Shown here: positions 1-64,000 of the stretch, in pieces
Layout of the letters: every line of letters begins with the position of its first letter
Position numbering within the stretch: the stretch's first letter is position 1
DNA from: a virus
Lineage: Duplodnaviria > Caudoviricetes
Direction: 5' to 3' (one strand)
Length of the DNA: 64,000 nucleotides
IMG/VR virus record: IMGVR_UViG_3300005077_000001
Coordinates: 1 to 64,000 of that record
Translations under genes and position numbers: made by a program
The notes under the pieces: generated by a model
What the model saw: the letters and a program-made list of their open reading frames with translations, nothing else
Told to the model about the DNA's origin: nothing
Databases searched by the model: none

Positions 1-311
1 TCAATGTCCAACAATACTAGTGAGTGTGAGTATTTGCCATTTTCTTTTATGGTTTTTACTAATCTCACGATGGCAGGGCTTTCCACTGCTTTAATGCTGG
101 CAGCAGAATACATCAATTCTTGTGGAGAACCTATTGCGTCTCTATGTAGTTTTTCTACAACTCCTTTTCTGTTGTCATATATTGGTAAGTAATGTGACCT
201 ACTTCCAACAACATAGACAACGAATCCTCGTTCTTTATCCACCCTTAAATCGGATAGGGTTGTTGCAAGACCTTCTATCTTGCATTTTAATTCCATTACT
301 ATTTCTTTCAT
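1..311 (-). CDS. Hypothetical protein, runs off the left edge
   Basis: Minus-strand ATG at 311 after GGAG; open frame MKEIVMELKCKIEGLATTLSDLRVDKERG... to window edge. Confidence 0.6.
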   Translation of the reverse strand, partial: MKEIVMELKCKIEGLATTLSDLRVDKERGFVVYVVGSRSHYLPIYDNRKGVVEKLHRDAIGSPQELMYSAASIKAVESPAIVRLVKTIKENGKYSHSLVLLDI

Positions 312-733
312 GATGTCTCCAATCCACAATTAAATTTCTAACCTCCAAAAACAACCCAATACTACAAATTTAATTACACAATGCAGCCAGCTATATTTTT
401 CCTCCTTTCTAAAAAAAAGTAATGGGGCTATACAAATAGTGGAAGGACACCTTGCATAACCCCGTTGTAGAGAAAGACGACAAAGACAGTGCCGAACACA
501 GGAGAACCCGATAGGAGGTTATAGACATATAACCCCTTTAAGTATAAATATAATGGGGTTCGTGGGTTACTTTGTAACCTGCCGAACCTTTTTTATACTT
601 CAAAAAGGTAGAGGGGCCAAAGAAAAAAGATAAAAAGAAAGTTAATTGCACATTTTTTCATGTGCGTGTTATATATCCCATCATTATTATATTGGGTTAG
701 TGGGAAGAAAAAGAAGGTACAAGAAAAAGAAAA

Positions 734-874
734 TTAACCTAATTCTTTAAAATTCTGGTCAATGATTTCCATTTCTTCTTTGGTGAATGATTCAGCATTC
801 TCAATGAAATAACAATACATATCTTGTAGTATTTTTATTTCCTCATCTGTAAATTTAAATGGTTCACGTTCCAT
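734..874 (-). CDS. Small acidic hypothetical protein (46 aa)
   Basis: MEREPFKFTDEE... part of ORF 734..1018; start overlaps the stop of the HTH gene. Confidence 0.5.
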   Translation of the reverse strand: MEREPFKFTDEEIKILQDMYCYFIENAESFTKEEMEIIDQNFKELG

Positions 875-1145
875 TGTTTTCCTCCTGTTTTTTGAACTCA
901 CGAACTTTAGTATCAACACACATGAAAAGTTCAAAAGCATTCTCAGTAAAATCTCCATGCTCCACCGAATGAACTTTTTCAGGAGCCCATCCAAGCAATT
1001 CAGCAAATTTCTTTTCACTCATACTTAAATGAGAACGCAACCAATATACTTGCTGAGCTACTTCTAATCTTTCTTTTGCAGTTTTCATAGTGAGTTTTAG
1101 TTCTGGGTCTCGTTCTCTTATTCTTCTACACAGTTCCTCGTTCAC
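864..1145 (-). CDS. XRE-family helix-turn-helix regulator
   Basis: LRSHLSMSEKKFAELLGWAPEKVHSVEHG fits the HTH_3 pattern. Confidence 0.7.
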   Translation of the reverse strand: MNEELCRRIRERDPELKLTMKTAKERLEVAQQVYWLRSHLSMSEKKFAELLGWAPEKVHSVEHGDFTENAFELFMCVDTKVREFKKQEENNGT

Positions 1146-1911
1146 TGTTTTCCTCCAATCGTTTGATGGTTAGATTAAAGTATTCCTCATCTATTTCACA
1201 ACCTAGGAATTCAAATCCTAATCTATCGCAAACCACAGCAGTTGTTCCTGACCCCAGGAATGGATCTAAAACTACACCTTTATTCCCATGTAGTTTTAAA
1301 CAATATTCAACTAGTTCTTCTGGATAAGACGCTGGGTGTTGAAGCTTCTGCTGTCTTGTTTTGTAAGGTATAAATAGAGCGTTACCTCTGCATCGTTTGT
1401 CTTGTTTATCTGACCAACGTTTTATATTGGTCTTATCTTTATATGGTGTTCCAACAGCTAATCGATCAATCTCAACTGTTCCTTCTTTTGTATAATGATA
1501 TATAGATTCAACAGCATCAGATACAAATCTTTTGCTGTTTATTGGCTTGATATTCCCGTAACTTTCCTCTTCAAACACAATTGATTTCACCCAATACAAA
1601 TGGTTTTGTAGGGTAAAATACTTACGAAATATATTAGCCACGTCCATTCCAACCCAAGGGTCACTAGGTTTACTACCTAGATTTATGAACATAGACCCTG
1701 ATGGGGATAGGACCCTGCGTAGTTCGTTAGCAATAGTTGACATACATTCTAAATAATCTTCTCGTGGAATTGTATCATTATATTTTGAATACATGATTCC
1801 TAAATTGTATGGTGGTGAGGTTATAATGATGTCAATTGATTCTGCTTTTATTTTTTGAAGTGTAATTAAACAATCCCCTAAATATAATTCAATTCCATTC
1901 CTTTTCCACAT
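1126..1911 (-). CDS. Orphan N4-C/N6-A DNA methyltransferase (beta class)
   Basis: Catalytic TSPPY near N-terminus, HPASYP, SAM-binding DPFLGSGTT near C-terminus. Confidence 0.92.
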   Translation of the reverse strand: MWKRNGIELYLGDCLITLQKIKAESIDIIITSPPYNLGIMYSKYNDTIPREDYLECMSTIANELRRVLSPSGSMFINLGSKPSDPWVGMDVANIFRKYFTLQNHLYWVKSIVFEEESYGNIKPINSKRFVSDAVESIYHYTKEGTVEIDRLAVGTPYKDKTNIKRWSDKQDKRCRGNALFIPYKTRQQKLQHPASYPEELVEYCLKLHGNKGVVLDPFLGSGTTAVVCDRLGFEFLGCEIDEEYFNLTIKRLEENSERGTV

Positions 1912-2287
1912 AAATATACTCCTGAATGTTTGCTCTTGGGAAATTTAATTCATTAAATTTTCCCATACAATAGCATTCAAGTAGGATAATCTTTTTTAAT
2001 AATTTACCCTAAATTATCTTTTTATTGGGAAAGTGGGTACTTTCTATAAAAAGGATACCACACACAGTTGCGCGCGCTAGCATAAAACGCGCATAAAATT
2101 CACGTAAATCATTAAATATAATTAGACTAATCCCCTCTCAATATTAATAATATTATCGGCAGTTATAAACTGCCCTCTGTACCCCAATATATTTTAATGT
2201 TGATGGGGTATATAATTTTATATTTTAATGTGCATGGGGTTATCATCCGCTATTTGGCGGAACAACAAACCAAAAGGAGGTTTCTAT

Positions 2288-2869
2288 TTGTTAGTACCTG
2301 TTGTAATTGAAAAGACTTCTTCAGGGGAAAGATCTTATGATTTGTATTCCAGATTGCTCAAAGAACGAATTGTGTTCTTTGGATCTGATGTTAATCCTTA
2401 TTCAGCCAACGTAACAGTGGCTCAACTACTCTATCTGGAATCTGTTTCTCCTGAGTCGGATATCAATTTATATATCAATAGCCCTGGTGGAACTGTTACT
2501 GATGCTTTTGCAATTTATGATGCAATGAATTATATTAAATCAGATGTTGCAACCATTGCTTTAGGGCAAGCAGCATCAGCTGGAGCATTTCTTCTGTCAG
2601 CAGGAGCAAAAGGAAAGAGATTTGCTTTGCCTAATTCTAGGATTATGATTCACCAACCTAGTGGTGGAGCTGGAGGTCCAGCAACAGATATACAAATACA
2701 CGCTAAAGAAATATTGAGAATGAAAGCTACTCTAAATCAATTGTTTGCTGACCATACGGGCCAACCGTTGGAGAAAATTGAGGAAGATATGGAACGTGAT
2801 AAATTTCTTACTTCACAACAAGCTCTTGACTATGGAATCATAGACCACATTATATCCAGGCGCGCATAA
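2288..2869 (+). CDS. clpP: ATP-dependent Clp protease proteolytic subunit
   Basis: TTG start after GGAGG gives [28 protein letters not shown]; YINSPGG, AASAGA (Ser), IMIHQP (His), DMERD (Asp) intact. Confidence 0.97.
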
Positions 2870-2895
2870 ATACATTTTTTAGTACCTTCTAGAAA

Positions 2896-3579
2896 ATGTA
2901 CCCTCTTACCCTTTTAGTAATGATGGGATGTATTATTATTACACACAGGAGGTTTAAATTGAAAAATAAATTTGTAATGGTAGTTCTACTATTGTGTTTG
3001 GCTACTCCTTGTCAAGCACTAAATACTGAGAATGCTGTATTATGTTTCTATGATAAAGTAGTAGCCAAAATAAACTGCTACTATCCTGGTCCAATTGCAA
3101 ATGAGTTGGCTAAATTTGCAATGATGAGACAACTACATGAAGATGGAAATAAACCACATGACTATTCTGTTCCTGGTTTGGGATGTGGTGAACCCATCAA
3201 ATCTATTGTTTATTCAACTCCAACCCTTCTACAGATTGGGAGGGTGGTTGATTCAGAAGGCATGTCGTTGTACAGTTTCAAAGGTGAATTAGCAAACACG
3301 CATGCTTGCTTGTTGATTGCTAAGTTCTTTGACTATCTTATCTGCAATTTTTTATCATTCAAACCAATTGATAAGTATAATTGGGAAAGAGCAAAAAAGA
3401 TTTCTGAATTGTTAGAAAAAGAGATGCAGTTGGAAAGATTGTATTCTTACTTAAACACATCCACTAAAATAATTCCCTTGATAAAAAGGGCAAACAGTAT
3501 GTATGGTCCAATGGGAAGTGAACTTAATCGGAGAGTCGATGAACTTCGGCCTCTGTTTGCAATACGCGGGTGTTTATAA
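2896..3579 (+). CDS. Hypothetical protein with predicted signal peptide (likely TTG start about 2959)
   Basis: 227-aa ORF; AGGAGG before TTG; hydrophobic N-terminus. Confidence 0.6.
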   Translation: MYPLTLLVMMGCIIITHRRFKLKNKFVMVVLLLCLATPCQALNTENAVLCFYDKVVAKINCYYPGPIANELAKFAMMRQLHEDGNKPHDYSVPGLGCGEPIKSIVYSTPTLLQIGRVVDSEGMSLYSFKGELANTHACLLIAKFFDYLICNFLSFKPIDKYNWERAKKISELLEKEMQLERLYSYLNTSTKIIPLIKRANSMYGPMGSELNRRVDELRPLFAIRGCL

Positions 3580-3635
3580 ATATATTTAATGTACTAAGGA
3601 TAGAACGAACAACTCAAGAAAGGAGTAAGGTATTC

Positions 3636-3899
3636 ATGAAAAGGTTATCTATCCTGAGTATTTGTATAGTAGTTTCCATTTTGGTTGCTGCTACTTTCTC
3701 TGTTGCTCGGGGACCGATTGACTACAATCCGTACAACGGCCGTCCCGATTACAACCCGAACAATCCTGGTGGTGGAGCAATATCGGTTGGTGAAGCTAAC
3801 CACTACTATCAGGAAGCCATTCGGGAATGTCAAAGTTTCTGTGCCAGAAATGCACGGAATGAAGTTCAATATCGGTGGTGTATTTCCGGCTGCCGATAG
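3636..3899 (+). CDS. Small secreted Cys-rich protein
   Basis: AAGGAG RBS; signal-like MKRLSILSICIVVSILVAATFSVA; C-terminal CxxxC...CxxxC. Confidence 0.6.
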   Translation: MKRLSILSICIVVSILVAATFSVARGPIDYNPYNGRPDYNPNNPGGGAISVGEANHYYQEAIRECQSFCARNARNEVQYRWCISGCR

Positions 3900-3937
3900 T
3901 TCAGAACGTACGTGCATAGGAATATGAACAATTTATA

Positions 3938-4580
3938 GCCCGAGTAGAAGCTCTCTTCTGGTAGAAAGGTGGTGAGATCATGAAGAGGTGGTAGACATCA
4001 ACAATACTAATGACATGAGCTACCGGCGATTAGTAATAGGGTAAGAGAAAAGGAAGTAGGAAAAAAGAGGCCATGAAAACACGAATAAATCAATTTCTTT
4101 TTCTATATAGCCCATCCCTCGGCAGCTAGGGGAATCATGGGGGAGGTGACAACCTGCAATCGAGTTCCGCAGGGGAATAGCTGGTAGCTGCCTTCCAATG
4201 GAAAGGCATACAATCTCCGGTATCCGGCTTAATTCCATCGAGGGAAACGAGCCAAGGGGGTAAACCTCTAAGGGTATATAAGCTCTTAATTTACCTGTCC
4301 TCTTCCAGCGGAGGGTTGCAGGATTAGTGACTAGTTACTTACCTTATGGCATCATTGCCACTTCCCAGGAGTAACTAGAGCTGGCTTATTGCAAACATCT
4401 TGTGACCTTCTAGAGTTTCGGGCTCGCCCAAGTTCGGGAAACGTAGAAGCTCAGCTTGATCAACTGGGTGGAGTTACCAAGGAATGCGGGCAGCTTCAGC
4501 GCAAATCACAAGATGATGGTACCATTTGCAATAAGAAAAATCTATCCGGGGAGGGTAAAACCTCCCCCACCCATTGAGGT
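3938..4580 (+). ncRNA. Candidate large structured ncRNA (about 430-640 nt), family unknown
   Basis: No credible ORF; perfect helices 4138-4147/4560-4569, 4385-4395/4525-4535, 4396-4405/4506-4515, 4331-4339/4370-4378, 4121-4128/4185-4192, 4153-4159/4316-4322. Confidence 0.7.
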
Positions 4581-4782
4581 ACAAAATGAAAAATAAAAAA
4601 GGGAAGAAGAAATTAGTACCAAGAAATATTCTTATTCCGAGTATGAGGTTACATTGCAAACCAGGGCCTCATAAGGATAAGAAAAAGCAAGCATCAAAGA
4701 AGGCTTGCCGATTTAAAATTAATATTCAAATATAAATACCTACCATCATGGTAGGAACAGTTAAGTGTCCAGGGGGTTATGG

Positions 4783-5046
4783 ATGCCGAATTTGATCGGT
4801 AATTTGGATCGAGTGGCGGTAGGAAGTTCAGAATATTGGGAGATTTTGGGACTCAGGGCTGTCTCCCTATGTACTGGGCTGGATGAGTTCTTGAAGGCAA
4901 GTGAATTACCATTAACTGTTCTCCACCAAGCAATTAAGGTAGCTGAACGAAAGAAAGGACCTTCCTCATCGACGATGAGGGGCCTGAAGTTCTTGATGGG
5001 ATTGAAAGAGAAAGAAGAATCCGATAATAAGTCGGAGGTGGCGTAA
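4783..5046 (+). CDS. Hypothetical protein
   Basis: ATG after AGGGGG; stop overlaps the next ATG. Confidence 0.6.
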   Translation: MPNLIGNLDRVAVGSSEYWEILGLRAVSLCTGLDEFLKASELPLTVLHQAIKVAERKKGPSSSTMRGLKFLMGLKEKEESDNKSEVA

Positions 5047-5225
5047 TGGCAGCGCCTATATTGTTGAAAGAGGTAATGCCAGGATTCCGGTATCGTACTC
5101 CAAAAGGAATTGTTGTGGAGGGACCAAGAGATCTGTTAATTGAAAGACTATTAAAAGAAGTGCTAGGGGCTGATGTCTTCGATCGGCCTGATCGAGAAGA
5201 CAGTTGGTTAGCACATAGTATATAA
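5046..5225 (+). CDS. Hypothetical protein (59 aa)
   Basis: GGAGG RBS; MAAPILLKEVMPGFRYRTPKG...; followed by a hairpin. Confidence 0.55.
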   Translation: MAAPILLKEVMPGFRYRTPKGIVVEGPRDLLIERLLKEVLGADVFDRPDREDSWLAHSI

Positions 5226-5239
5226 CACGTAATACTATG

Positions 5240-5265
5240 AGGAACCACCAGCAAAGGTGGTTCCT
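5240..5265 (+). terminator. Hairpin terminator candidate
   Basis: AGGAACCACC/GGTGGTTCCT 10-bp inverted repeat; T-tail is weak. Confidence 0.55.
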
Positions 5266-5397
5266 TAATAAAAGCCTTATGGTTAGTACCCTCTAACCCA
5301 AGGATTTTATTTAAAAGTACAATAGGGTAGTTATATTTAAAAGTATCATAGGATTAGTTTTTACGCTACATCCTATAATACCTAATTGGAGGAACAA

Positions 5398-5574
5398 ATG
5401 GCTCCCTTAAGTGCAAAGGAAACATTGATCGTTGCTGGTGTAACTTCTTTGGTGTGGAGTTTAGGTATAGGAATGGTGAAACTCTACAAACACTTTTTCA
5501 AAGAAGTTGCTGATCCAGCTGGAGCGGGAACAACAAACAGGAATGAAATCCTTTTCAGGAAATTTTCCCTTTAG
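5398..5574 (+). CDS. Small membrane protein
   Basis: GGAGG RBS; hydrophobic LIVAGVTSLVWSLGIGMV. Confidence 0.6.
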   Translation: MAPLSAKETLIVAGVTSLVWSLGIGMVKLYKHFFKEVADPAGAGTTNRNEILFRKFSL

Positions 5575-5633
5575 GTTTTTAGTTTGTTATTTAAGTAACT
5601 CACTACATAACACATTAACTTAAGGAGTAAACG

Positions 5634-6092
5634 ATGGACACTAGGCAGTTTCAAGCGTTCCTACTACATCAATTGAAAAACTATGGAGTGGAAGATACCA
5701 TTCCAATTTGGAGTCATTACTATCGAGTCACTTGCAAAGGACAGAAAGAGTTGGCAGCTACCAGTTGTGTCCTTATTTCCAAAGCAGATTTTCATCCTAT
5801 AAGTAAGGGGATGGCTGTTGTTTCTTCCAGAGATAACGGCGACAAAGTGATTGGTCGTTGGTTGTCTTTGCAGCGTGCTTGTGAAGGAATGCTTGAGAAG
5901 AAAGATAGCCAAGAGAAAATTCGTACGAAACAAACAATCCTTGGCTTTGAAGCACTACCCAAGAGACACGGTTCCTTCTCATTCAAGAAAAGCATCTACC
6001 TCAAGAATGAACTCAACTGGCCCACTTTCCTAAGCGAACAAGAATTCAAGAATGTGACAAAGAAACAGAGGACAAAGCAACTCGTAGCTTAA
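5634..6092 (+). CDS. Hypothetical protein
   Basis: 152-aa ORF with AAGGAG RBS. Confidence 0.7.
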   Translation: MDTRQFQAFLLHQLKNYGVEDTIPIWSHYYRVTCKGQKELAATSCVLISKADFHPISKGMAVVSSRDNGDKVIGRWLSLQRACEGMLEKKDSQEKIRTKQTILGFEALPKRHGSFSFKKSIYLKNELNWPTFLSEQEFKNVTKKQRTKQLVA

Positions 6093-6099
6093 TGTCTTT

Positions 6100-6175
6100 G
6101 GTTCCGTAGCTCAGTTGGTAGAGCACCCGGCTCATAACCGGATGGTCCTTGGTTCGAACCCAAGCGGAACCACCA
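6100..6175 (+). tRNA. tRNA with CAT anticodon, probably Ile2 (lysidine type), possibly elongator Met
   Basis: GGTTCCG/CGGAACC acceptor, CTCATAA loop, GTTCGAA T-loop, encoded CCA; G1-C72 excludes initiator. Confidence 0.9.
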
Positions 6176-6180
6176 ACTGC

Positions 6181-6255
6181 TCACCGATAGCTCAATGGTA
6201 GAGCAACGGGCTGTTAACTCGTGGGTTGTAGGTTCGAGTCCTACTCGGTGAGCCA
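6181..6255 (+). tRNA. tRNA-Asn(GTT)
   Basis: TCACCGA/TCGGTGA acceptor, CTGTTAA loop, G73, CCA. Confidence 0.95.
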
Positions 6256-6262
6256 ACCACGT

Positions 6263-6349
6263 GCCTGAGTGGTGGAATTGGTAGACACAAGGGACTTAAA
6301 ATCCCTTGGAGCTTGCTCCGTGACAGTTCGAGTCTGTCCTCAGGCACCA
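6263..6349 (+). tRNA. tRNA-Leu(TAA)
   Basis: GCCTGAG/CTCAGGC acceptor, CTTAAAA loop, long variable arm, CCA. Confidence 0.95.
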
Positions 6350-6366
6350 CGCTTTAAACAATATAA

Positions 6367-6861
6367 ATGAAGGGAGAGACAATGAAGCTTATACTCTGTC
6401 CCCACTGCGGAGACGTTGTTAAACTTACGATTAGGGTCCCGCGTTTTTGTGAGTGTGGAAAAAGTTGGGGCCAATACCACAAAGATGGACTCAACGCTGA
6501 CATCGGTGGAGAAGCTATCCCTTTGGGATTTGCTAACCAGTCTTTTATCAAAGCATTGAAAGACAGACCAGAAGAAGGGGAGGGGTCAAGATTTGAGGCC
6601 TTCGTTATCCCCAAGAAAGCTTCGTCTATGCATAAGAAAAAAGATGCCCCAAGACCCCTCAAAACATGGGTTGCCAGTCTGTGGGGAACTATGATGATAT
6701 TTGTTGCTCCCACTCATGCGGAAGTGGTTGAGCACATTCTGGAGAAGGGTTACGTAGAAGGCATTGGTCCTGTAGATTTGGGAGAACACATTTGGGAACT
6801 ACCCTCTGGCGGCTATCCAGAGAATAAAGTAACCTTGATCTGTAAAGGAAAGAGAGAATGA
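6367..6861 (+). CDS. Hypothetical protein with N-terminal CxxC zinc-ribbon
   Basis: CPHCG...CECG motifs. Confidence 0.7.
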   Translation: MKGETMKLILCPHCGDVVKLTIRVPRFCECGKSWGQYHKDGLNADIGGEAIPLGFANQSFIKALKDRPEEGEGSRFEAFVIPKKASSMHKKKDAPRPLKTWVASLWGTMMIFVAPTHAEVVEHILEKGYVEGIGPVDLGEHIWELPSGGYPENKVTLICKGKRE

Positions 6862-7079
6862 GGGTACCAGAACCAACACAGCTTTACCAGCATTTCAAAG
6901 GTGACTTTTATTTGATTATGGGAGTGGGAAGACACACAGAAACTGGAGAGTGGATGGTGTGTTTCCGAGAGGCTTCTGCTGGAGTTTATTGGTTTAGACC
7001 TTTGAGCATGTGGAACGAAGAAGTAGAATATGAAGGAAAAATGATTCCTAGGTTTAAGCTGATAACAGTGAATATATAG
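6858..7079 (+). CDS. DUF1653-like protein
   Basis: YQHFKGDFY...RHTETGE.MV...WFRPLSMW.EEVE...PRF pattern. Confidence 0.8.
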   Translation: MRVPEPTQLYQHFKGDFYLIMGVGRHTETGEWMVCFREASAGVYWFRPLSMWNEEVEYEGKMIPRFKLITVNI

Positions 7080-7139
7080 GCTGCCGTAATCAAATGGCTG
7101 AAGAAACTGGATGTCTTTCACATAAAGAAAGGAAAAATA

Positions 7140-7361
7140 ATGACACAAGAGGTGCTTTTCGCTTTGATGGTGGGAATTACTTTTGTATGGAGTATAGTAG
7201 GGTATCTACTCCTTTCAAGAGAAAATGTGAGAAACAATGCTTACTATACCCAAAAAATATATAACCTCCATGCCATAATTTTTGAGGTTATAAATATGTT
7301 TCCACCAGAAAAAAGCCGTGAATGCTTGGATAATATCAAGAACAAACTTGAAGAGGGGTGA
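7140..7361 (+). CDS. Small membrane protein
   Basis: N-terminal hydrophobic helix; AAGGA RBS. Confidence 0.55.
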   Translation: MTQEVLFALMVGITFVWSIVGYLLLSRENVRNNAYYTQKIYNLHAIIFEVINMFPPEKSRECLDNIKNKLEEG

Positions 7362-7402
7362 CAAAATTATGTCAACAAAAGTAGAAGCAAGCTGAAAGAT
7401 CA

Positions 7403-7720
7403 ATGGACAATTGTAGAAGAGTTGTTGCAGATTATAAAGGAGGAGTAATGCGTATCTATCGTATTTCTTCGTATGATGGAGAGGAACATAAAACAGTAGA
7501 AATAAATCTGAGTGATGTTCCTCAATGGGGAGCAATACGAGAATTTCTGCAAAGCAGGAATTATAAAAAGATCCTTCACACTATTGCAGAAATGAAGGAG
7601 GATGGAAAGATAACCAGGGAAATTTGTTTTGATTCTCAAGGCAACACGGATTTGAATAAGATGGACCCAGTTGCAAGAGAATTGGTCAAGAAATTTGATC
7701 AACGGAGGCACAAACCATAA
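7403..7720 (+). CDS. Hypothetical protein
   Basis: 105-aa ORF; stop overlaps the next ATG. Confidence 0.6.
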   Translation: MDNCRRVVADYKGGVMRIYRISSYDGEEHKTVEINLSDVPQWGAIREFLQSRNYKKILHTIAEMKEDGKITREICFDSQGNTDLNKMDPVARELVKKFDQRRHKP

Positions 7721-8163
7721 TGGATATCAGAAGTGGCAGGGGATGGCCATCCTCAGCATTAAGTAACTTTGCTCCTCATCCTTTTGAGTTGGATGGAGTG
7801 GAGATTACCTCAATGGAGGGATTCTTACAGTCACTTAAATTCAAAAACACAGAGTTACAACGATACATCTGTACATTAGTAGGTAAGAAAGCTAAGTTTG
7901 CTGGTAAGAAAAAGAAATGGTAGATTACTGGCAAACTTTATTGGAATGGGGAGGAATATGATAGGTTTGGTAAAGAATACCAATTACTCTTAGACAGAGC
8001 ATACCTTGCTATGTTTTGTAACAATACATCTGCAAGAAAAGCTCTTGCGGCAACGGGCAAATCTCTACTCACCCACACTATAGGCAAAAAGGATCAGAAA
8101 ACTACAATCTTGACTGAAGCAGAATTCTGCTCAAGATTGATGAAGATTAGAGCAGAGTTGTAA
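7720..8163 (+). pseudogene. NADAR-family (T4 gp30.3-like) gene interrupted by an in-frame TAG at 7921-7923
   Basis: WPSSALSNFAPHPF..DG...MEGFLQ..K; same frame continues after TAG with LYWNG...TILTEAEF to TAA at 8161-8163, giving 147 codons. Confidence 0.8.
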
Positions 8164-8180
8164 GGAGATCAAGGAGCTAT

Positions 8181-8735
8181 TTGATGAAAGATTACCATAT
8201 TACCAAAGTATACTTTCCTGGAGTTACTTTTTCATATGAAGTTTACGAAGATATCTTCATGAACGGAGAAGTTAGGCTATTCAAAAATAGAAAAGTCTTC
8301 GTTCATGAAATCCCAACCCAGCTTCTTCCTCCACCTTATTGCTTGACACCAGGAACTAAACATTGTTGGTTCCCTGTTGGCAGAGTAGTGTGGAACGTCA
8401 CTCATCCAGATGATATTGCAATGCCTTGGGAGCAGATACACCACGACACTGATAAGTTGAACAACTGTCCGTATAACCTTATCAAATTGCATAAGAATGA
8501 TCATAAAAAATTACATAAGCAAAGAAATCCGCCCACACTTTCATCCAAGATACCAAATGAACTTATAGATTTCATTGATGATAATATGTACAAAATGTGC
8601 AAAAGCTCAATACTACGTAAACTTAGGGAACTGTTTCCTGACAGTTATCCATCTCGTTCTGCTTTCAAAAGGATATTCAGAAAAGTACGGCGTAAACGTT
8701 TAATTGATGAGTTTAAATTGGTGGTGAATCAATGA
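8181..8735 (+). CDS. HNH endonuclease (HNH_3-like)
   Basis: IHHDTDKLNNCPYNLIKLHKNDHKKLH. Confidence 0.75.
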   Translation: MMKDYHITKVYFPGVTFSYEVYEDIFMNGEVRLFKNRKVFVHEIPTQLLPPPYCLTPGTKHCWFPVGRVVWNVTHPDDIAMPWEQIHHDTDKLNNCPYNLIKLHKNDHKKLHKQRNPPTLSSKIPNELIDFIDDNMYKMCKSSILRKLRELFPDSYPSRSAFKRIFRKVRRKRLIDEFKLVVNQ

Positions 8736-9169
8736 TCTCAAAAAAGAAATACGAAAAGTTATTGATGGTATGGCTGAGATGTAGACGAGTGACGCGTGAT
8801 GGAAACATCTACATCAAATTCAAAAGACAGTTCTTCAAAGAATCCAGAGTGGTATATCAACTGCACCACCCTGATGAAGATATATCTGGATTTGATATTC
8901 ATCACAAGGATGTTAATCGTGCAAACAATCATCCTTCAAACCTACAGAAAATTAGCAATATAGATCACATTAAGTTGCACAACAAAGAGCAACTTATAAG
9001 TGCAGCAAGAAGACTTTCGAAGAATATTAAAAACCTGGTACTTAGGGAGCTGCTGGATGGAATTCCAGCAGGTATAATCACAAAAAGGTACAACGTCACA
9101 AGAACAGAGGTTACCTCTGTGTTGTTGTACCACAACAGAAACGTGCAGGAGGTTAGTCATGTTGGATGA
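8732..9169 (+). CDS. HNH endonuclease (HNH_3-like) with C-terminal HTH
   Basis: IHHKDVNRANNHPSNLQKISNIDHIKLH. Confidence 0.85.
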   Translation: MISKKKYEKLLMVWLRCRRVTRDGNIYIKFKRQFFKESRVVYQLHHPDEDISGFDIHHKDVNRANNHPSNLQKISNIDHIKLHNKEQLISAARRLSKNIKNLVLRELLDGIPAGIITKRYNVTRTEVTSVLLYHNRNVQEVSHVG

Positions 9170-9309
9170 TCCTGTGTTGCTGTTTTTGGAGGCACAATTC
9201 CTATTCTATGGGGAAATGTCCGAAGGGGCTAAGTCCTGTAGTGAGAGAATTGCACTAGGAGAAAAACAAAGCATAGTTAATGAACTCATAACAGAAAGGA
9301 ACAAACAAC

Positions 9310-9609
9310 TTGCGTCTATGGCTAGATGATCGACGCCCAGCCCCACCTGGTTGGACTCAAGTTACAAAAGCGGAAGACATTATTAATTTCCTCTCAATCT
9401 TCGGAGATAAAATAACCCATATCAGCCTTGATCATGACCTCGGGTATTACAGGACTGGGTATGATGTGGTTTGTTGGATTGAAGAAATGGTAATTGAGAG
9501 TGGATTCATCCCACCTGAGATCTATGTGCACTCTAACAATCCAGTCGGGAGAGCACGTATGGAAGCAGGAATTCAAAGTATCAAAAGGAAGCTTCAATGT
9601 ATTGAGTAA
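9310..9609 (+). CDS. Cyclic-phosphate-processing receiver-like domain protein
   Basis: LWLDD.RP.P..W, ISLDHDLG, TGYDVVCWIEE, VHSNNPVG pattern. Confidence 0.85.
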   Translation: MRLWLDDRRPAPPGWTQVTKAEDIINFLSIFGDKITHISLDHDLGYYRTGYDVVCWIEEMVIESGFIPPEIYVHSNNPVGRARMEAGIQSIKRKLQCIE

Positions 9610-9845
9610 TGGTTGGTGGAGGAATAATCCTTTCCATTATTCTTGCTTTTGGAGTAACAGCAAGGAGGAAACTGTGAAATCAACAGCTATTCTACTAAGT
9701 GTATTCTTTACAGTTTGGTGGTTTGGTAATGATACGATGCCGTTTGATAATGGCACAGCATGGGTTTCTAATTGTATCCAAACCACTTCCTTCGTGTAAT
9801 TATATATTTAATGATATAAAGGATCATATTAACAGGAGGTGTGGC

Positions 9846-9971
9846 ATGGTGCGTATTCTTAAGCTTAGAAAAAGGGAACAGAGAATCATAGCCAAAAACA
9901 TCGCCAGATGGAAGATTGAACAAGCCGACAGGGAGTTCCGAAAGGCAGTGGAAGAAAACAAAGTAGCATAG
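9846..9971 (+). CDS. Small basic protein (41 aa)
   Basis: AGGAGG RBS; MVRILKLRKREQR...; followed by a terminator. Confidence 0.55.
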   Translation: MVRILKLRKREQRIIAKNIARWKIEQADREFRKAVEENKVA

Positions 9972-9982
9972 TAGCTTCAATA

Positions 9983-10020
9983 GAGGGGCGAAAGCCCCTC
10001 ACACACATACTTTTTTTCAA
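9983..10020 (+). terminator. Hairpin terminator candidate
   Basis: GAGGGGC-GAAA-GCCCCTC with a T-run about 10 nt downstream. Confidence 0.6.
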
Positions 10021-10393
10021 GAAACCTTTGGGTAGTACCCTCTGCCCAATGGTTTTGTACTATAGGGTTAATCAAGACAGGAGGTACTTATGGATATAAT
10101 TACGCTACTATTAATCGCTATTGCTATTCTGAAAGGTATTGAATACCTTTTCGGAATCGAGATTTACATACAAGGGACTCGCCTTGTAATAGAATACGGA
10201 AAGGAAACAAAGCCATGACTAAAGAGGATGAACAGATGGTTGTTGATGAAGTGGTGAAAAAAGTCAAACCAATTCTACAAACATGGATTGATGCCCATAA
10301 GGAAGATGTGAAAAAACAAATCATATCTGAAATTATGGGTAAAAACCACGTCGCCAAAGTGATAATCATCTTATAGAAAAGAAGGAGTAACGG

Positions 10394-10837
10394 ATGTCTC
10401 AGCGAAGGATGATTGCTGACCATATTCATGTTTTAGCAAGGAAAGATACGGAGTTCTTGAAGGAGGAGATCGTGTCTTTTGCTAACGATCATTTTGGAAA
10501 AACATCTTCCGCATATGTAGTGCTCAGTACTTGTCGAAGAGTAGGGTCAATCAAACCTGTGAAAGGACACAAACTATACTTGCAGGTTATGGTTGATCCA
10601 AAACTTCCGCCCGACGAATTCTTCAAAAAGTTGTTGGGACTCAAGAATTCACCTCGACAGGCCGGTGCAACTACACTTGAGGATTTGAGATCTATTGTAA
10701 ATGATCTCAAGAAGAGTGTGGATGCACAAGCTCAAGAAATAAAGCTACTGAGACTCCAGACTACATCAACTCCGCAATCGTCTTTCATGGATTACAGAAC
10801 GCAAATGAGGTTTATGTCCCACCTTATACGTAGGTAA
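10394..10837 (+). CDS. Hypothetical protein with C-terminal coiled coil
   Basis: 147-aa ORF with AAGGAG RBS. Confidence 0.7.
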   Translation: MSQRRMIADHIHVLARKDTEFLKEEIVSFANDHFGKTSSAYVVLSTCRRVGSIKPVKGHKLYLQVMVDPKLPPDEFFKKLLGLKNSPRQAGATTLEDLRSIVNDLKKSVDAQAQEIKLLRLQTTSTPQSSFMDYRTQMRFMSHLIRR

Positions 10838-10909
10838 TAATTGGAATTTTGGGGTAGGATGGGAATAGCTAAACGTAGCGAGGACCTACCCCTTAGTTCT
10901 ATTTCTTGT

Positions 10910-10985
10910 GGGGTCATAACTCAGTTGGTAGAGTATCGCCCTTTTAAGGCGAGAGTCGAAGGTTCGAACCCTTCTGGCCCCACCA
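10910..10985 (+). tRNA. tRNA-Lys(TTT)
   Basis: GGGGTCA/TGGCCCC acceptor, CTTTTAA loop, CCA. Confidence 0.95.
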
Positions 10986-11009
10986 TATAACCAACCTTCT
11001 TCAATCAGT

Positions 11010-11355
11010 GGGGGCGAATTGGATTCGACGTGGGTAATTGAAGCTATTGTCTCGTGCAGGGTGTTGGACCCTATAACCAACAAAACCTCAAAAGAACTGA
11101 CGAAACTTTCGAGTACGCTGAAGCTGCGTAAGCTTCCACTCTTCTAATCTTTCCTACGGAGAGGAATGAGTGAGGTCAGTAGGATAGCTCGATCTCAGTG
11201 TCCAGAAGGGATTGGGTGAAATAGACAAGGACTGCATTCAAAGAAAGTGGTCGAGTCACGTTCTTTGGATAAAGACTAAACACTCGAATACGCACGTAAA
11301 AAGGACAATATGTGGAAGACTTGCGGACGTGGCTTCGACGCCACCGCCTCCACCA
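11010..11355 (+). ncRNA. ssrA: tmRNA; tag (A)DETFEYAEAA* at 11099-11131
   Basis: 5' GGGGGCG..GGATTCGAC; 3' T-arm GTGGC-TTCGAC-GCCAC and CGCCTCCACCA; G3:U70 Ala identity pair; tag ORF after AAGAACT ends AA-stop. Confidence 0.95.
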
Positions 11356-11386
11356 CCAATTCCTTCAAGCAATCATACATTTTTTA

Positions 11387-11517
11387 GAGTCTGGTTATAT
11401 ATGGCAGTTATATCCTGGCCTGCCTAAGTGAGAGATTCTCTCCACCAGACTCGGAGAGGGTGGAAAGAAATGATTGGCAACAATGAGAGGATTGTAGCTG
11501 ATCATTTCTTCCTCTCC
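11387..11517 (+). ncRNA. Two abutting structured elements downstream of the tmRNA
   Basis: GAGTCTGGT/ACCAGACTC three-way junction, then GGAGAGG/CCTCTCC plus AAGAAATGAT/ATCATTTCTT long hairpin. Confidence 0.55.
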
Positions 11518-11539
11518 AAACAAATAAGAAAGGAAACCA

Positions 11540-11785
11540 ATGCCTATAACTTTTGAATCCCCGTATTGGACAAAAGAAGGTGTATGCCTGAAGCATATGG
11601 GTTATGCACCCTGCATTGAATGTCTAGATTCGTACGATCAACATATTCACGCATCTTTAGACAAATATACCATTGAGATGCTTCGATGGGGTTTTGATGA
11701 TGAATACGTTGAGGATGCAATCGAAGATCTAAAACTATTTAACCACAAGCAAATATTGTTCAGAAAATTCACCATGTGCGAATAA
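11540..11785 (+). CDS. Hypothetical protein
   Basis: AAGGA RBS; 81 aa. Confidence 0.6.
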   Translation: MPITFESPYWTKEGVCLKHMGYAPCIECLDSYDQHIHASLDKYTIEMLRWGFDDEYVEDAIEDLKLFNHKQILFRKFTMCE

Positions 11786-11844
11786 TAATATATCTAAAGA
11801 AATACAGGTATATCAATACCTGTTATCACAAGCGGAGGTACAAC

Positions 11845-11991
11845 ATGACTAGAGCGTTTATCGGATGCCTTTTGGCATTGGTTGTTTGGTTCAAAGGGAA
11901 GTGGGCTTGGGATTGGATGAACAGTACTGCCCAAGCAATTCAAGAGGAATATGATTTCAAATTCCCTTGGCAAAAAAAGAAAAAGGCTTAA
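11845..11991 (+). CDS. Small membrane peptide (48 aa)
   Basis: GGAGG RBS; MTRAFIGCLLALVVWFKG. Confidence 0.6.
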   Translation: MTRAFIGCLLALVVWFKGKWAWDWMNSTAQAIQEEYDFKFPWQKKKKA

Positions 11992-12262
11992 GAAATTCCC
12001 AATTCATAGTATTTACCATATATACTATTAAGCAGTGAGCTTGGCAACCTTGCTGCTTTTTTTTGCTACATATCTTCAAGCATGAATAAATTGGCTCTTA
12101 TTCGCTTGGAGGGTATCACTGCCTTGTGAATTCGCCAACAACGAATACAGGGTTAAGTACCTAAATATGTAGCTTGAAGCATTTGGTATTCATCAAGCAA
12201 TTGATGTTGATGTTATTAATTGATACATAATACGCATCTAACTTTTCTGTAAGGAGTTTTAG

Positions 12263-12442
12263 ATGACCTGTCGAGCCTGTGGATCACTGAATATCCATAA
12301 CATCATTGAGGATATTTATGAATGTCAGGATTGTGGGTATCAGTGGGAGAAAAATAACAAGGAAGACGAATTGATTTGTTTACCTCTTGATATTTACCTC
12401 AAGTACAAGGAGAATGCTAAAGAACCATACATCATACGTTAA
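12263..12442 (+). CDS. Small zinc-ribbon protein (59 aa)
   Basis: AAGGAG RBS; CRACG...CQDCG. Confidence 0.6.
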   Translation: MTCRACGSLNIHNIIEDIYECQDCGYQWEKNNKEDELICLPLDIYLKYKENAKEPYIIR

Positions 12443-12510
12443 ATTGGTGTGCTATGCTTGCGCTATTTTTTTATTTAATGTATAATAGTATTTAAGAAAG
12501 GAGCTGCACA

Positions 12511-12756
12511 ATGAAACAGATAACAGCCAAAGATCTGTGTCAGGCGTTGGATAGGCGTGTACAAAACTCACCTATCACTAGCCTCAACCCATTATATATG
12601 GAACCGCCTTTGTCCTATTTCAGGATGAGGGCATGTAAGATCACAGAGCCAGTTGTAACTGCCAATAATCTTGGCATCTCAGACAAAGAACTCGCCACAT
12701 TCGTTGAGAAATTCCTCAATGAGAAACCAGACCCAGATCCTAAGTTCTGGGCCTGA
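12511..12756 (+). CDS. Hypothetical cassette protein
   Basis: AAGGAG RBS after the promoter motif. Confidence 0.65.
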   Translation: MKQITAKDLCQALDRRVQNSPITSLNPLYMEPPLSYFRMRACKITEPVVTANNLGISDKELATFVEKFLNEKPDPDPKFWA

Positions 12757-12901
12757 ACACGTTGTTTAATGTAGGTTTGCACATGGAAACCGCGAGAACG
12801 GTTTTCTTTTTATTATAATATTATATTCTTAATATATTTAATGATGTATAGGATAACGTGTATGCGTTAGTCCTGTAAAGACTTTACAAAAGGAGACAGT
12901 C

Positions 12902-13072
12902 ATGGCTGAACTTACACCGGAAGAAAAAGCAGCAAAAGCAAGAAAGAAGGAATCCGCAAAGCAATTTGGAAAGGTTGTTGCAGGAACAACTCTCGGCTCG
13001 TTGATTGCTGCGGGATTGATCTTCATCGGCAAGATGGTGATCGGCTGGTTTACCAGATCCGCCGCCGCTTAA
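12902..13072 (+). CDS. Small membrane protein (56 aa) ending RSAAA
   Basis: AAGGAG RBS; MAELTPEEKAAKARKKESAKQFGKVVAGTTLGSLIAAGLIFIGKMVIGWFTRSAAA. Confidence 0.7.
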   Translation: MAELTPEEKAAKARKKESAKQFGKVVAGTTLGSLIAAGLIFIGKMVIGWFTRSAAA

Positions 13073-13374
13073 GCGATGTACCGGCATGGTGGGGGTAGGT
13101 AGATAGTAACCAAAATACCTACTCCCGCCTATCTTAATTATCTTAATATGGAAGTAAATAAGCCGCACGAGCGGCTTAATATTAACTATGCACATAAATA
13201 CGAAAAAAGGAGGCTACCGTTGGTATGGGTATGGTTAATGGCTAACTCAACGTTAGCTGCTCACAGTAAAGAAGCTGACCTGGATTTGTTCATTTCTCCA
13301 GGTCAATGGATTGGCAATCCCGAAGATCTTCATCATCTTTGGAAATTCTGTACAAAGATATAAGGAGGTTATTC

Positions 13375-13797
13375 ATGTTTGAATTGGAACGATCTACCAT
13401 AGAGGTATTATACTCTTATGGACCAAAAAACAATGTTGCTGCAAGTCCTAAAGAGATGATATTGCCTATCATTGAGGCTATGCAGTCTCAAATCAAAAGT
13501 GGCATCGCACAATACAACACCAAAGAAGCAATGCTTTCATTAAAGAAAGTTATTTGCGCCCCGGTGTCTGAATCCTGGAATCCTCGGCTATCTATTGAAG
13601 AAGCCTTGTGGAAAAGTCGAAACATCAAACCATACGAAAGCTATGTTTACATGGAAAACTATCTCATGGAACATTATAGCCAGAGTATGGACATTCAGCC
13701 AGACGAGGATTTGTTCCTCATTGGTAATTTCTTTGACAGTTTTCTGTATTTGGTCTCTAGGAGCATGGATTCAGTGTGGAGAATACCAAACCGATGA
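13375..13797 (+). CDS. Hypothetical protein
   Basis: AAGGAGG RBS before ATG at 13375. Confidence 0.65.
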   Translation: MFELERSTIEVLYSYGPKNNVAASPKEMILPIIEAMQSQIKSGIAQYNTKEAMLSLKKVICAPVSESWNPRLSIEEALWKSRNIKPYESYVYMENYLMEHYSQSMDIQPDEDLFLIGNFFDSFLYLVSRSMDSVWRIPNR

Positions 13798-13903
13798 TTA
13801 ATCCCTACTTTTTAGAGAGATACCTGCGGTTTCTCTCTTACATGTGTGCGTAAATAATATATATAATGTAATATAGTATTAAATTAAAACAAAGGAGATC
13901 AGA

Positions 13904-14155
13904 ATGGTAAGAAACCATGACATTCAAAGTGAGGTAATAATAGTCGGTGGTGCAGATGCAAGCATCATTGTTTTGTGTGATGATCCTAAAATTGGATTCA
14001 TTGCATTGAACGGGGAAAGAGGAAATTCCACTGTGCGCCTTAGAATAGGTGACTTTGTGGATTACTCAATTATGGGCGTAAAGTGGAGTGGAAGATTCAC
14101 AGGAGATGTGACTCCTGGAGGTAGTGCAATCTTCGAAAGGAGTGTTCATGATTGA
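13904..14155 (+). CDS. Hypothetical protein
   Basis: AAGGAG RBS after the promoter motif. Confidence 0.65.
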   Translation: MVRNHDIQSEVIIVGGADASIIVLCDDPKIGFIALNGERGNSTVRLRIGDFVDYSIMGVKWSGRFTGDVTPGGSAIFERSVHD

Positions 14156-14687
14156 AGAAGCCCGCTCTTTGGCAATGCAGCTGCACGCCAAGCAGATCAG
14201 AAAATCCAACGGGTTGCCTTATGTGACCCATCTGGAGGAGGTAGCCAATATCGTTGCCAATTACAAAGGCAGTGATATAGCTATTGCTGCTGCGTGGTTG
14301 CACGACAGTATTGAAGATCAGCAGGTGGATGAATCGCTCATTCACCCCGCTGTCTTGTCTGTTGTTAAGGAACTTTCCGAGGAAAAGAGTCTTTCTTGGG
14401 AAGTTCGTAAGAAGAAGGCAGTTGATGATATTGCCCTTCTGTCTGCTGATGCCTTATTGGTTAAAGCAGCAGATGTTCTCTCCAACCTGCGTGGGATCAT
14501 GAGAGATAGCTATAAGAATCCAGAGTTCTGGAAGCCGTTCAAGAGGGGAAGAAGACAAACGATAGGCTTCTATACCTCTTGTGTTCTTGCCATTGAACGA
14601 CAAGGGTGGAAGGGTTATATAGCTATTCCGTTGTGTTTGGAACTCGACAACATGCTCACGTTGATTAGTCATCATGACTTTTCGTGA
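14148..14687 (+). CDS. HD-domain hydrolase, RelA/SpoT hydrolase (Mesh1/SAH)-like
   Basis: H..Q.RK....PYVTHLEEVA, AAWLHDSIED, V.ELSE, VKAAD.LSNL. Confidence 0.88.
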   Translation: MIEEARSLAMQLHAKQIRKSNGLPYVTHLEEVANIVANYKGSDIAIAAAWLHDSIEDQQVDESLIHPAVLSVVKELSEEKSLSWEVRKKKAVDDIALLSADALLVKAADVLSNLRGIMRDSYKNPEFWKPFKRGRRQTIGFYTSCVLAIERQGWKGYIAIPLCLELDNMLTLISHHDFS

Positions 14688-14894
14688 GCAATTACCGTTG
14701 TAGAGAAGACCACTCGGTCTTCTTTACATACGGGCACGTACATAAATGGGAGAGGAATGTATGCAGTTGTACAAGCCATAACGTACGACAATCTCATAAT
14801 AACCAATCCCTAGTGGATGTGGATGAAGAATAACTGCAAGTAATTGCGGTTTTCTTCAACGCATACATAATAAAATATATTTAAGGAATTATAG

Positions 14895-15245
14895 GGAAGA
14901 TTGACTGAATTAACAGGTGGCGTGCTTAATGGATTCGCCAGTACCATTAAGACGAAGGTATGAAGTAGAACCGGGCGACTACACTGGTCTAAACCTATAT
15001 ACCCACAATGCTGCACCTTTTGCCGCCCAGAAGGTGTAAGAGTCTTCCCAACTGGAATAGGGAGCTTTGAGGTGAAGCACCTGAAAGAATGGTAGCCCAA
15101 CGGTTTTGTCCACAACAAAGTGCGGGGCAGGAAAAGAAAGAAAAGTAGATTGTGGGCTCTACTTGCCTAGTCCTCCAACTCCTGAATTAAACTACCTAGG
15201 GGAGACTAGGAAACCTCACCACAAGAAAAGCTGCTTAGGCGGTTT
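14895..15245 (+). ncRNA. Candidate multi-pseudoknot ncRNA (about 340 nt) between a promoter motif and a hairpin
   Basis: Stems 14925-32/14944-51, 15014-19/15031-36, 15143-48/15159-64; loops complementary to 14918-22, 14973-77 and 15002-09 respectively. Confidence 0.7.
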
Positions 15246-15370
15246 TTCTTATACGCACACATCAGTTTTAAACAAAAAAGAAACCGCTATTGCCAATGCT
15301 TGATTGCTCACGGCATGGCGGTTTTCTTTCATATGTGTGTATTTAATTTAATGTACAATAGGAGGTAAAC

Positions 15371-15766
15371 ATGAATCCCTTATATCACGGCTCATTAAAG
15401 GCGTTAGATGTAGTTAAGCCTTTCCCTTCTAACTTAACAAACAACATACCTGTAGTCTTTGCTACTCCAATTTGGATTATTGCATTGATTATGGGTACAG
15501 GGTGGAAGGATAACAATATTAACTGTGGCTATGTGAACGGGGCTCTCACCGTAACAGAAGTCACAAAAGATGCGTTTGAAAGATTCTTTCATAGACAAAC
15601 GTATGTTTACACATTTGACTATGATGAGTCTTTATGGTACCACCACCATAACTTATGGGCATGTGAGTTTGTATCTTATCAAGAACAGATTCCTATTCAT
15701 ATTCAGACTGTAGAAGATCCATTTGTGCATATACAAGAACATGCACATTTGGTATACTACAAATAG
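15371..15766 (+). CDS. Hypothetical cassette protein
   Basis: GGAGG RBS; 131 aa. Confidence 0.7.
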   Translation: MNPLYHGSLKALDVVKPFPSNLTNNIPVVFATPIWIIALIMGTGWKDNNINCGYVNGALTVTEVTKDAFERFFHRQTYVYTFDYDESLWYHHHNLWACEFVSYQEQIPIHIQTVEDPFVHIQEHAHLVYYK

Positions 15767-15849
15767 GAAGCTGCGGCTTCCTTTATACACGTACATGTAA
15801 TTATTTATATATATAATGTACAATAGAATAAAAAAGAAAGGAGAATAGT

Positions 15850-16059
15850 ATGATAACCAGAGTGGGAGAACTCCCCACGTATGACCCCTTGACAGGGGAG
15901 CGTCTGTATCTTTCTATCCATTCAGACGGGAGCGTCATCATTGAGTGGGTAGATAAGGATGGCGAAGTCACATTCGCCAAACTGATAAAAACCATGGACG
16001 AGCTGCATAAGGCAATTCGTGCTTTTGGTTTCAACCCTCCTCCACGAAAGGAGAGATGA
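15850..16059 (+). CDS. Hypothetical cassette protein
   Basis: AAGGAG RBS. Confidence 0.6.
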   Translation: MITRVGELPTYDPLTGERLYLSIHSDGSVIIEWVDKDGEVTFAKLIKTMDELHKAIRAFGFNPPPRKER

Positions 16060-16265
16060 ATGCACTGGATAAAGTTCCAGGCAACGAATTTCGAGATACG
16101 AGAGTTCTTGGGAACATGTTGCCCCGAACTTTACAGCTCGGAGATGTCAGTGTTCCTAAGAAAGGGCAAGAGAGGCCAGTCCCCTACTCTCCTTCTCGAC
16201 GGTGGATCAAAGCTGACTGCCAAGGGTGGCGGTTGGTACAGGATCAGCACATACAGTGCGTTTGA
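16056..16265 (+). CDS. Hypothetical protein
   Basis: AAGGAG RBS; ATGA overlap with the upstream gene. Confidence 0.5.
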   Translation: MNALDKVPGNEFRDTRVLGNMLPRTLQLGDVSVPKKGQERPVPYSPSRRWIKADCQGWRLVQDQHIQCV

Positions 16266-16530
16266 GAATGACATTCCTTTCTGCATTCCGGGTAAAATAG
16301 GAAGTGCGTCATTCTAGTTAATGAAGAAACTGCAAGCAATTGCGGTTTCTCTCAACCGATTCATATACCGATATATTCCGATATGTGTATGCATACGCAT
16401 GGGAATAAAGATTTAACTATCTGTATTTATTGATAAACCGACTTCCCCGCCCCCAAATAAAAAAGGTTATCGTGTGTAGTATATATCTAATGTTATATAG
16501 TATTAACATAGAAACAAGAAAGGAGAAGTC

Positions 16531-16866
16531 ATGCTTACATGTAGAGTAGAAACTGATCTAGATGCAGGATGTATGAGGGTAACCGATCTACATACGAGAG
16601 TAGAAGTAGGTAGATGCTATATTTCATGGCATCCTGATTATACTATTATCTCGTATATAGAGGTAGCAGAGTATGCCCGTAGAAGAGGAGTTGGGGCATT
16701 TATACTTGATTTCATCCAAAAGGAAAACAAGAAGACACTTATATTAGGAACTCAATCAATGAATGTTCAAGCAAGAGCATTTTATAAAGCAATTGGATTT
16801 AAAGAAGTACAACGAGTAAGGATAGACCCAGGAAGTTTAATGTTGGAAAGACTTTGTTCTATCTAA
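16531..16866 (+). CDS. GNAT-family acetyltransferase
   Basis: IEVAEYARRRGVGAFIL (motif A), NVQARAFYKAIGF (motif B). Confidence 0.85.
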   Translation: MLTCRVETDLDAGCMRVTDLHTRVEVGRCYISWHPDYTIISYIEVAEYARRRGVGAFILDFIQKENKKTLILGTQSMNVQARAFYKAIGFKEVQRVRIDPGSLMLERLCSI

Positions 16867-16899
16867 AGGAGACTGCGGTTTCCTTTTTTACATTTACAA

Positions 16900-17400
16900 T
16901 TGTTTATAGGAATAGATTTATTAATTATTACTAATAGACAGATATAGGTTTTATATTATTATGAATGTAGGGAAATTCCTATATTTATGGGTATAGATTT
17001 ATTAATTATTTTATAAGGATAGATACACATTTATATTATTATAGGTATAGAGCAATTAATAATAAATTTTGTGGTTTTAGGTCTTTGTAAATAGGTGTTA
17101 TTATTTATAAAGATGGGGAGGTATAATGATATAAACAATTAAATTTATGTTATTATAATGGTATGCATTTATTTACAAAGGTAAGATGTATAAGTATTTA
17201 TATTCATTTACTATATGAATAGACTTGCGCATTTATAAGTAAGGGTTTTTATAGCTACTTTTTAATTAATAAATGCTAATGTAATTAAATAGATAGATAC
17301 AAATTTATATTGTTATAAGTATATGTTATTATTAATTTATTAATGTTATCCTAAAGGTGCTTTTTTATCTCTCTCGCCGTTTGTGCCTTCATTCTTTTAT
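16900..17400. other. Very AT-rich non-coding tract, possible origin or terminus region
   Basis: No ORF of 60 aa or more; repeated ATAGATTTATTAATTATT (about 16912 and 16995). Confidence 0.4.
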
Positions 17401-17427
17401 TTATTTTTATTTATATTTGATGAATAA

Positions 17428-17556
17428 TGGGTATGGTCACGGATCTAAATGGGTGTCTCAAAGGAAGAGGCACCAGTGATAGGATAACGTGGCTAATAAT
17501 CTGCTGCCACACTGTCTAAGGTCAGAGACCTGGCAGATACTCTGGCACCATACCCA
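17428..17556 (+). ncRNA. Candidate multi-stem ncRNA (129 nt)
   Basis: Closing helix TGGGTATGGT/ACCATACCCA enclosing three hairpins; GC island within AT-rich DNA. Confidence 0.6.
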
Positions 17557-17677
17557 CTCAAAAACCCTTGGCGGTTTTTATTTCCCGCATTTATATGATT
17601 AAATACGTATTCTTCCATAATTGGATACTTATGTACTTTTTGTTCCCCACGTAGTCAAAACCACCCTTTTTTATCGT

Positions 17678-17862
17678 ACCTAATAATTTCATATACTTAT
17701 ACATTTGTGTATGCTTTTATAATTACATTTTTGTTCTAGCCTATATACAAAAATGACCTTAAATGCACCCACCTAATAATTTCATATACTTACGTAAACC
17801 AACCTATAATTATATAATCCTTTTTTGTTCTCCTCTATATACGAAAATGACCTAAAATATCT
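17678..17862. repeat. Imperfect tandem repeat, two units of about 93 bp
   Basis: ACCTAATAATTTCATATACTTA at 17678 and 17771; TATACRAAAATGACCT in both units. Confidence 0.75.
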
Positions 17863-17969
17863 ACGAATTTATTTATATAGTCATTATACCTATTAAATTG
17901 GTATTCCTTAATACCTATGTATCTATTTAATTAAGGTGTTGCTTATAGTAAAGAAAGGAGAAGGTTGAT

Positions 17970-18611
17970 ATGAAGGAAAAGAGAATATTTACTAGTAGGT
18001 TAAAATATATAAAGGTAAAGGAATTTATTTTATGCGGATTTGATGTGATTGAGTTATGTGATTATTTTCATATTTATAATAACAAAAGAACAAATTTCAT
18101 TAGCTTTAGTAATAAGATATTACACTTTGATAAAGAATTTAATAATTGTGATGTTTGTGATAAAAAACTTCCCTCTACTTGTTTTGATATAGATAAAAAA
18201 ACAAATATATTAAAAACCATTTGTAAATTATGCTTATTTAAACAGCAAGTAATCACTCAAAATTATAAACTAAGAACTAAAGCACAGTTACTTAAAGAAA
18301 AGGCAATTCAATATAAAGGAGGAAAATGTGAACTTTGTGACTGTAAAACACAGATACTGTCTTCTTATGATTTCCATCATTTAAATCCTTCAGAAAAAGA
18401 TTTTAATATATCTACTGCTTTAGCACAAACTAATGACTTAGAAAAAATAAAACCTGAATTAGATAAATGTATACTACTATGTGGTAATTGTCATAGGTTT
18501 ATTCATTCTATTGAATATGAGAACTTATTAGTTGGAGCAATGAATCAATCAATTAAAATAACACCTTCTAAGAAACAATTCAAAAAGTTATTAAGTAAAT
18601 CTTTACAATAA
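17970..18611 (+). CDS. Zn-binding HNH-type endonuclease
   Basis: GGKCELC, YDFHH..PSEKDF, ELDKCILLCGNCHRFIH. Confidence 0.85.
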   Translation: MKEKRIFTSRLKYIKVKEFILCGFDVIELCDYFHIYNNKRTNFISFSNKILHFDKEFNNCDVCDKKLPSTCFDIDKKTNILKTICKLCLFKQQVITQNYKLRTKAQLLKEKAIQYKGGKCELCDCKTQILSSYDFHHLNPSEKDFNISTALAQTNDLEKIKPELDKCILLCGNCHRFIHSIEYENLLVGAMNQSIKITPSKKQFKKLLSKSLQ

Positions 18612-18677
18612 ATTTTTATTTATAGCGCGCGCCATTTATATATTTAATATGAGATTATAAAGGAAAAGGAGGGGTGA

Positions 18678-18863
18678 ATGTTAACGCTGTGGCTGTACTG
18701 TAACTCTGTACTGAGTAGATGTGGAACTTCCTACTTTGACCAATTGGCAGACCATTTTTTGGAAATCTCAGTTGAGGCACAGAGTAAGAGCACATCAAGG
18801 TCTTCTTCTCATTCAACTCCGAAGGAAACTTGGGAGATAGCTATGAAGAAAGAAACCGCTTAG
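18678..18863 (+). CDS. Hypothetical cassette peptide
   Basis: AGGAGG RBS after the promoter motif; ends in the GAAACCGC hairpin. Confidence 0.5.
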   Translation: MLTLWLYCNSVLSRCGTSYFDQLADHFLEISVEAQSKSTSRSSSHSTPKETWEIAMKKETA

Positions 18864-19126
18864 GCGGTTTTCTTTACCCACACATATTTATATATTTAAT
18901 AATTTATAGAATATCATTTATGTGTGTGCCCATAAGAACACCATACGACAGGACTTGCTGAATCATTCCCAAGACGCAAGCCGATAAGTGAACGGAGGAT
19001 AAGAAGATGTTTCTCCTCGTTGTCCTGAGCATGACATAAAAAGGCTCATTTCTTTCTTTATTTATTTCTTTATTTAAATGTACCACCCTTGGTACATTCC
19101 TTCCCCTTGATATATTTAATGTATTA

Positions 19127-19310
19127 TGGGTTATCTTTGACGGGCTGAGTGGGGGATAACGGCGACGTCTTTATTGCCTTGCCCTTCCTCGTTTGCCGGG
19201 CCGCTTAGATAACCCACGGAAAAAGGAGGCAAGCCAAAACTGGGTATAAGGCCACGAGTCTCCTGCGAGTTTATCCTGTTCTCGCTTTATGCTCTAATAA
19301 CAGGGACCCA
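19127..19310 (+). ncRNA. Candidate pseudoknotted ncRNA
   Basis: TGGGTTATCT/AGATAACCCA helix starts at the promoter motif; GCGAG/CTCGC loop CCTGTT is complementary to AACAGG 19299-19304. Confidence 0.6.
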
Positions 19311-19457
19311 AAGAAATCAATAAAAAAAAGTTTGAGTGGGATGAACAATGGAGAAATCGCTGAGCACATTAGCGGTTTTTTCATACACGCGTATAATAAT
19401 ATATTTAATGTTGTATAGAGATGTGTTAGCATCTTAATGAAGAAAGGAGGAAATCAC

Positions 19458-19739
19458 ATGTCTGATTTCTTCGTTCAAAAGATGTTTGCCTTGGCAGAGG
19501 CCGAGGCCAAGCGGCAGGGCAAGGAAGAGTTCGCAAAAGAACTCATGCAGGGGCTGATGCAGGGGTTGCAGATGATTGCCCCCATCATCGGTTCCATGAT
19601 TCAGGCCGACAGTCAGCCCAACACTTACGCCATCAAAGAGGAAATCCGGCGTGAGTTTCAGTCCGAGATGGACAAACGCGAAGACCGGCTGCATAAGAAG
19701 CTGGAAGAAATTGTCAAGGCAATCAAGCCCGGAATCTAG
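19458..19739 (+). CDS. Hypothetical coiled-coil protein, GC-rich codon usage
   Basis: AAGGAGG RBS; 93 aa. Confidence 0.75.
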   Translation: MSDFFVQKMFALAEAEAKRQGKEEFAKELMQGLMQGLQMIAPIIGSMIQADSQPNTYAIKEEIRREFQSEMDKREDRLHKKLEEIVKAIKPGI

Positions 19740-20081
19740 CCTCGACGCCCCGTGGTCTTCATTCAATTAGCCGCTTGTTCCCCTCCCAAGCGGTTTTCTT
19801 TTATACGTACATATATGGGAATTTATTTTTATATATTTAATGTTGTATAGGATTAGGGGTTATAAGGAAAAGGGAGGGCAGTCATGGTTGAAATCAAAGT
19901 GAATGGCGTGATTTATCGCATCGTAAGGCGATAGACTGCCAATGCATATCGGCACTAAGAGCCAAAAAATAGTTATTGAAACCGTGCTTTAGCGGTTTCT
20001 TTATTCACGTGTATGTATTTATATATTTAACGTATTATAGGGATGGATTTATTCATCTCAATCTTTGATGGAGGTTGGGCA

Positions 20082-20192
20082 ATGATCTGGAATATCTTAG
20101 GCACTCTTTTCAAAATAATTACCACAATGGTGTTGGGGGTGATAGTAGTCATTGCAGGAAACACCCTGTACGATAACATTAAAAACAAATAG
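20082..20192 (+). CDS. Small membrane peptide (36 aa)
   Basis: GGAGG RBS; MIWNILGTLFKIITTMVLGVIVVIAGNTLYDNIKNK. Confidence 0.6.
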   Translation: MIWNILGTLFKIITTMVLGVIVVIAGNTLYDNIKNK

Positions 20193-20443
20193 CCGCCTAG
20201 CGGCTTTTTTACTTTGCACGTTTATTTATATATTTATGGATTTATAGGAGTTAGAAGCTCCAAAAAGTGATGCTGCTAATATCCTGTGGGGTGTTAGCAG
20301 TTTTTTTGTTTATGTTTATATTTATGGGTTTATAGAAATGGTAAAGGCACTCACAAAAATAAGCGGTATTAATTAAATAATAATAATATATAAGGTATAA
20401 TAGGCTACAGTGGTAGTTTCTCATCTCTCTACGGAGGTGTACC

Positions 20444-20590
20444 ATGGATCGTCCTTGGTATATCAGTCTTCTCATCTCCCTCGGAGTAGCCCTCGGCGGA
20501 GGGTTGATCGGATACTTGGCCCACAGCCTGTTTCCTTGGCACAGGGGATGGAGCCGGAACAACAAAGGCTCCATCCATTCCCAGAAGTAG
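20444..20590 (+). CDS. Small membrane peptide (48 aa)
   Basis: GGAGGT RBS; MDRPWYISLLISLGVALGGGLIGYLAHSLF...; GC hairpin downstream. Confidence 0.65.
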   Translation: MDRPWYISLLISLGVALGGGLIGYLAHSLFPWHRGWSRNNKGSIHSQK

Positions 20591-20804
20591 TCTGTCGCCC
20601 AGGCCGAAAGGAAGCCCGCCCCGAAGGGCGGCTTTCTTAACCCCCTGGCCCTATACCCTTTCCAGAACGGTTTTTTATAGGAAAAGGAGCCTCCTGGTTG
20701 GTACACGCTCTCCAGCCCCTAAATAACGATAGGATAGTATTCACATATTTACACACATCTACATCTACATACCATAATTTATTTATTCTTCTCCATACAC
20801 GTAC

Positions 20805-20830
20805 ATAAAAAAACCTCCCGTAGGAGGTTG
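20805..20830 (-). terminator. Terminator at the convergence of the + and - blocks
   Basis: AACCTCC-CGTA-GGAGGTT with an upstream A-run (U-tail on the minus strand). Confidence 0.75.
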
Positions 20831-23670
20831 TTACTCAAAATTTGTCAGGGGTGTATTAAAAGGTTAACGATAGCATTAACTACGTAATATTTTACCTATA
20901 TTGATAACTGCATCTAAAATTTCCAATGCTCTTGTGTATTCATCCATATCTTCATGAATAACACTTTGTACAAATAAATGTTTAACCTTTTCTAAACCTA
21001 AAGCCATTTCATATGTTGCTTGGTATTCTAATAGAAAGTTATCTCTAAACTCTTGTGATGCATTTTTCATTTAGTTCTTTCTCCTTTTTACGCAACTCTG
21101 CTATTTGTTTTAAGTCTTTTCGTATTTTTATATTATCTATTCGCAGGTCTATTATTAATTGTATTAATCCAATAATACATACAATTAAAGCAGTAATCAT
21201 TAATATTTGTGTAGCGTAGCCTATATATTCTATAATCATTATACTTCTTCTCCTATTTCATATATTTTTGGAAATTCATCTGGATAATCTTTTATATGTT
21301 TTCCATCATGCATGTAACTATCCATTGGACGTTCTCCTTATAGACAATGTAATGGTATAACCCTCACCAATTATGAGGGCGGGGAAGGCGGCTTAACTAA
21401 ATTAAATATCTATATTTACTGGAAGGCGTGATTAATACTTCATCGTAGTCTAGTAATAGTGTATTTAGATGTTCCAAGTCTTCTAGTTGTTTTTGTTTTT
21501 GTTTAATTAGTTGGTATCTGTTATAAATGTTTTTTATTTTACGAACAGTATCTGGATGAAGCCATGTGTAAGCTACCCAATATGCAGAGTGATGTGCAAT
21601 ATAATCAATACCATGAATCCACGCATCATGAATTAATTTATTAAATTCTCGATTGTTTTTACATTTATATGACTCTGAACACCAACAATTAAAATAAGAG
21701 GGATCTCTATAAAGAGTCTCTCCGAACTCTTGTTCTAATTTTTGTATTGAATACTCGTAAGCGTCTTTGAGTCCTTCTTGGTCAGCATAATGGTTGGATT
21801 TGTTGCGTAATTCATAATATACCTTTGTGTCCATAATTAACCCCTCCTGTAAAAAAACCTTTTTAATATAGCAAAATCGTTAGTTAAAATTTTTTGGGGG
21901 TGGAGTGGTCAAAATTTGCTTAATTTTTATAAACTCTTCTTCTCTTTCTTTTTTTAATTGTTTTTCATCTTGGTAACCTTCTAGTAAAATATAAAATATG
22001 GAAAACCACATTACAGCTACAAATGAAATTATAATAATTTTAAAAATTAATATGATTACCGTCATCCCAACCACCCATCATCTGTTGGTGTAGGGTATGT
22101 ATGTTTACAGTAAGGGCATGTAATCATAGTAGGAATAGGTTCATCTTTTTCAAATACCCAATTATCCAGTTAAATTCTTTCCATTGGTTTTTTTCTTGTT
22201 CAAACTTTTCCATTTTTCAATGTCCTCTTTTGTGTATTCTATTATTCCTTTCTCACCTGAAAATTCTGCAATTGAGTGTTCAGTTCTATAAGGATACCAT
22301 TGGTAACTACCCCATATTCTTGCCTTATCTAAATCTGGATAATAATTTAAATAAATTATAGAATGGTCTTCGTTTACTAGTTCAAACCTTCTCATTTACT
22401 CCTCCACATATTTTTTTAATTGTTTTATTACTCTATCAATCCCGTTACTAACGCCCCAACTCCATTGGTCATCAATACCACTATCCCACGTTTGATTATA
22501 TTTTTCTTTCTTTGCCCATTCTTTTATTTTTTCAAATTCTTTTTTTGTCATGTTAATCCATCATGTATCGTTCGGTAGCTGAGGCTTCCCAAGGCACACA
22601 AGCCGGGACATAAAAACAACCATAATGCCATATACATATTACCAATAAAAGAAATCCACTAGCAATACCAATACTCCACACTTGCGATGCTATACTCAGG
22701 TATAGAAAGAAAAATAAGAAACCACATAATATAAACTTGAACAATTTCAAAATAATCCACCAGTCTTTATATTTGTAGGAAGAGAATCGCTCCCATAGTG
22801 GAACACTGCCCCCACTACGATAATCTGCTTTACACCAGGGTTTATAATAACGACATTTTTCACATACTTCTATGCTTGGTAGCATCCTTTTATTCCTTTT
22901 GATTTAATTTAGTTAATTATTTAAATACGGTGGTCTGGTTTTGTAATTGCACTACTATTTTTTTTAAACGATTTACTTCCGCTATTAATTCATTTATTTT
23001 TCTTATTGTTGTTAAATCTGTATTGGTGTACTCAGAGAGAGATTCTATTTCTTTCATCTAAGGAACTCACGCAGTTCGTTTTCTATTTCTAAATTATAAT
23101 TATAACTACGTGCTAAGTTTTTTAGTAGTTTTCCAATAGTTCTCACTGCCTCTTCTGCATCGTTTGAAAAAGAAGTCATTGTAATATTACCATTACGGTG
23201 AACTCCATATACCTTTGGATATTTTAAACAATACTTATAAATTTTACGCTTTACTGTATCTATTTGCTGTTGTTTACGTACTGGATTAGTTTCGTTAAAC
23301 TTGAAGTTCCATGATATTTTTCCTACAAATTCAGCCATTTGATTCTCCTTTCCTTATTTCGTCATTAGGGCCTAAATAAACATGCGGATCTCGTGCTCTT
23401 ACTTTCTTCACTGTTGTGGATTTACCACAATTACTGCAAGTATAAGTATAATAATTAGTTGAACCTGCTAATAAAGTTGACATACAACCAGATTCCCATT
23501 CATCACTACTACAATGCGGGCAGATTAAAATATTAGGGGGCGGGCCATTTAGCTTATCTATTACTTCATTTAATTTATCTATTACTTCATTTGTCTTTAC
23601 TACTACATAACCTATTTCTACAGCCCCTGATAAGTGTTTCATATTAGCTAGTCTTTCTATTGTATTATTT

Positions 23671-24516
23671 TTACTCATCGCCGTCATCCTTTTCTCTCTT
23701 TCCAGTTCCAAGCCTAAAATGTTCTTTATGAGTAATCCCGATCCAACGGTTGTCTTCTATAAGGTCATCCCCTTCATAATAATCATTAAAATCAATCCAC
23801 CACCATTCATCTAGCCCAATTGCTGCTTCAAGGCTACAATCATCTGGTAATTCCAAATAACCAAATCTATCGTCACGTTTAATAACACCTTTTTCACATT
23901 CTCTCAAATCTAAAAATTGTATTTTCCAAGAAGTATCATCGCCCCACACACAACCAGCAACAAACCCAAACCCTATACTACTATCAGTAGCGGGGTTGAT
24001 TGGGACGTATAATTCTACTGGACAGAATCCAAACCCATTAGGTTCTTCTCCACCAATATCTTCACATTCAGGGAGTTTCATTATACGAGTACATGTATAT
24101 TCTCTTGAATAAAGCGCATACCAATTATCCTTCCATTGGAACGGACAGAAAGTTTTCATGAAGGAAGAATAGTTTCTGTAATAAGTACCAATAAGTTCTC
24201 CTTCACGAAAAATACCTATAATAAGAGTGTCCCAATAAGAGCGACCTAAATTAACTTCTTTAATAACTTTTGCTGTGTATTCCGTTTTTGTGTCAACTGG
24301 TTCTATATTAAATAACGAAGAATCAATATCTTTTAAGACAGCTTTAACTCCTTCTGAAGATGGAAATAGTCGCCCAAGCTCAACCTTATGGTCACTTATT
24401 TTAATTAGTTTATCGGCAAGCAGTGCTGCCTGATCTTGATTATTAGAGTCATACTTTATTTCTTTATCAAAAATAAGGTCTATAATAATTTGTTTTTGTT
24501 CGGTTGGTAAAGTCAT
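23671..24516 (-). CDS. Hypothetical protein (281 aa)
   Basis: Long ORF coupled to neighbours; conserved-looking FCPVELYVP and GFVAGCVWGDD. Confidence 0.75.
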   Translation of the reverse strand: MTLPTEQKQIIIDLIFDKEIKYDSNNQDQAALLADKLIKISDHKVELGRLFPSSEGVKAVLKDIDSSLFNIEPVDTKTEYTAKVIKEVNLGRSYWDTLIIGIFREGELIGTYYRNYSSFMKTFCPFQWKDNWYALYSREYTCTRIMKLPECEDIGGEEPNGFGFCPVELYVPINPATDSSIGFGFVAGCVWGDDTSWKIQFLDLRECEKGVIKRDDRFGYLELPDDCSLEAAIGLDEWWWIDFNDYYEGDDLIEDNRWIGITHKEHFRLGTGKREKDDGDE

Positions 24517-27460
24517 GCTGGCCCTCCTATTTTTTTAACTGTGAATAGCTGCCTCAATACTGAGGGTTCTTTAAATTGTCTTAGAATTGGAGTGGCCAAT
24601 GCCCTAATCAAAACCAGTGTTGGTCCTTCAGTCCATAAAGATTCCCATTGGTACACGTCTTCGCATTGTTCAAGTAATCTTGACATTTTTTTACTCTTTG
24701 CTTGCGGGTTGAACGACCCACCCAAACTTTTTAACCCGTTCTTCTGCATGCGCTAAGTACAATTCATAAACACGTTCTATTTTTTTTCTGTCTATAATAT
24801 TTTCTCCATAAGTAATCCCTTCAGGATCATCCCTATAATCCCATACCCCACTAATATAAGGTTCTGTAATTTCTTCATCGTCTGAAATAGTAACTTCTAG
24901 AGCCAGTCCTAGTGGATGAAAAAATTGTCTATTAACTTCTTGTAATATACCTAAAGACATGAGTTCTCTTATAGGTAGATATTTAATTTCAGGTTGTTCG
25001 TTCGCAACGGTTGTAAGATCCATTTTATTTATCCTTTTTTGGAACGTAATCCTTTAGTAATTCTTTAAGTTTATAAACTCGATTAGTTTGTATTAATATT
25101 TCTTCAAGTGCGTTTTGCATTGCTACATCTATTTTACCTAATAAAAGTTTTTCAGATACTGCATTAATGCTCAAAGAGCCTCCTAAAAGTTCTCTATAGT
25201 GTAATCCCCATTCTGTTCTAGTCATTTGTTTTTTTCCTCTACCATTCGTTTAATTGTTTCTGTTGCTTCTTCTTTTGTTTTTGCCCAGCAGTAAATACGA
25301 GTATACCCAGCACCTTCTTCTATATGGTCTTGCTTTGGAATCCCATAATGTTCTTTTTCTTCAAATACTTTTTCAGTCATATCTTTTTTATTCCACCAAT
25401 TAGCAAAAGAAGAATAGCACTTTAAACTATGGCTATTTAAATAAGGTGCATAATAATCAACTTCATGTTCTTTTATTTCTATATCTGAACATGGAAAATA
25501 AGAATCTCTAGCTTGTTCTGCTACCTCTTGTGTACTAAATACTGCAATTACTGTATCTGAGTCAAAATGTCCAGTTTGTAATGTATATACTTTCATCTTC
25601 TCCACCCCATTGCTTTTGCATAGTCATTTACAAAACTATGACTACCTTTATTAAAATCACCACTATTACTTTTACCTTTCTTACCTCCACTAAAATAAAT
25701 TTCAAATATGATTTTATCTTCATGCTCTTCTTTATTGCATTGTGTGATTATAGGTAATTTTATTTCTGGTTTATATAATAGTTTGTTTTTACTATTCAAA
25801 TAATAGCATGCATAAGAAACTACTGTGGATATAATTAATAAATAAATAAAGAAAGATATCATTTTATTTTCTTTCTTTGTACAAATAAGACCAAATGGTT
25901 CCTGTACATAACCAAGCAATAGATTGCATTTCATCTGGAGTTAGTAGTATTACAGTAGGTTCTTCTTCATCTTTTTCTAGTCGTAAGTACACAGTGTCTT
26001 CCTTTGGTTTATCGTTGCCATATACAAACCCAGCTGAAAATTTACAATTATTACCTGCATACTCTTGTTTTATCAATTCTTCATACTCAAGATTTTCTAA
26101 GTCCATTTAGAAACCTCTCATTTTCTTCCTCTTGTTCCATCTCCCATACGTAAAGAATACATGCTGGGCAGTACACTTCTCCTTCAGAGGTCCACCGTAG
26201 TTCTTCAGAAGAAACATAATCATTACAAAAACTACACACGTGCTCTATATTTAACATTCGTTTGTCCTTATGGGCACTGCCACAACACAATTTCCTATTT
26301 GAGGTATTTTAATTTGTATATCTTTAGTATGTGTATCATCTAAAATATTACCATCGCAAGGAGATAAATCTCTTACTTCCCCATATTTGACCTTATCCCC
26401 CTCTAAAGCATCAAGCATCTCTTGGCAAACATCTTCATCTTCAACACGAGCATAAAGATACTCTTCCGGTGGGCGGCAGTCCCGTAAAAACCTGGCAACA
26501 CTAATCAAGTCTTCACAGATACTCTCAATTCTATCTAGGGATTTAATTACATTATTATCTAAGTCTGATTCATCGTAAGTAAGCTTTAAATTCTGAAGAT
26601 AGTATAAAAAACCTCTGCATAATTCTCTCCACCCATTAACATCAAATTCTACTTTTTTTGTGTACTTACGTGAATAGATTTCTATTCCTTCTTGTAGATA
26701 AGTTCCCATTTAATCCTCCGGTTTTGTCATATATGCCCAATATGTAACTCTGGGCCAAGCAAAACACCAAATACCGTCCCGCTTTTTCCATCTAGATATT
26801 TTATAAGAATCAAAAGCATCTTTTCCATTATCTAAATAAATTAAGTGTAGTGCTTCCTCTTCAGGAGGTTCTTGTTCAGATATCTTTTTCCAAGGAATCC
26901 CACTTTCCTCATCTACAACTTCTAATGGCATCCTACAATCTGGACAAACAAATGTTCCTATGGTAATATGGTCGTACATTGGTTCTACTAATATGTTACA
27001 GTAAGTGCATTGTTCTGGTTTCATTTCAATATCAACGCCCCCAACGCCATTATAATTAAAGTTTCTGTTGTGATTATCATATTATATTCAGCATAAAATC
27101 CCATTAAAAGCCATGTCCACGCCCCCAACCCCATAAGAAACATTAAAAGACCAATCGTAGGTGTTATCATTTTTGCAAAGCTGAATAAAGAATCCATTCA
27201 TCTACCCCTTTTCTTTCTTCCTATATAATAAGTACCCATTAGTTTTTACACTGCCATATATTATTCTCACTCTTTTTATTTTTCTTCTAATACAGTGGTA
27301 TGCTATATTAATAACTTCCTCTAAGGAATCGCCCTTAAAATCGACAGTAAAAGATTTATCACTGAGGCTATAGAGTAAACAATGGCTACCATTGACACAA
27401 GTAAAGTCATCTGCCACTCCTTTTTTTAATATATAGTTTAGTTTATCAAGTGTCGTCATT

Positions 27461-27817
27461 TTATAAAAGCTTTCCTCCAATTCCCGTATTAATAGGAATC
27501 CCAGCATCTGATTTAGTCCAAGCTTCTTCTCCGATTGTTAGTTCTTCTTTTATTAATTCACGAACTCTTAATTCTTTTATTTCTCTCCATTTCTTTATAC
27601 CTTCATGACCAAAAATATAAGCCATTTCTTCTAGCATAAATTGGACATCGGCTATTTCTTCTGCTACTTTACCTTTATCCGCCCGCCCCCTACGATAATG
27701 ACTTAATGCAACAATGAGTTCTCCCATTTCTTCTATTACCATATCAATTTGAGAATTAACTCCCCACAAATCAACAGCTTGTTCATATATACGTTTATCT
27801 AACCAATCTTTTTCCAT
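27461..27817 (-). CDS. MazG-like NTP pyrophosphohydrolase
   Basis: IEEMGELIVAL...EEIADVQFML (EXXE...EXXD). Confidence 0.85.
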   Translation of the reverse strand: MEKDWLDKRIYEQAVDLWGVNSQIDMVIEEMGELIVALSHYRRGRADKGKVAEEIADVQFMLEEMAYIFGHEGIKKWREIKELRVRELIKEELTIGEEAWTKSDAGIPINTGIGGKLL

Positions 27818-28764
27818 TCTTAAAACTCCTTTATCTTTTCTATAATGTAATCAATATAATCTACTATAGTTCCTTTTATTGCATAAAACCCCACACAATA
27901 ATTATTAAATAACCCTATAGTTATATTCACATACTGTATTACATCATACCCTTCCTCTTCTAATTTTTCATATAGGTCTATAGGGATTGTTATGTATTTG
28001 TTATGATACACGAAATCTGCAAAAGAACTAGTGATATCGTGGTCAAACCAAACTACCAGATATCCAGTATCATATTTGTATTTATTATGACCAATACAAG
28101 AGTGCATAGTAACACAGCCAGGTATGGAATTAATTCTATTTAAATAGGGAATTATTTCTTGGTCAATATCATTTGCTTGAATATATCTATTTAAGGAATC
28201 AATTACGTTTTCTTTAATGTAATCATTTAAAGGGTATGTTATTTTATAAAGCTCCATCACAGTGCTTCTTATACCATTGAACTTGTTCATTAGTATCCCA
28301 TACTTGTCGTTCTCTTACTCTTGTCATAAATAAATCCTCTTCAGGATTATAGAAAGCTTGCCTACTACAATAAGAACAAACAAATTCTAAGTAAGGACCT
28401 AATCTCCATGGAGTTCGTATGAGTAATCTTTGGATATACCTAGTTTTCCAAGAAGGGCCACAGTTGCATTCAGCCTCAATTCCTCCAGCTACAAATTCCC
28501 ACATGTAGATACCTTTTTCCTTTTTATTTTAATTGTGAGACATATACTCTACTGTTATTGATACCCCATCTAATGTACAAGGTAAGTCTTCACAGAATTC
28601 ATCTATATCTATGTATTTTTCACAAATCATTACGCTCAAACAATCTTTCTTTTTTGCTATGCCAGTTACTGCTTCATACTTGTTTTGTTTAATTAGCAGT
28701 TTTCTTAATTTCTCTTTTGTTTTCAATATGATATAAGTACCTTTAAAAAAATTCGGAAAATGCC

Positions 28765-31035
28765 TTATTCATACATATTCCAGTATGTATTAAAAGCTTG
28801 TGTAAAACTAAAGGAAGCCTCTATATACTTTCTAGCCTCTACTGACATCTCTTCTAAATCTTTATCATACATCTTTATCATGGCATCCTTTAAATTACTT
28901 TTATTCATATCATAAATTATTATTCCTGTTTTGCCATTAATAATGTTTTCGTGCGGACCTCCGATATTTGAAACCACACAGGGTACTCCTGATGATAATG
29001 CTTCCAGAATAACTCTACCATGAGTATCGCGTTCAGAGCTAAAAACAAATACATCAGCAGAAGCAAACATCATAGCTAAATCTTCTCCTTCCAAAATGTC
29101 TGTAAATATAACAGGTAGTTCCTTAGATAAAGCCCGAAGATCTTCTAAATAATCTCCATTACCTACTATAATTAGAGTATGCCCTGAAGGTAACTCATCT
29201 AATAATTCTTTATAAGCATCTATGGTTACTTTTAAATTTTTTTCTTTAGAAACTCTACCTACATATAAAAAGACTTTATCAGATTCGGATACTCCGTATA
29301 CTTCCTTTAACCATTTGCGATTTCTCTTTCCAGGATGAAAACGAACCGTATCTACTCCACGAGGATAAACTTTAATTTTATTTGAATCTATATGATGTTC
29401 TATTAGTTCTTGTTTAGTATGTTCTGAAGGAACAAATATAATACTAGCTTGGTCGTAAAACCACGTAATATAATACCAAGCTAACTCTTCCAACACCCCT
29501 TCTTCAGTTACTTCTCCTATAAATTGTGGTATTTGAGTATGATAAGTAGAGTGTAAAGGTAATCCTAAAGTATGAGCAACAAGCATTGCAAGTAACCCCA
29601 TAGGTCCTGGAGTAGCTGTTTGAATATGGGTAAATTGTTCATTATAACAATAATCTATTATTTTCAATATTGGTGGCCAACATAAGGGTTGGTCACTATA
29701 TTCAGGTGCTGTAAACATTCCTACTGGCTCAAAATATTTTACTCCGGGGGTATTACTCAAATGTTTTCCAGTACAAGTTACTATTGTATAATCTTTCCCT
29801 GAACGGTGAGCTTCAACAACTTGTTCCTCTAATGTTTTGGATACACCGTCTACTTTACCAAAATTATCAGTAAATTTAGCTATCCGAATTGGTGTTAAAT
29901 TATCTGGCACATATTTTTTTAATATTTGGCGACTTAACTTTCGTTGGGCTCCGAATATAGAAAATCCTACTAAATAAGGCGTGAGTATTACATATAGAAA
30001 AAAAGATATTCCTATATTTTTGAATACCTCCACCATTCTATGATTCATTGCATCGGTTATTATTGTGTTTCCCAAATGAACTAGATATTTATTAGTAGCT
30101 TCTTCTAACAATTTAAAAAATCGTTCTGCTGGAGTATAACAACCACTTATTTCAGAATCCAAGTCTTGTATTTTAGAACTTAAATACTTAAAAAATAAAT
30201 TCTTACTCCAAAATTTCGGGTGTCCCTTTTTAAACCACCCCTTCATTCCTCTATCTTTATTACTTGTGATTGCAGGTAACAAATAAGATTCTAGAACCTT
30301 AGGATAGTTCTCTATTTTACCTGAGTTCTGTAACCACTGCAGAGCAATACTATAAATATGACGAGCTAATGTATGAGGAGTAGATCCTTTACAAGATATA
30401 CTATTATTTCCTTTTTTCAATTGTACAAAAAAATCATCTATATTAGTAGCGTCAGTTATTGTATGCCCACGCCCTAAAGTCAACCCAGAGTGATCGTCTG
30501 ATCCTGCCGTTAATATATAATTGTCTTTTGCTTTTGCTAGTATAACCTCTAAATACTGATTACTAAACGCATCTTTAGCTGAATTCATTTCAAAAGTATC
30601 AAATAACTGAATTACCTCTTGAAAATTATTTATAGTTAATTTACCGTTTATACTAAATAAAGGATGAGCTAAACCATGAGCAATATTATTCTGTTTTAAA
30701 TAAGATATAAATTCATAAATATTTTCTCTTATTTTTGAAATTTGATTATGTTGTTCTTCTGTAATGTTCCAACACAACACGTGGAATTTACATTTATCTG
30801 GTAAGTATGTAGTGTATTCACAACTAATAAACACATCTTTAAATTGTTGTTTTAATTCTAAGCAACCAGTGATTGTATTATGGTCTGTAATTGTTACTGC
30901 ATCCATTCCAGCATTCTTTAATATTTTGTATAAATTAATTGGACTAGTATAAGATTCAGCAGTTCCTATTTTTTTTAATATCCAGTCTGAGGGTCTAGAG
31001 CTATAACAAGAGTGACAATGTAAATCTATTTTCAT
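28765..31035 (-). CDS. PHP-domain / GT4 glycosyltransferase fusion
   Basis: DLHCHS, ITDHN, AHP, GSDDH (PHP); YVGRVSKEKN and GRVILEALSSGVPCV (GT-B, GT4). Confidence 0.92.
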   Translation of the reverse strand: MKIDLHCHSCYSSRPSDWILKKIGTAESYTSPINLYKILKNAGMDAVTITDHNTITGCLELKQQFKDVFISCEYTTYLPDKCKFHVLCWNITEEQHNQISKIRENIYEFISYLKQNNIAHGLAHPLFSINGKLTINNFQEVIQLFDTFEMNSAKDAFSNQYLEVILAKAKDNYILTAGSDDHSGLTLGRGHTITDATNIDDFFVQLKKGNNSISCKGSTPHTLARHIYSIALQWLQNSGKIENYPKVLESYLLPAITSNKDRGMKGWFKKGHPKFWSKNLFFKYLSSKIQDLDSEISGCYTPAERFFKLLEEATNKYLVHLGNTIITDAMNHRMVEVFKNIGISFFLYVILTPYLVGFSIFGAQRKLSRQILKKYVPDNLTPIRIAKFTDNFGKVDGVSKTLEEQVVEAHRSGKDYTIVTCTGKHLSNTPGVKYFEPVGMFTAPEYSDQPLCWPPILKIIDYCYNEQFTHIQTATPGPMGLLAMLVAHTLGLPLHSTYHTQIPQFIGEVTEEGVLEELAWYYITWFYDQASIIFVPSEHTKQELIEHHIDSNKIKVYPRGVDTVRFHPGKRNRKWLKEVYGVSESDKVFLYVGRVSKEKNLKVTIDAYKELLDELPSGHTLIIVGNGDYLEDLRALSKELPVIFTDILEGEDLAMMFASADVFVFSSERDTHGRVILEALSSGVPCVVSNIGGPHENIINGKTGIIIYDMNKSNLKDAMIKMYDKDLEEMSVEARKYIEASFSFTQAFNTYWNMYE

Positions 31036-31267
31036 ACGTTATTCTCCTTTAGTGTTTTTACTAAAGGACAACTAAGAACACATTGAGTTGGCTGTTCTTT
31101 TTTTATAAACTCTTCATACACTGATTTTATTATCCTACCTATGCACAAACCTACCTCTATTCCTACTATTAATTGCTGCATTATATCCTCCTATAAAAAA
31201 GTTATTTAATTGAACAATTATTGGTGAGTTATTTTTGTGGGAGATTATACCATAATAATAAAGAAAG

Positions 31268-31684
31268 TTAAAAACATTGGTCATATACGTACCATATTGT
31301 AGCAGATAAAGCAAGAAAGATTAAGCCTCCAATTCCTACGTAACTACCTATGTTTAGCATATTTATAGTAAATACCCCCAAAATTACAATTGCTGTTAGA
31401 GTTACGAATATAGCTATACTTATCCCTATTACTTCAAAAAATATACACATTTGCTTACACCATCGTTTATATTTATTTGAATAGTGCCTATTATCTAATG
31501 CCATTACATAAGCGACCAAAAAAGTAATGAAAAGAATAGTTCCGACTACGTAAGAGATTGTGTTTTCAAAAGGTAGAACAACTAGAATAGATAATGCAGC
31601 TGCTTCCACAAGATACGCAACAGATAGTATAATCCAAGCCCAAAGAGTTCCTGCAGTTTTTAGAATACATAGTAATTTATTCAT
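31268..31684 (-). CDS. Four-TM membrane protein, paralog A
   Basis: Hydrophobic segments; MNKLLCILKT...ALDNRHYSNKY. Confidence 0.7.
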   Translation of the reverse strand: MNKLLCILKTAGTLWAWIILSVAYLVEAAALSILVVLPFENTISYVVGTILFITFLVAYVMALDNRHYSNKYKRWCKQMCIFFEVIGISIAIFVTLTAIVILGVFTINMLNIGSYVGIGGLIFLALSATIWYVYDQCF

Positions 31685-32102
31685 AACATTCATCCAGCGC
31701 ATAAAATAATGAGCCTATTAAAAAAACACCAATACAAATACTAATTTGAATCCAAAGAGATATTAGTGGATAGGTATGGCCTGTAATTGCAAGAAGAGTA
31801 TTAATCAGGAGTAAAGCAAATAATATAATCCAACCTATTGTAATTTTAGGTAATGCTGCATTAATCCACGCTGAATATTTATCAGAATAACGTCTATTAT
31901 CTACTGCGTCTACAAAAAGTATAATGCTTGTGTACATAAAATAAAATGCCAGTGATAAACCTGTACCTGGATACCCTTTAAACTCCAATAAATCCCCAAT
32001 ACCAAAAGTAATGATACATATTTCAACAAAATAAGCAATGCTTAACAATCCCCACGCCCACACGTTTCCCATTGTTTTTAGAACACATAATGGTTTATTC
32101 AT
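31677..32102 (-). CDS. Four-TM membrane protein, paralog B
   Basis: MNKPLCVLKT...AVDNRRYSDKY. Confidence 0.7.
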   Translation of the reverse strand: MNKPLCVLKTMGNVWAWGLLSIAYFVEICIITFGIGDLLEFKGYPGTGLSLAFYFMYTSIILFVDAVDNRRYSDKYSAWINAALPKITIGWIILFALLLINTLLAITGHTYPLISLWIQISICIGVFLIGSLFYALDECYE

Positions 32103-33233
32103 TTAAATCTCCTTGTATTTGTTCCACTAAACTTCTTAATTCTTTTGCCAATCTAGCTGAGTCATAAGAATTAGCATTTGGTATTTCGGCTAATTTCTTT
32201 AATATTGCTTTTTTAATTTTAGAATCTTTAATTATTTCTTCTCTATTTATATCTAGTTCCATTAGTTTTGTTAAATATGAACTAAAAAGCTCTGTTCTAT
32301 CCCCTACTAAAGAATGTGCCAAAGTAAGCATCCCTGCAACTATTTTATCTACTTGATAATCATTCATCTGTATTTAATCCTATAATCTCTCGTGCATCAT
32401 TATAACAGTCTTTCATTATCCATGTAGGAGAATTACAAACCCCTCTATCGTCATAAGTATCATAAATTTTTAAAGCCATTTGAACGGCAGAATACTCCCG
32501 TATAGCAGATACTACCATTTTCATTACGTTGTCATTCATCCTAATTCCTCCATCAGTGCATTTAGTTTCATATCTTTTTCTTTTTGTCTTCGTTCTTTTA
32601 TTTTTTGTTTATTGTTCTCGTATTGGTCGTATAAGAAATGTGCTAAGTCTCCTAAATTTTCAGTTTCAAAACTGTGTAATAAATAATCTATTTGTTTATC
32701 TCCATATTTAGGAACATCTATTATATCTATTTTCTGATATTCTTCCCCGTCCCTAAACCAAATATCCGTTATTTCTATTTTTATATTATTTATATATGTG
32801 AAAAAAGTTGTTTGTACCGGATTTTTATAACCAAGAGCGTAATGCGTGGTTGTAGATTTATCTTGAGGATAGTAGTATACTTCCTCATCATTTTTGTACA
32901 CCCACACTGTCTTCTTGCTAAAAGATAAATCCCTAAGCTTATCTTCAAATTCTTTTTGGTTAAATTCCACTTTTTTTGTTCCTTTTATGAATCTTTTTTT
33001 AATTAAATGCATCTAGTGTTATAGGAGGATAATACAATGGAAACTAAAAAACAAGAAGAAATAAGAGAGATATTATTACGTGAGTTTACACGTCATATGT
33101 ATCCAGACTGTAAAGAAGTAGATGACTGTGATTGTTCCACTAGAGATTGGTCTGAATTAAAGTCTGAGTGTTTTTGTACAGAGTGCTATACAGGATAAGT
33201 TAAGGGGGAGTTAACTGCTCCCTCTTTTCTTTT

Positions 33234-33809
33234 CTATCCTAAAATTTCCCCTTCTTCCGTAGTGATAGATATTTCTTCCCATCCAAATACTCCTATTTTT
33301 TGTTGTTTTATTAATGTAGGGTCATCTATGGGCTCAAAATCTTTCTTTACATATAAAACTATGTCATCCACATCTAAAGCCTCTTTAAACATATTAATTG
33401 CTTGTCTTTCCTGTTCAATAATACCTTTTACAATAAATCTTATCCCTTTCTCTATATTCTCTGGAGTCACTTCACCAAGTTTCCATCTAGTTTCTACTGC
33501 TAAGGGGGTATATCTTAAATTCCCATCTTCTATAGCTAGGAAATAATCATTCCAATTGCCTAGTCCCATAAAAAAAGGAGTGTTTGGTTTTACCTTTATC
33601 GTTTCTCTAGGTTTAAGCTTAATTACTTTTATTGATTTTCTTATTTCTGAATTATCTATTGCTTCAATGATTGGCTTTGTCATAGAAACAGCCAAAGCTT
33701 TGTAGTTAGCTATAAACTCTTTTCTATAGTCTTCTGACCAAGGACTATCATGATTTAGTTCGTTAAATATTTTCAATAATTCTACTTTTCGTTCATAAGG
33801 TATTCCCAT
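33234..33809 (-). CDS. Hypothetical protein, possibly a capsid-fold fragment
   Basis: ALAVSMTKPI...IRKSIKVIKL segment reminiscent of large-phage capsid N-arm (weak). Confidence 0.5.
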   Translation of the reverse strand: MGIPYERKVELLKIFNELNHDSPWSEDYRKEFIANYKALAVSMTKPIIEAIDNSEIRKSIKVIKLKPRETIKVKPNTPFFMGLGNWNDYFLAIEDGNLRYTPLAVETRWKLGEVTPENIEKGIRFIVKGIIEQERQAINMFKEALDVDDIVLYVKKDFEPIDDPTLIKQQKIGVFGWEEISITTEEGEILG

Positions 33810-35967
33810 CCTCTATTCCTCCCAGTTCTACATTGTTATAACCTACAGTTATCTTAGATAATTCCTCTGGATTAAGTTCACTTTTTTTTCTCCACACGCA
33901 TTTATTAAACCAACTTATTCTAGTTGCGTACATAAGTAATCCAAAAATAAGGATTCCTGGACCAAGTAATATACATAAAAATGCTGCTACTAATTCTCCC
34001 CTTGTAATACAACCTACTGTATGATATACTTCTCTACATACTAAATAACTTCCTAAAATTCCTGATAAAACATATAAAATTATAAAAAATGAAACCATCA
34101 CTTTATTTCCTTTCAATTCTCTTTAGTTTCCAGTATAATCTATCATATAATTTATATTTATTTTTAATTTCCCAAATATCATATACATTGCAATAGCATT
34201 TTGGACAATACTTAGATGTATGGTCAACAGAGTTTGGTCCAAAGCCATGCTGTATCATATCATAAACATCTATTACTTTATCTGCGTCAATTAGTGTTTC
34301 ACATTCAGGGCATAGGTAAGGTACCATTACGGTTTTAACTCCTTTTCAAATTCTTCCCAAGATGTAACCTTCTCTGGATTTTTTAAACACTCATTTCTTC
34401 TTCTAATTGCTTCTTCTACTGCAATAATATCTTCATTGGTTCCTAGGAACTGTTCCCAAGTAGATTCTACGAGTTCTGTAATTTCAAATCCACCTTCTTC
34501 TAAATACACTTTAGCCCAGTGTAGTAATTCTTCTTTATCAAATTCTGGAGATTCTATGATTATTTCTACTATATCTCGCCTTATTAAATACCCTTTTTTA
34601 ATAAACTCTTTGTATTCATCTTCTTCAAACCAAGTTTCCTCTTCGTAGTCAGTATCTTTTTCGTGGTACCCGTCTACAGTTAACCATAATGAGTAATCAG
34701 GGGTATGCCCATCAACTTCAGGCATTAAATAAATATCTTCCCAAGTTTTCTTTTGTTTTGGGTCAGCCCATTCGTGGGGTATATAATATAACCACTTCAT
34801 TTTATTTGTCCTGTGCATTTAAAATAAAACCATAATATCCCCATAGCTAACAAAATAATAGGCCATAGTAGAATTAAAATAACCCATCTAGATAAAGATG
34901 TATTTTTATTTTCTCTTAAAGAACTAACAACAATATACCCAAACAAAATATAAATTATTGCGTAATTAACCATTTTAACTTATCCTTTCTGGGCACTTCA
35001 TATTCATAAAATCTTCTTTTAGTGCAGTAGACTTAGATATCTTTTTTTGTAATCTTTGTTCTTTGATTGTGTCATATAATTCTTTTACTAATTTATTTTT
35101 ACTCCATTTATACTCTTTCCTATTCCAGTTATCAAATATGAGTTCATAACTAAGAGTATGTTCATATATTTGACAATCTTCATAAGAGTAATATGGTTTT
35201 CCTTGACGATACCCATCTCCATAAAACCACATCCCATTTTCACGAGACCATGTTATTTTATTGCATTTAGTTAATTCTATGAGCTTGTTTATGAAGGCAT
35301 CATCTATAATAACGAAGGTCATACTTTCCCCCTTTTTTATATATAATCATAAGGGCTTAAATTCTCAAGATAAGTATACCTTTCGGTTTCTGCAATTATT
35401 TCTTCCATCACTTTTCTATCCTTATTTTTCCAATCAAAAGCATTTTCTTTAGCCCGGTCAGTGAACGTATCAAATAATTTTTGTTCTTCTGGATTTACAA
35501 TTTCTATAGGGGCGCAAGCATCGCCACAATATTTGTGGTCTAAAAATAAATAATATTTTCCTTTTTCATCATCTTTACTAAACGTTATTTCATGCTCTAA
35601 AAACCAAGCATAAATAATAGGACTCTTTTTATGAAAAGTGTGTTTATACACCATTAATCGCCCGTCCTTGAGTAAGTGGAGCATTGTTTTTAAAAATAGT
35701 AGTTGCATTATATCCCCTCTCCTTGTATGATGCTATCTTTATATTTTTTAGTAGATTCATACATTCTTTTAAGATTATAAGTTTGATTATTATCACTCTG
35801 TTTTAATCCCGCTTCTGAAAAAGCATTTAAAAATTGCAGCATACCAAGCATTATACTTTCTACATCCCAATTTTCTTTTCCATATGTTTTGACACCAGAT
35901 TTATATAAAAGTAATAAATCAAAATAATCATTCCATAATAAATCAATTGTTTCTTGTAATTTCTCCA

Positions 35968-36180
35968 TCATTTTATTATCCCTAAACAATCATTTGCAAA
36001 TGGGCAATATTCTGCACAACCTGTGTCAAGTTTTGGATTCCTGAATGTTTTTCCACAATTTTTACAAGTTCTACGGGGTTCATCTTTAAAGAATTCTTGC
36101 TTATTACCACAAAACGGGCACTGTACTTCATAAATATCTTCTGGGCCCCAAAACCTTGTATCTTGACCTGGGCATCTCAT
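35968..36180 (-). CDS. Cys-rich metal-binding domain protein
   Basis: MRCPGQD..FW..EDIYEV.CP.CG...EFFKDE..R.C..CG...RNPKLD.GCAEYC.FA..C. Confidence 0.8.
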   Translation of the reverse strand: MRCPGQDTRFWGPEDIYEVQCPFCGNKQEFFKDEPRRTCKNCGKTFRNPKLDTGCAEYCPFANDCLGIIK

Positions 36181-36182
36181 TT

Positions 36183-36698
36183 TTAATCTCCTACATATAG
36201 ACTTAAAAGTCCTTTTGTTTCTTCCACTACTGATTCATATTCTTTTTCTATTTCAACTAAATTTAAAACTTTTTTTAATTCATAAAGTAAAGAATCTACT
36301 TCGTTATTAAATAAACTATTTCCTACATCTTTTAAACCTTGCTGACGTAATAAAGTGTGCGATAAATAAGAACACAATCTTTCTTCAATATCATCTTCAT
36401 AAATTTCCAAGCAAGCTTCGTACAAAAAACGAGTATCCGTATTTCTATATATACTTCTACATACATTTTCCATTTCATATTTATTATAGTTTTTTAAACA
36501 TAAATGAGTTAGCTCATGTATCAAAGAATTCATGTTTTCTTCTTGTTCTCTATCCTTAATAGCTATTTTTTTAGTTGGATAGTGAATATATGCTAAACAA
36601 TCGTTTAAATCATTGTCTTTTTTAAACAAAGTAATACTACAAGCGGGTAAGGTTTTTTCTTTATACACACAAACCTTATAATGCCGATTATCCTTCAT
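36183..36698 (-). CDS. Hypothetical protein with an HExxH motif
   Basis: LIHELTHL. Confidence 0.6.
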   Translation of the reverse strand: MKDNRHYKVCVYKEKTLPACSITLFKKDNDLNDCLAYIHYPTKKIAIKDREQEENMNSLIHELTHLCLKNYNKYEMENVCRSIYRNTDTRFLYEACLEIYEDDIEERLCSYLSHTLLRQQGLKDVGNSLFNNEVDSLLYELKKVLNLVEIEKEYESVVEETKGLLSLYVGD

Positions 36699-38948
36699 TA
36701 CGCATCTTTATCTTTTTTATTTTTTGGTTTATATACTTTACAAGAGCACGCAGGTCCCAAAATAGCAATTATTTTATCCCCATTCATTGTTGCTAGCCCA
36801 AACATTATTCCTTCTTTAGTTTGTGAATCAGACATAAATACAGACCCTGGTTTTAATAAAACAACACGGTGGGCTTTCATCAATAAGTCTAGTTTTTCTG
36901 TATCTTGATTAAGAATAATAGATATTACATCTGGAATAATACCAAAATCTAATATTCCAAAATAACCAATATCTGATACTTCATAGAGTTGAGGAAAAGC
37001 ATTTGATTCTACTGGTATTAAAAATAAAAAGATACTAATTAGGGTTATACTAAAATATTTTATAATTTTTTTCATTTTTTCTCCCTATTTTTTACATTTT
37101 TTTACTAAAATTTGCATTTTTTTATCATATTTTTCTAAAATTTCACAAAAATATCCTAAATTTTTACATAATTTTGCAATATTATTGAAATTTTTAATAG
37201 AAATTAGTAAATATATTGAAGAATTTGGATATATTTTCAATAATTTAGATAAATTACTACATTCTTTTTCACATATTTTTTTATCATCATACTCTATAAA
37301 AAACCACATTTTAGTCTCTATTAAATTATTCTTTACTTTGTTCAATGCAAGTCAACAGGAAAAAAATATGAAAAGTAGTAGCACTGGCCCCCAAGTCATT
37401 GCTTCAAAGAATCCCATGTTATACTTATATTTAATCGCTTCATATATTGCCCACCCAAATGAGACTAAAAAATAAATTCCTATTAAAGCTAAAAAATAAA
37501 TTAGGAATTCCATTTACCAGTCCTCATATCTAACTTGTTTTACTTCTTCTCCACAAAATGTTCTTATAATATTACCTTCCTTATCTATACTAAATTGTAG
37601 GTGTGTTAAGTATTGGTTAAATCCAATACGCCTTAACCACTCATAATCTTTGAAAACTTCTACTACCTTAGTTGTGCTTTTGTTAATAGGTTCGGGCTGA
37701 GGCGTGATAGGTTCAAATTTTCTAAATAATATACTCCTATTATAATTTATCTGTTTATTAATATTTTCTAAGACTTGTCTCTTTTTGAATATCCTATCTT
37801 TTATAAATTTGATAAACGAATCACCATAATTCATGCTGTCTTCCTTTTGTATAGCTTATAGTTCTTTTTTAATCTTCGGTAGAATCGTTTAAAAGTTTCT
37901 GTTGAATTTTCTACATCATAAATAGATAGTTCCCCTTTTGCTAATTTACGTAGTTCCTTCGTAACTGTTTTTCTCATATGTAACTCCGTTTAAGATATTT
38001 TTGAATTTTGATAATCTTTTATTTATCCAAATTTCTAAATATTGAATAAAATCATCAATATCTATTATATCCTCTAACTCGTCAATATTAATTCTTTCAC
38101 TACATCTAAAATCATCATTTTTGTAACTAATAAACCAATGACCTACATCTTCGCAATATCCGAGGCTGCATATAGAATGAAACCATTCAGTTATTGCATG
38201 CTTATGCTCATAAATTAAATAATGCGGGCACATTGTGTGATTATCTTCTAGTCCGGCATTAATTATATCAAACCACAAACTACTCAAAGAATTCAAATAA
38301 TCCAATTGGTTCAATGACCGTTCCTTTTTCTTCATTTTGTTTCTGCAGTTTTTTAAGCTCATATTGATACTGTTTAGAAATGGTATCTGCTAATTTTATT
38401 CCATCTTCAGTTTTAAAAGTTTCCTTATAATGATTATATAATGATATTCTGGATTTGATGAATTCCTCAATTTCCCCCATATTCTTCCTCTTCTTTTTTT
38501 CTTTCTTCTTCCAATGTATTCTCTAATTGAACTATTTCTTCATAAAGTTTTTTATCGCCAAATTCTAATTCACATAATCTTTCATAAAAGGAATAGCAAA
38601 CTTCTTGTAAATCCCAAACATGGTCAAATTCGGCTTCTTGTATACCTTTTAACCAAGACCACCTTGTAATACTTCTGAATAGTTCTTGCTTATTCAAAAC
38701 AACTCCTTTTTAAATCCTTGGTTTGAACAATTAGATTAAATGGCTCATCTTCCTTTAAATGCTTCAAAGCATCATAAAAAGCTAAATAAAAGTTTTTAAA
38801 TAATTGTGGATTTGTATAAAGACTCCTATTTAAATATCTAGCTATTTCTTCTTGTGATATCCATCTTTCAGAATGTTCATTATCTGGTTCTCTTATATCT
38901 AATAAATTATAATACCAACTTGAGGTATTTGTTTGAATGATTTGTATT

Positions 38949-39326
38949 TCAACCATCTAAATCCATAACCTCCGTAACAACCCACTGTCCTTTTTCATTT
39001 TTAGTTTCTACTTTTGTTATATTAGTATTTTTTAATTCTTTGTCTATTTTTCGTTGTATTTCTGTCAAGTCCCCAGTTCGTCGGGCTATTTCAATACGAA
39101 GCCATTTTTGAAATTCTTTTGTTTTAGTCATTCGTGCAAAAGCTAATCGTTTATTATGTATTTGACTACGTTCGTCTTCTGCAAACCCCATTGCCCCTGA
39201 AGCTAAATGACGGCAACGTACAGCATTACTAGTTTTATTACGTTTTTGGCCACCTTTTCCAGAACCACGAACATAGTCCCATTCAAAGTCCTTAGCTGTC
39301 AACGAAAACAAGAGTTGCTTAGTCAA
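38949..39326 (-). CDS. Peptide chain release factor-like (RF-1 domain, ArfB-like) protein
   Basis: RGSGKGGQKRNKTSNAVRCRH..SG...AEDERSQ..NK..AF. Confidence 0.92.
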   Translation of the reverse strand: MTKQLLFSLTAKDFEWDYVRGSGKGGQKRNKTSNAVRCRHLASGAMGFAEDERSQIHNKRLAFARMTKTKEFQKWLRIEIARRTGDLTEIQRKIDKELKNTNITKVETKNEKGQWVVTEVMDLDG

Positions 39327-40293
39327 TAGTTCTACCTGGGATAGTACCCCATACCTTAGGCAATGCTAAAGAGTTTATTTCTCTTAGACATTTTAGCAAG
39401 GTATATATATGGTCATAGTCCCTGAGGTCTGGTATTCTATCAATAGATTGAGCTAAATCTTTTTCAATTATCTTTCTATACTTATCCCAATCCATTTTTT
39501 TCTTTCCTTTCTTCATCTCTTAGTAACGCTTGTGCTTTACGTTCTAAAAATCTATAGTATTCCCCAAATTGTGGGCGAGCTTCCTCAATAATTTCTCGTA
39601 ATCGTTGTGACACTGGTGGAATTATAGGTAACTCTTTCTTTTCTTTTGTTTCTTGATATACTTTTAATGCAATAGTTTCGGCTTCTTTTTGGTTAATTGC
39701 TTCAACTGCTATTGTATACAAAGCTTTAATTTTATTTAACTTATTGTCGCTCCATTGAATAATAACTTCATTTAAAGGCTGATTCATGTAAGTAGAATCA
39801 ATACTAGTTTGTTCTGTTAAAGGGTCTATTCTAAATAAAAATTTAGAAGGTTCAGGAATCGGTCGTAATGATTCTAAATAATTATCAACTTCTGTTTTAT
39901 TTTTTGGATTAAGTATAACTTCTCTTATTTTATTATTATATCCACATCCTAACCCGTTTTGTACTATAGTGGTAAAATATTCATTTACATATTTTTCAGC
40001 ATCTTCTCTTGTGCTAAAAGCACACAACGGATAATTTTCTACTTCATACCATGCGGGATTCCAATTGTGCTCATATACTATGTATATAACATTTATATCT
40101 GGCATGAAGTTCTTTTACTCCTTTCTTTGATTAACCACTTATTTGCTTCTTCAATTTTTTTATCCACGAATTTTTTATCATAGACAGCCCCGCAATTTAT
40201 ACACATATATTCAGTAAGATTTCGTATTACCATAGTTCCTGTACTACAAGCAGAACATACCCAGTTAAAATTGGTATAGTGCATTTTTTACCT

Positions 40294-40320
40294 CCTCTAT
40301 AATAATAAGTACTAAGGAAA
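40294..40320 (-). promoter_or_regulatory. Second-class promoter-like motif
   Basis: Reverse complement is identical over 27 nt to 48297-48323 (TTTCCTTAGTACTTATTATTATAGAGG). Confidence 0.7.
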
Positions 40321-41235
40321 AATATTTTATATAACTTTTATTGAAGTGTATTAAATCAAGATTAAGCATTTGCCCAAGGGTTTAATCTTTGAATAGCAAG
40401 TTCCTCAAGGGCATCGTATACTTTTTTATTTCTAATAATTAAAGCATGTTCGGTTGGTATTTCTTCATCGTAAGCAATCATGGTAGATTCATTAAACCAA
40501 TTACCTAAAGTCCCTATTATCATCATTAAACGTTCAACATCACTCAAAGCTTCGTAGTCTTTTAACATTTCTTTTATTCTATCGCTTCCCTCATCATAAG
40601 AGAAAGGCCCTTCACAATCTTCTTTATTTGAGCGTTTACAAATATCAAACATATAGCATTTTTCACAATCAGGCATTTCCTCTTCCTTTTTTCAGCATAT
40701 TTTTTATTGACCACAGCATTGTTTCTACTACTTTTCTTTCCATTGAAGTATAGTGGTGCCATTCTGTTCCAGGGATGTGCCAATGGTATCTTTTTAAACT
40801 ATCTTGTTTAATTAAATGTACTTGAACTCCTTCTATATTTAATTCATACATGGAAGATATAGGCTCAAAAACAACTGCTTCTTCTTCAAATACTGCATCA
40901 ATTAAATCAAACATTTCTTGGCTATAAGGGTATACTGTCTCTCTTTCCTTTTCCATTTTCATTCTCCGATTTCTGGATAGCATCTAAAATAGATGCATAG
41001 AATTTATAATAGAATTCTTTAGGTATTGTAGCATTATCTATAAAAACATCATTCATAAAAAACTCTGCTTTGTACTCACTTTTTAATTTATAAAATTTAA
41101 AAATACTTGAGTAATCAAAATCAACCCCATACCATTCTGGATTTTCTGGTATTCCCCCTTCATCTGCAATTAAATAAAACTTATTTGCATATTCCATTGT
41201 GTGCATGAGCATATTCACAAAATCTTGGTAAATCA

Positions 41236-41760
41236 TTAATCATCCTCTTTTAATTCAGAAATCATGTCTTCATATTGGTCTTTTCCTTGTAATTCCCAAT
41301 GTACGATTCTATGACAATTAGCACATAATAACTCACATTTTTTGAGTTCTAATCTTACTATATCCCAATCAGGATTTTGTAAAATTACAGAAATTTGATT
41401 TTCTTTATTATTTTCAATATGATGAAAGTCGTATACTGTTACAATATTACTAGATAAACCACATTTCTTACAAACTCCCCCCAATAACTTAATAGCAATG
41501 GTTTTATTTTTTATATAATCTAGTCTTCTTTTTTGATTAGAAGCATCTAAGCATATTCTGCATTTTGAAAACCCTTCCTCTGTTTTATTTTTTCCACAAA
41601 TAATACATATTCTTTTTTCTTTATTTGATTTTCTTCTTTTTATATTTTGCTTATTAGAACAATCTCTACACCAAGAATGATAACCTATATTTCCAATATG
41701 TCTTTTAGTAAAAGCCTCAATAGGTTTAACTTTTTTACATTTGGTACACTTCTTATTCAC
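41236..41760 (-). CDS. Zn-binding HNH-type endonuclease
   Basis: CTKC, LGGVCKKC, YDFHH, ELKKCELLCANCHRIVH. Confidence 0.85.
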   Translation of the reverse strand: MNKKCTKCKKVKPIEAFTKRHIGNIGYHSWCRDCSNKQNIKRRKSNKEKRICIICGKNKTEEGFSKCRICLDASNQKRRLDYIKNKTIAIKLLGGVCKKCGLSSNIVTVYDFHHIENNKENQISVILQNPDWDIVRLELKKCELLCANCHRIVHWELQGKDQYEDMISELKEDD

Positions 41761-42223
41761 TGGTCAACCTCAGAAATAATTTAGGCAACAGGCGACACTA
41801 TTGTAGTAGGCATTGCCGAAGAAGATTGAGGACAAGTAGTTACAGGTAGTTTTGGAATATTATTATACTGGTTTACCATGTTTTGCAATTGATTCTTCAT
41901 AGCATGAATCTGATTCTGAATTTGAATTACCATTTGTGTTTTTTGTAATTCTACTTGCTTCTCAATTTGGTCAATTTGACTTAACATCTGATTTGCTATT
42001 AAATGAACTTGGCTTGATATTTGAGTCGAAGTTTGGATAGCCACAGAATTATCTTTTGGTAACCCCGAAACAAAGGTATCAAAATCTGCCAATGCTTGAG
42101 TAATAATTGCTTTTGGGTCCGTATCTGACATTTTATTAACTCCTTCAATTTTATTGTACTACAATATTAACTAAGGAAGTTATAAATATAGGTTATTAAA
42201 ATTTAAGGGAAAGGAGATTTTTT

Positions 42224-43036
42224 ATGCTTAACAGGTTATGTAATAATAAGTGGGATAGTATTGATAAAGACGATTTAATTATTTTTTTACAATTACCAAA
42301 TACAGGAGGATTAGCATATTGCCAAGCATTAAATTTAGTTTATGAAGATGGGTATTCTAGAACAGACGATAATGGTTTTATAACAGAGTATGGTAAAGAT
42401 GGTATGAAAGCAATTGCTGGGAATTTTAGTCTAGGAAATAAGTTTTATACGAGCCTTAAAACCCCTTTTAATCATATTACTTTAATTAGGGAGCCTATTA
42501 AAAGATTTGTGTCAATGTATTATTCAATAATCACTGATGCTAACCATCAGTATTATGATATTGTTAAAGATTTGCCAATTGAGCAATTATGCTTAGATGA
42601 TTCTTTACATTACATTTACAGAAATAGCTTATTAATGGGTACTTTGCCTTCTGTATCTTTCCATAGCAAACCTTGTGGAGCTTTACAAAGAGCAAAATTT
42701 AATATAAATAATTTCTTTACCTTCTTTGGCTTATCAGAAAATTTTGAAGAATTTATAGATATATCTATACATAATTTAGATTGGCCTAAGGATTTAGATT
42801 ATTCATCCTTAAATACTATTTATGAAGGCCCCGCGCTTGAAGAATTAAACCCAAAAGCAATTTCAATTATTAGTGAACATTTAAAAAGAGATAGGGAAAT
42901 CTACGAATATGCTAAAACAATTTACGATGAAAGAAAAGAAATCTTGCTACCGGAAAAACCCACTATCGTAGATATGGCTCCAAAAGCTACAATTTGGCAA
43001 AAAGTAAAAAAAGTTTTATTTTGGAAAATATTTTGA
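42224..43036 (+). CDS. Sulfotransferase-like protein
   Basis: FLQLPNTGG (cf. FLHIPKTGG), TLIREPIKRFVSMY, FFGLSENFEE. Confidence 0.7.
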   Translation: MLNRLCNNKWDSIDKDDLIIFLQLPNTGGLAYCQALNLVYEDGYSRTDDNGFITEYGKDGMKAIAGNFSLGNKFYTSLKTPFNHITLIREPIKRFVSMYYSIITDANHQYYDIVKDLPIEQLCLDDSLHYIYRNSLLMGTLPSVSFHSKPCGALQRAKFNINNFFTFFGLSENFEEFIDISIHNLDWPKDLDYSSLNTIYEGPALEELNPKAISIISEHLKRDREIYEYAKTIYDERKEILLPEKPTIVDMAPKATIWQKVKKVLFWKIF

Positions 43037-43136
43037 AACATTTTCTAAAGTCAAGTGTCTCTTCTAATGTTAGGTCTTCGACCTGCATATACTAAACTAT
43101 GCTTAACCCAAAGAGGTTAACGCAACGGAGGAAAAA

Positions 43137-43661
43137 ATGAATAGAAGATCTGTGGATTTATATCCTGCTTTGTACAAGAATGAACTGTATGCTCCAATGA
43201 ATTCTTGGTTTGACCAAATGATGACTAGTTTCTTTCCAGAATTAAAGCCGTTTGATTTCAATACAATTAAATCTAGAGCATATCCTAAAGTAGATATAAG
43301 AAAACAAGATAAAGATATAATTGTAGAGGCATCTGTTCCTTTCCTAAAAAAAGAAAATTTGGATATTTCTTTAGATAGGAATATATTAATAATATCCGGG
43401 AAAATAGAAAGAAAGACAGAAGAAGAAAAACAAAACTATTATCATAGTGAGCTAACAAAATCTTCTTTTTCTCGTTCATTACCGATAGATATTGATTTAT
43501 TTGATAAGTGGGTTGATAAAGTTAAGAACCCAATAGATAATATAGATGCTTATTTAAAAGACGGAGTACTCACGATTTATTTGAAAGATATATTATCTTC
43601 CTGTTTGGAAGAGAAATCTCCTGTTTGCAGTAGTATCCCAATTAAAGAAATTGAGGAATAG
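43137..43661 (+). CDS. Hsp20 small heat-shock protein
   Basis: YPKVDI, SFSRSLP, A.LKDGVLTI alpha-crystallin motifs. Confidence 0.9.
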   Translation: MNRRSVDLYPALYKNELYAPMNSWFDQMMTSFFPELKPFDFNTIKSRAYPKVDIRKQDKDIIVEASVPFLKKENLDISLDRNILIISGKIERKTEEEKQNYYHSELTKSSFSRSLPIDIDLFDKWVDKVKNPIDNIDAYLKDGVLTIYLKDILSSCLEEKSPVCSSIPIKEIEE

Positions 43662-43664
43662 AAA

Positions 43665-43690
43665 GAAGGGGCTTTACGCCCCTTCATTTT
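43665..43690. terminator. Hairpin terminator between convergent genes
   Basis: GAAGGGGC/GCCCCTTC. Confidence 0.75.
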
Positions 43691-44066
43691 CTCATGACTT
43701 CATATACAGCCATCACCATTAAAAACGAAATGACTAAAGATACATATAGCAATATTGTCATCGATTCTCAATTAGGTTTCTAATTTTAGTAATCATTTCC
43801 TGCTGCATTTCACTCAGACTAGCTTCCAAATCCTTTTGGTCTGCAGTAAGGTCTTCCACTTTAATCCCTAGTTTTGTGTATTTATCTAAAGATTTTTCTA
43901 AGTCTGACCTGACTTCGGATAATTTAGACATAATCCTACCCATTGCTTCATAATAACTTACAAGTGTTTGTTCAAATGCTTTGTAATCTATTGCCATGTT
44001 TTCTCTACTTGCAACCTCCTTTGCCACCTTTACCACCACCTTTCTTATTAAAGATTGTCATTGTAA

Positions 44067-44615
44067 TCACCTCCCTTTTAATATTTCATCTAAAGTTACT
44101 AAACTATGAACATTTTCTAATGAATGGTCTTGTCTATCCACAATAGTCACAACATCAAATCTGTACGGTTTAGACTCATATACTGGTTGTATTAAATCTA
44201 TAGTTTCATTAACTGATGTTCCACTAGTTATCACATCATCTATAAGTATAATATGACCAGTTAAATCTCCTTCAATTTTATTACTAATTCCATGAGTTTT
44301 TTCTTTTTGTCTAATAACAGAAAAAGGTAATACTGAATTATATGCTACAACTGCTGCCAATGAAACTCCCATCGTAGGTATTCCTATAATTGTGGGTAAA
44401 TTTTTATAATTAGATATATCATAGCCCCTTGCTAAATTTACCACAATGTTGGATAGCCCTGCTATAACCATACTAAATAAACCCATACAATGCCCTATGC
44501 CTCGTAAATTAATATATACATCTGATGATTTTCCACTTTTCAATACAATTCCTTCTGGTTTGTTTAAGACTATATTATAATCATACAATGCCTGTATTAA
44601 AATATCTTTTTCCAT
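44067..44615 (-). CDS. pyrE: Orotate phosphoribosyltransferase-like
   Basis: LKSGKSSDVYINLR, RQKEKTHG, ILIDDVITSGTSV, VDRQ. Confidence 0.88.
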   Translation of the reverse strand: MEKDILIQALYDYNIVLNKPEGIVLKSGKSSDVYINLRGIGHCMGLFSMVIAGLSNIVVNLARGYDISNYKNLPTIIGIPTMGVSLAAVVAYNSVLPFSVIRQKEKTHGISNKIEGDLTGHIILIDDVITSGTSVNETIDLIQPVYESKPYRFDVVTIVDRQDHSLENVHSLVTLDEILKGR

Positions 44616-45268
44616 TATCTCCTCTCCGTTAAAATGTACATAAGTTTTTTTAATCCTGCTCCTACTTCTACTGTTTTTACGAAAGATTTAAATCTGTAGT
44701 GAATAGGTTTACTAACCATGAAAGGTACTGGGTCATATAATCTTTTTTTAATTATTAATTCAAAATGTAAATGTGGACCTGTGCTTTTACCAGAATTACC
44801 TACTGTGCCTATCATTTGTCCTTGCTCCACATTCTGTCCTTTTTTTACAAATACTTTATTCATATGAGCATAGTAAGTAAAAATGTCTCCGCCGTGGGAT
44901 AATAACACTGCATTACCATACCCAGACAGAAATTTGTGCCGCCCAGCGGCGGAAACGGTTCCGTCAGCGGCGGCTATGATGTAAGAATCAAAAGATGCTG
45001 CAATATCAACTCCTCTATGAAAGCCACCTTTTCTATATCCAAATGGTGAGCTAACTTCTCTACCACCTAAAGGATTCCATAAAACAAACTTTGTACTGTT
45101 CTCTTCTTTAAGCTTAGGTTTTGGTTTTTTGATATCAATAGATTCTTTTATTATCTTTTCTTTTTTTATTACTGGTGCTTTTATTGTACTTTTCTTAATA
45201 GTTTGAGTGTTATTTGCACACCCGCTTAATAGGATTAGCAGTATAATCAGAACTTTCCTCATGTTCAA
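44615..45268 (-). CDS. M23 peptidase with a lipoprotein signal
   Basis: LLSGC lipobox; HRGVD, YAHM, GKSTGPHLHFE. Confidence 0.92.
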   Translation of the reverse strand: MNMRKVLIILLILLSGCANNTQTIKKSTIKAPVIKKEKIIKESIDIKKPKPKLKEENSTKFVLWNPLGGREVSSPFGYRKGGFHRGVDIAASFDSYIIAAADGTVSAAGRHKFLSGYGNAVLLSHGGDIFTYYAHMNKVFVKKGQNVEQGQMIGTVGNSGKSTGPHLHFELIIKKRLYDPVPFMVSKPIHYRFKSFVKTVEVGAGLKKLMYILTERR

Positions 45269-46882
45269 TCCAAGCCAAGTGATTTAGTAACCTCAAAGTT
45301 CAAAGATTCTATTTGGTACAGAGGGTCGTCAATAATAATTTCCTTTTCCTTGTTATACTGTACTAATATTTTATTATCAGATAGAAGAACAAACCACTCA
45401 CCTAATTTTGTAGAATAATCTCCCGATACTTCTCTAGTCCATTCTATTTTTTTCTGTTTTGTATCATTAATCATCTGAGGGATTAAGGTAACCCACCGAT
45501 GACTAATCACATTACTTTCAAATGCATTCCAAGTTCTTTGTGTTAATAAGGCTTGTCTTATATAATGAATAGCTTTTTGTATACCTTCTGTATCTTTTGT
45601 TGTTTTTACTTCTACTTTGTAATCTGTGTCTAATGTAATACTCCAGAAAGGAGAAACATAAGTCCAGTCGGTAAATACGCTTAACTTATTATATAGATAA
45701 ATCCATAAAATGCTTGTCTCATGATAATCCTCTCTTATAGTAACATTTTCTTCTCCAAAAGACTCCTCAAACAATATTTTGATATTTTCTTTTATATCAA
45801 ATTGTTGAGCTAGCATTTATTTTATTTATCCTTTCTATGTCTTCTGCTAGTGTTATATACATAGATTCATAGATATTAGATTTATACTGTAATTCTAATA
45901 AGTCTCTTAATGCATCCAATTGTACATTATTTTCTTTTAATTCAAAAGATTCATTATTAAGATTATTTATGATTTTAAAATGGGTGGGCCATAAATTAAT
46001 ATTATAAACTCCCCAATCAGCGGTGTAATATTCTCCAGCTTTTTTCCATTGGATTGCATTATAATAGGTCATGTCCGTTAATTTTACAATAAATACTGTG
46101 CTAAGAACATCTATTATTTCTTTATCTACTTTTTCATTAGGTTTAAGCCCCCAGTCCCTATCTGAGGGCTTTTTAAATGCTAAGCTCATATATTCTTTTT
46201 GTTTAGACAGGTGGCACCTCGTTTATTTTTAATAGAGAAATAGCTTGTTTGTAATCAAATAATAATGCATTAATCAATGTTAACTTAGTCAACATTATAT
46301 CTTTCAGCTCATCCTTTTCCTCATTCATAGTTTCTGGCGCATTTACGTCAGTAATTATGATTGAACTATGCAAAAAAACTACATCAAAAATTGAATTATA
46401 TAATTCCCTCACAATTTCATTTGACCTGTCTATCAGCAAATCTCTATATTCTTTTTCCATCAGTTAACCTCGTCTTCCAAGTCTAATAAGATATCTAATG
46501 CTATTTCAAAATCTTTATAGTCTGGAGGAGTAATCCACCCTAATAGTTTTGAAATCAGAGAATGCTCCTTATAAACAACGCTCCCTAAACAATCGTAAGT
46601 ATCTGCATCAGCTAAATGTAAGTAATATTGCGTTTGTTGTTGGTCATCTATCTCTTCTACAATTTCAATATTATACCCTCCAAGTGTTGTCTCATAAACT
46701 AAGTTGTTCTCGTCTATGCAAGTAACCCACGTTATCCAATTTTTACGAGTTAGCTCTATTAGTCTTTTTATTAGTTCATCAACCTTGTTATCAAACGAGT
46801 ACATAATAAACCTCCGTTTAAAAGATTTCTCTTTTTACAATAAAGATTTGAACAGCATTACCTCCTTTTTATATTTTTAGTA

Positions 46883-47227
46883 TTATAAACCCCACTTCAT
46901 TTTTTTATCTTTGTCATCTTTTGGGGTAAACAGGCTTGGTATCTTATCAGATGAATTTATTTTTTTAGTAGTATTCTTTTTTATTACAGACATTTTATTC
47001 ATTATATCTCTATGCTGAATTGCCATTTCTTTTTTCATCTGAAGTAGGTTATCATTCATTATTTTTGAAATTCCACTAAGAGAATCAAATTCCGCTTTTT
47101 GTTCTGTGTGTATAGCCTCTAATTTATTATTAACTCTAGTAAAATCTTTATTATGAGAACACCCATTAACACTCAACAGAACTCCACATACAAGAATAAA
47201 TACCATAATAAGTTTACTAATACTCAT
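46883..47227 (-). CDS. Putative lipoprotein with coiled coil
   Basis: Hydrophobic leader ending SVNGC. Confidence 0.5.
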   Translation of the reverse strand: MSISKLIMVFILVCGVLLSVNGCSHNKDFTRVNNKLEAIHTEQKAEFDSLSGISKIMNDNLLQMKKEMAIQHRDIMNKMSVIKKNTTKKINSSDKIPSLFTPKDDKDKKMKWGL

Positions 47228-48164
47228 CTGTTTCTCCTTGGTAAGGATTAATTCTGAAGTCCATTAACATTGAGGTGCTTTTCTCTGGAAAATCTATTAA
47301 TCCTTTGGCTTTTTTTATTATCGCATTGTCAAGAGACAATAATAATTCCACAATTGGAATTAGTTCATTTATTGGTATGATTTTTTCTAGGATGGTATTC
47401 ACTTCATCTTCCATATCTTCTTCCGTCTTAACTTGGAACAAAACCCATACATACCTATTATTAGTAACAAAAATAGATAATTCTGAACAATTTCCGTTAT
47501 ACAAAAGTTTTATATAGCTATTACTATAGTTTTGCTGTTTAGATACTGGCTGTATTTTAAAATGATAGTAAAGTAAATCTTGTATAGTTACAGAAATATA
47601 ATTTAAATCAGTCCAGCTCATAATATGCTTCTTCTACCTCTCCCCAACTTCTACCGCAAGACTCACAATAATAAGTAAATATTAATCCATCCTTATCACT
47701 ATCAAATTCTGCACTAATATCATTAGAACCACAAGTTGGGCAGTATTCATCATCCATCAGAGTATCCTCCTACCACAAGTTATTAAATCTAAAACTAGTT
47801 TCAAGGTTAGTTTTAGACTCTAATTTTTCTATGACTACTTTAGGTTTTTCGATAGTAGTGGCGTACTTAGTATAAAATTTATTCCCAAAAAACCCTCCAA
47901 TAAAGAAAAGAGCATTCAGTAATATTAAAAAAGTCCATGCCGTACGTTTACTCATTCTTTTTCTCCTTATATATTATATATTATTTGTAGAAAGGAAGTT
48001 TTTTTACAACCCTCACAGGTTATAAAATATCCGTAAGCAGTATTATCAAACATGTTTTTAAAATAAGGAGCATAATTAGTTGTCAGTGCGTTGCACCTCG
48101 GGCATACGAAGTGTTCTTCTGCCTCTTGTATTTTATTTAAGTCCACCATTTTAATCACCTCCCT

Positions 48165-48323
48165 TTATATATATAAGTACTAAGGAAAAATATTTTGCAT
48201 CTTTAAAAAAAGTTTAAATTTTTTTTCATTAATAATTTAAATAACTAAAGTCATTTTTAGTCATTTAATCCTATCGTTAAGTCAGTATAAAAAAAATTTC
48301 CTTAGTACTTATTATTATAGAGG
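48165..48323. promoter_or_regulatory. Divergent promoter pair at the strand switch
   Basis: TAAGTACTAAGGAAA (-) at about 48174-48188 and TTTCCTTAGTACTTATTATTATAGAGG (+) at 48297-48323. Confidence 0.7.
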
Positions 48324-48725
48324 CGTTGGGGTCCATTTACTTAAGTCTTAGCTAAGACAAAGAGCACGGGGTTAAGAGATATGCTTTTACATAATCTTAA
48401 GGAAGATTACAGAAACCTTAATAAAGTATTAAATAAGACAAGAAGAAAATATGATAAAGCAACTCCACTTGAAAAGAAAAGACTTAATAAAAAAATAACT
48501 TCTTTAATTAATAAAATTTCTAAAGTAAGAAAAAAAATAAATGAACTTCAACCAAATAATACAATAGCTAATTATCCTATTATGAAAGACCCTTTAAAAC
48601 TAAAACCAGCAGGAAGCGATAGGGTTCTCCCAGATGGTTCCATACTAGAATTAAACAAAATACTTGATAAACTTAAGTATCTTACTGATAGTAGTATACT
48701 TCCAACTTCAAGTGGTATTTTATAA

Positions 48726-49640
48726 ATGTTATTATTGTTATGGAATAATAGATATATAGTTACAGGTCAAATAAATAATTTACGTTGGTATGACCCTATT
48801 ATTACTGCTCCACGAATATTAGTTGCAACAACTGGTGGGTTTGATATAATATGTCCTTTCTTTGCTAGATGTAATTCTTGCTATAAATCATTAAATATAA
48901 ATTGTAATTGTATTGATTTTTATGATAATAAAATTTTAATTGGAACAACTTCGTCTGGTTTGCTGTCTATAGATTGGGACATAATTAGTAATTATGGTGT
49001 ATGTAGTGCTGCTCCAGTTCAAGAATCTGTTTCAGTAGTTGATGGGATTACTGGAACTGATGTTTTATATTTATGTACCCAGTCAGATAAGCTTGGCATT
49101 ATTACAGATGTTGGTTTTGAATATTTAAACTCGCTAGATACTTTTGTTCTAGTACCTTCTTCTAATTACTCGTGTGGTTTTATTACTTCAGGTCAAAATC
49201 TAAATAGTAGAACTTATGTATGTGAAGATGATAAATTAAACATTTATAATGGTAATCTTCCTAATGTATGGTCCGGATGGCCTTACACTTTAAGTGGTTT
49301 TGGTTTAAATAATTTAACTCATATATGGGTTGAAGAGCACTCCTGTTATGATATTGTTTTTCTTGGAGGAGAACAAGGAACAGGTATAATAAAAATACCA
49401 CAAGAAGTGTACGATTATGAATATAGAAATATGACTGATGGGTTGGTTGGTTCAACTAAAGTTAAATCAATGTGCACTGAGTATGGAGCAGATATTAATT
49501 ATGGGCATTATTTTGTTTTGACTGAAGATAAGCTAAATTATATGAATATGCAATCAGACGGTTATCCTACTCCTTCTGGATGTTATGGAAATGATGAACT
49601 AGCACAATTTATTGAATTTGCTCGGCCAGGGCATAAATAA
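48726..49640 (+). CDS. Beta-rich, possibly propeller-like hypothetical protein
   Basis: Repeated short hydrophobic strands with GT/GG turns. Confidence 0.6.
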   Translation: MLLLLWNNRYIVTGQINNLRWYDPIITAPRILVATTGGFDIICPFFARCNSCYKSLNINCNCIDFYDNKILIGTTSSGLLSIDWDIISNYGVCSAAPVQESVSVVDGITGTDVLYLCTQSDKLGIITDVGFEYLNSLDTFVLVPSSNYSCGFITSGQNLNSRTYVCEDDKLNIYNGNLPNVWSGWPYTLSGFGLNNLTHIWVEEHSCYDIVFLGGEQGTGIIKIPQEVYDYEYRNMTDGLVGSTKVKSMCTEYGADINYGHYFVLTEDKLNYMNMQSDGYPTPSGCYGNDELAQFIEFARPGHK

Positions 49641-49674
49641 ATAATTAACTAACTATAAGAAAGTAGGAGAAAAA

Positions 49675-50004
49675 ATGGCAGATTTTAGAATAGGTGTAAA
49701 AGTAAAGCCATTAAATGGTAGGGTTTTAATTAGGATAATGGATGGAGAAAGAAAATCAACAGGAGGAATAATTATTCCAGAATCCCAAGCTAGTACATTT
49801 TCCATAGGAATAGTAGAAGAAATTAGTGATGGTAAAGAAGAAAATGGTTATATTTATGACCATAAGGTTCAAAAAGGAGATCAAGTAATCTTTCATACAA
49901 CTTCCGGTTATCCTATCAGCGTTGATGAAATCAATTATAAAATCATGCCAGAGTCAGATTTATTTGCAATTATAAAGGAGGAATTACTATGCCAAAGAAC
50001 ATAG
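49675..50004 (+). CDS. groES: Co-chaperonin GroES-like
   Basis: KPLNGRVLI, STGGIIIP, VQKGDQVIF, IMPESDLFAI. Confidence 0.92.
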   Translation: MADFRIGVKVKPLNGRVLIRIMDGERKSTGGIIIPESQASTFSIGIVEEISDGKEENGYIYDHKVQKGDQVIFHTTSGYPISVDEINYKIMPESDLFAIIKEELLCQRT

Positions 50005-50622
50005 ATGCAAAAGGAGTAAAAGGAGAGCAGTTTATATTGCTAGATCCAGGTTCAACTATTAATAAAGCAGGAGTTAAGATGGGAAATCCCAAGACTTGGG
50101 GGTCAGTCAAGTCAAAACAACAACAATCAAATCAATATAATCAGATTATTTTGAGATTGATGGATGAACTTGCTACACAAACTAAGAAAGGTATTGAGGT
50201 TAAACGCTCATAAGAAAGGAATAAAACTATGTTAGTTGCCGAATACAAAATCATTCCAAAATCAGGGAATGTAAAAAAGCTATATGATGCTATGCTTGAT
50301 GGTAAGATAGAAGATCTAATTTTAGATGGTGGAGTTACTAAAGAGTATGTTGTTAAATATTTAACCAGTAAGAGAGACAGTGTTTGTGAGTATACTGTTA
50401 CAATAGAAAACGAAGAGCCTGTCGTACTAGAATTTGTTGCTGAATCAAGAGATGACGTGAAATTTCTATTGGAAATGTTTGAAACCAAAGATGTGGATGA
50501 ACTTCCTGTTAATCCAATTCCTATCGAATTTATTAAGGGTTACTTGGAAGGAAACAGAGATAGCTTGTTGTCTTTAAAACTTGGGAAAATGGATAAGGAT
50601 GAAAAATTAGAAGAGGAATAGA

Positions 50623-51195
50623 ATGACAAATAAACCACTTAGTGACCAAATTTATTACCCTATTACTGTGGGTTTAAATAATGGACCTCCTTCAACAGAT
50701 CCACATTTGGAAAAACAAAGAGAGTGGGATATTTTTTTTATGGGGGCGGCTAAATACATATCTACACATTCAAAGTGTTTAAGTAGAAAAATCGGTTCTG
50801 TAGCAGTAATAGATAAAATGATAGTCGCAGAAGGCTACAACGGTCCTCCTAGAGGAGTCCCTGTTTGTAGTACAAGAAATATGCCTCCAAATAATATTTG
50901 CCCTAGAAAGGCGTTGGGACTTAAAAGTGGAGAAGGATTAGATCTTTGTTTGGCAGAGCATAGCGAAAGCAATATTCTTGCTTCTGCTGCACGATTAGGT
51001 ATTAAATTAAAAGATTCTAGTATTTATATTTATGCTAACATAGGGCCTTGCCATCGTTGTTTAGGCTCTATGATTAATGCTGGGATTAAAGAAATTATAA
51101 TTCCTGAATGTGCAGTTTCTTATGATAACTTATCAGACTATATATTAAAATATAGTGATATAATAATAAGGCGAATACCGTATGAAGTTACCTAA
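50623..51195 (+). CDS. dCMP deaminase
   Basis: S.CLSRKIG, GYNGPPRG, HSESN, PCHRC. Confidence 0.92.
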   Translation: MTNKPLSDQIYYPITVGLNNGPPSTDPHLEKQREWDIFFMGAAKYISTHSKCLSRKIGSVAVIDKMIVAEGYNGPPRGVPVCSTRNMPPNNICPRKALGLKSGEGLDLCLAEHSESNILASAARLGIKLKDSSIYIYANIGPCHRCLGSMINAGIKEIIIPECAVSYDNLSDYILKYSDIIIRRIPYEVT

Positions 51196-51385
51196 AGAAT
51201 CTTTATTGGGGTCTATCACCGTAAATAAAGAAAAGGATGGTTCTAAAAGATATATCCCTATAGAATATTTATGTAGGAATTGTGGAGAAAAGATTGAATT
51301 AAAAAGAAAATCTTTAGATTCATTTTTTTATGAATGCTCTAATTGTGGCTTTAAAGAGGATGTAAACTTAAGGTAAGGAGAGATT

Positions 51386-51808
51386 ATGTCAAAAATATTA
51401 TACTTAACTTCTACTAAAGAATCAATTGCAGAATTAAAAAGTTATATTGCTAGAGAATCTGATATGGAAATTCTTCCTGAATTTTCCTCAGGGGCTATAA
51501 TGCCAAAATTAATGGAAAAATTTGCTGATGTACTGCTTATTTCTGATTCTGTATTCAAAGAAAAAACTGCTGATTTTGTTAGGACTTTAAGACAAGGATT
51601 ACCCTGGTATTTACAAATACCTATTATTGTTATTGCTGATTCTGACACAATGACAGAAACTAGAACAGCGGAATTGTATACCGCAGGTGCTAATTATGTT
51701 AGACTACTAAAAACAGACGCTCGGGTTTTTTGGTCTATAGTAAGAGGCCAGATTGATTATACTGATTTATTAAAAAGTAATAATAGAATGGCCATGAGGC
51801 ACATTTAA
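51386..51808 (+). CDS. Receiver-like domain protein
   Basis: KILYL, DVLLISD, IPIIVI, AGANY..LK. Confidence 0.65.
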   Translation: MSKILYLTSTKESIAELKSYIARESDMEILPEFSSGAIMPKLMEKFADVLLISDSVFKEKTADFVRTLRQGLPWYLQIPIIVIADSDTMTETRTAELYTAGANYVRLLKTDARVFWSIVRGQIDYTDLLKSNNRMAMRHI

Positions 51809-52065
51809 TTTAAAGGATAAGATAGGAGTATTAATATGAGTAAATTAAATGCTAAAGTTGGAGATTTATTTCTAATTCCTTTGTATGAAGAAAAAAGAAA
51901 AAAGCTAGAAGATTTAATGAAAATGGATATTAAAAAAAACCCTAATAATTTTTCTAAACGATCATGGGATATAATATTTCAAACTTTGGAGTTTGTTTTC
52001 AATAATACTCCTATTTCTATTTACCATAACAATAAAACAAAACCTAAAAAAGAAAGGAAATAAAG

Positions 52066-52623
52066 TTGGAAGATAAAGAATTTGGTGCTGGTAGAAGCAA
52101 AGTCATTGATCAGTTTCTACATGATAGGCTTTCAGAACGTCATTTCAAATTTTGGATGGATTATACTTCGCAATTTCCTCTACCGTTTCACAGACCTTCA
52201 AGTTCTACTGGAAAATACCATTTAGATAAAGATGGAAAAGGTCATACCATTGAAGAACACACTTTAGAACTTTTACAGTTTATTGATAAAACAGCAGTTG
52301 TTTTTGGTGATAGTAAAAAAGAACAAAATTATGACATTCTATTATTAGCAGCAGCATTACATGATTGCCAAAAGTATGGTGTCGCTTGTCAAAGAACTCA
52401 TACTGATAAAGAACATGGTTCTATTACAGCTAGAGGTATTTTAAAAGTAGGTACATCATTTGGACTAAGTGAAATGGAAAGTAAAATGTTAAGTCGTTTG
52501 GTTGAAATACATTCAGGTCGTTGGTCTACTTGTCCAGTTGATATTATGGAATTTCATCCTTTAGAATTATACATACATATAGCAGATTTTTCTTCATCTC
52601 GTCGTATATTAAAGTTTGATTAA
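52066..52623 (+). CDS. HD-domain phosphohydrolase
   Basis: SSTGKYH, HT, AALHDCQKYG, HSGRW, HIAD. Confidence 0.85.
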   Translation: MEDKEFGAGRSKVIDQFLHDRLSERHFKFWMDYTSQFPLPFHRPSSSTGKYHLDKDGKGHTIEEHTLELLQFIDKTAVVFGDSKKEQNYDILLLAAALHDCQKYGVACQRTHTDKEHGSITARGILKVGTSFGLSEMESKMLSRLVEIHSGRWSTCPVDIMEFHPLELYIHIADFSSSRRILKFD

Positions 52624-52819
52624 AGAGATTTATTATGGGAAAAAAATCAACATATGAACAAAGAAAACAAATTGTGGATTTATATCTAAATGGATATTCT
52701 GCTAGAGAAGCATTGGATTTAGTAGAATTGTATGTGAAAAAGCTCTAAAAGAATTTGGATTTGAAAATAGAAATACTTTTAAACGTTTTCCATTAGAAAT
52801 AGAAAATAAGATTATATCT

Positions 52820-53641
52820 TTGTACCTAGACGATGGTCTCTCTATGACTAAGATAGGAGAGATTATTGGTTGTTCTTCTAGTACGGTATGTAGAGTCATT
52901 AAGGGAAGTAATGTAGATATGAGAGACAGAGGTTCGTATTGCAGAAGACATATGGTTAATGAAGACATTTTTTCTTTTCCACCTAAAACAGAAGAACAGT
53001 TTTATTGGCTGGGGTTTTTAATGGCAGACGGTATTGTACAAAAAACTTGGGTATCAATTAAATTACAGGAACGTGATAATAATCATCTTATTAAGTTTAG
53101 AGATTTCATAGGTTCGGACCAGATAATTTTTAGACAATTAACAAAAGATAAAAATAATAAAAGTCATAAAACATTTCCATGTGTTAAAATACAAATAAAT
53201 TCAGCCAAAATTGTAAGAGATTTAGAAAAATATAATATTATACCAAATAAGGTACATAAGTGCGAGATTATTCCTGAACTAAAAAACAATAGGCATTTTT
53301 GGAGAGGAATGGTTGATGGGGATGGTTCTTTATTTTTAACAAAAACAGGAAATTGGGTTTTATCTTTAACTGGTTCTTTAGATACAATAACTAATTTTAG
53401 AGAGTTTATTTTTCAATTTACAAATTCTTATCCAAAGATAAATAAAGTAGATTTAACTTATTTTATATCCTACGGTGGAAATGTTTTGGTAGGCGCATTA
53501 AGTAGTCTGTTGTATAAAAATTCTAATATTTACTTAGATAGAAAAAAAGAGAATGCGCTACTATTAGAGGAAAATAATAATTATAGGAAAAGCAGACTAC
53601 ATATTAATTATGATTTAATAGATGAAGTAGTATATGAATAG
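52820..53641 (+). CDS. LAGLIDADG homing endonuclease; upstream extension from 52635 is frameshifted
   Basis: YWLGFLMADG and FWRGMVDGDG motifs; N-terminal HTH. Confidence 0.9.
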   Translation: MYLDDGLSMTKIGEIIGCSSSTVCRVIKGSNVDMRDRGSYCRRHMVNEDIFSFPPKTEEQFYWLGFLMADGIVQKTWVSIKLQERDNNHLIKFRDFIGSDQIIFRQLTKDKNNKSHKTFPCVKIQINSAKIVRDLEKYNIIPNKVHKCEIIPELKNNRHFWRGMVDGDGSLFLTKTGNWVLSLTGSLDTITNFREFIFQFTNSYPKINKVDLTYFISYGGNVLVGALSSLLYKNSNIYLDRKKENALLLEENNNYRKSRLHINYDLIDEVVYE

Positions 53642-53981
53642 AAAGGAATGGGTATATGAACTATGTAACTTTCACAAAAAATGAATTTAACGGATTTTTA
53701 GAGGATATGTTGAAACGTAATACAAATGTATCTTATGTAGTATTTGATGATTCACCTGAGCAGTTTATTCTAAAACTAATTAATCTTAAAGTAGACATCT
53801 TATTTATGAATAAAGATGAAAAATCTGTAGCGTTAATATTTGATGCGAATAATCATCAAGATGAACCTTTTGCTGGGTGCCATTTAGAGGATAATGATTA
53901 TGACTTTTATAAAAAGAAGCTAAAAAACCCAAAAGGATTTGTTAGTACAGGCATTGAAACTGGTAAAATGGGACCAATTTA

Positions 53982-54350
53982 ATGAAATTAGCCATTGTGG
54001 GAAGTCGTTGTTACGCTTCTTTAGATCAATATAACACTTTTAAAAGAATGATATACGGAAATGCTGATGCTTTCTTACAATTAGGCGGTATAACAGAGAT
54101 AGTGAGTGGTGGTGCTGATGGTATAGATTCTTTTGCTGAACATTTTGCTGATGAAAACAATATTCCCAAAAAAATATTTTATCCAAAATGGGAATTATAT
54201 GGTAAAGCTGCTGGTCATTTAAGAAATAAGGAAATAGTAGATTATTGTGATTATTTAATTGCCTTCTGGGACGGTCAATCTAAAGGAACTAAAAATTCAA
54301 TAGATTTGGCAAGTAATCAAAAGAAGCTCTTAATTATCTGCAAAATATAA
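53982..54350 (+). CDS. SLOG/YspA-like (DUF2493-type) protein
   Basis: AIVGSR, IVSGGADGID, LIAFWDGQSKGT. Confidence 0.85.
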   Translation: MKLAIVGSRCYASLDQYNTFKRMIYGNADAFLQLGGITEIVSGGADGIDSFAEHFADENNIPKKIFYPKWELYGKAAGHLRNKEIVDYCDYLIAFWDGQSKGTKNSIDLASNQKKLLIICKI

Positions 54351-54369
54351 AAAAATATAAAGGAATAAA

Positions 54370-55464
54370 ATGTATCAACCTATATCCACTTCCTTACGCC
54401 CCTCTACGTTTGAAGAGGTGATTGGACAAGGTATTGTTGTAGAGTCTCTTCGTAGTATACTTAAATCTAATAAACTTGCAAATGGTTTTATTTTCTCAGG
54501 TCAAAGAGGTCTTGGTAAAACAACTCTAGCTAGGATATTTGCCAGAGGATTAAATTGTAATAATTTAACTTCGGAGGGAAATCCCTGTAATGAGTGTAGT
54601 AACTGTAAGTTATCTTTATTAGGTAAACATCCAGATATAATTGAATTAGATGCTATAAGCAATGGTAAAGTAGACGATATAAGAGGCCTATTAGATAGTG
54701 CTACTAAATATCCTATTTCAGGAAGTAAATATAAAGTTTTTATAGTGGATGAGGCACAAGGTCTTTCGGTTTCAATCAACGCTTGGGATACTCTTTTAAA
54801 AGAATTAGAAGAAAGAAAACCCCACGTATTCTGGATATTTTGTACTACTCAAAAAAATAAAATTCCTCTTACAATTAGAAGTCGTTTACTCTGTTTTGAT
54901 TTAAGATTAATTCCTACTGATACTATTTCTGAATATTTATCTACTTTAGACTATTTTAAAGATAGAAAAGTAGAAAAAAGAGTATTTGATTTATTATCTC
55001 TAAGGTCAAATAATTCTTTACGAGATGCTCTCACTTTAGTAGAAACCTATTCTCCATACTTGGATGTTGAAGGGTGGACTTATGATAAGATAATAGCTAT
55101 ATCTGGTACTTTTGATGTTTCTTTGCAAATTGAAATGTTTCATAAAATATTGGATAAGGATATAATTGGATTATGGTCTTTAATGGAACAATCAATAGCT
55201 TCTGGTTTAGACTTAACTCAATTATTCAATTCCTTAGTTAATCTAATAAATTTCTTGATGTCTATGGCTACTGGAAATGCAGATATTTGGTTGGAATACA
55301 AAGTACCCGACGCATTTGAGCTATATGATAAAGTGGCTAATCTAGGTCTTGAAAGACTAATTTTTATATCAAATGTAATTATTAATAGAAAAAGAGATTT
55401 TGATTCATTTGACAATAAAAAGTTTGTACTACAAACTATGTGTTTAGAATTATGTACTTTTTAG
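54370..55464 (+). CDS. dnaX: DNA polymerase III gamma/tau-like clamp-loader subunit
   Basis: RPSTFEEVIGQ, GQRGLGKTT, C..C.C..C zinc site, IVDEAQ, SRL, RDAL. Confidence 0.93.
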   Translation: MYQPISTSLRPSTFEEVIGQGIVVESLRSILKSNKLANGFIFSGQRGLGKTTLARIFARGLNCNNLTSEGNPCNECSNCKLSLLGKHPDIIELDAISNGKVDDIRGLLDSATKYPISGSKYKVFIVDEAQGLSVSINAWDTLLKELEERKPHVFWIFCTTQKNKIPLTIRSRLLCFDLRLIPTDTISEYLSTLDYFKDRKVEKRVFDLLSLRSNNSLRDALTLVETYSPYLDVEGWTYDKIIAISGTFDVSLQIEMFHKILDKDIIGLWSLMEQSIASGLDLTQLFNSLVNLINFLMSMATGNADIWLEYKVPDAFELYDKVANLGLERLIFISNVIINRKRDFDSFDNKKFVLQTMCLELCTF

Positions 55465-56297
55465 AAGGAATATCCTACATAGAAAAAACTAAAGAACCTC
55501 GCTTATATCTAAGCGGAGATAATGATTATCTAAAAAATTTCATAATAAATTATGTTAAAGATAAGACAGGAAAAATACCTTGTAACTATAAAGAAATAAA
55601 GACTAATCTTTTTTACACTAATAAGTTTTTTCCTATAACTACAGATAAAGTATTAAATCCAAAAGGGATATTAATTAAGGTTTCTAATAAAAAGGCTAAT
55701 AAAAAAGAGTTAAAAGAAAATAAACTAGAAGAGATTTCATGTTCTAATTTATTTCCTAGTCAAGTAAAGACTTTCATTAAAATTTGTTCTGATAAGTATG
55801 ATTTAGTTTTACCTGATGATATAGCAGACATCTTATATACTTATTTTAAAGATGATTTGGAAAAAATAGAGGATTACATTAAGATTATATACTATTCTCA
55901 ATTATTTGATAATTATTATATTATAGAGGATATAAATATATCAACATTTCGATTAGTTGAATGCGTAATAAAAGGAGACATCAATTCTGTTTTGCGCGGT
56001 CTTTATAATTTTAAAGACTATTTTGGAATAATATGGCTATTGATACTTAAATACAAAGAGGTTGGGCAATTCTTAGATGACCCTTCAAAATATAAAACTT
56101 CATTTATGTCTAAATACTATGCTGATTTGTCACGAGGTTACTCTAAAAAGGATATTACTCACATTTTAATATTCTTATCAAAATTATTGGAAAAGATAAA
56201 GCACAATAACTTAGCAAACAATACTGTGTTTATAAACGGTATAATACGAATAAAGCATTATAGGAAACTTGGAGATGCACAATGGCTGAAATACTAG
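55440..56297 (+). CDS. Clamp-loader delta (HolA)-like subunit
   Basis: Follows dnaX; LYLSGDNDYL, F.LVECVIKGD. Confidence 0.55.
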   Translation: MFRIMYFLEGISYIEKTKEPRLYLSGDNDYLKNFIINYVKDKTGKIPCNYKEIKTNLFYTNKFFPITTDKVLNPKGILIKVSNKKANKKELKENKLEEISCSNLFPSQVKTFIKICSDKYDLVLPDDIADILYTYFKDDLEKIEDYIKIIYYSQLFDNYYIIEDINISTFRLVECVIKGDINSVLRGLYNFKDYFGIIWLLILKYKEVGQFLDDPSKYKTSFMSKYYADLSRGYSKKDITHILIFLSKLLEKIKHNNLANNTVFINGIIRIKHYRKLGDAQWLKY

Positions 56298-57125
56298 TAA
56301 CAGAAAAAGATAGAATTTACTATGCGAATGTTATTGATAAGTTAGGTTCTCTTTTTGATATTTTTGAATCTTTTCATAAGTATGATGGGATGCCTAATAT
56401 ACCAAATGAAGATATAATGGATTTTTTAATTAAATCTTTTAAAGAGTGGATTGTAAGTAAAGAAGGAGCAAGCTGGTTGGAAGATCTTGGTTATCATAAA
56501 AAAACAAAAGATGGCTCCTTTATAAAATATGAATTGGTGCAGGAATGTGAATGCTGCTCAGAGTTAATATCGGAGATTGAATTTTATACTTGTGAAAAAT
56601 GTGGGAAAAAGATTTGCAGTAGTTGTTCAAATATTGTTAATGAGGCTTATGACATAAGATGGTGTAATTCTTGTCTATAAATTAATTAACTTTGTTAACG
56701 TAGGTAGATTATTATATTTTTTATAGGAGTATAGCCAATGGCTGTAAAAACTCAAAAACCTGATATTAATGAAATTGGGGTTTTGTATGTTAAAAGCCGA
56801 ATTCGTCAAGAAGCAACTAGTGCTCGTAGCTTTAATCCTGCATCTATACAGGAATTTGAAACTAGAGACCCTCAGATGCGAATGATGTATGATTCTTTTA
56901 ATTTGCAATATCTGCAAGACTGGATACGTAGAATGAATCACTATCCAGGGATGAACACTAAAATTTAAGGAGAAAAGTTGGCAAAGACTAAAAGAGATTG
57001 GCGTTCTACTAAAGAACACGATGAAGGTTGTTGTTGTAAAAAATGCTTACGTAAAGAAGAAGCTGAACTAAGAGGCAAATCGGGTAAAATTAGTAGAAAT
57101 AATTGGTTCATGTATGTAGAGTCTG

Positions 57126-57842
57126 ATGATGAGTCTGAAATATGATTTTATGAAATCTGGTGGAATTATATTAAAAAATATTCTACTACGATTATCAGAA
57201 GAAGTAAAGCCTGGTATTACAACCAAACAACTTGAAGTTTATCTAAAAGAGATGTTGTTAGAGTATAAAGTAATTTCTGGAACTAAAAACTTGAATGGAT
57301 TTCCAAGTTTTATTTGTATATCAGTAAATGAGGAATTACTTAGTGGTGTACCATCGAGTAGAGTTATAAGAAAAGGTGATATAGTTAAATTAGATTTAAC
57401 AATTAATTATAAGGGGTTTTACGTTGATAAAGCTGTGACTGTTCTTGTTGAGCCTAATGACTATAAACAAAAATATATTTTGAAGTGTGCTCAATTATGT
57501 CTAGATAATGCTTTGAGGTTTTGTAAAGAAGGAATATCAGTGTCAGAATTAGGAGATGTAATTCAAACAACGGCTAACTTCATGAAAGTAAAAGTAGTCA
57601 AGGATTATGGAGGTCATGGGGTAGGTTATGCTCCTCATATGGAACCTTTCATACCTAACTATTGTAATAATGATGGAACTAAATTATATGAAACATACTC
57701 TTTTACTATAGAGCCCGTTGTTGTTTTTGATAGTGTGACAACTTATAAAAAAGGTATGACAGTTATGGGCGATCCAATATCAGCTCATGTTGAAGAAACT
57801 GTTTTATTAACAGAAAATGGATATGAGGTGTTAACTAGGTGA
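57126..57842 (+). CDS. map: Methionine aminopeptidase type I
   Basis: FICISVNE, DIVKLDL, VDKA, GHGVG, TIEP, AHVEET metal ligands. Confidence 0.93.
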   Translation: MMSLKYDFMKSGGIILKNILLRLSEEVKPGITTKQLEVYLKEMLLEYKVISGTKNLNGFPSFICISVNEELLSGVPSSRVIRKGDIVKLDLTINYKGFYVDKAVTVLVEPNDYKQKYILKCAQLCLDNALRFCKEGISVSELGDVIQTTANFMKVKVVKDYGGHGVGYAPHMEPFIPNYCNNDGTKLYETYSFTIEPVVVFDSVTTYKKGMTVMGDPISAHVEETVLLTENGYEVLTR

Positions 57843-58174
57843 GTTTAGTATTGTTTATTATAATAAGTTACTCATTTTCTTTCATTGTAACACAGCAAAA
57901 AGTATTTGAGGAATTTAGAACTTTTTTGAATAATCTATATAATAGATATCCTTATTACCCCTTTAAAAAAGTATGCCAATTATTCAATTGTATTACCTGC
58001 ATGGGGTTTTGGGCTGGTGTTATTATTTGCTTGATGGGTTTTAATTTATTTGGTATTAGTAAATGGGATTTCTTTTTTAGTGGGTTATTGTCTAGTGTTT
58101 GTTGCTATTTTTTGGATTTAGGTAGAATGTTGATAGATAAATATTTGGTAGATAAATGGAGCATAGAATTGTGA
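57839..58174 (+). CDS. Membrane protein (DUF1360-like)
   Basis: LFNCITCMGFWAG within hydrophobic helices. Confidence 0.55.
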   Translation: MSLVLFIIISYSFSFIVTQQKVFEEFRTFLNNLYNRYPYYPFKKVCQLFNCITCMGFWAGVIICLMGFNLFGISKWDFFFSGLLSSVCCYFLDLGRMLIDKYLVDKWSIEL

Positions 58175-58583
58175 CAGGACAAAGTCTTAGAGCTAGAAAA
58201 GAGGCTCTAAAAAAGAAGAACGAAGATTTAGAAGGAGAAGCTTCTATTGGTACAGATTATGAATACCTCCTTTCTAAACAATTAGATATAATAAATAAAC
58301 AAAGTGACCAAATTGATAAACTAGTGTCTGCTTTAACAAGCACGGCTAAGTCTGTTACGGGCCCGCCCCAAACTATAATAGTAAAAGGGGTTGGGTTTGA
58401 AGGAGCCAGTCAAGAATATTTAGAGCAGGAAGAAAAGGATAATGATATCCTGTTTATTGATGATTTAGTAAGTACAGAAGATATTTCATCTTCTGGACAA
58501 TTAGAAAATGAAGCACATGTTGGAGAATCTATAGACGATAAAATAAAAAAACTTAGAGAACTTAAGAAATAAAGGAGGGTATA

Positions 58584-59609
58584 ATGGAAGTAAATAGAGA
58601 AGCATATGCTTATGGGGTAGGGTTGGATGTTGGGACATCCATGATAGTGAGAGCAAGAAAATTGAAGAGTGGGAACGTGGAGTATCTTTCGCAACGCGAT
58701 TCTTTTCTAGAAATCGAGCCAGTTTCGGAATTAAATAGAAAAATGATTCAAAAATCGTTAGATGCACGGCAAGCCTTTTATTTATACAAAGATAATAAAT
58801 TCTATATTGTGGGGCAACACTCAATTTCTGTGGCAAACGAACGTGGAGTTAATGTAGAACGCCCTTTAAAACAAGGGGTCCTTAGTGCAAAAGATAAGAA
58901 TTCTTTTCCTATGCTTGCCAAGATTTTAGAGGTTCTCGTCGGACCGCCACTAGTGGATAGGGAAAAATGTTATTTTTCATTTCCGGCGGACCCTATCGAT
59001 GCTGAATTTGACTCTATATATCATCAGCGTATTATTGGGACTATTTTAGACAATATGGGCTATGAAGCAACTCCTATTTTAGAAGCAGAAGCCTTGGGTT
59101 ACTCAGAATTATTAGACGAGGGGCTTACCGGTATGGCTTTGTCTTTCGGGGCAGGGCAAACTAATTGTGCTATCTTGCATTTAGGTAGTGTGGTTTTATC
59201 GGCTTCAGTGGCGAGGGGCGGTGATTGGATTGATAAAAAGGTTGCTGAAAAGTTAGATTTGGCAGATACTACAGTCCAAGCTGAAAAAGAAGGAGGTATT
59301 TCTTTAATAAACCCTGATGGTAAAATACAAGAAGCAATTGCTATCTATTACGATAACTTAATAAACTACGTTTGTGATAAATTAAAATATAAATTTTCTA
59401 TTACAAGAGGAATTCCTAAATTTAAGGAACCTATTACAGTAGTAATTTCTGGAGGAACTACATTATGTGAAGGATTTGATAGCAAAATAGAGGTTGCGTT
59501 AAGAGAACGTCACTTTGAACAGTTTGGTATTCAAATTGGCGCAATTAAGAAAGCGTCTGACCCGCTAACAGCTGTATCTGGGGGGTGCCTAATTGCAAGC
59601 GAAATTTAA
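58584..59609 (+). CDS. Actin-fold ATPase (MreB/FtsA/ParM superfamily)
   Basis: GLDVGTS, ILEAEALGY, SFGAGQT, VISGGT, DPLTAVSGG. Confidence 0.85.
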   Translation: MEVNREAYAYGVGLDVGTSMIVRARKLKSGNVEYLSQRDSFLEIEPVSELNRKMIQKSLDARQAFYLYKDNKFYIVGQHSISVANERGVNVERPLKQGVLSAKDKNSFPMLAKILEVLVGPPLVDREKCYFSFPADPIDAEFDSIYHQRIIGTILDNMGYEATPILEAEALGYSELLDEGLTGMALSFGAGQTNCAILHLGSVVLSASVARGGDWIDKKVAEKLDLADTTVQAEKEGGISLINPDGKIQEAIAIYYDNLINYVCDKLKYKFSITRGIPKFKEPITVVISGGTTLCEGFDSKIEVALRERHFEQFGIQIGAIKKASDPLTAVSGGCLIASEI

Positions 59610-60273
59610 TAGACACACTAAAAAATGTTGTACTTGTAAAGAAATTAAAAATATAGATAGTTTTGCTAAGAATAAAACTTGTATTGATGGCCTACAATAT
59701 GAATGTAAGCTTTGTTTTAATATTAGAAATAAAAAACGAAGACAGAAAAATAAACAGAATGGTTTGTGTATTTGTTGTGGTAAAGAGTTAGATAGCTGCA
59801 ATGTTACTTGCTTAAAGTGTAGTAAAAAACATTCACTTCTTGAAAAAAATAGAAAAAATAAAAGAAAAATAGAAAAAAAATGCACTATTTGTGAGCTGCC
59901 TGTTTTAAATGGGCATACTCAATGCGCTGAATGCTTGGATAAAGCAAATAAACGGTCTAAGGAACTGATTTTAAAATTTAGTAAAAAAGTAGGAGGTTAC
60001 TTTAATAATATTTGTCAAATATGCCAAGAACAATCTACACATTATGAGGTATTTCAATGCCATCATCTACACCCTTCTGAAAAAATAAAAGATGTATCTA
60101 AAATGGTGCATAAAGATTGGGATTCAGTTGTTGCTCCAGAACTTGAGAAATGTATATACCTGTGTTCAAATTGCCATGCTCGACTCCACGCAGGTCGTTT
60201 TGATGAAGACATAAACTCAGGTAAATTAATTCTTACACCAGGAAAAGTAGAAGGAATAAACTATGAAAATTGA
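59593..60273 (+). CDS. Zn-binding HNH-type endonuclease
   Basis: Multiple CxxC; CHHLHPSEK, ELEKCIYLCSNCHARLH. Confidence 0.85.
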   Translation: MQAKFNRHTKKCCTCKEIKNIDSFAKNKTCIDGLQYECKLCFNIRNKKRRQKNKQNGLCICCGKELDSCNVTCLKCSKKHSLLEKNRKNKRKIEKKCTICELPVLNGHTQCAECLDKANKRSKELILKFSKKVGGYFNNICQICQEQSTHYEVFQCHHLHPSEKIKDVSKMVHKDWDSVVAPELEKCIYLCSNCHARLHAGRFDEDINSGKLILTPGKVEGINYEN

Positions 60274-60790
60274 TGCTCCAATAACAATGAATGGTTGGGC
60301 GTGCATTACAGAAGATGGGGATGTTTGTTTTGGTGAAGCAGAGTCTTCCTGTGACGAATGCCCAGATAGAGAAACAAATGAATGTGTTCCTGTAGTTGTA
60401 GAAATAATACCTACAAATGAATATGCAGATAGACAGTTACGAATAGATACTATGAATGATACTCATAATTCTTATAAAGAAGCACTTGAACGCATAAAGT
60501 TGGATGTTCAAGATTTGAAGAAATCATTAAATAATATACCGAAAGGATTAAAGGATGATAGACGATAGTAGAGGAATGACTCCTGAAAGGAAAAAGTACA
60601 TACAAAATCATCGTAAACAAGCAGATATATATGGTAATTCTTTACCCTATGAGATAGGTAAACCTAAAAAAGGTAGACCTAGGAATGTTGTTATTGAATG
60701 TCCTAAATGCCAGCATGTAATCTTTGTGAGTAAAGTAACATCGTGTGTCATATGCTCTTGTGGTGAATTTATAAATTTGGAGGATTAAGA

Positions 60791-61291
60791 TTGGAAGAAG
60801 ACACTAACTATATTGAACATCATTTTCGTGTAATTGATGGAAAAATAAATAGTGGTAACATTAATAATAAGAAAAGAGGTCGGAGAAAAGGGTATAAGCA
60901 TACCGACGAAACTAAAGATAAGATAGCTGATAAAATGAAAGATAGAACAAAAACTGATGAAGAAAAACAAAAAATCTCTGATAAGTTGAAGGGTAGAAAA
61001 AAAAGCCTTGTAACTATCAAGAAAATATCAATAAAGAAAAGAAAAACTTGGCCCGCAGATGATTTATTAAAAGACTATATGAATCCTTCTAGAAAAGAGG
61101 ATAGAGAGTGGTTAAATAATAATTCAAATGACGAAGAAAGACAAGAATTATTAGATTGGATTATAGAAAACCATGATCAATTCAATGAAATAGCAGAGGA
61201 TGTAAAAACTTATAAAGATTTAAAATCTGATTCTATGCGAGAACAAGTAGAACTAGTAGAGCAGTACAACGATGTCAGACAAAAATCATAA
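60791..61291 (+). CDS. NUMOD3-repeat protein
   Basis: KHTDETKDKIA...KTDEEKQKISDKLKGRKKS. Confidence 0.7.
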   Translation: MEEDTNYIEHHFRVIDGKINSGNINNKKRGRRKGYKHTDETKDKIADKMKDRTKTDEEKQKISDKLKGRKKSLVTIKKISIKKRKTWPADDLLKDYMNPSRKEDREWLNNNSNDEERQELLDWIIENHDQFNEIAEDVKTYKDLKSDSMREQVELVEQYNDVRQKS

Positions 61292-61865
61292 TTATAATCC
61301 AAAATCGAGAGATAATTTAAAACAATACGGAGGAAGTTCCAAGAAAGTAAGGAATTACGAAGAGAAGTTTGAAAAGTTTATTAAAGAGAAAAAACTTTTA
61401 TTAACATTAGATATGTTGAAAGATCTGATTCCGTATGAAGATATTTTTAAGGACAAAGAAACACCTCAGTTTTTTAATATTTTAATGTTACACTTAGAAG
61501 ATTATGCTGGAGAAATAACTTTAAGTACTTCAGATTTACATGATATTATAAATATTTGTAATTTAACTATTTTGAAATATAGAGTAATAAAGGATTCAAA
61601 AACTCAAGGTGAGATAAAAGATGCTGTAAAATTTATTGAATCCATAGATAAATCTATTGAAAAAGCAAAGACAAATTTAGGAGCTAATCGCTCTGCTCGT
61701 GTTGACCCTAAAATAAAAAAGAATACAACCGTTGTAGATTTAATCGGAGAATATGATACTAAGACAGGTAGGAATAGAGCTTTAAGAGATATACAAAAGA
61801 TGTTGGAACAAGAAGATGATGTTGAAGGGTATGCAACGTCAATGGAGGAAGTAATAGAATATTAA
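61272..61865 (+). CDS. Probable terminase small subunit
   Basis: Position directly upstream of TerL; N-terminal SRDNLKQ; inference only. Confidence 0.45.
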   Translation: MSDKNHNYNPKSRDNLKQYGGSSKKVRNYEEKFEKFIKEKKLLLTLDMLKDLIPYEDIFKDKETPQFFNILMLHLEDYAGEITLSTSDLHDIINICNLTILKYRVIKDSKTQGEIKDAVKFIESIDKSIEKAKTNLGANRSARVDPKIKKNTTVVDLIGEYDTKTGRNRALRDIQKMLEQEDDVEGYATSMEEVIEY

Positions 61866-63544
61866 TGAGTACTATTAAAGATGCTGCTTCTTGGGCGGTG
61901 GAAACTTGGAGAGCTAATCCATCTTTCGCCGCCAAAGAATTATTAAATGTAGAATTAATTCCTATTCAAAGAGTTGTGTTGAATAGGTTTTGGGTAGCTC
62001 GTAACGGAATTGCTTTAGCTTGTCGTGGTTATGGGAAGACATATAAAGCAGCTACTTTAGCTATTTTGCAAGCTTTGTTATTTCCAGGTCGTAGAGTTGG
62101 TTGCTTGTCTGCTTCTTTTCGTCAGGCAAAACAAATATTTGAAGAGATTAAGAATATTTGGCAAAATTCTCGTTTGTTACAACAATGCACTATATCTCGC
62201 CCCACAATCAGTAACGATTCCTGCTGGTTAGAATTTAAACCAGTTCCAGGAATGAAACCTTCCAAAATTGTTGCTCTCCCCTTATCAGATGGTTCTAAAA
62301 TAAGAGGTCAACGCTTTTACGTTCTATTAATAGACGAATGTGTACATGTACCTGAATTTGTTTTTAATACAGTATTGCGTCCAATGGCAGCAACTAAACA
62401 GAATCCTGTGCAGTCAATGAAGATAATGGAAGAGAGAGAACGAATTCTATCTTTAGGATTAGACAATGATTTAGAGGCAGAAAAATTAGCTGAACTAGAC
62501 GCACTGGATATCTCTAACCAAATATACATGTTTACTTCAGGGTATTATTCATTTAATTATGTATACAACATGTATAAGAACTACTCTAATCGTATGCATG
62601 GCTTGGAATCAGACCATAGACCCTCTGATTTTGCTACTTTTCAGATTCCATCTAAAGCAATACCAAAGGGGTTTTTAGATCCAGATGCTTTAAAATTAGC
62701 TGAGGCAGACATGTCTCCTATAGAGTTTGCTATGGAGTATAATGCAGCTTGGATATCTGATTCAGGTGGGTTTTTTAGAGTTCATCATATTGAACAATGT
62801 AGAGCAGAAAATTTAGGACTTGATTGTTCTATTCATGTCAAAGGGGAGTCAGATAAGTTTTATATAATGACTATGGACCCTGCTCGTACTATGGCAAATA
62901 AATTTGCTATTTTAATTAGTGAGTGGGATTTAAATAGAGGAATTCGAATAGTGCATGCGGAACAATATCTAGATACACCTACTCCAGATATGGTAGATAG
63001 AATATATCAATTATGTAGAGAATTTAATATAATGCGTATAGATATTGATGCTGGTGGCGGTGGTAGAGAAATATCTGACTATCTTGCTAGAGGTAAGGAT
63101 GGTGCTGAACCTATTTACGATATGGAAGATGAAGCCTTTTGGCGTCTTAAAGGAAGACATATATTAAGAAAAATTAATTTTAGCTCAGATTGGATTAATT
63201 CTGCTAACCACAGGGCATTGAATATGCTGGAACGAAGAAAGATTGTTTTCCCCCGAGCGCCAATTGAGGGAGGAAGTGACTTAGAAGTTAAGAGGCGGCA
63301 TGAATCTTATACAAATTGTGAAACTATGATTAAACAAATATTAAATATAAAAACAAAACAAACTCCCAGTGGGTTATTGAAGTTTGATTTGCCAGATACT
63401 GGCGGAGGCTTCGTAAAACATAAAGACTTATATTCAGCATTTTTATTGGCTTGTAACTTAGCTTATGATTTAGAAGAATCAGGATTAAGAAAGAAAAGCC
63501 CAATGCTACACACAGGACTAATAATTCCAGTAGGGAGCTGGTAA
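61865..63544 (+). CDS. terL: Terminase large subunit
   Basis: ACRGYGKT (Walker A), VLLIDE (Walker B), TSG, nuclease MTMDPAR, HKDLYSA. Confidence 0.92.
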   Translation: MSTIKDAASWAVETWRANPSFAAKELLNVELIPIQRVVLNRFWVARNGIALACRGYGKTYKAATLAILQALLFPGRRVGCLSASFRQAKQIFEEIKNIWQNSRLLQQCTISRPTISNDSCWLEFKPVPGMKPSKIVALPLSDGSKIRGQRFYVLLIDECVHVPEFVFNTVLRPMAATKQNPVQSMKIMEERERILSLGLDNDLEAEKLAELDALDISNQIYMFTSGYYSFNYVYNMYKNYSNRMHGLESDHRPSDFATFQIPSKAIPKGFLDPDALKLAEADMSPIEFAMEYNAAWISDSGGFFRVHHIEQCRAENLGLDCSIHVKGESDKFYIMTMDPARTMANKFAILISEWDLNRGIRIVHAEQYLDTPTPDMVDRIYQLCREFNIMRIDIDAGGGGREISDYLARGKDGAEPIYDMEDEAFWRLKGRHILRKINFSSDWINSANHRALNMLERRKIVFPRAPIEGGSDLEVKRRHESYTNCETMIKQILNIKTKQTPSGLLKFDLPDTGGGFVKHKDLYSAFLLACNLAYDLEESGLRKKSPMLHTGLIIPVGSW

Positions 63545-63555
63545 GGAGATAAAAA

Positions 63556-64000
63556 ATGGATTTTGATGCTATAGCAAAAGAACTCAATACTAAATACGAA
63601 AATATAACGATTCGTAGTATTAAGCCTAGTGATAAAGAAGGGCAATACGTAATGGAAGTGCGCCCTCATTTGGCTTATTTAGAGCATGGTAGAGCTATAC
63701 CTACCCCTGCTGAATATGCTAACAGAGCATCTGCTTCTGTAATGTATAATGATGCTTTGATGAAAATGCAAGTGGATAGAGCATTAACTGATTTCAGTAA
63801 TGAGAAACCGCATAATTTATATGAATTAGTGACTAAGTATTATTGGACTAAAGATGTGTTTGGTTCTTTTATTGATACTTTAGTATATTTTGCTGCTAGT
63901 GGATTTCATAATGATTGCCCTGATGAAGACATCAAAGCTTTCTATGACCATTGGTGCTATGATGTAAAAATAAGAAAAATATTAGACCAGATTTTTCTAG
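63556..64000 (+). CDS. Probable portal protein, N-terminal part running off the window
   Basis: AAGGAG RBS; open frame MDFDAIAKELNTKY... to the edge; position after TerL. Confidence 0.55.
   Translation, partial: MDFDAIAKELNTKYENITIRSIKPSDKEGQYVMEVRPHLAYLEHGRAIPTPAEYANRASASVMYNDALMKMQVDRALTDFSNEKPHNLYELVTKYYWTKDVFGSFIDTLVYFAASGFHNDCPDEDIKAFYDHWCYDVKIRKILDQIFL

Follow-up and report, generated by a model that had tools for sequence, protein, structure and literature searches.

The window analysed here is the first 64 kb (64,000 nucleotides) of a 256,335-bp IMG/VR virus record that CheckV rates as 97% complete. It belongs to an uncultivated jumbo phage that is effectively a singleton; its large terminase is related to that of only two IMG/VR contigs, at 51% identity. 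The early neighbourhood of the candidate RNA, in which all listed genes lie on the plus strand, is laid out in Table 1. Two open reading frames of 227 and 87 aa precede an ORF-free stretch, which is followed by the gene of a small basic protein and a series of small ORFs. No relatives of the proteins flanking this stretch (227 aa and 152 aa) were found in IMG/VR, nor any of the 227-aa protein in the JGI contigs. A cluster of three tRNA genes lies 1.5 kb downstream of the structured core of the stretch and on the same strand, a setting near tRNA genes such as an initial annotation of this DNA gives for large phage ncRNAs. A fourth tRNA gene and a full tmRNA gene are found further downstream. 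Each of the four tRNA genes in the window encodes its 3' CCA, as does the tmRNA gene, and no CCA-adding enzyme is detectable in the genome of the phage; the related phage G002 encodes one.

Table 1. Features of the early region of the phage, in window coordinates; the parts of the RNA are those of its predicted fold.
Feature	Position	Strand	Details
ClpP gene	2228-2869	+	
227-aa ORF, then 87-aa ORF	87-aa ORF ends at 3899	+	5' of the ORF-free stretch
Promoter-like motif	3907-3938	+	alternating purine/pyrimidine tract, then AATATG...ATTTATAG
5' leader	3939-4137	+	purine-rich; no significant structure; only micro-ORFs with poor ribosome-binding sites
P1, 5' strand UGGGGGAGGU	4138-4147	+	perfect 10-bp complement of 4560-4569; mean pair probability 0.99
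Domain A	4153-4322	+	9+6-bp closing helix, multi-branched interior; main-helix probabilities 0.83-0.98
Domain A hairpins	4189-4208, 4226-4253, 4258-4296	+	
Domain B, long hairpin	4324-4384	+	probabilities 0.80-0.96
Domain C	4385-4535	+	11+10-bp coaxial basal helix (21-bp rod), two inner hairpin arms; probabilities 0.97-0.98
9-nt bulge AUGGUACCA	4516-4524	+	interrupts the domain C rod; contains the 8-nt palindrome UGGUACCA
Small hairpin	4543-4557	+	3' half GGGGAGGGU (4549-57) is an alternative partner of the P1 3' strand
P1, 3' strand ACCUCCCCCA	4560-4569	+	anti-SD-like; then C, then CCA up to 4573
SD GAGGU and gene of the 49-aa very basic protein	4577-4735	+	ATG at 4586
49-aa basic protein gene	4586-4735	+	small ORFs come after
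tRNA-Met, tRNA-Asn, tRNA-Leu cluster	6100-6349	+	Rfam and ARAGORN
tRNA-Lys gene	10910-10985		
tmRNA gene, full	11010-11355		

In a collection of 5.8 billion protein clusters the best relatives of the phage ClpP are cellular ClpPs of mixed phyla (66-68% identity), and its own cluster has one member, from one contig. The cellular nature of the nearest ClpPs, together with the gene not being present in G002, points to a lineage-specific acquisition.

The ORF-free stretch lacks coding capacity, as had been proposed: no ORF of at least 60 aa with a plausible start was found under table 11, table 4 or a code with TAG=Q. Neither tblastx against G002 nor tblastn with its CCA-adding enzyme recovered a pseudogene remnant of a G002 gene, and the exact translations of six ORFs (five from the RNA region and the 49-aa protein) were found in none of six cases in a collection of 15 billion proteins. 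The ORF lists in three codes and the lack of a G002 remnant rule out a hidden gene and a decayed copy of a G002 gene.

Known RNA families do not account for the element. The check by cmscan that the initial annotation had suggested, run on the whole window at gathering thresholds, matched only the tmRNA and the four tRNAs, and a sensitive Rfam 15 scan of 3700-4900 at E ≤ 10 returned only two spurious short matches. GOLLD, ROOL, OLE, raiA and other large Rfam ncRNAs are thereby excluded at the sensitivity of the family models. The element has no Rfam match at E ≤ 10 as a tmRNA, 6S RNA or SRP RNA, and the earlier finding of no RNase P, group I or group II core holds even at this permissive threshold. 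No split gene flanks the element. It is single-copy in the genome, is without a target-site duplication around 4138-4569 (the flanks are AATCA on the left and CCCAT on the right), and no direct repeats or iterons were found in it.

The region is rich in long perfect inverted repeats. All seven helix pairs listed in the initial annotation proved to be perfect reverse complements, to the exact nucleotide. Between 4100 and 4580, three perfect inverted repeats reach 10 bp or more, where 500 dinucleotide shuffles average 0.1, and four reach 9 bp or more, where 0.41 are expected; not one of the 500 shuffles reached the observed count at either length. For inverted repeats of at least 8 bp the count was five, with 1.6 expected. 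The pairings of 7-8 bp among the seven (3937-43/4418-24, 4121-28/4185-92 and 4153-59/4316-22) are likewise exact, but individually they are at chance level. Long perfect helices are as compatible with repeats that are young or act at the DNA level as with RNA, and they are less typical of ornate RNAs that are old and conserved.

The excess of helices is accompanied by a stable predicted fold. On the plus strand the core at 4138-4569 has a minimum free energy (MFE) of −164.1 compared with −131.8 ± 5.9 for shuffled sequences (z −5.46), and the slightly longer segment 4105-4575 yields a z of −3.67 in the folding tool's own fold. Among 70 random plus-strand windows of the genome the mean z is −0.61 (sd 1.8), and just two of them, both at 15.2-16 kb, fold as well as the core. 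The upstream segment 3930-4110 has a plus-strand z of −0.08. Because this segment is without significant structure, the structured unit measures about 430 nt rather than 640: the lower end of the extent first proposed (about 430-640 nt) is borne out, and the upper end, which takes in 200 unstructured nucleotides at the 5' side, is not. These exact-boundary shuffles replaced a GC-regressed sliding-window scan that did not flag the locus, since its fixed windows cut P1 and other RNA-rich GC islands dominate the regression.

The base composition of the core is also unusual for this phage. Its GC content of 0.491, against 0.332 ± 0.044 in the genome, places it in the top 0.09% of windows, and in this it resembles the nearby tRNA and tmRNA genes. 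The other GC islands are few, comprising the tRNA cluster, the tmRNA region, several stretches at 14-21 kb and a protein-coding stretch near 88 kb; nearly all GC islands of the genome fall in the early region at 4-21 kb. Overall, the original observation of exact helices, a significant fold and no ORF was sound. Of its interpretation, a noncoding and structured element that favours the plus strand and belongs to no Rfam family stands, and the 640-nt extent does not.

The domain calls rest on the MFE fold and the ensemble pair probabilities of a single sequence. They describe one nested, closed architecture with pair probabilities of 0.8-0.99 in the main helices, in which the 10-bp terminal helix P1 is predicted to surround three domains separated by short junction strands (GACAA, A and none). 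P1 can be extended by GGG 4130-32/CCC 4570-72, and its 5' strand UGGGGGAGGU is SD-like in sequence. Domain B is built from a 5-bp base, a 10-bp helix (4331-40/4369-78), an apical 5-bp stem and a UCAU loop. The bulge AUGGUACCA in the domain C rod is predicted to be exposed, with a probability of being unpaired of 0.91, and apart from its palindrome UGGUACCA the fold has no loop-loop complement of 6 nt or more; by our estimate about 0.035 such palindromes are expected in sufficiently long loops. The exposed palindrome is a possible site of self-association in this model.

Some segments have mutually exclusive partners, as had been remarked before. The 3' strand of P1, ACCUCCCCCA at 4560-69, pairs either with 4138-47 or with GGGGAGGGU at 4549-57, and a part of it can pair over 5 bp with the downstream SD GAGGU at 4577-81. 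The nucleotides that follow P1 invite a comparison with the stable RNAs of phage tRNA operons and with tmRNA, which have paired ends and are processed from precursors. In the present element too a terminal helix joins the 5' and 3' ends, with C-CCA directly after it, and the element is probably co-transcribed with tRNA genes. Neither ARAGORN nor Rfam detects a T-arm or a tRNA-like domain in it. This CCA sits inside a C-rich run and is partly paired in the MFE fold; the parallel to the CCA ends of tRNAs and tmRNA is a lead only and may be chance.

How the element could be transcribed is suggested by a cassette that recurs in this phage, composed of a GCGGYTTT terminator hairpin, a purine/pyrimidine tract and the motif TATATATTTAAKGnnTTATAG. 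We aligned 3900-3940 with five cassette motifs (at 14856, 18874, 19382, 19818 and 20212). The motif at 3907-3938 has the ATAT and TATAG blocks in common with them, with a spacer 3 nt shorter and with fewer matches. The promoter-like context noted in the initial annotation thus does resemble the cassette promoter motif but is a weak variant of it, and a promoter at this place is plausible but weak. Co-transcription of the RNA with the small basic protein gene is likely, because the first terminator-like site downstream of the RNA on the plus strand is a weak one, at 5040. No strong terminator separates the RNA from the tRNA cluster, which is perhaps co-transcribed as well.

The SD of the small basic protein gene lies 7 nt after P1. 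The 49-aa protein has a homologue of 45% identity in G002 (L095:7347-7508), and an exhaustive profile search recovered a family of 71 representatives at E ≤ 1e-3. Its members are very basic, about 45-60 aa long, and share the motif PRNxLVPxMRLHCKPGxHxDKKKEAxRKACR; three of them match DUF7230 weakly. Judging from these homologues the gene is real and conserved. An AlphaFold model of the 49-aa protein shows two short helices at low confidence (pLDDT 67). The family may consist of RNA- or ribosome-binding factors. In G002 the family member is preceded by the gene of the CCA-adding enzyme. The same order occurs in an unrelated 44-kb JGI contig, where a MYG1-type exonuclease is present too, and other members come after an AAA ATPase or DNA ligase gene. 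No structured RNA was found 5' of the homologues: the upstream DNA available is coding or not significantly structured. By this comparison no conserved partnership links the RNA to the small basic protein gene, which weakens both a dedicated ribonucleoprotein and a dedicated leader as models.

Relatives of the RNA itself were sought at several levels, and none was found. BLAST and nhmmer against the related phages G001 and G002 and against 80 ClpP loci returned nothing, and a covariance model of domain C (R1, 4385-4535) had no homologue in G000, G001, G002 or L104-L107. Neither of the two contigs matched by the large terminase carries the RNA according to BLAST, nhmmer or this covariance model. 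The RNA is not present at the equivalent place in G002. A blastn search of phage GenBank records gave no homologue, and four motif scans of contigs from viruses, metagenomes and genomes, one of them coded as purine/pyrimidine and three exact, gave nothing; in all, no homologue is found in IMG/VR, the JGI metagenome contigs, GTDB genomes or elsewhere in the phage's own genome. Weak BLAST matches at 87.6-88.9 kb of the same genome were rejected as chance, since they lie inside coding sequence and on mixed strands.

The relative G002 does carry an ORF-free island of a comparable kind. It spans 154192-154605 (L094:14192-14605) on the minus strand, is about 414 nt long, in a size class of about 410-470 nt similar to that of the present RNA, has a GC content of 0.48 and folds with a z of −5.1, including a 27-bp perfect hairpin, and it has no Rfam match. 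The island lies in, and on the strand of, a gene block with homologues of the window genes at 2896-3579 and 8181-9169. In its size, elevated GC, strong z, long perfect helices and lack of an Rfam match it is like the present RNA, whereas it is not alignable with it and occupies another position within the gene block. The 9-bit match of model R1 to the island is a generic long-helix match, with an E of 0.047 for 1 kb that is not significant genome-wide. The island may be an analogous large RNA, and the lineage may be characterised by large structured islands of this sort; the parallel is no evidence that the two are homologous.

Other stretches of the phage's own genome are structured as well. 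One is the AT-rich intergenic segment 1912-2227 (GC 0.29), flanked by divergent genes and located at the minimum of the cumulative GC skew. Its predicted folds are extremely stable for both strands (z −7.9 and −4.75), and it may serve as an origin or as a region of divergent promoters. In the cassette region, further windows at 15200-16400, 19300-19980 and 20260-20910 have fold z-scores of −5 to −7 and form GC islands of up to 0.50.

We tentatively favour a reading in which 4138-4569 (+) is a genuine structured RNA, a stable, end-protected species that would act in trans; given what the fold and the comparisons offer, we regard this as possible rather than probable. It is in keeping with the plus-strand z-score, the excess of perfect helices, the nested fold, the GC island and the absence of an ORF, as well as with the cassette-type motif upstream, the tRNA cluster with no strong terminator in between, a setting like that of GOLLD and ROOL, and the structured island of G002. 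It has to be set against the lack of any homologue in our searches, the structure that the minus strand also shows, the missing terminator after the RNA, and the absence of the RNA from G002 and from other carriers of the gene for the small protein. The RNA is at this stage a candidate for a new class, unproven and known from a single sequence.

A doubtful, though not negligible, alternative is that the element acts in cis on the small basic protein mRNA, either as its leader (5' UTR) or in its processing. UGGGGGAGGU at 4138-47, GGGGAGGGU at 4549-57, ACCUCCCCCA at 4560-69 and the SD at 4577-81 would then compete for pairing and set translation or stability, or the 21-bp helix of domain C could be an RNase III-type site, for which it is long enough. 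The position of the SD 7 nt past P1, with no terminator between the RNA and the gene, would fit a role in cis equally well, and the competing pairings open to the C-rich strand, which exclude one another, are evident from the sequence itself. An anti-SD-like strand beside the SD, with alternative partners, is what SD/anti-SD leaders have too. In addition, the bulge contains GUACC, complementary to a GGUAC that overlaps the SD, and the downstream gene is real and conserved. The predicted fold, however, leaves the SD free both in the MFE structure and in the ensemble (4573-4585 is 93% unpaired), the 5-bp pairing with the SD is much weaker than P1, and the homologues of the small protein are without such a leader in all five of the other contexts examined. 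Leaders of this kind and RNase III processing hairpins are also several times smaller than the present RNA, and no ligand or factor is implied here. Known translational switches are far smaller than a 430-nt element with three elaborate domains.

It is on the unlikely side that the element has no specific function and is a lineage-specific noncoding spacer in a structure-rich, GC-enriched early region, with a stability that reflects local repeat accumulation or general mRNA-stabilising structure. The element is a singleton with no detectable conservation, as such a spacer would be, and other ORF-free stretches of the genome are strongly structured (1912-2227, z −7.9; 15.2-16 kb, z −5 to −7), so that high structure is not unique to this locus. 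Both the z-score and the perfect-helix excess nevertheless lie above all shuffles, and in the compact genome of a phage 430 nt of GC-rich, nested and P1-closed structure is unlikely to be neutral.

It is very unlikely that the element works at the level of DNA, either through inverted repeats in double- or single-stranded DNA that mark an origin or give a signal for recombination or packaging, or as a MITE-like insertion with the 10-bp terminal inverted repeat TGGGGGAGGT/ACCTCCCCCA at its ends. The minus strand of the core also folds significantly (z −2.79), because the main helices are perfect Watson-Crick repeats, and the unit of 432 bp is edged by a perfect 10-bp inverted repeat and missing from the equivalent place in G002. 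Against this, the plus strand gains about 25 kcal/mol from G-U pairs in the core, and a nested multi-domain layout is typical of RNA and not of cruciforms. The argument from strand is weakened by a general property of the genome, in which the plus strand folds better than the minus strand (mean −90.8 versus −79.5 kcal/mol). The element is in addition single-copy and has no iterons or direct repeats. A MITE-like mobile element was rejected for being single-copy and without a target-site duplication, despite the 10-bp terminal inverted repeat.

If the element is a structural RNA acting in trans, as we tentatively prefer, it would be transcribed early from the cassette-type promoter at about 3910-3938, in a longer transcript that would continue into the small basic protein gene and probably into the tRNA cluster. 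The RNA of about 430 nt would fold autonomously, with P1 joining both ends around domains A, B and C, and would persist as a stable, end-protected structural species. Acting in trans, it would then serve as a scaffold or decoy, much like other large phage RNAs beside tRNA genes, and may self-associate through the exposed palindrome UGGUACCA.

GOLLD and ROOL offer the closest comparison. Recent work has shown that both assemble into cages made of RNA alone, of as yet unknown function, and few classes of this kind exist. They are encoded by phages or prophages, often near tRNA islands, and self-associate through kissing loops (bioRxiv 10.1101/2024.12.08.627333). The present RNA shares with them a phage origin, a length of several hundred nucleotides, a multi-domain and noncoding nature and a tRNA cluster nearby, and where they have kissing loops it has an exposed palindromic loop that could support self-association. 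It differs in its length of about 430 nt, compared with about 600-800 nt or more, and in matching neither Rfam model. The helices of GOLLD and ROOL are short and motif-rich, whereas those of the present RNA are long and perfect, and are known from one sequence without homologues.

A bolder form of the trans-acting reading, unlikely as matters stand, is that the element founds a new class of large structural RNAs in phages, a functional analogue of GOLLD or ROOL that would be matured from a precursor of the tRNA-operon type, to judge by its terminal helix and C-CCA end, with homo-oligomers formed through UGGUACCA. The small basic protein would possibly join these oligomers; the lineage also has tmRNA and ClpP.

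For the present the locus is a well-defined and cleanly delimited candidate based on a single sequence rather than a finding, and the RNA is short enough for direct work in vitro. If real, it would be a further, unrelated example of a large structured phage RNA beside tRNA, tmRNA and ClpP genes, and would broaden the kind represented by GOLLD and ROOL and link it to modules of translation and RNA maturation.

Follow-up and report, generated by a model that had tools for sequence, protein, structure and literature searches.

Three kinds of described phage systems come closest to the locus reported here. The pre-early regulon of the Thermus phages P23-45, P74-26 and G20c is transcribed by a virion RNA polymerase (RNAP), gp96, which is a tape-measure fusion (Chaban et al. 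2024, PMC10770324). In P23-45, this enzyme binds a 9-kb region and initiates at an AT-rich motif, present in 14 copies and adjoining the transcript start; a conserved motif of 26 nt recurs in seven of its terminators (PMC10770324). Reading the P74-26 sequence directly, we found a conserved hairpin, a T-run, a CCGTACGG/ACGCGCAC tract and, at a variable 16 to 30 nt, the promoter. The second kind is represented by the promoter-early stem-loop (PeSL) cassettes of T4-type phages (Arbiol et al. 2010, PMC2839356; Comeau et al. 2014, PMC4122927), and the third by sets of phage-RNAP promoters that adjoin the start site (T7 class II/III; the early promoters of phiKZ and AR9 for virion RNAPs).

The window that we analyzed, 64,000 nt in length, belongs to the genome of an uncultured phage (256,335 bp, low GC) in which no terminal repeat was found and whose contig start falls inside a minus-strand block. 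Between positions 12,470 and 20,640, within about 8 kb and on the plus strand only, a 24-nt block, ttatTtA-TATATTTAATG-N3-TATAG, occurs 17 times, together with 18 hairpin/T-run terminators, in a recurring order of terminator, block, and ORF-less RNA or mini-gene led by a Shine-Dalgarno (SD) sequence. Most modules also have a purine-pyrimidine (RY) tract. The features are listed below, with the blocks (P1 to P17) as predicted promoters of the units named after them.

2187-2237, +: two tandem variant promoters (extra T; ATGG for ATAG) at the head of the plus-strand block
3581-3599, +: upstream member of the promoter family
5307-5351, +: two tandem variant promoters (TATTTAAAAG-type)
9803-9821, +: upstream member of the promoter family
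12470-12488, +: P1, for an 81-aa ORF (12511-12756)
12785-12811, +: terminator hairpin and T-run (CGGTTTTC)
12833-12851, +: P2, with an RY tract downstream (12856-12867)
12902-13072, +: 56-aa membrane peptide (P2 cargo); beyond a weak terminator (13159-13178), ORFs of 47 aa (13220-13363) and 140 aa (13375-13797)
13815-13852, +: terminator, GCGG at the loop/stem junction, RY tract immediately after (13839-13852)
13858-13876, +: P3, for an 83-aa ORF (13904-14155) and an HD_4 phosphohydrolase (14148-14687)
14704-14744, +: terminator 3' of the HD gene with RY tract (14725-14744), no promoter after it
14832-14869, +: terminator (twin of 16328) with RY tract (14859-14869)
14876-14894, +: P4, for an ORF-less RNA of about 355 nt
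14894-15250, +: this structured RNA, ending at a GCGGTTTTT terminator, then an RY tract (15250-15262)
15282-15342, +: long terminator hairpin AAACCGC...GCGGTTT with RY tract (15330-15342)
15343-15361, +: P5, for a 131-aa ORF (15371-15766)
15765-15799, +: terminator GGAAGC-TGCG-GCTTCC with RY tract (15784-15799)
15808-15826, +: P6, for ORFs of 69 aa (15850-16059) and 85 aa (16060-16317)
16328-16401, +: terminator (twin of 14832), then RY tract (16381-16401)
16482-16500, +: P7, for a 111-aa GNAT gene (16531-16866)
16865-16892, +: terminator, GCGG across the loop/stem junction
16893-17969, +: AT-rich ORF-free zone (GC about 0.28) with two dispersed direct-repeat sets and decayed promoter-like copies
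17412-17590, +: variant P8 (17412-17430), ORF-less multi-helix RNA and GGCGGTTTTT terminator
17970-18611, +: HNH endonuclease gene (213 aa; GC3 0.15), paralogs at 41.3, 59.7 and 243.8-245.1 kb
18637-18663, +: variant P9 with longer spacing, preceded by GCGCGCGC, for a 61-aa ORF (18678-18863)
18848-18887, +: terminator AAACCGC-TTAG-GCGGTTT with RY tract (18879-18887)
18891-19105, +: P10 (18891-18909) and a unit of about 200 nt whose sole SD-led ORF has 10 aa (19007-19039); RY tract at 18919-18929
19111-19381, +: P11 (19111-19129), followed by about 250 nt of ORF-less RNA with a GCGGTTTTTT terminator at its end
19382-19418, +: RY tract (19382-19395) and P12 (19400-19418), for a 93-aa ORF (19458-19739; GC3 0.71)
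19772-19850, +: terminator, RY tract (19802-19817) and P13 (19832-19850), for a 16-aa ORF (19884-19934)
19978-20040, +: terminator, RY tract (20006-20018) and P14 (20022-20040), for a 36-aa membrane peptide (20082-20192)
20191-20247, +: terminator AGCCGC-CTA-GCGGCT, short RY tract and P15 (20229-20247)
20272-20308, +: hairpin closing the P15 cargo, an ORF-less unit of about 60 nt
20317-20403, +: P16 (20317-20335) and P17 (20385-20403), the latter for a 48-aa membrane peptide (20444-20590)
20612-20640, +: final plus-strand terminator (GCGGCTT), where the plus-strand block meets a convergent minus-strand block
20794-20829, -: terminator with a 13-nt RY tract, without GCGG

When up to two mismatches were allowed, the block pattern matched the whole genome 13 times in forward and once in reverse orientation, with all forward matches confined to 3.5-20.0 kb, and a reversed control pattern gave no match. 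The 17 core sites were defined by looser pattern searches plus a profile, and outside the block family the only profile match above 12 bits lies within an ORF, at 48901 (-). Another six to eight weaker promoter-like copies are found in the plus-strand block at 2.2-12.4 kb. The terminator motif GCGGYTT occurs 14 times on the plus strand of 12450-20400, against 0.5 expected from shuffles (34 times genome-wide on both strands), so that the clustering of both signals is far above chance. The modular promoter/hairpin array proposed in the initial annotation is thus real; its estimate of about 15 units ending at 20310 becomes 17 promoters and an end near 20,640. The data support an array of head-to-tail, insulated terminator/promoter modules with small proteins or ORF-less RNAs as cargo. 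The cargo that had been named (HD, GNAT, membrane micro-peptides and ORF-less units, of which we count four or five) was all found, together with the HNH gene and ORFans.

Repeated sites of this kind could also serve a DNA-binding protein (for instance one acting in replication, partition, packaging or silencing) instead of being promoters, and the decayed copies and direct repeats of the AT-rich ORF-free zone at 16.9-17.9 kb do resemble an iteron field. However, the strong copies have the geometry of promoters, since they share one orientation and lie just after a terminator, with either an SD-led ORF 0 to 40 nt further 3' or a structured RNA that begins right at the copy, which makes a pure binding-site role very improbable.

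As to which polymerase would read the blocks, they lack a -35 element, and no sigma-70 -10 register fits them consistently; for this reason they look like promoters of a phage polymerase. In the 131-aa unit at 15343, the SD sequence GGAGG starts exactly at the invariant last G of the block, and three ORF-less RNAs have a closing helix that starts at block positions 17 to 19 (that of 14894-15250 at the invariant G itself, the first helix of the P11 RNA at positions 17 to 19). The block would therefore adjoin the transcript starts, which we place from these SD and helix positions. A second long promoter-like motif elsewhere in the genome also ends in TATAG; this counts against the reading favored below, because the shared ending may reflect an initiation preference of whichever enzyme serves the genome as a whole.

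Alternatively, the blocks could be strong early promoters for the host primary-sigma RNAP, like T4 early, T5 pre-early or SPO1 early promoters, with TAATGT (block positions 7-12) or TAtTAT (12-17) as the -10-like hexamer, an AT-rich upstream element and no -35, leaving the tape-measure polymerase described below uninvolved. The AT-rich block indeed contains TATAAT-like hexamers, with T7 and A8 invariant and TGTAYAAT at three sites, the terminators are canonical hairpins with a T-run, and host RNAP serves PeSLs as well as most early promoters of phages (PMC2839356). Against it, A-11 and T-7 are kept jointly in at most 65% of the sites in any hexamer register (11/17), and a canonical scan for sigma-70-type -35/-10 pairs found no excess (68 versus 64 expected). 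Conservation is strongest where sigma-70 does not read, namely at G11 (13/17) and in TATAG with its invariant G19 (17/17). Moreover, with the start 6 to 8 nt downstream of a -10 hexamer in the 12-17 register, the transcript of the unit at 15343 would lose its own SD. We consider this alternative unlikely.

A candidate reader is encoded elsewhere in the genome. The tape-measure protein (12,315 aa; ORF 102050-138997) holds a predicted beta-prime-like RNAP module with the motif NLDFDGD at aa 1994, which occurs nowhere else in the genome, in a region matched by Pfam RNA_pol_Rpb1_2 below threshold (E 0.013). In an AlphaFold model of aa 901-2100 (core pLDDT 70-90), residues 497-891 of the model align to nine structure entries of the largest RNAP subunit, over its first 400 residues and at moderate Z scores (6.0-8.1): the archaeal clamp 3qqc, phage AR9 7s00_d, plastid PEP, Pol I, Pol II, ASFV, Sulfolobus, M. 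tuberculosis beta-prime and vaccinia. The beta-like half is poorly modeled. Sequence and profile searches with the module against the PDB and GenBank phages, as well as a Foldseek search, found nothing, and a T7-type RNAP, Rpb2_6 and sigma-70 region 2 were likewise not detected.

The array terminators resemble ordinary intrinsic terminators active with bacterial RNAP. GCGGYTT is present in 14 of the 18, and GCGG spans the loop/stem junction in the hairpins at 13826, 15773 and 16875, in keeping with the proposal that it is kept whether in stem or loop. The near-identity noted for the hairpins at 14832 and 16328 was borne out as well (95% over 21 nt). An RY run of at least 8 nt within 35 nt upstream accompanies 10 of 18 promoters, compared to 5.7% of background windows (p ~1e-8). 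The RY tract proposed for every unit is thus frequent (11/17) but not universal, and it keeps its place relative to the terminator tail and not to the promoter; it pairs with terminators on either strand, since the minus-strand terminator at 20794-20829 has one too.

Regarding the cargo, the HD protein matches PF13328 (E 2.6e-10), the GNAT protein PF13508/PF00583, and the 213-aa ORF encodes an HNH endonuclease. Two of the ORF-less units fold significantly: 14894-15250 (z = -3.56; 0/100 shuffles equally stable), which matched no Rfam family, and 17412-17590 (z = -3.12). The units of P10 (18891-19105) and P11 (19111-19381) gave z = -1.36 and -1.56, respectively. GC3 ranges from 0.15 to 0.71 among neighboring cargo genes versus 0.227 +/- 0.053 in the other 265 genes, a compositional mosaic that fits piecemeal acquisition. 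Searches of IMG/VR, GenBank phages and the metagenome collection turned up no close relative, and a relative with about 50% identity (G001) has no homolog of anything in 3.6-34 kb, which supports the placement of the array in a hypervariable part of the genome. A sediment phage sharing the 131-aa gene (49% identity) has a terminator, RY tract and ...ATTATAG, as well as a TATATATTTAAGG block; at this level of protein identity, the signals outlast gene-level divergence.

The uniformity of the modules might be mainly an evolutionary footprint, left by PeSL-like mobile cassettes, possibly excised as circles, that spread and were homogenized by recombination. The mosaic GC3 and the absence of the region from G001 agree with this, as do the 131-aa gene, which stands alone here and is third in a three-gene operon of the sediment relative with modules bounding both, the twin hairpins, alike beyond functional need, and the presence inside the array of an HNH endonuclease that has four paralogs. 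GCGGYTT is missing from the terminators of the sediment relative, as lineage-specific concerted evolution predicts. However, no cargo gene except HNH has paralogs, the shared patches are merely 11-23 nt and coincide with functional motifs, and the maintenance of the promoter family at 49% protein identity argues for functional constraint. As the main cause we find this possible, if rather doubtful; it would add to either polymerase reading rather than exclude them.

Altogether, judging from sequence, structural model and analogy, it seems somewhat probable that the array is the early regulon of an injected, tape-measure-fused RNA polymerase, or rather its densest part, within the plus-strand block at 2.2-20.6 kb. 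The tape-measure protein would enter the cell together with the DNA, as gp96 of P23-45, and its cellular-type RNAP module, not the host sigma-70/sigma-A holoenzyme, would read the block as a promoter, with transcripts starting at the invariant last G or 1 to 2 nt before. Terminators with GCGGYTT in their 3' arm would insulate each unit, so that many short transcripts could be made independently in the first minutes, encoding tiny proteins, membrane peptides, the HD phosphohydrolase and the GNAT or acting as small RNAs. These products would presumably serve host takeover or counter-defence, a role to which only their position and gene size point. The identical 11-23-nt patches could be sites where units are gained, lost or swapped, which would explain the mosaic base composition.

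Compared with known promoter sets, the blocks share with T7 class II/III and with phiKZ and AR9 virion-RNAP early promoters a long contiguous sequence probably ending at +1, many copies and a temporal regulon, and we take their last bases, TATAG, to resemble positions -4 to +1 of the T7 promoter. Unlike in those phages, the units here are far shorter and individually terminated, and no T7-type single-subunit RNAP was detected, the candidate being a two-barrel enzyme carried within a tail protein. The analogy with PeSLs drawn in the initial annotation stands for architecture and mosaic composition: in both, small genes, ORFans for the most part, lie between composite terminator/promoter modules in a hypervariable region, units are transcriptionally insulated, and repeated modules offer homology for shuffling. 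It fails for the promoters, which in PeSLs are strong and sigma-70-like (-35, -10, AT-rich upstream) whereas the blocks lack a -35 as well as a consistent -10 register. In PeSLs the stem-loop may overlap the promoter, while in the array it invariably precedes the promoter and has a T-run after it; indels and mini-circles have been shown experimentally for PeSLs and are hypothetical here; and RNA cargo, present here, is undescribed for them.

The Thermus phages differ from this one in their motif (TTATTCYTTTA, 11 nt, unrelated to TATATTTAATG-N3-TATAG, about 24 nt), in their leaderless protein genes (here SD leaders and four or five ORF-less RNA units), in carrying a second, non-virion RNAP gene within the P23-45 regulon (none in the regulon here), and in RNAP modules without detectable sequence similarity to that of this low-GC, 256-kb jumbo phage, whose fused protein is 2.5 times longer. 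Nevertheless, both have an RNAP module (here a predicted one) within a giant tape-measure protein, about 14 to 17 copies of an AT-rich motif adjoining the known or predicted transcript start on one strand of 8-9 kb of small genes, and terminators conserved in sequence beyond shape. Both also follow the order of hairpin, T-run, GTAC/ACGCG-rich terminator-anchored tract and AT-rich promoter at a variable distance, and it is in part because P23-45/P74-26, the sole studied such fusion, share this module order that we favor the early regulon of an injected polymerase.

The source record is 256,335 bp long (CheckV completeness of 97%, without end repeats), the window being its first 64 kb, and its genes fall by strand into four segments. 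The contig start lies within a minus-strand segment, and the contig has no terminal repeat.

2.2-20.6 kb, plus strand: first segment, whose second half is the array
251.7-256.2 kb plus 0-2.1 kb, minus strand: segment containing the contig start
20.7-48.2 kb, minus strand: third segment
beyond 48.2 kb, plus strand: long segment with the structural genes

The GC content of the first plus-strand segment (window 2200-20650) is raised throughout and not just in the array (0.37-0.47 vs. 0.30-0.33 elsewhere), and GC3 is also up in its first half (0.27-0.47). The segment also holds tRNAs, tmRNA, and ORF-less structured stretches, and its composition suggests a single, distinct early domain.

The structure of the array, in which head-to-tail units consist of a 24-nt promoter-like block, a mini-gene or an ORF-less RNA, and a terminator hairpin, is real and highly non-random, and there is hardly any doubt that the array consists of insulated transcription units. 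We searched the whole genome for the consensus TATATTTAATGTNNTATAG with two mismatches at most and found 13 forward matches, every one of them within 3.5-20.0 kb, and 1 reverse match (the reversed control pattern gave 0). Looser matching yielded 17 sites between 12,470 and 20,403 (P1 to P17), plus 3581 and 9803. Their alignment, ttatTtA-TATATTTAATG-ta.TATAG-g, is informative over about 24 contiguous nt, of which the last, a G, is present in 17/17 sites, and TATATTTAATG is the commonest 11-mer genome-wide. When a profile built from the aligned sites was run over the genome, the sole other match above 12 bits was at 48,901 on the minus strand, inside an ORF. Weaker members of the family, at 2187 and 2217 and at 5307 and 5333, head other operons of the same plus-strand segment. 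A scan of IMG/VR for the exact motif returned 54 matches, all single and chance-like.

At the divergent point between the minus- and plus-strand segments (window 2059-2124), there is a partial copy of the block on the minus strand (2124), followed by a run of RY (alternating purine-pyrimidine) tracts that read CACACACA, TGCGCGCGC, and ACGCGCATA on the plus strand. A second promoter-like motif of about 30 nt, made of an A-run, TATTTCCTTAGTACTTAT, and then TATAG-AGG, heads operons on both strands at the sites listed below, among them the two arms that diverge at 48.2-48.4 kb; its TATAG ending is shared with the block.

window 27237, minus strand: second promoter-like motif
window 40314, minus strand: second promoter-like motif
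window 48190, minus strand: second promoter-like motif
window 48303, plus strand: second promoter-like motif
genome 183269, plus strand: second promoter-like motif
genome 183880, plus strand: second promoter-like motif
genome 226062, plus strand: second promoter-like motif

A related motif of the GGGTACTATAAT type is found at 10 sites in the relative IMGVR_UViG_3300029286_000009 (G001).

A G+C-rich hairpin followed by a T-run closes every unit of the array and is found upstream of most blocks; a scan for such hairpins with T-runs at 2-21.9 kb gave 34 sites vs. 13.9 expected. The heptamer GCGGYTT occurs 14 times on the plus strand at 12,450-20,400 vs. 0.5 in base-shuffled sequence, and 20 of its 34 genomic copies, counting both strands, fall in 12.7-21.4 kb. 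The initial annotation had described this heptamer as conserved regardless of its structural place and had pointed to recurring near-identical hairpins. Both observations hold: the heptamer appears either as the 3' arm of the stem (AAACCGC...GCGGTTT) or straddling loop and stem (13826, 15773, and 16875), and the hairpins at 14832 and 16328 are near-twins. We take the array hairpins to be terminators because T-runs follow them, their distance to the block varies (ca. 25-60 nt), and several of them (13159, 14704, and 15228) have no block after them. This arrangement does not fit N4-type promoter hairpins, which are short and keep a constant spacing immediately upstream of the start site.

The third element of the module is the RY tract. 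Runs of at least 8 nt containing C or G are found within 35 nt upstream of 10/18 promoters vs. 5.7% of background windows (binomial p of ca. 1e-8), and runs of at least 10 nt upstream of 7/18 promoters vs. 1.5% of the background. The tract starts 0-1 nt past the terminator's pyrimidine tail, and 0-14 nt separate its end from the block. It is also present after promoterless terminators (13187, 14725-44, and 15250) and behind a minus-strand terminator without GCGG (20829-20794). With crude terminator calls, 6/29 array terminators have a run of 10 nt or more within 30 nt, vs. 1/181 outside the plus-strand segment. At P2 and P10, where the upstream tract is absent, it lies just downstream of the block instead, as it also does in wetland-sediment phage contigs that share one array gene. 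The anchoring to the terminator, the promoterless cases, and the occasional downstream placement tie the tract to the module, mostly on the terminator side; as a -35 element it can be discarded, since its distance to the block varies from 0 to 14 nt and it is sometimes located downstream of the block.

The cargo of the units is small. The ORFs preceded by Shine-Dalgarno (SD) sequences behind the blocks encode 81, 56, 47+140, 83+179, 131, 69+85, 111, 213, 61, 10, 93, 16, 36, and 48 amino acids. The 179-aa protein is an HD_4/HD phosphohydrolase, the 111-aa protein is a GNAT, and the 213-aa protein, product of the largest gene in the array, is an HNH endonuclease; the other array proteins that were scanned gave no Pfam or PHROG family, and the 56-, 36-, and 48-aa proteins were read by eye from their sequences as putative membrane peptides. 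The HNH gene (17970-18611) is paralogous to at least four further copies or fragments (identities of 27-75%), which lie in the following genome regions.

window 41299-41562: HNH paralog
window 59716-60246: HNH paralog
genome 243835-245134: HNH paralogs or fragments

No credible ORF was found in the units behind P4, P8, P11, and P15, and the sole ORF behind P10 has 10 codons. Micro-ORFs at 19007-19039 (10 codons) and 19884-19934 (16 codons) each come with a perfect GGAGG ribosome site, and the two promoter-terminator units that hold them have no other coding potential. The ORF-less stretches at 14894-15252 (z of -3.56) and 17420-17590 (z of -3.12) fold far better than shuffled sequences, while the two other units tested were unremarkable against their shuffles (z of -1.56 and -1.36). 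Searches of Rfam at gathering and E-value thresholds assigned no family to any ORF-less unit and matched only the tRNAs and the tmRNA located upstream. An AT-rich, ORF-free zone of 1.1 kb (16893-17969) contains two sets of dispersed direct repeats (e.g., 16903/16984/17248 and 17728/17822) and several decayed promoter-like copies (e.g., 16981); it flanks a 129-nt structured RNA and adjoins the HNH gene. The zone may be an origin-like field or one that binds proteins, or it may be a scar left when a homing endonuclease gene inserted.

We found no relative closer than ca. 50% protein identity in IMG/VR, the GenBank phages, or the metagenome collection. The only sizeable one, G001 (259,732 bp), has ca. 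30-65% identity in core proteins, no homolog of anything in 3.6-34 kb, no copy of the block motif, and no other dense repeated motif in its variable region. Its contig ends match our genome at 99.9 kb and 158.8 kb, so that ca. 58 kb including the giant tape-measure gene are missing from the assembly despite a completeness estimate of 96%; since the contig breaks where that gene should be, G001 is unusable as a control of the "no polymerase, no motif" kind. HNH fragments were the only matches in a DNA search of GenBank phages, homologs of the HD protein are at most 39% identical and lie in unrelated contexts, and none were found for the 140-aa and 93-aa proteins. For the 131-aa gene, a single homolog (49% identity) turned up in the wetland-sediment contigs, in third position of an operon; a metagenome scan found nothing beyond a short contig of this sediment relative, and the relative's 16.8-kb contig (JGI sample 3300075153) was covered as a gene map. 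The operon is bounded upstream by a terminator, an RY tract (ACACGCACACGCA), and ...ATTATAG, and downstream by a terminator and further blocks of the TATATATTTAAGG type, its terminators being devoid of GCGGYTT. The array cargoes have no paralogs except HNH, and identity between modules is confined to patches of 11-23 nt. GC3 within the array ranges from 0.15 to 0.71, against a mean of 0.227 ± 0.053 and a maximum of 0.46 in the other 265 genes. Together, these observations fit a piecemeal acquisition of cargo between conserved signals.

The hallmark of a phage-polymerase promoter is a long contiguous motif abutting +1. We placed the predicted start at the blocks from SD placement and the beginnings of RNA helices: in unit P5, the GGAGG SD begins at the invariant G of the block, and the closing helices of three ORF-less RNAs begin at block positions 17-19, so the transcript probably starts at the block end. 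This predicted location speaks against transcription by the host primary-sigma enzyme, a reading that we regard as unlikely and that would make the array a neat but ordinary early region resembling the PeSL (promoter-early stem-loop) cassettes of T4-type phages. There is also no -35 element, a scan for canonical sigma-70 promoters gave 68 sites vs. 64 expected, at most 11 of the 17 sites have both A-11 and T-7 in any one hexamer register of the block, and positions that sigma does not read (G11, T15-A18, and G19) are among the best conserved. Our preferred reading, to which we give slightly better than an even chance, is that the phage transcribes the blocks with an injected polymerase of its own.

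A candidate for this enzyme is found in the tape-measure ORF (12,315 aa; genome 102,050-138,997), which contains NLDFDGD at aa 1994, the sole D-x-D-G-D polymerase-like motif in the genome. Exactly at this site, there is a match to the Pfam family RNA_pol_Rpb1_2, with an E value of 0.013, which falls short of the family cut-off. A HMMER search with aa 901-2100 against 1.8 billion representatives retrieved only 16 relatives, the best of which (50% identity) comes from a 20-kb contig that is entirely tape-measure gene. The AlphaFold model, built with the sequences of 14 of the 16 relatives, is poor overall (mean pLDDT of 56) and confident over residues ca. 500-1090. In an exhaustive structural search (VIA-align), model residues 497-891 aligned to the first ca. 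400 residues of the largest RNA polymerase subunit in nine entries (Z of 6.0-8.1), covering archaea, bacteria, plastids, Pol I, Pol II, ASFV, vaccinia, and phage AR9, interleaved with generic helical-bundle matches to residues 896-1090; the beta-like half of the module was modeled poorly. Foldseek with the whole 1200-aa model found nothing, nor did phmmer and profile searches of PDB sequences or tblastn against GenBank phages, and Pfam searches of the genome gave no match to T7-type RNA polymerase, Rpb2_6, or sigma-70 region 2. The balance of evidence favors a two-barrel RNA polymerase module in the tape-measure protein, a candidate that we regard as likely.

To our knowledge, work on tape-measure-fused RNA polymerases is limited to a single small group of Thermus phages. 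In P23-45, the tape-measure-fused enzyme gp96 occupies a 9-kb region, initiates at 14 copies of the strongly conserved AT-rich motif TTATTCYTTTA, the end of which is the start site, and has in this region seven terminators with a common 26-nt motif (PMC10770324). The array likewise has 17 copies of a conserved AT-rich motif in 8 kb, all on the plus strand and directly upstream of the predicted transcript starts, and a conserved terminator motif, with GCGGYTT in 14 of the ca. 18 plus-strand terminators. Unlike P23-45, there is no second, non-virion RNA polymerase gene in the regulon, the only D-x-D-G-D motif being that of the tape-measure ORF. We also read the homologous region of Thermus phage P74-26 directly (38-40.5 kb of its record) and found eight full pre-early modules with the order conserved hairpin (GGAGGGCG-CTAG-CCCTCC), 5-6 T, 7-8 nt, CCGTACGG or CATACTACGCGCAC, 16-30 variable nt, and promoter. 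The palindromic CCGTACGG (or CATACTACGCGCAC) is thus conserved 7-8 nt past the T-run in all eight, and this middle element is not mentioned in the searched passages of the Thermus study (PMC10770324). The order of elements and a GTAC/ACGCG-rich tract anchored on the terminator side are the same as in our array, whereas the module sequences are not common to both. The resemblance is based on the conserved CCGTACGG/ACGCGCAC words and not on RY run length; since the RY-run statistic in P74-26 is weak by itself (4/12, p of 0.057), the parallel between the modules is only suggestive.

As a long shot, the modules might be three-part "hand-over stations" for a non-diffusing tape-measure-fused polymerase. 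Sitting at the DNA entry pore, the enzyme would let go of each short RNA but keep hold of the incoming DNA until it initiates again at the following block. The terminate-retain-reinitiate signal for this cycle would be composed of the conserved terminator, the palindrome-rich RY tract, and the promoter abutting the start. The RY tract would occupy the position that CCGTACGG has in the Thermus phages, the same signal would serve tape-measure-fused polymerases in unrelated phages, and phage small RNAs produced from the array would act as effectors in the first minute.

If our preferred reading of the array by the injected polymerase holds, a jumbo phage would provide a candidate promoter and terminator, cleanly replicated 17-fold, for another and very distant representative of this polymerase class. 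The common module grammar (conserved terminator, GTAC/RY tract, and promoter), not pointed out in the searched passages of the Thermus work, may reflect the cycling of a tethered polymerase. The early regulon would include several units making only small structured RNAs, an unusual cargo for early cassettes, and its strongly mosaic ORFan set would be a natural place to seek counter-defense functions.

The analogy with PeSL cassettes that had been drawn in the initial annotation stands for the architecture and the evolutionary setting, since in both cases composite modules of promoter and terminator stem-loop flank ORFans in a hyperplastic region. It fails for the defining promoter: unlike the strong sigma-70-like promoter of PeSLs (-35, -10, and AT-rich upstream sequence), the blocks lack a -35 and have no consistent -10 register. 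What sets the present array apart is its link to a candidate polymerase fused to the tape measure, together with its RNA cargo and its RY element.

Follow-up and report, generated by a model that had tools for sequence, protein, structure and literature searches.

A candidate stand-alone non-coding transcription unit in the early-region cassette array of a jumbo phage

The plus-strand stretch at 14894-15250 in the early region of a jumbo phage genome is best explained as a stand-alone non-coding early transcription unit whose RNA would act in trans on a binding partner, an explanation that is put forward tentatively and with somewhat less than an even chance of being correct. The stretch, approximately 330-356 nt in length, lies between a 21-nt promoter-like motif and a member of a repeated GCGGTTTT hairpin family. 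It comes from a 256,335-bp IMG/VR virus record that is 97% complete according to CheckV, and all coordinates refer to the window, which is the first 64 kb, or left end, of that record.

The genome has a GC content of 33% and encodes a T4-type large terminase, a clamp-loader subunit, an actin-like protein, a phage tmRNA and four tRNAs. Its terminase is approximately 26% identical to those of the nearest cultured phages, which infect Bacillus, and 51% identical to those of the nearest uncultured relatives, two IMG/VR records; judged by these identities, the jumbo-phage lineage is therefore poorly sampled. It is probably a lineage of Bacillota phages, with which its strong AAAGGAG Shine-Dalgarno sequences are consistent. 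The actin-like protein, encoded at 58584-59609, matches the Pfam family Volactin (E = 3.5e-62).

The 21-nt motif, ATATATTTAAT-G-N3-TATAG, has 22 matches in the 256 kb by PWM scan, 20 of which are on the plus strand. Eighteen plus-strand copies fall between 3.6 and 20.4 kb (3599-20335), where each stands at the start of a small unit, and the direct-repeat families D1-D8 agree with this census. The copy that precedes the candidate, at 14869-14894 on the plus strand (core ATATATTTAA-N-TATAG, 14875-94), scores 25 bits, and its last G, at 14894, is also the first base of the helix P1 described below. At the other end of the stretch lies an intrinsic-terminator-like hairpin of 12 bp (15223-34 paired with 15239-50, loop TTAG, plus strand), with a T-run in and after its 3' arm. 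Most units of the array end in GCGGYTT hairpins, and, like most unit ends, the 15223-50 hairpin belongs to the repeated ...GCTTAGGCGGTTTT... family (repeat family D5). Protein-coding units have an AAAGGAG-type Shine-Dalgarno sequence no more than about 30 nt from the motif, a feature that is missing from the 14894 unit.

Neither boundary of 14894-15250 is detected by generic sigma-70 and consensus terminator scans. The sigma-70 consensus scan called no copy of the motif, in which no -35/-10 pair is recognisable, and sigma-70-type sites in the region show no excess (29 found versus 34 expected). Because the generic scans miss both boundaries, a promoter function for the motif and a terminator function for the hairpin are proposed from their recurrence and from the grammar of the array. 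An earlier note on this DNA had claimed that the stretch, at about 340 nt, forms its own transcription unit. The motif, the hairpin of the terminator family and the lack of an ORF are indeed all present, and it is from these that we infer transcription itself.

By its sequence organization the array would qualify as one of PeSL-like cassettes, in which a repeated promoter and a terminator stem-loop surround small cargoes in one orientation. PeSL cassettes (promoter-early stem-loop; Arbiol et al. 2010) drive modular shuffling in T4-type phages (PMC2839356). The likeness lies in a hyperplastic early region, in repeated modules of promoter and terminator stem-loop, and in small, mostly orphan cargoes; a likeness of sequence would not be expected. 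PeSL promoters are sigma-70-like, whereas the present motif has no recognisable -35/-10 pair, and the cargo considered here is non-coding.

Directly after the motif, the plus strand is predicted to fold into a five-way junction that occupies 14894-15050 and is closed by the 9-bp helix P1 (14894-14902/15041-15049). Its branches are P2 (14905-07/14914-16), H1 (14921-23/14952-54 continued by 14925-32/14944-51), P4 (14957-62/14998-15003), which carries inner helices, and H3 (15012-22/15028-38), an 11-bp stem with the 5-nt loop CCGCC. The MFE structure of this 157-nt domain is identical to its centroid structure, and the predicted pair probabilities of P1, H1 and H3 range from 0.97 to 1.0. None of 200 shuffled sequences was as stable (z = -3.95; a second estimate gave z = -4.4). 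The reverse complement reaches a z of only -0.64, which shows the fold to be RNA-like and specific to the plus strand, and this specificity arises from G-U pairs.

The 3' half (15051-15222) does not continue this pattern. It contains a hairpin formed by 15065-68/15084-87 and 15070-74/15078-82, a purine-rich linker at approximately 15128-15142, and a further hairpin, 15143-49/15158-64 with the loop TTGTGGGC, whose ensemble probability is about 0.25. With z-scores of -0.63 and -0.46, the segment 15051-15225 is no more stable than its shuffles.

Two other units of the array likewise lack an ORF, namely 17428-17556 and 19127-19216, each of which starts 2 nt before the end of its motif. Their closing helices are perfect 10-bp duplexes, TGGGTATGGT/ACCATACCCA in the first and TGGGTTATCT/AGATAACCCA in the second. 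The 17428 unit folds well (z = -3.65), and the 19127 unit does not fold beyond its closing helix (z = -0.45). When the 18 promoters are ranked by closing-helix score, the units at 14894, 17428 and 19127 take the top three places. Under a permissive search, a helix like P1 alone is not rare at random positions (P = 0.13), and each of the 10-bp closing helices has a probability of 3%.

As one cargo of the promoter/terminator cassette array, the stretch would be transcribed from G14894, the last base of the motif, or from a position 1-2 bases away, and transcription would be terminated by the 15223-50 hairpin. The stable five-way junction would form from the first 157 nt, with P1 sequestering the 5' end from the first nucleotide onward, and the terminator hairpin would cap the 3' end. 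The resulting stable RNA might resist nucleases and accumulate early in infection, and it might then bind a host or phage macromolecule in trans, serving as decoy or scaffold. Its likely contact surfaces would be the exposed G+C-rich loops CGCCA, CCGCC and GGGCGA together with the purine-rich linker. Should this be the case, the unit would add one more stand-alone structured RNA of large phages without known partner or function.

The strongest competing explanation, possible but somewhat less probable than the functional RNA, is that 14894-15250 is a decayed or empty cassette, that is, a functionless transcript or an untranscribed spacer left behind by modular shuffling, and that its hairpins merely reflect a structure-rich, G+C-enriched early region. 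The composition of the neighbourhood is in keeping with this explanation. The candidate has a GC content of approximately 47.4-47.7%, as does the tmRNA, but the coding sequence of the HD gene is nearly the same in GC (45.9%) and has a z of -5.4, and two further coding sequences, the downstream 131-aa gene (z = -4.4) and the ORF at 12511 (z = -4.9), are also more stable than their shuffles. Since neighbouring coding sequences score alike, neither the GC island nor the folding z-score separates an RNA from a protein gene here, and both were dropped as evidence for a non-coding RNA. The early region is, in general, G+C-enriched and structure-rich, with a mean z of -1.7 over 192 windows of its plus strand. 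The early coding sequences between 12511 and 16059 outfold dinucleotide shuffles on the plus strand, at a GC content of 37-52% as opposed to 33% for the genome. The 3' region of the HD gene (14688-14860) has a z of -6.1, and the window 14650-14799 one of -7.8; this region holds two terminator-like hairpins, at approximately 14706-14726 and at 14834-14857, between which lies just a 49-codon GTG ORF without a Shine-Dalgarno sequence.

A decayed cassette would also be in line with the unstructured 3' half, with the lack of any relative in the collections searched, and with what lies directly downstream. There, the spacer at 15251-15335 (plus strand) has an RY-run but no promoter motif, and then a second GCGGTTTT hairpin (approximately 15281-15328). 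Elsewhere an RY-run normally precedes the promoter motif; in 15251-15335 none comes after it. The spacer thus has the look of a cassette that is empty or has decayed, and from its sequence it also seems to isolate the candidate RNA from the next gene. The window 15200-15349 has a folding z of -6.9. In the nearest relative by the HD gene (64% identity), moreover, the gene order around HD is shuffled and a different non-coding stretch is found there, and shuffling of this kind is what PeSL-type cassettes drive in T4-type phages (PMC2839356). Against decay, no trace of a former gene is seen in the stretch, which has no reading frame, no tblastx match to the relatives and no family; promoter motif and terminator alike are intact; and the strand-specific 5' fold closes exactly at the end of the motif, as do those of the two sibling units without an ORF.

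The orphan status of the candidate comes from searches of several kinds. The comparison with Rfam by cmscan, which the earlier note had advised, matched no family. At the gathering level, Rfam 15 found only the tmRNA and the four tRNAs in the whole window, all of them outside the candidate, and at E ≤ 10 the segment 14600-15500 gave only noise far below threshold, with no match inside 14894-15222 on the plus strand. The families covered include tmRNA, RNase P, SRP, 6S, group I and II introns, riboswitches and small ribozymes, as well as GOLLD, ROOL, OLE, HEARO and raiA. ARAGORN made no call in the stretch. A tmRNA was rejected on this ground and also on the pairing of the 5' end, which is with 15041-49 and not with the 3' end; a ToxI-like repeat RNA was excluded because the stretch has no tandem repeats. 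Within the phage's own genome there are no paralogues and no significant antisense targets, the longest match being 14 nt (E = 0.28).

Beyond this genome, blastn against 50,697 phage records returned no homologue. Exact 16-mer searches of IMG/VR gave 7 chance matches without wider similarity, and loop-anchored patterns with free stems, run over IMG/VR, JGI metagenomes and GTDB genomes, gave one chance match, in a coding sequence. No homologue was found in the whole 260-kb relative with the 51% identical terminase by blastn, nhmmer or CM, on the contigs of HD-gene homologues (64% and 41% identity) walked to about 40 kb, near the homologues of the downstream 131-aa gene, at 22 IMG/VR loci that contain HD_4 genes, in five jumbo-phage records searched whole, or with tmRNA-anchored patterns designed for finding kin. 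The SRA k-mer index lists no sequencing run for the candidate. As far as these searches reach, the candidate is a single-sequence orphan, and its value is that of a candidate for in vitro probing.

A more ambitious version of the RNA explanation, by analogy with ROOL, GOLLD and the pRNA of phi29, is that at least three "5'-clamped" early RNAs (14894, 17428 and 19127) exist whose complementary loops pair between molecules or switch conformers; this is improbable. If it were so, and the likelihood is equally small, the 14894 unit would be the largest of the set, presenting CGCCA and CCGCC opposite GGCG and GGGCGA, together with a duplicated CCACAA partner. The RNAs would then constitute an RNA-only assembly or switch, and they would represent a novel class of phage RNA that is used as infection begins. 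The pRNA of phi29 offers a proposed parallel as a phage-encoded RNA with its own early promoter and complementary loops. It measures approximately 120-174 nt, its gene adjoins the packaging genes, it contains a defined three-way junction, and the contacts of its complementary loops are intermolecular, not intramolecular. The candidate, in contrast, shows no similarity to pRNA in the Rfam scans. The cassette grammar may outweigh this particular RNA in importance: a single motif would drive both tiny proteins and 5'-clamped RNAs without an ORF, and the motif and the 5' clamp together may serve as a simple guide for locating more early phage RNAs.

A third explanation, with a slightly smaller chance still, is that the unit is the mRNA of a micro-protein of 36-40 aa, with a 3' UTR that would be long and structured. 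Neither strand has a frame open across the stretch, and since every frame contains all three stop codons, recoding does not rescue a gene. The overlapping ORFs comprise one of 102 aa on the minus strand and others of 65, 40 and 44 aa, and none of them matches a Pfam or PHROG family. Coding on the minus strand was rejected, as the 102-aa ORF belongs to no family, is without homologues and does not appear among the called genes. There remains a single candidate small ORF on the plus strand, at 14929-15039, with 36 codons from ATG 14929 or 40 from GTG 14917 and a TAA stop at 15037-39. It has in its favour that the ATG stands 8 nt downstream of an SD-like AGGTGG, that other very small ORFs are among the cargoes of the array, and that its codon score is positive. 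Yet this AGGTGG is weak in comparison to the AAAGGAG of every clear protein unit, and ATG 14929 is buried in the 8-bp stem of H1 with a pair probability of approximately 1.0.

Codon usage was scored by training on 18 early genes with leave-one-out, which gave 0.167 ± 0.075 for the real early genes and -0.05 to 0.13 for the ORFs in the stretch; at 0.064, the 36-codon ORF lies below 16 of the 18 real early genes. Furthermore, no credible homologue of the 40-aa ORF was found among 1.84 billion representative proteins, and its single match was rejected as spurious, being to a 14-residue motif that occurs four times in a repeat protein with no relation to it. A micro-protein mRNA would also leave approximately 190 nt as unexplained 3' UTR. 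The ORF at 14929-15039 thus has neither a convincing SD-led start, nor phage-like codon usage, nor homologues, and the earlier observation that the stretch contains no convincing RBS-led ORF was confirmed, with no frame open, no ORF behind a strong Shine-Dalgarno sequence, and a low codon score.

About as improbable as the micro-protein is the explanation favoured by the earlier note, which described a compact RNA, such as a ribozyme, stabilised by three pseudoknot or kissing interactions within the molecule. The sequence features on which it was built are all present on the plus strand. They consist of the hairpin CTTAATGG (14925-32)/CCATTAAG (14944-51), whose loop holds CGCCA at 14936-40; the hairpin CACCTT (15014-19)/AAGGTG (15031-36), with CGCCC at 15024-28 in its loop; the hairpin AAGTAG (15143-48)/CTACTT (15159-64), with ATTGTGGG at 15149-56; and the stem CCTAGTC-CTCC (15166-76)/GGGG-A-GACTAGG (15199-15210), which closes a 22-nt loop. 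The three proposed contacts are a pseudoknot of TGGCG 14918-22 with CGCCA 14936-40 (5 bp, -6.6 kcal/mol), a loop-loop pairing of GGGCG 14973-77 with CGCCC 15024-28 (5 bp, -8.3 kcal/mol), and a long-range pairing of CCCACAAT 15002-09 with 15149-56 (8 bp, -10.4 kcal/mol).

Against 2000 dinucleotide shuffles, the three perfect hairpins of at least 6 bp with 7-14-nt loops exceed the shuffle mean of 0.49 (P = 0.01), and perfect hairpins bearing loop complements are also more numerous than in the shuffles (P = 0.0045). However, approximately 71% of the shuffled hairpins find a loop complement of at least 5 nt somewhere in the sequence, so that both 5-bp pairings are at chance level. A complement of at least 7 nt has P = 0.026 and one of at least 8 nt P = 0.004. 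The shuffle comparison by which the earlier note wished its claim to be judged thus divides the three contacts: an 8-nt complement is rare in shuffled sequences, whereas complements of 5 nt are common there by chance. A separate shuffle test, made on the MFE structure, gives similarly borderline values, P = 0.04 for the top loop duplex and P = 0.007 for the sum of the top three, and the best loop partner is then the nested alternative described below.

The 5-bp contacts also encounter structural difficulties. Their partners are ambiguous, as the H1 loop TCGCC matches GGCGA 14974-78 as well. The first pseudoknot is sterically plausible and competes with a CGU/ACG extension of H1. As for the second pairing, the GTAG/CTAC helix needed to present GGGCG has a probability of approximately 0 in the nested ensemble, and the preferred 11-bp H3 stem takes up part of the loop proposed for the contact.

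The 8-bp pairing overlaps two base pairs of P4, the first two bases of CCCACAAT forming the end of that helix, and it has a nested rival of equal energy (15108-15 with 15150-57, -10.1 kcal/mol). If 15149-56 pairs in full and the stem 15143-48/15159-64 is left standing, just 2 nt (15157-58) remain to span the 8-bp helix. By established stereochemistry the loops of an H-type pseudoknot must be long enough to cross the grooves of both stems, and 2 nt over 8 bp are too short. A partial pairing or a two-state switch would be more plausible, on these modelled structures, than the pseudoknot as drawn. Together with the 3' half, which is unstructured, and the failure of any ribozyme family to match even at E ≤ 10, these results leave the compact tertiary fold unsupported, although all of its complementarities exist and the 8-bp one is individually rare.

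It is very improbable that the stretch is a cis-acting leader or attenuator of the 131-aa gene. In favour of this are its position upstream on the gene's own strand and the terminator at its end. Against it, two terminator hairpins in succession and another copy of the motif (ending at 15361) intervene, so that the two do not share a transcription unit, and the nearest homologues of the 131-aa gene have no such upstream element.

As a putative stand-alone early RNA, the candidate resembles GOLLD and ROOL, which are also stand-alone phage non-coding RNAs, with predicted loop-loop or pseudoknot contacts. GOLLD and ROOL are encoded in the vicinity of tRNA or tmRNA genes. Cryo-EM has shown their kissing loops to be partly intermolecular (PMC12286853). 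They differ from the candidate in length (approximately 580-800 nt as opposed to about 330 nt), and the candidate has neither a covariance-model match nor a family of homologues and is convincingly folded only in its 5' half. The tmRNA and a tRNA-Lys lie 3.5 kb upstream of the candidate and a three-tRNA cluster 8.5 kb upstream, in the same early region but not adjacent.

The phage tmRNA (RF00023, 11010-11355) scores 116.8 bits in Rfam and was missed by ARAGORN. At 346 nt, and with the GC content given above, it is similar in size and composition to the candidate and is encoded on the same strand of the same early region; it is also rich in pseudoknots, as was proposed for the candidate. The candidate, however, lacks an acceptor stem joining its ends, a T-arm and a tag frame, and receives no CM score. 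The T-arm variant of the tmRNA, GGCTTCGACGCC, is absent from the GTDB genomes and IMG/VR records searched. The relative with the 51% identical terminase also has a tmRNA (G001:C1:215104-215624, 521 nt, 61.9 bits), and the two tmRNAs have no nucleotide similarity.

Some features of the relatives' early regions may be noted as well. That of the nearest HD-gene relative encodes an AcrVA2-like protein (L031:6658-7992). In the same locus a G+C-rich non-coding stretch of about 150 nt, different from the candidate, comes after the HD gene (L031:10517-10690). It ends in a terminator, beyond which stands a promoter-like ...TTATAATAG motif; this locus shares the grammar of the array but carries an unrelated cargo. 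Gene-free gaps of 1-2.6 kb without an Rfam match occur in the early regions of relatives (L034:926-3574, L065:10318-11719 and L066:780-1728), and these gaps may hold further RNAs.

Follow-up and report, generated by a model that had tools for sequence, protein, structure and literature searches.

A candidate stand-alone structured RNA gene of no known family in the early cassette array of a phage genome

The stretch of DNA analyzed here (the window) covers positions 1-64,000 in the 256,335-bp record of an uncultured phage, whose GC content is 33%, and carries four tRNAs and a tmRNA in its 6-11 kb region. The motif TATATTTAATG-N5-TAG occurs in about 17 plus-strand copies between 3.5 and 20.4 kb, and behind every copy lies a short unit closed off by a GCGG hairpin and its U tract. 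We take this promoter motif to be real because look-alike arrays are present in two related phages, at 176-192 kb in G001 and at 436-463 kb in G003. In each of the 14 protein-coding cassettes, an ATG follows the Shine-Dalgarno (SD) sequence at a distance of 5-10 nt. In Thermus phage P23-45, AT-rich pre-early promoters have been proposed as the targets of the tail-fused virion polymerase gp96 (PMC10770324); by analogy, the cassette promoters are probably read by this phage's own virion RNA polymerase, and a DFDGD polymerase motif is found at residue 1994 of its 12,315-residue tail protein.

Several cassettes (19885-19935, 20082-20192, 20444-20590, and 11845-11991) encode peptides of 16-48 residues with a good SD; three of these peptides are hydrophobic, and three were compared with Pfam with no significant match. 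An HNH endonuclease gene (PHROG 2255) lies at 17970-18611, 0.5 kb upstream of the RNA studied here, with no sign of a link to it. The ORF that follows the unit has its own promoter and is without a Pfam, PHROG, or sequence match. Outside the window, at 141704-142927 of the phage genome, there is a 407-aa ORF with an N-terminal PLMP-type motif, possibly an IscB. The unit that begins at 19127 contains the following features.

19111-19129, plus strand: cassette promoter, TATATTTAATG-N5-TRG.
19128, plus strand: putative transcription start, the purine past the conserved T, from the register of the motif.
19127-19136, plus strand: 5' strand of helix P1 (9 bp if transcription starts at 19128).
19137-19206, plus strand: inside of domain 1, with irregular stems that can pair in several nearly equivalent registers, for example 19147-52/19201-06 and 19161-65/19174-78.
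19174-19189, plus strand: 5' strand of pseudoknot 1, including the anti-SD-like CCUUCCU; marginal.
19207-19216, plus strand: 3' strand of P1, pairing with 19127-36.
19217-19240, plus strand: A-rich linker with AAGGAGG (19223-29) and no ATG behind it; duplex with the anti-SD, -11.8 kcal/mol.
19224-19264, plus strand: predicted hairpin Ha (19224-30/19258-64), pair probability 0.92-0.98.
19240-19323, plus strand: CTG-opened 27-codon frame, probably untranslated, with an SD 11 nt ahead.
19241-19310, plus strand: domain 2, with the same UGGGU/ACCCA ends as domain 1; borderline similarity.
19242-52/19284-94, plus strand: alternative 11-bp helix Hd with four G-U pairs, duplex energy -12.4 kcal/mol.
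19265-19305, plus strand: predicted H-type pseudoknot 2, with stem S1 at 19265-69/19281-85 and stem S2 at 19274-80/19299-305.
19311-19350, plus strand: A-rich tail, mostly unpaired (unpaired probability 0.82 for 19311-29).
19351-19381, plus strand: terminator-like hairpin of the GCGG-U-tract type common to the cassettes, z -2.6.

A first-pass annotation of this DNA had described a two-domain pseudoknotted RNA beginning directly at the promoter motif, and the position of the motif fits such a start: TATATTTAATG at 19111-21 is followed by TATTA and then by TGG, and the predicted start is G19128. At the 15343 site, the SD begins immediately past the conserved T, and transcription should therefore start within about two bases of this T. 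Since this register is joined by a base after the T that is nearly always a purine and by 5' hairpins that, at several sites, begin at that very base, transcription of the 19127 unit probably starts at G19128. A sigma-70 promoter reading was rejected as its start register does not fit. The transcript probably ends at the terminator near 19381, a hairpin that a simple terminator scan did not list, while another terminator at 19026-55 bounds the unit on its upstream side. A start at 19128 and an end at the 19351-81 hairpin would give a primary transcript of about 255 nt, which exceeds the earlier span of 19127-19310. The GC content of the unit is 52% versus 33% for the genome, a level reached by 0.2% of genome windows and 3% of early-region windows.

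All of the pairings listed in the first-pass annotation are present where it placed them, as read directly from the sequence, and their statistical support ranges from strong for P1, through moderate for the 3' pseudoknot (p 0.014-0.18), to marginal for the 5' one. P1 has 10 Watson-Crick pairs with a pair probability of about 1.0 (0.72 for the terminal pair). A perfect helix of at least 10 bp anchored at the start was seen in 0/3000 shuffles, and in 12/600 shuffles if it could lie anywhere. The domain that P1 closes, 19127-216, folds with a z of -3.0 to -3.4; within it, pair probabilities for 19148-19196 are mostly 0.3-0.55. The whole element taken as a nested fold is not unusually stable (z -0.36). 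Closing helices at the start are also found in the 14892 unit (7 bp) and the 17428 unit (10 bp), and several mRNA leaders in the array and in the relatives start with short hairpins. For example, a G003 leader begins with the same UGGGUUAU, which there pairs locally into a hairpin, with an SD and ATG downstream. Taken over the 18 promoter sites together, this is a modest effect, with a mean pairing of 0.51 compared to 0.40 in shuffled sequences. Because start-site helices also head mRNA leaders, P1 reads as a 5'-end protection and not as a catalytic feature; for the same reason, P1 alone is no proof of a non-coding gene.

The first-pass annotation had paired the interior of domain 1 with the linker downstream. 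In this pseudoknot 1, CTTGCC (19178-83) pairs with GGCAAG (19228-33) and TCCT (19186-89) with AGGA (19224-27); the two blocks are separated by a 2-nt bulge that the annotation left out, and 3 bp are gained beyond a C-C mismatch (19174-76/19235-37). It was matched by 131/3000 shuffles using the annotation's own pattern and by 571/2000 using the best duplex energy (p 0.04-0.29), and 19191-97 is an alternative partner that is nearly as good. The annotation had missed two strong competing helices, 19224-30/19258-64 (Ha) and 19242-52/19284-94 (Hd). Ha buries the AGGAGG and is mutually exclusive with pseudoknot 1, which alone costs 3-5 kcal/mol against Ha; from these energies, it is doubtful that pseudoknot 1 forms.

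For pseudoknot 2, GCGAG (19265-69) pairs with CTCGC (19281-85), and CCTGTT (19275-80) with AACAGG (19299-304), where U19274-G19305 extends the second stem to 7 bp. The geometry is an S1 of 5 bp, a U-rich loop 1 of 4 nt, an S2 of 7 bp, no loop 2, and a loop 3 of 13 nt. A compact, perfect 5+6-bp pseudoknot occurred in 41/3000 shuffles of the element (1.4%) and in 42/1393 real genome windows (3%), while 72/400 shuffles reached pseudoknot 2 when it was scored by energy with G-U pairs (p 0.18); the p values for the pairings are optimistic, as the patterns were fitted after the sequence was seen. Hd competes with S1, and folds using Hd are 4-5 kcal/mol worse. When each pseudoknot is charged a rough penalty of 7-9.6 kcal/mol, folding with pseudoknot 2 comes to -58.8 to -61.4 kcal/mol versus -59.3 kcal/mol for the nested minimum, and the first-pass annotation's full double-pseudoknot model to -60.7 to -55.5 kcal/mol. 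Pseudoknot 2 has about an even chance of forming, and the double-pseudoknot model is possible, though it is not the lowest-energy fold and is not favored.

Domain 2 alone, as a nested fold, is no stabler than its shuffles (z -0.4 to +0.5). The two halves of the element share their ends and some inner words; most scoring schemes give a p of about 0.02-0.2 and some show no likeness, the domain boundaries for this comparison having been picked after the fact. Domain 2 is thus possibly a diverged duplicate of domain 1 that arose by an old duplication. Tandem Repeats Finder detected no array in the element.

The first-pass statement that the element holds no ORF stands for ATG, GTG, and TTG starts, save for a 4-codon ATG frame at 19126, but the 27-codon CTG frame does have a strong SD before it. 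This SD (19222-29) lies 7 nt past P1 and equals the real cassette sites in strength, and CTG is the sole plausible start codon behind it.

blastn of phages and plasmids revealed no homologue of the 19127 element; pattern searches of IMG/VR gave chance matches only or none, a metagenome pattern search gave none, and the GTDB genomes gave one chance match. Nor was a homologue found in five related phage records (terminase 35-53% identical) by DNA and covariance-model searches, where the model (R2) was built from a single sequence and so has a short reach, in the early regions of related phages searched with filters off (best E 0.19), or at the loci of the neighboring proteins. Eight of these proteins are single-member clusters, and the closest relative, with a terminase 75% identical, is represented by a 7.4-kb contig lacking the 19127 region. 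With no homologue, there is therefore no covariation for either pseudoknot.

Other ORF-less promoter units of the same array fold strongly (17428, z -4.6; 14892, z -3.6), and in G001 the same type of promoter precedes two ORF-less units that also fold strongly (z -5.6 and -6.7), neither of which has detectable sequence similarity to the 19127 element. RNA cargo in the cassettes is a recurrent trait of this phage group, which raises the odds of the 19127 unit being a real RNA gene and is uninformative on its fold.

Among these units, 17428-17556 is a 129-nt multi-arm element closed by the start-anchored helix, and it shares the UGGGU/ACCCA ends and GGAUAACG with the 19127 RNA. A family made up of domain 1, domain 2, and the 17428 element (UGGGU, ACG, ACCCA) was considered and not adopted, as the pairwise p values of 0.08-0.32 are suggestive and not significant; the three showed no convincing common fold, and no further members were found. 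The promoter-to-terminator unit at 18907-19055 can form a three-way junction (nested z about 0) and hides the GGAGG and ATG of a 10-codon frame in its own hairpin. Its likeness to the 19127 element (p 0.019 in about 25 comparisons) was lost after correction. The octamer GGATAACG is found at 12851, 17482, and 19154, so that three of its four genomic plus-strand copies are in early transcripts, a pattern noticed post hoc. In G001, the unit at G001:C1:188510-188900 (plus strand) is an ORF-free stretch of about 390 nt with a cassette promoter ahead, a z of -6.7, and no match in Rfam; over its first 18 nt it is similar to the start of the 14892 RNA, and the likeness ends there. The ORF-less unit at G001:C1:187068-187400 (plus strand) has an 8-bp start-anchored helix, an inner hairpin, and then a terminator-like stem holding CCUCCU, the z of -5.6 applying to its first 74 nt. 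It loosely resembles the 19127 layout in having a start-closed domain of about 75 nt whose inner loop could pair just downstream. Also in G001, a sequence of about 200 nt occurs twice, inverted and 190 kb apart (G001:C1:21046-21325 and 211683-211890).

We consider it reasonably probable that this gene-free stretch of about 250 bases is a stand-alone, pre-early non-coding RNA gene of no known family, because it has its own promoter and terminators, a start-anchored helix, a GC island, and no SD-spaced ATG. The first-pass proposal of a separately transcribed structured RNA is supported by the promoter register, P1, the terminator, the GC content, and the absence of a canonical ORF. An early array with folded RNAs in several protein slots, here and in at least one relative, yields a short list of candidates, of which the 19127 element is one orphan whose fold is predicted and which has neither a family nor an assigned function.

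It is unlikely, although to be taken seriously, that the unit is instead a decayed cassette, in which the promoter, helix, SD, and terminator are remnants of a small protein gene whose start codon was lost and the pseudoknots arose by chance. A start-site helix, a short A-rich spacer, and AGGAGG are the usual order of an mRNA leader here and in the relatives, the early genes of this phage are GC-rich, the energy-scored pseudoknot p values climb to 0.18-0.29, and the element is missing from every relative searched. However, the 90-nt closed domain far exceeds the 15-45-nt leader hairpins, the rarity of the perfect 5+6-bp pseudoknot in shuffles argues against chance, the promoter and terminator are close to consensus, and no recognizable protein remnant was found in Pfam or Atlas.

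The strong SD could also serve an mRNA for a CUG-started 27-residue peptide (19240-19320), type I toxin-like and with the SD gated by pseudoknot 1 and Ha, both of which cover it. The stop codon is 28 nt ahead of the terminator, and the neighbors code for similarly short peptides of 16-48 residues. This reading is improbable, since ATG is used in every other cassette, the 11-nt spacing is outside their 5-10 nt range, the SD has an unpaired probability of 0.02, the hydrophobic run is merely about 11 residues, and the product had no match in Pfam or Atlas.

About as improbable is a small RNA directed at translation, in which the AGGAGG binds the 30S subunit as a sponge or a stability roadblock, for which the SP82 polypurine stabilizer is the model, or in which CU-rich segments pair with host ribosome-binding sites. 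A full-strength SD without a start codon and the segments CCUUCCU (19183-89) and CUCCU (19260-64) are what this would call for, and an RNA stabilized by ribosome binding without translation has been described (PMC7509114). Yet the predictions leave the SD and the anti-SD-like segments largely base-paired (unpaired probability 0.02 and 0.25), chance alone would supply about one such pentamer per 250 nt, and complementarity to other phage sequence is 12-13 nt at the longest.

The first-pass suggestion of a small ribozyme found no support, as Rfam at E <= 10 gave no family match save a chance microRNA hairpin, and the HDV, twister, pistol, hatchet, hammerhead, twister-sister, hairpin, and glmS patterns, searched with Rfam models and with our own descriptors and core patterns, were absent from the element. 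A self-cleaving ribozyme of an undescribed class, which the size and the potential of several helices to form interleaved, nested pseudoknots would suit, is very improbable, as the known cores and models all fail to fit, the unit has no tRNA, intron, or downstream ORF to release, and the promoter already supplies the 5' end.

Returning to the non-coding RNA gene, we propose that the cassette unit would be transcribed from G19128 to the hairpin near 19381, as the motif register suggests, and that P1 would bury the 5' end while the terminator guards the 3' end, giving, by the rules of mRNA stability, a long-lived RNA. The predicted fold is a P1-closed domain 1, followed by Ha stacked on the compact H-type pseudoknot, with A-rich single strands flanking. 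Such an RNA may act in trans during the earliest minutes of infection, and we tentatively suggest, by analogy, that it serves a host RNA-binding protein as a decoy or ligand. For example, it could bind an anti-phage ribonuclease and act like the pseudo-ToxI of phage PhiTE without being ToxI. RNA-based counter-defense by phages is known from few cases. More speculatively, and with a rather low probability, the cassettes of this phage group might express unrelated, fast-changing folded RNAs as a counter-defense arsenal, of which the element would be a two-unit, double-pseudoknotted decoy with a new fold, blocking an anti-phage protein of the host.

Among known systems, large bacterial SRP RNA was considered for a possible resemblance of the element to the SRP Alu domain, and rejected, as RF01854 gave no match, the S-domain motif is absent, and helix 4 cannot close. 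CRISPR-repeat, 6S, Y RNA, and tRNA-like readings were rejected as their defining helices or motifs are absent. Like the HDV-like/theta ribozymes (PMC10879173), the element is a small, possibly doubly pseudoknotted phage RNA, and it has a UUCCUCG-like stretch; in contrast to them, P3, P1.1, and the J4/2 catalytic C cannot be built here, the element is not tRNA-adjacent (the nearest tRNA is about 8 kb off), and the descriptor gave 0 matches on both strands. The helix order of domain 2 is pistol-like, but without P3 and the core. Proteo-phage-1 (RF03044), manA (RF01745), GOLLD, and ROOL resemble the element as stand-alone, ORF-less, folded phage RNAs of unknown function, manA being near it in length while GOLLD and ROOL are much bigger; none of these models matched in the element, and the element could not be built into a family of its own. 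The pre-early units of P23-45 (PMC10770324) are similar in having a repeated AT-rich motif just upstream of short early units and in belonging to a phage whose giant tail protein contains a polymerase motif, although the promoter motif differs; a term search of that paper turned up no "non-coding" cargo.

The pseudo-ToxI of PhiTE shows that a phage can use a pseudoknot RNA as a decoy (PMC3475682), and the element is comparable with ToxI, CptI, TenpI, and pseudo-ToxI (PMC3475682, PMC4627078, PMC13682666) in that an H-type pseudoknot with single-stranded, A-rich flanks is predicted for it, at p 0.014-0.18. TenpI can be two non-identical repeats, and the RNA here possibly consists of two diverged halves. 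In CptI and TenpI, loop 1 is a single nucleotide and the long loop is A-rich (PMC4627078, PMC13682666), whereas the element has 4-5 nt in loop 1 and a U-rich loop 3 with 3 A in 13 nt. Unlike the type III antitoxins, the element has no clear tandem repeats and no toxin gene after it; an RF02519 (ToxI) search gave no match at the 19127 locus, and there is no toxN-like gene after the terminator. Although the loop make-up and the toxin gene do not fit and the repeats do not clearly do so, the type III antitoxins provide the nearest working analogy for this RNA.
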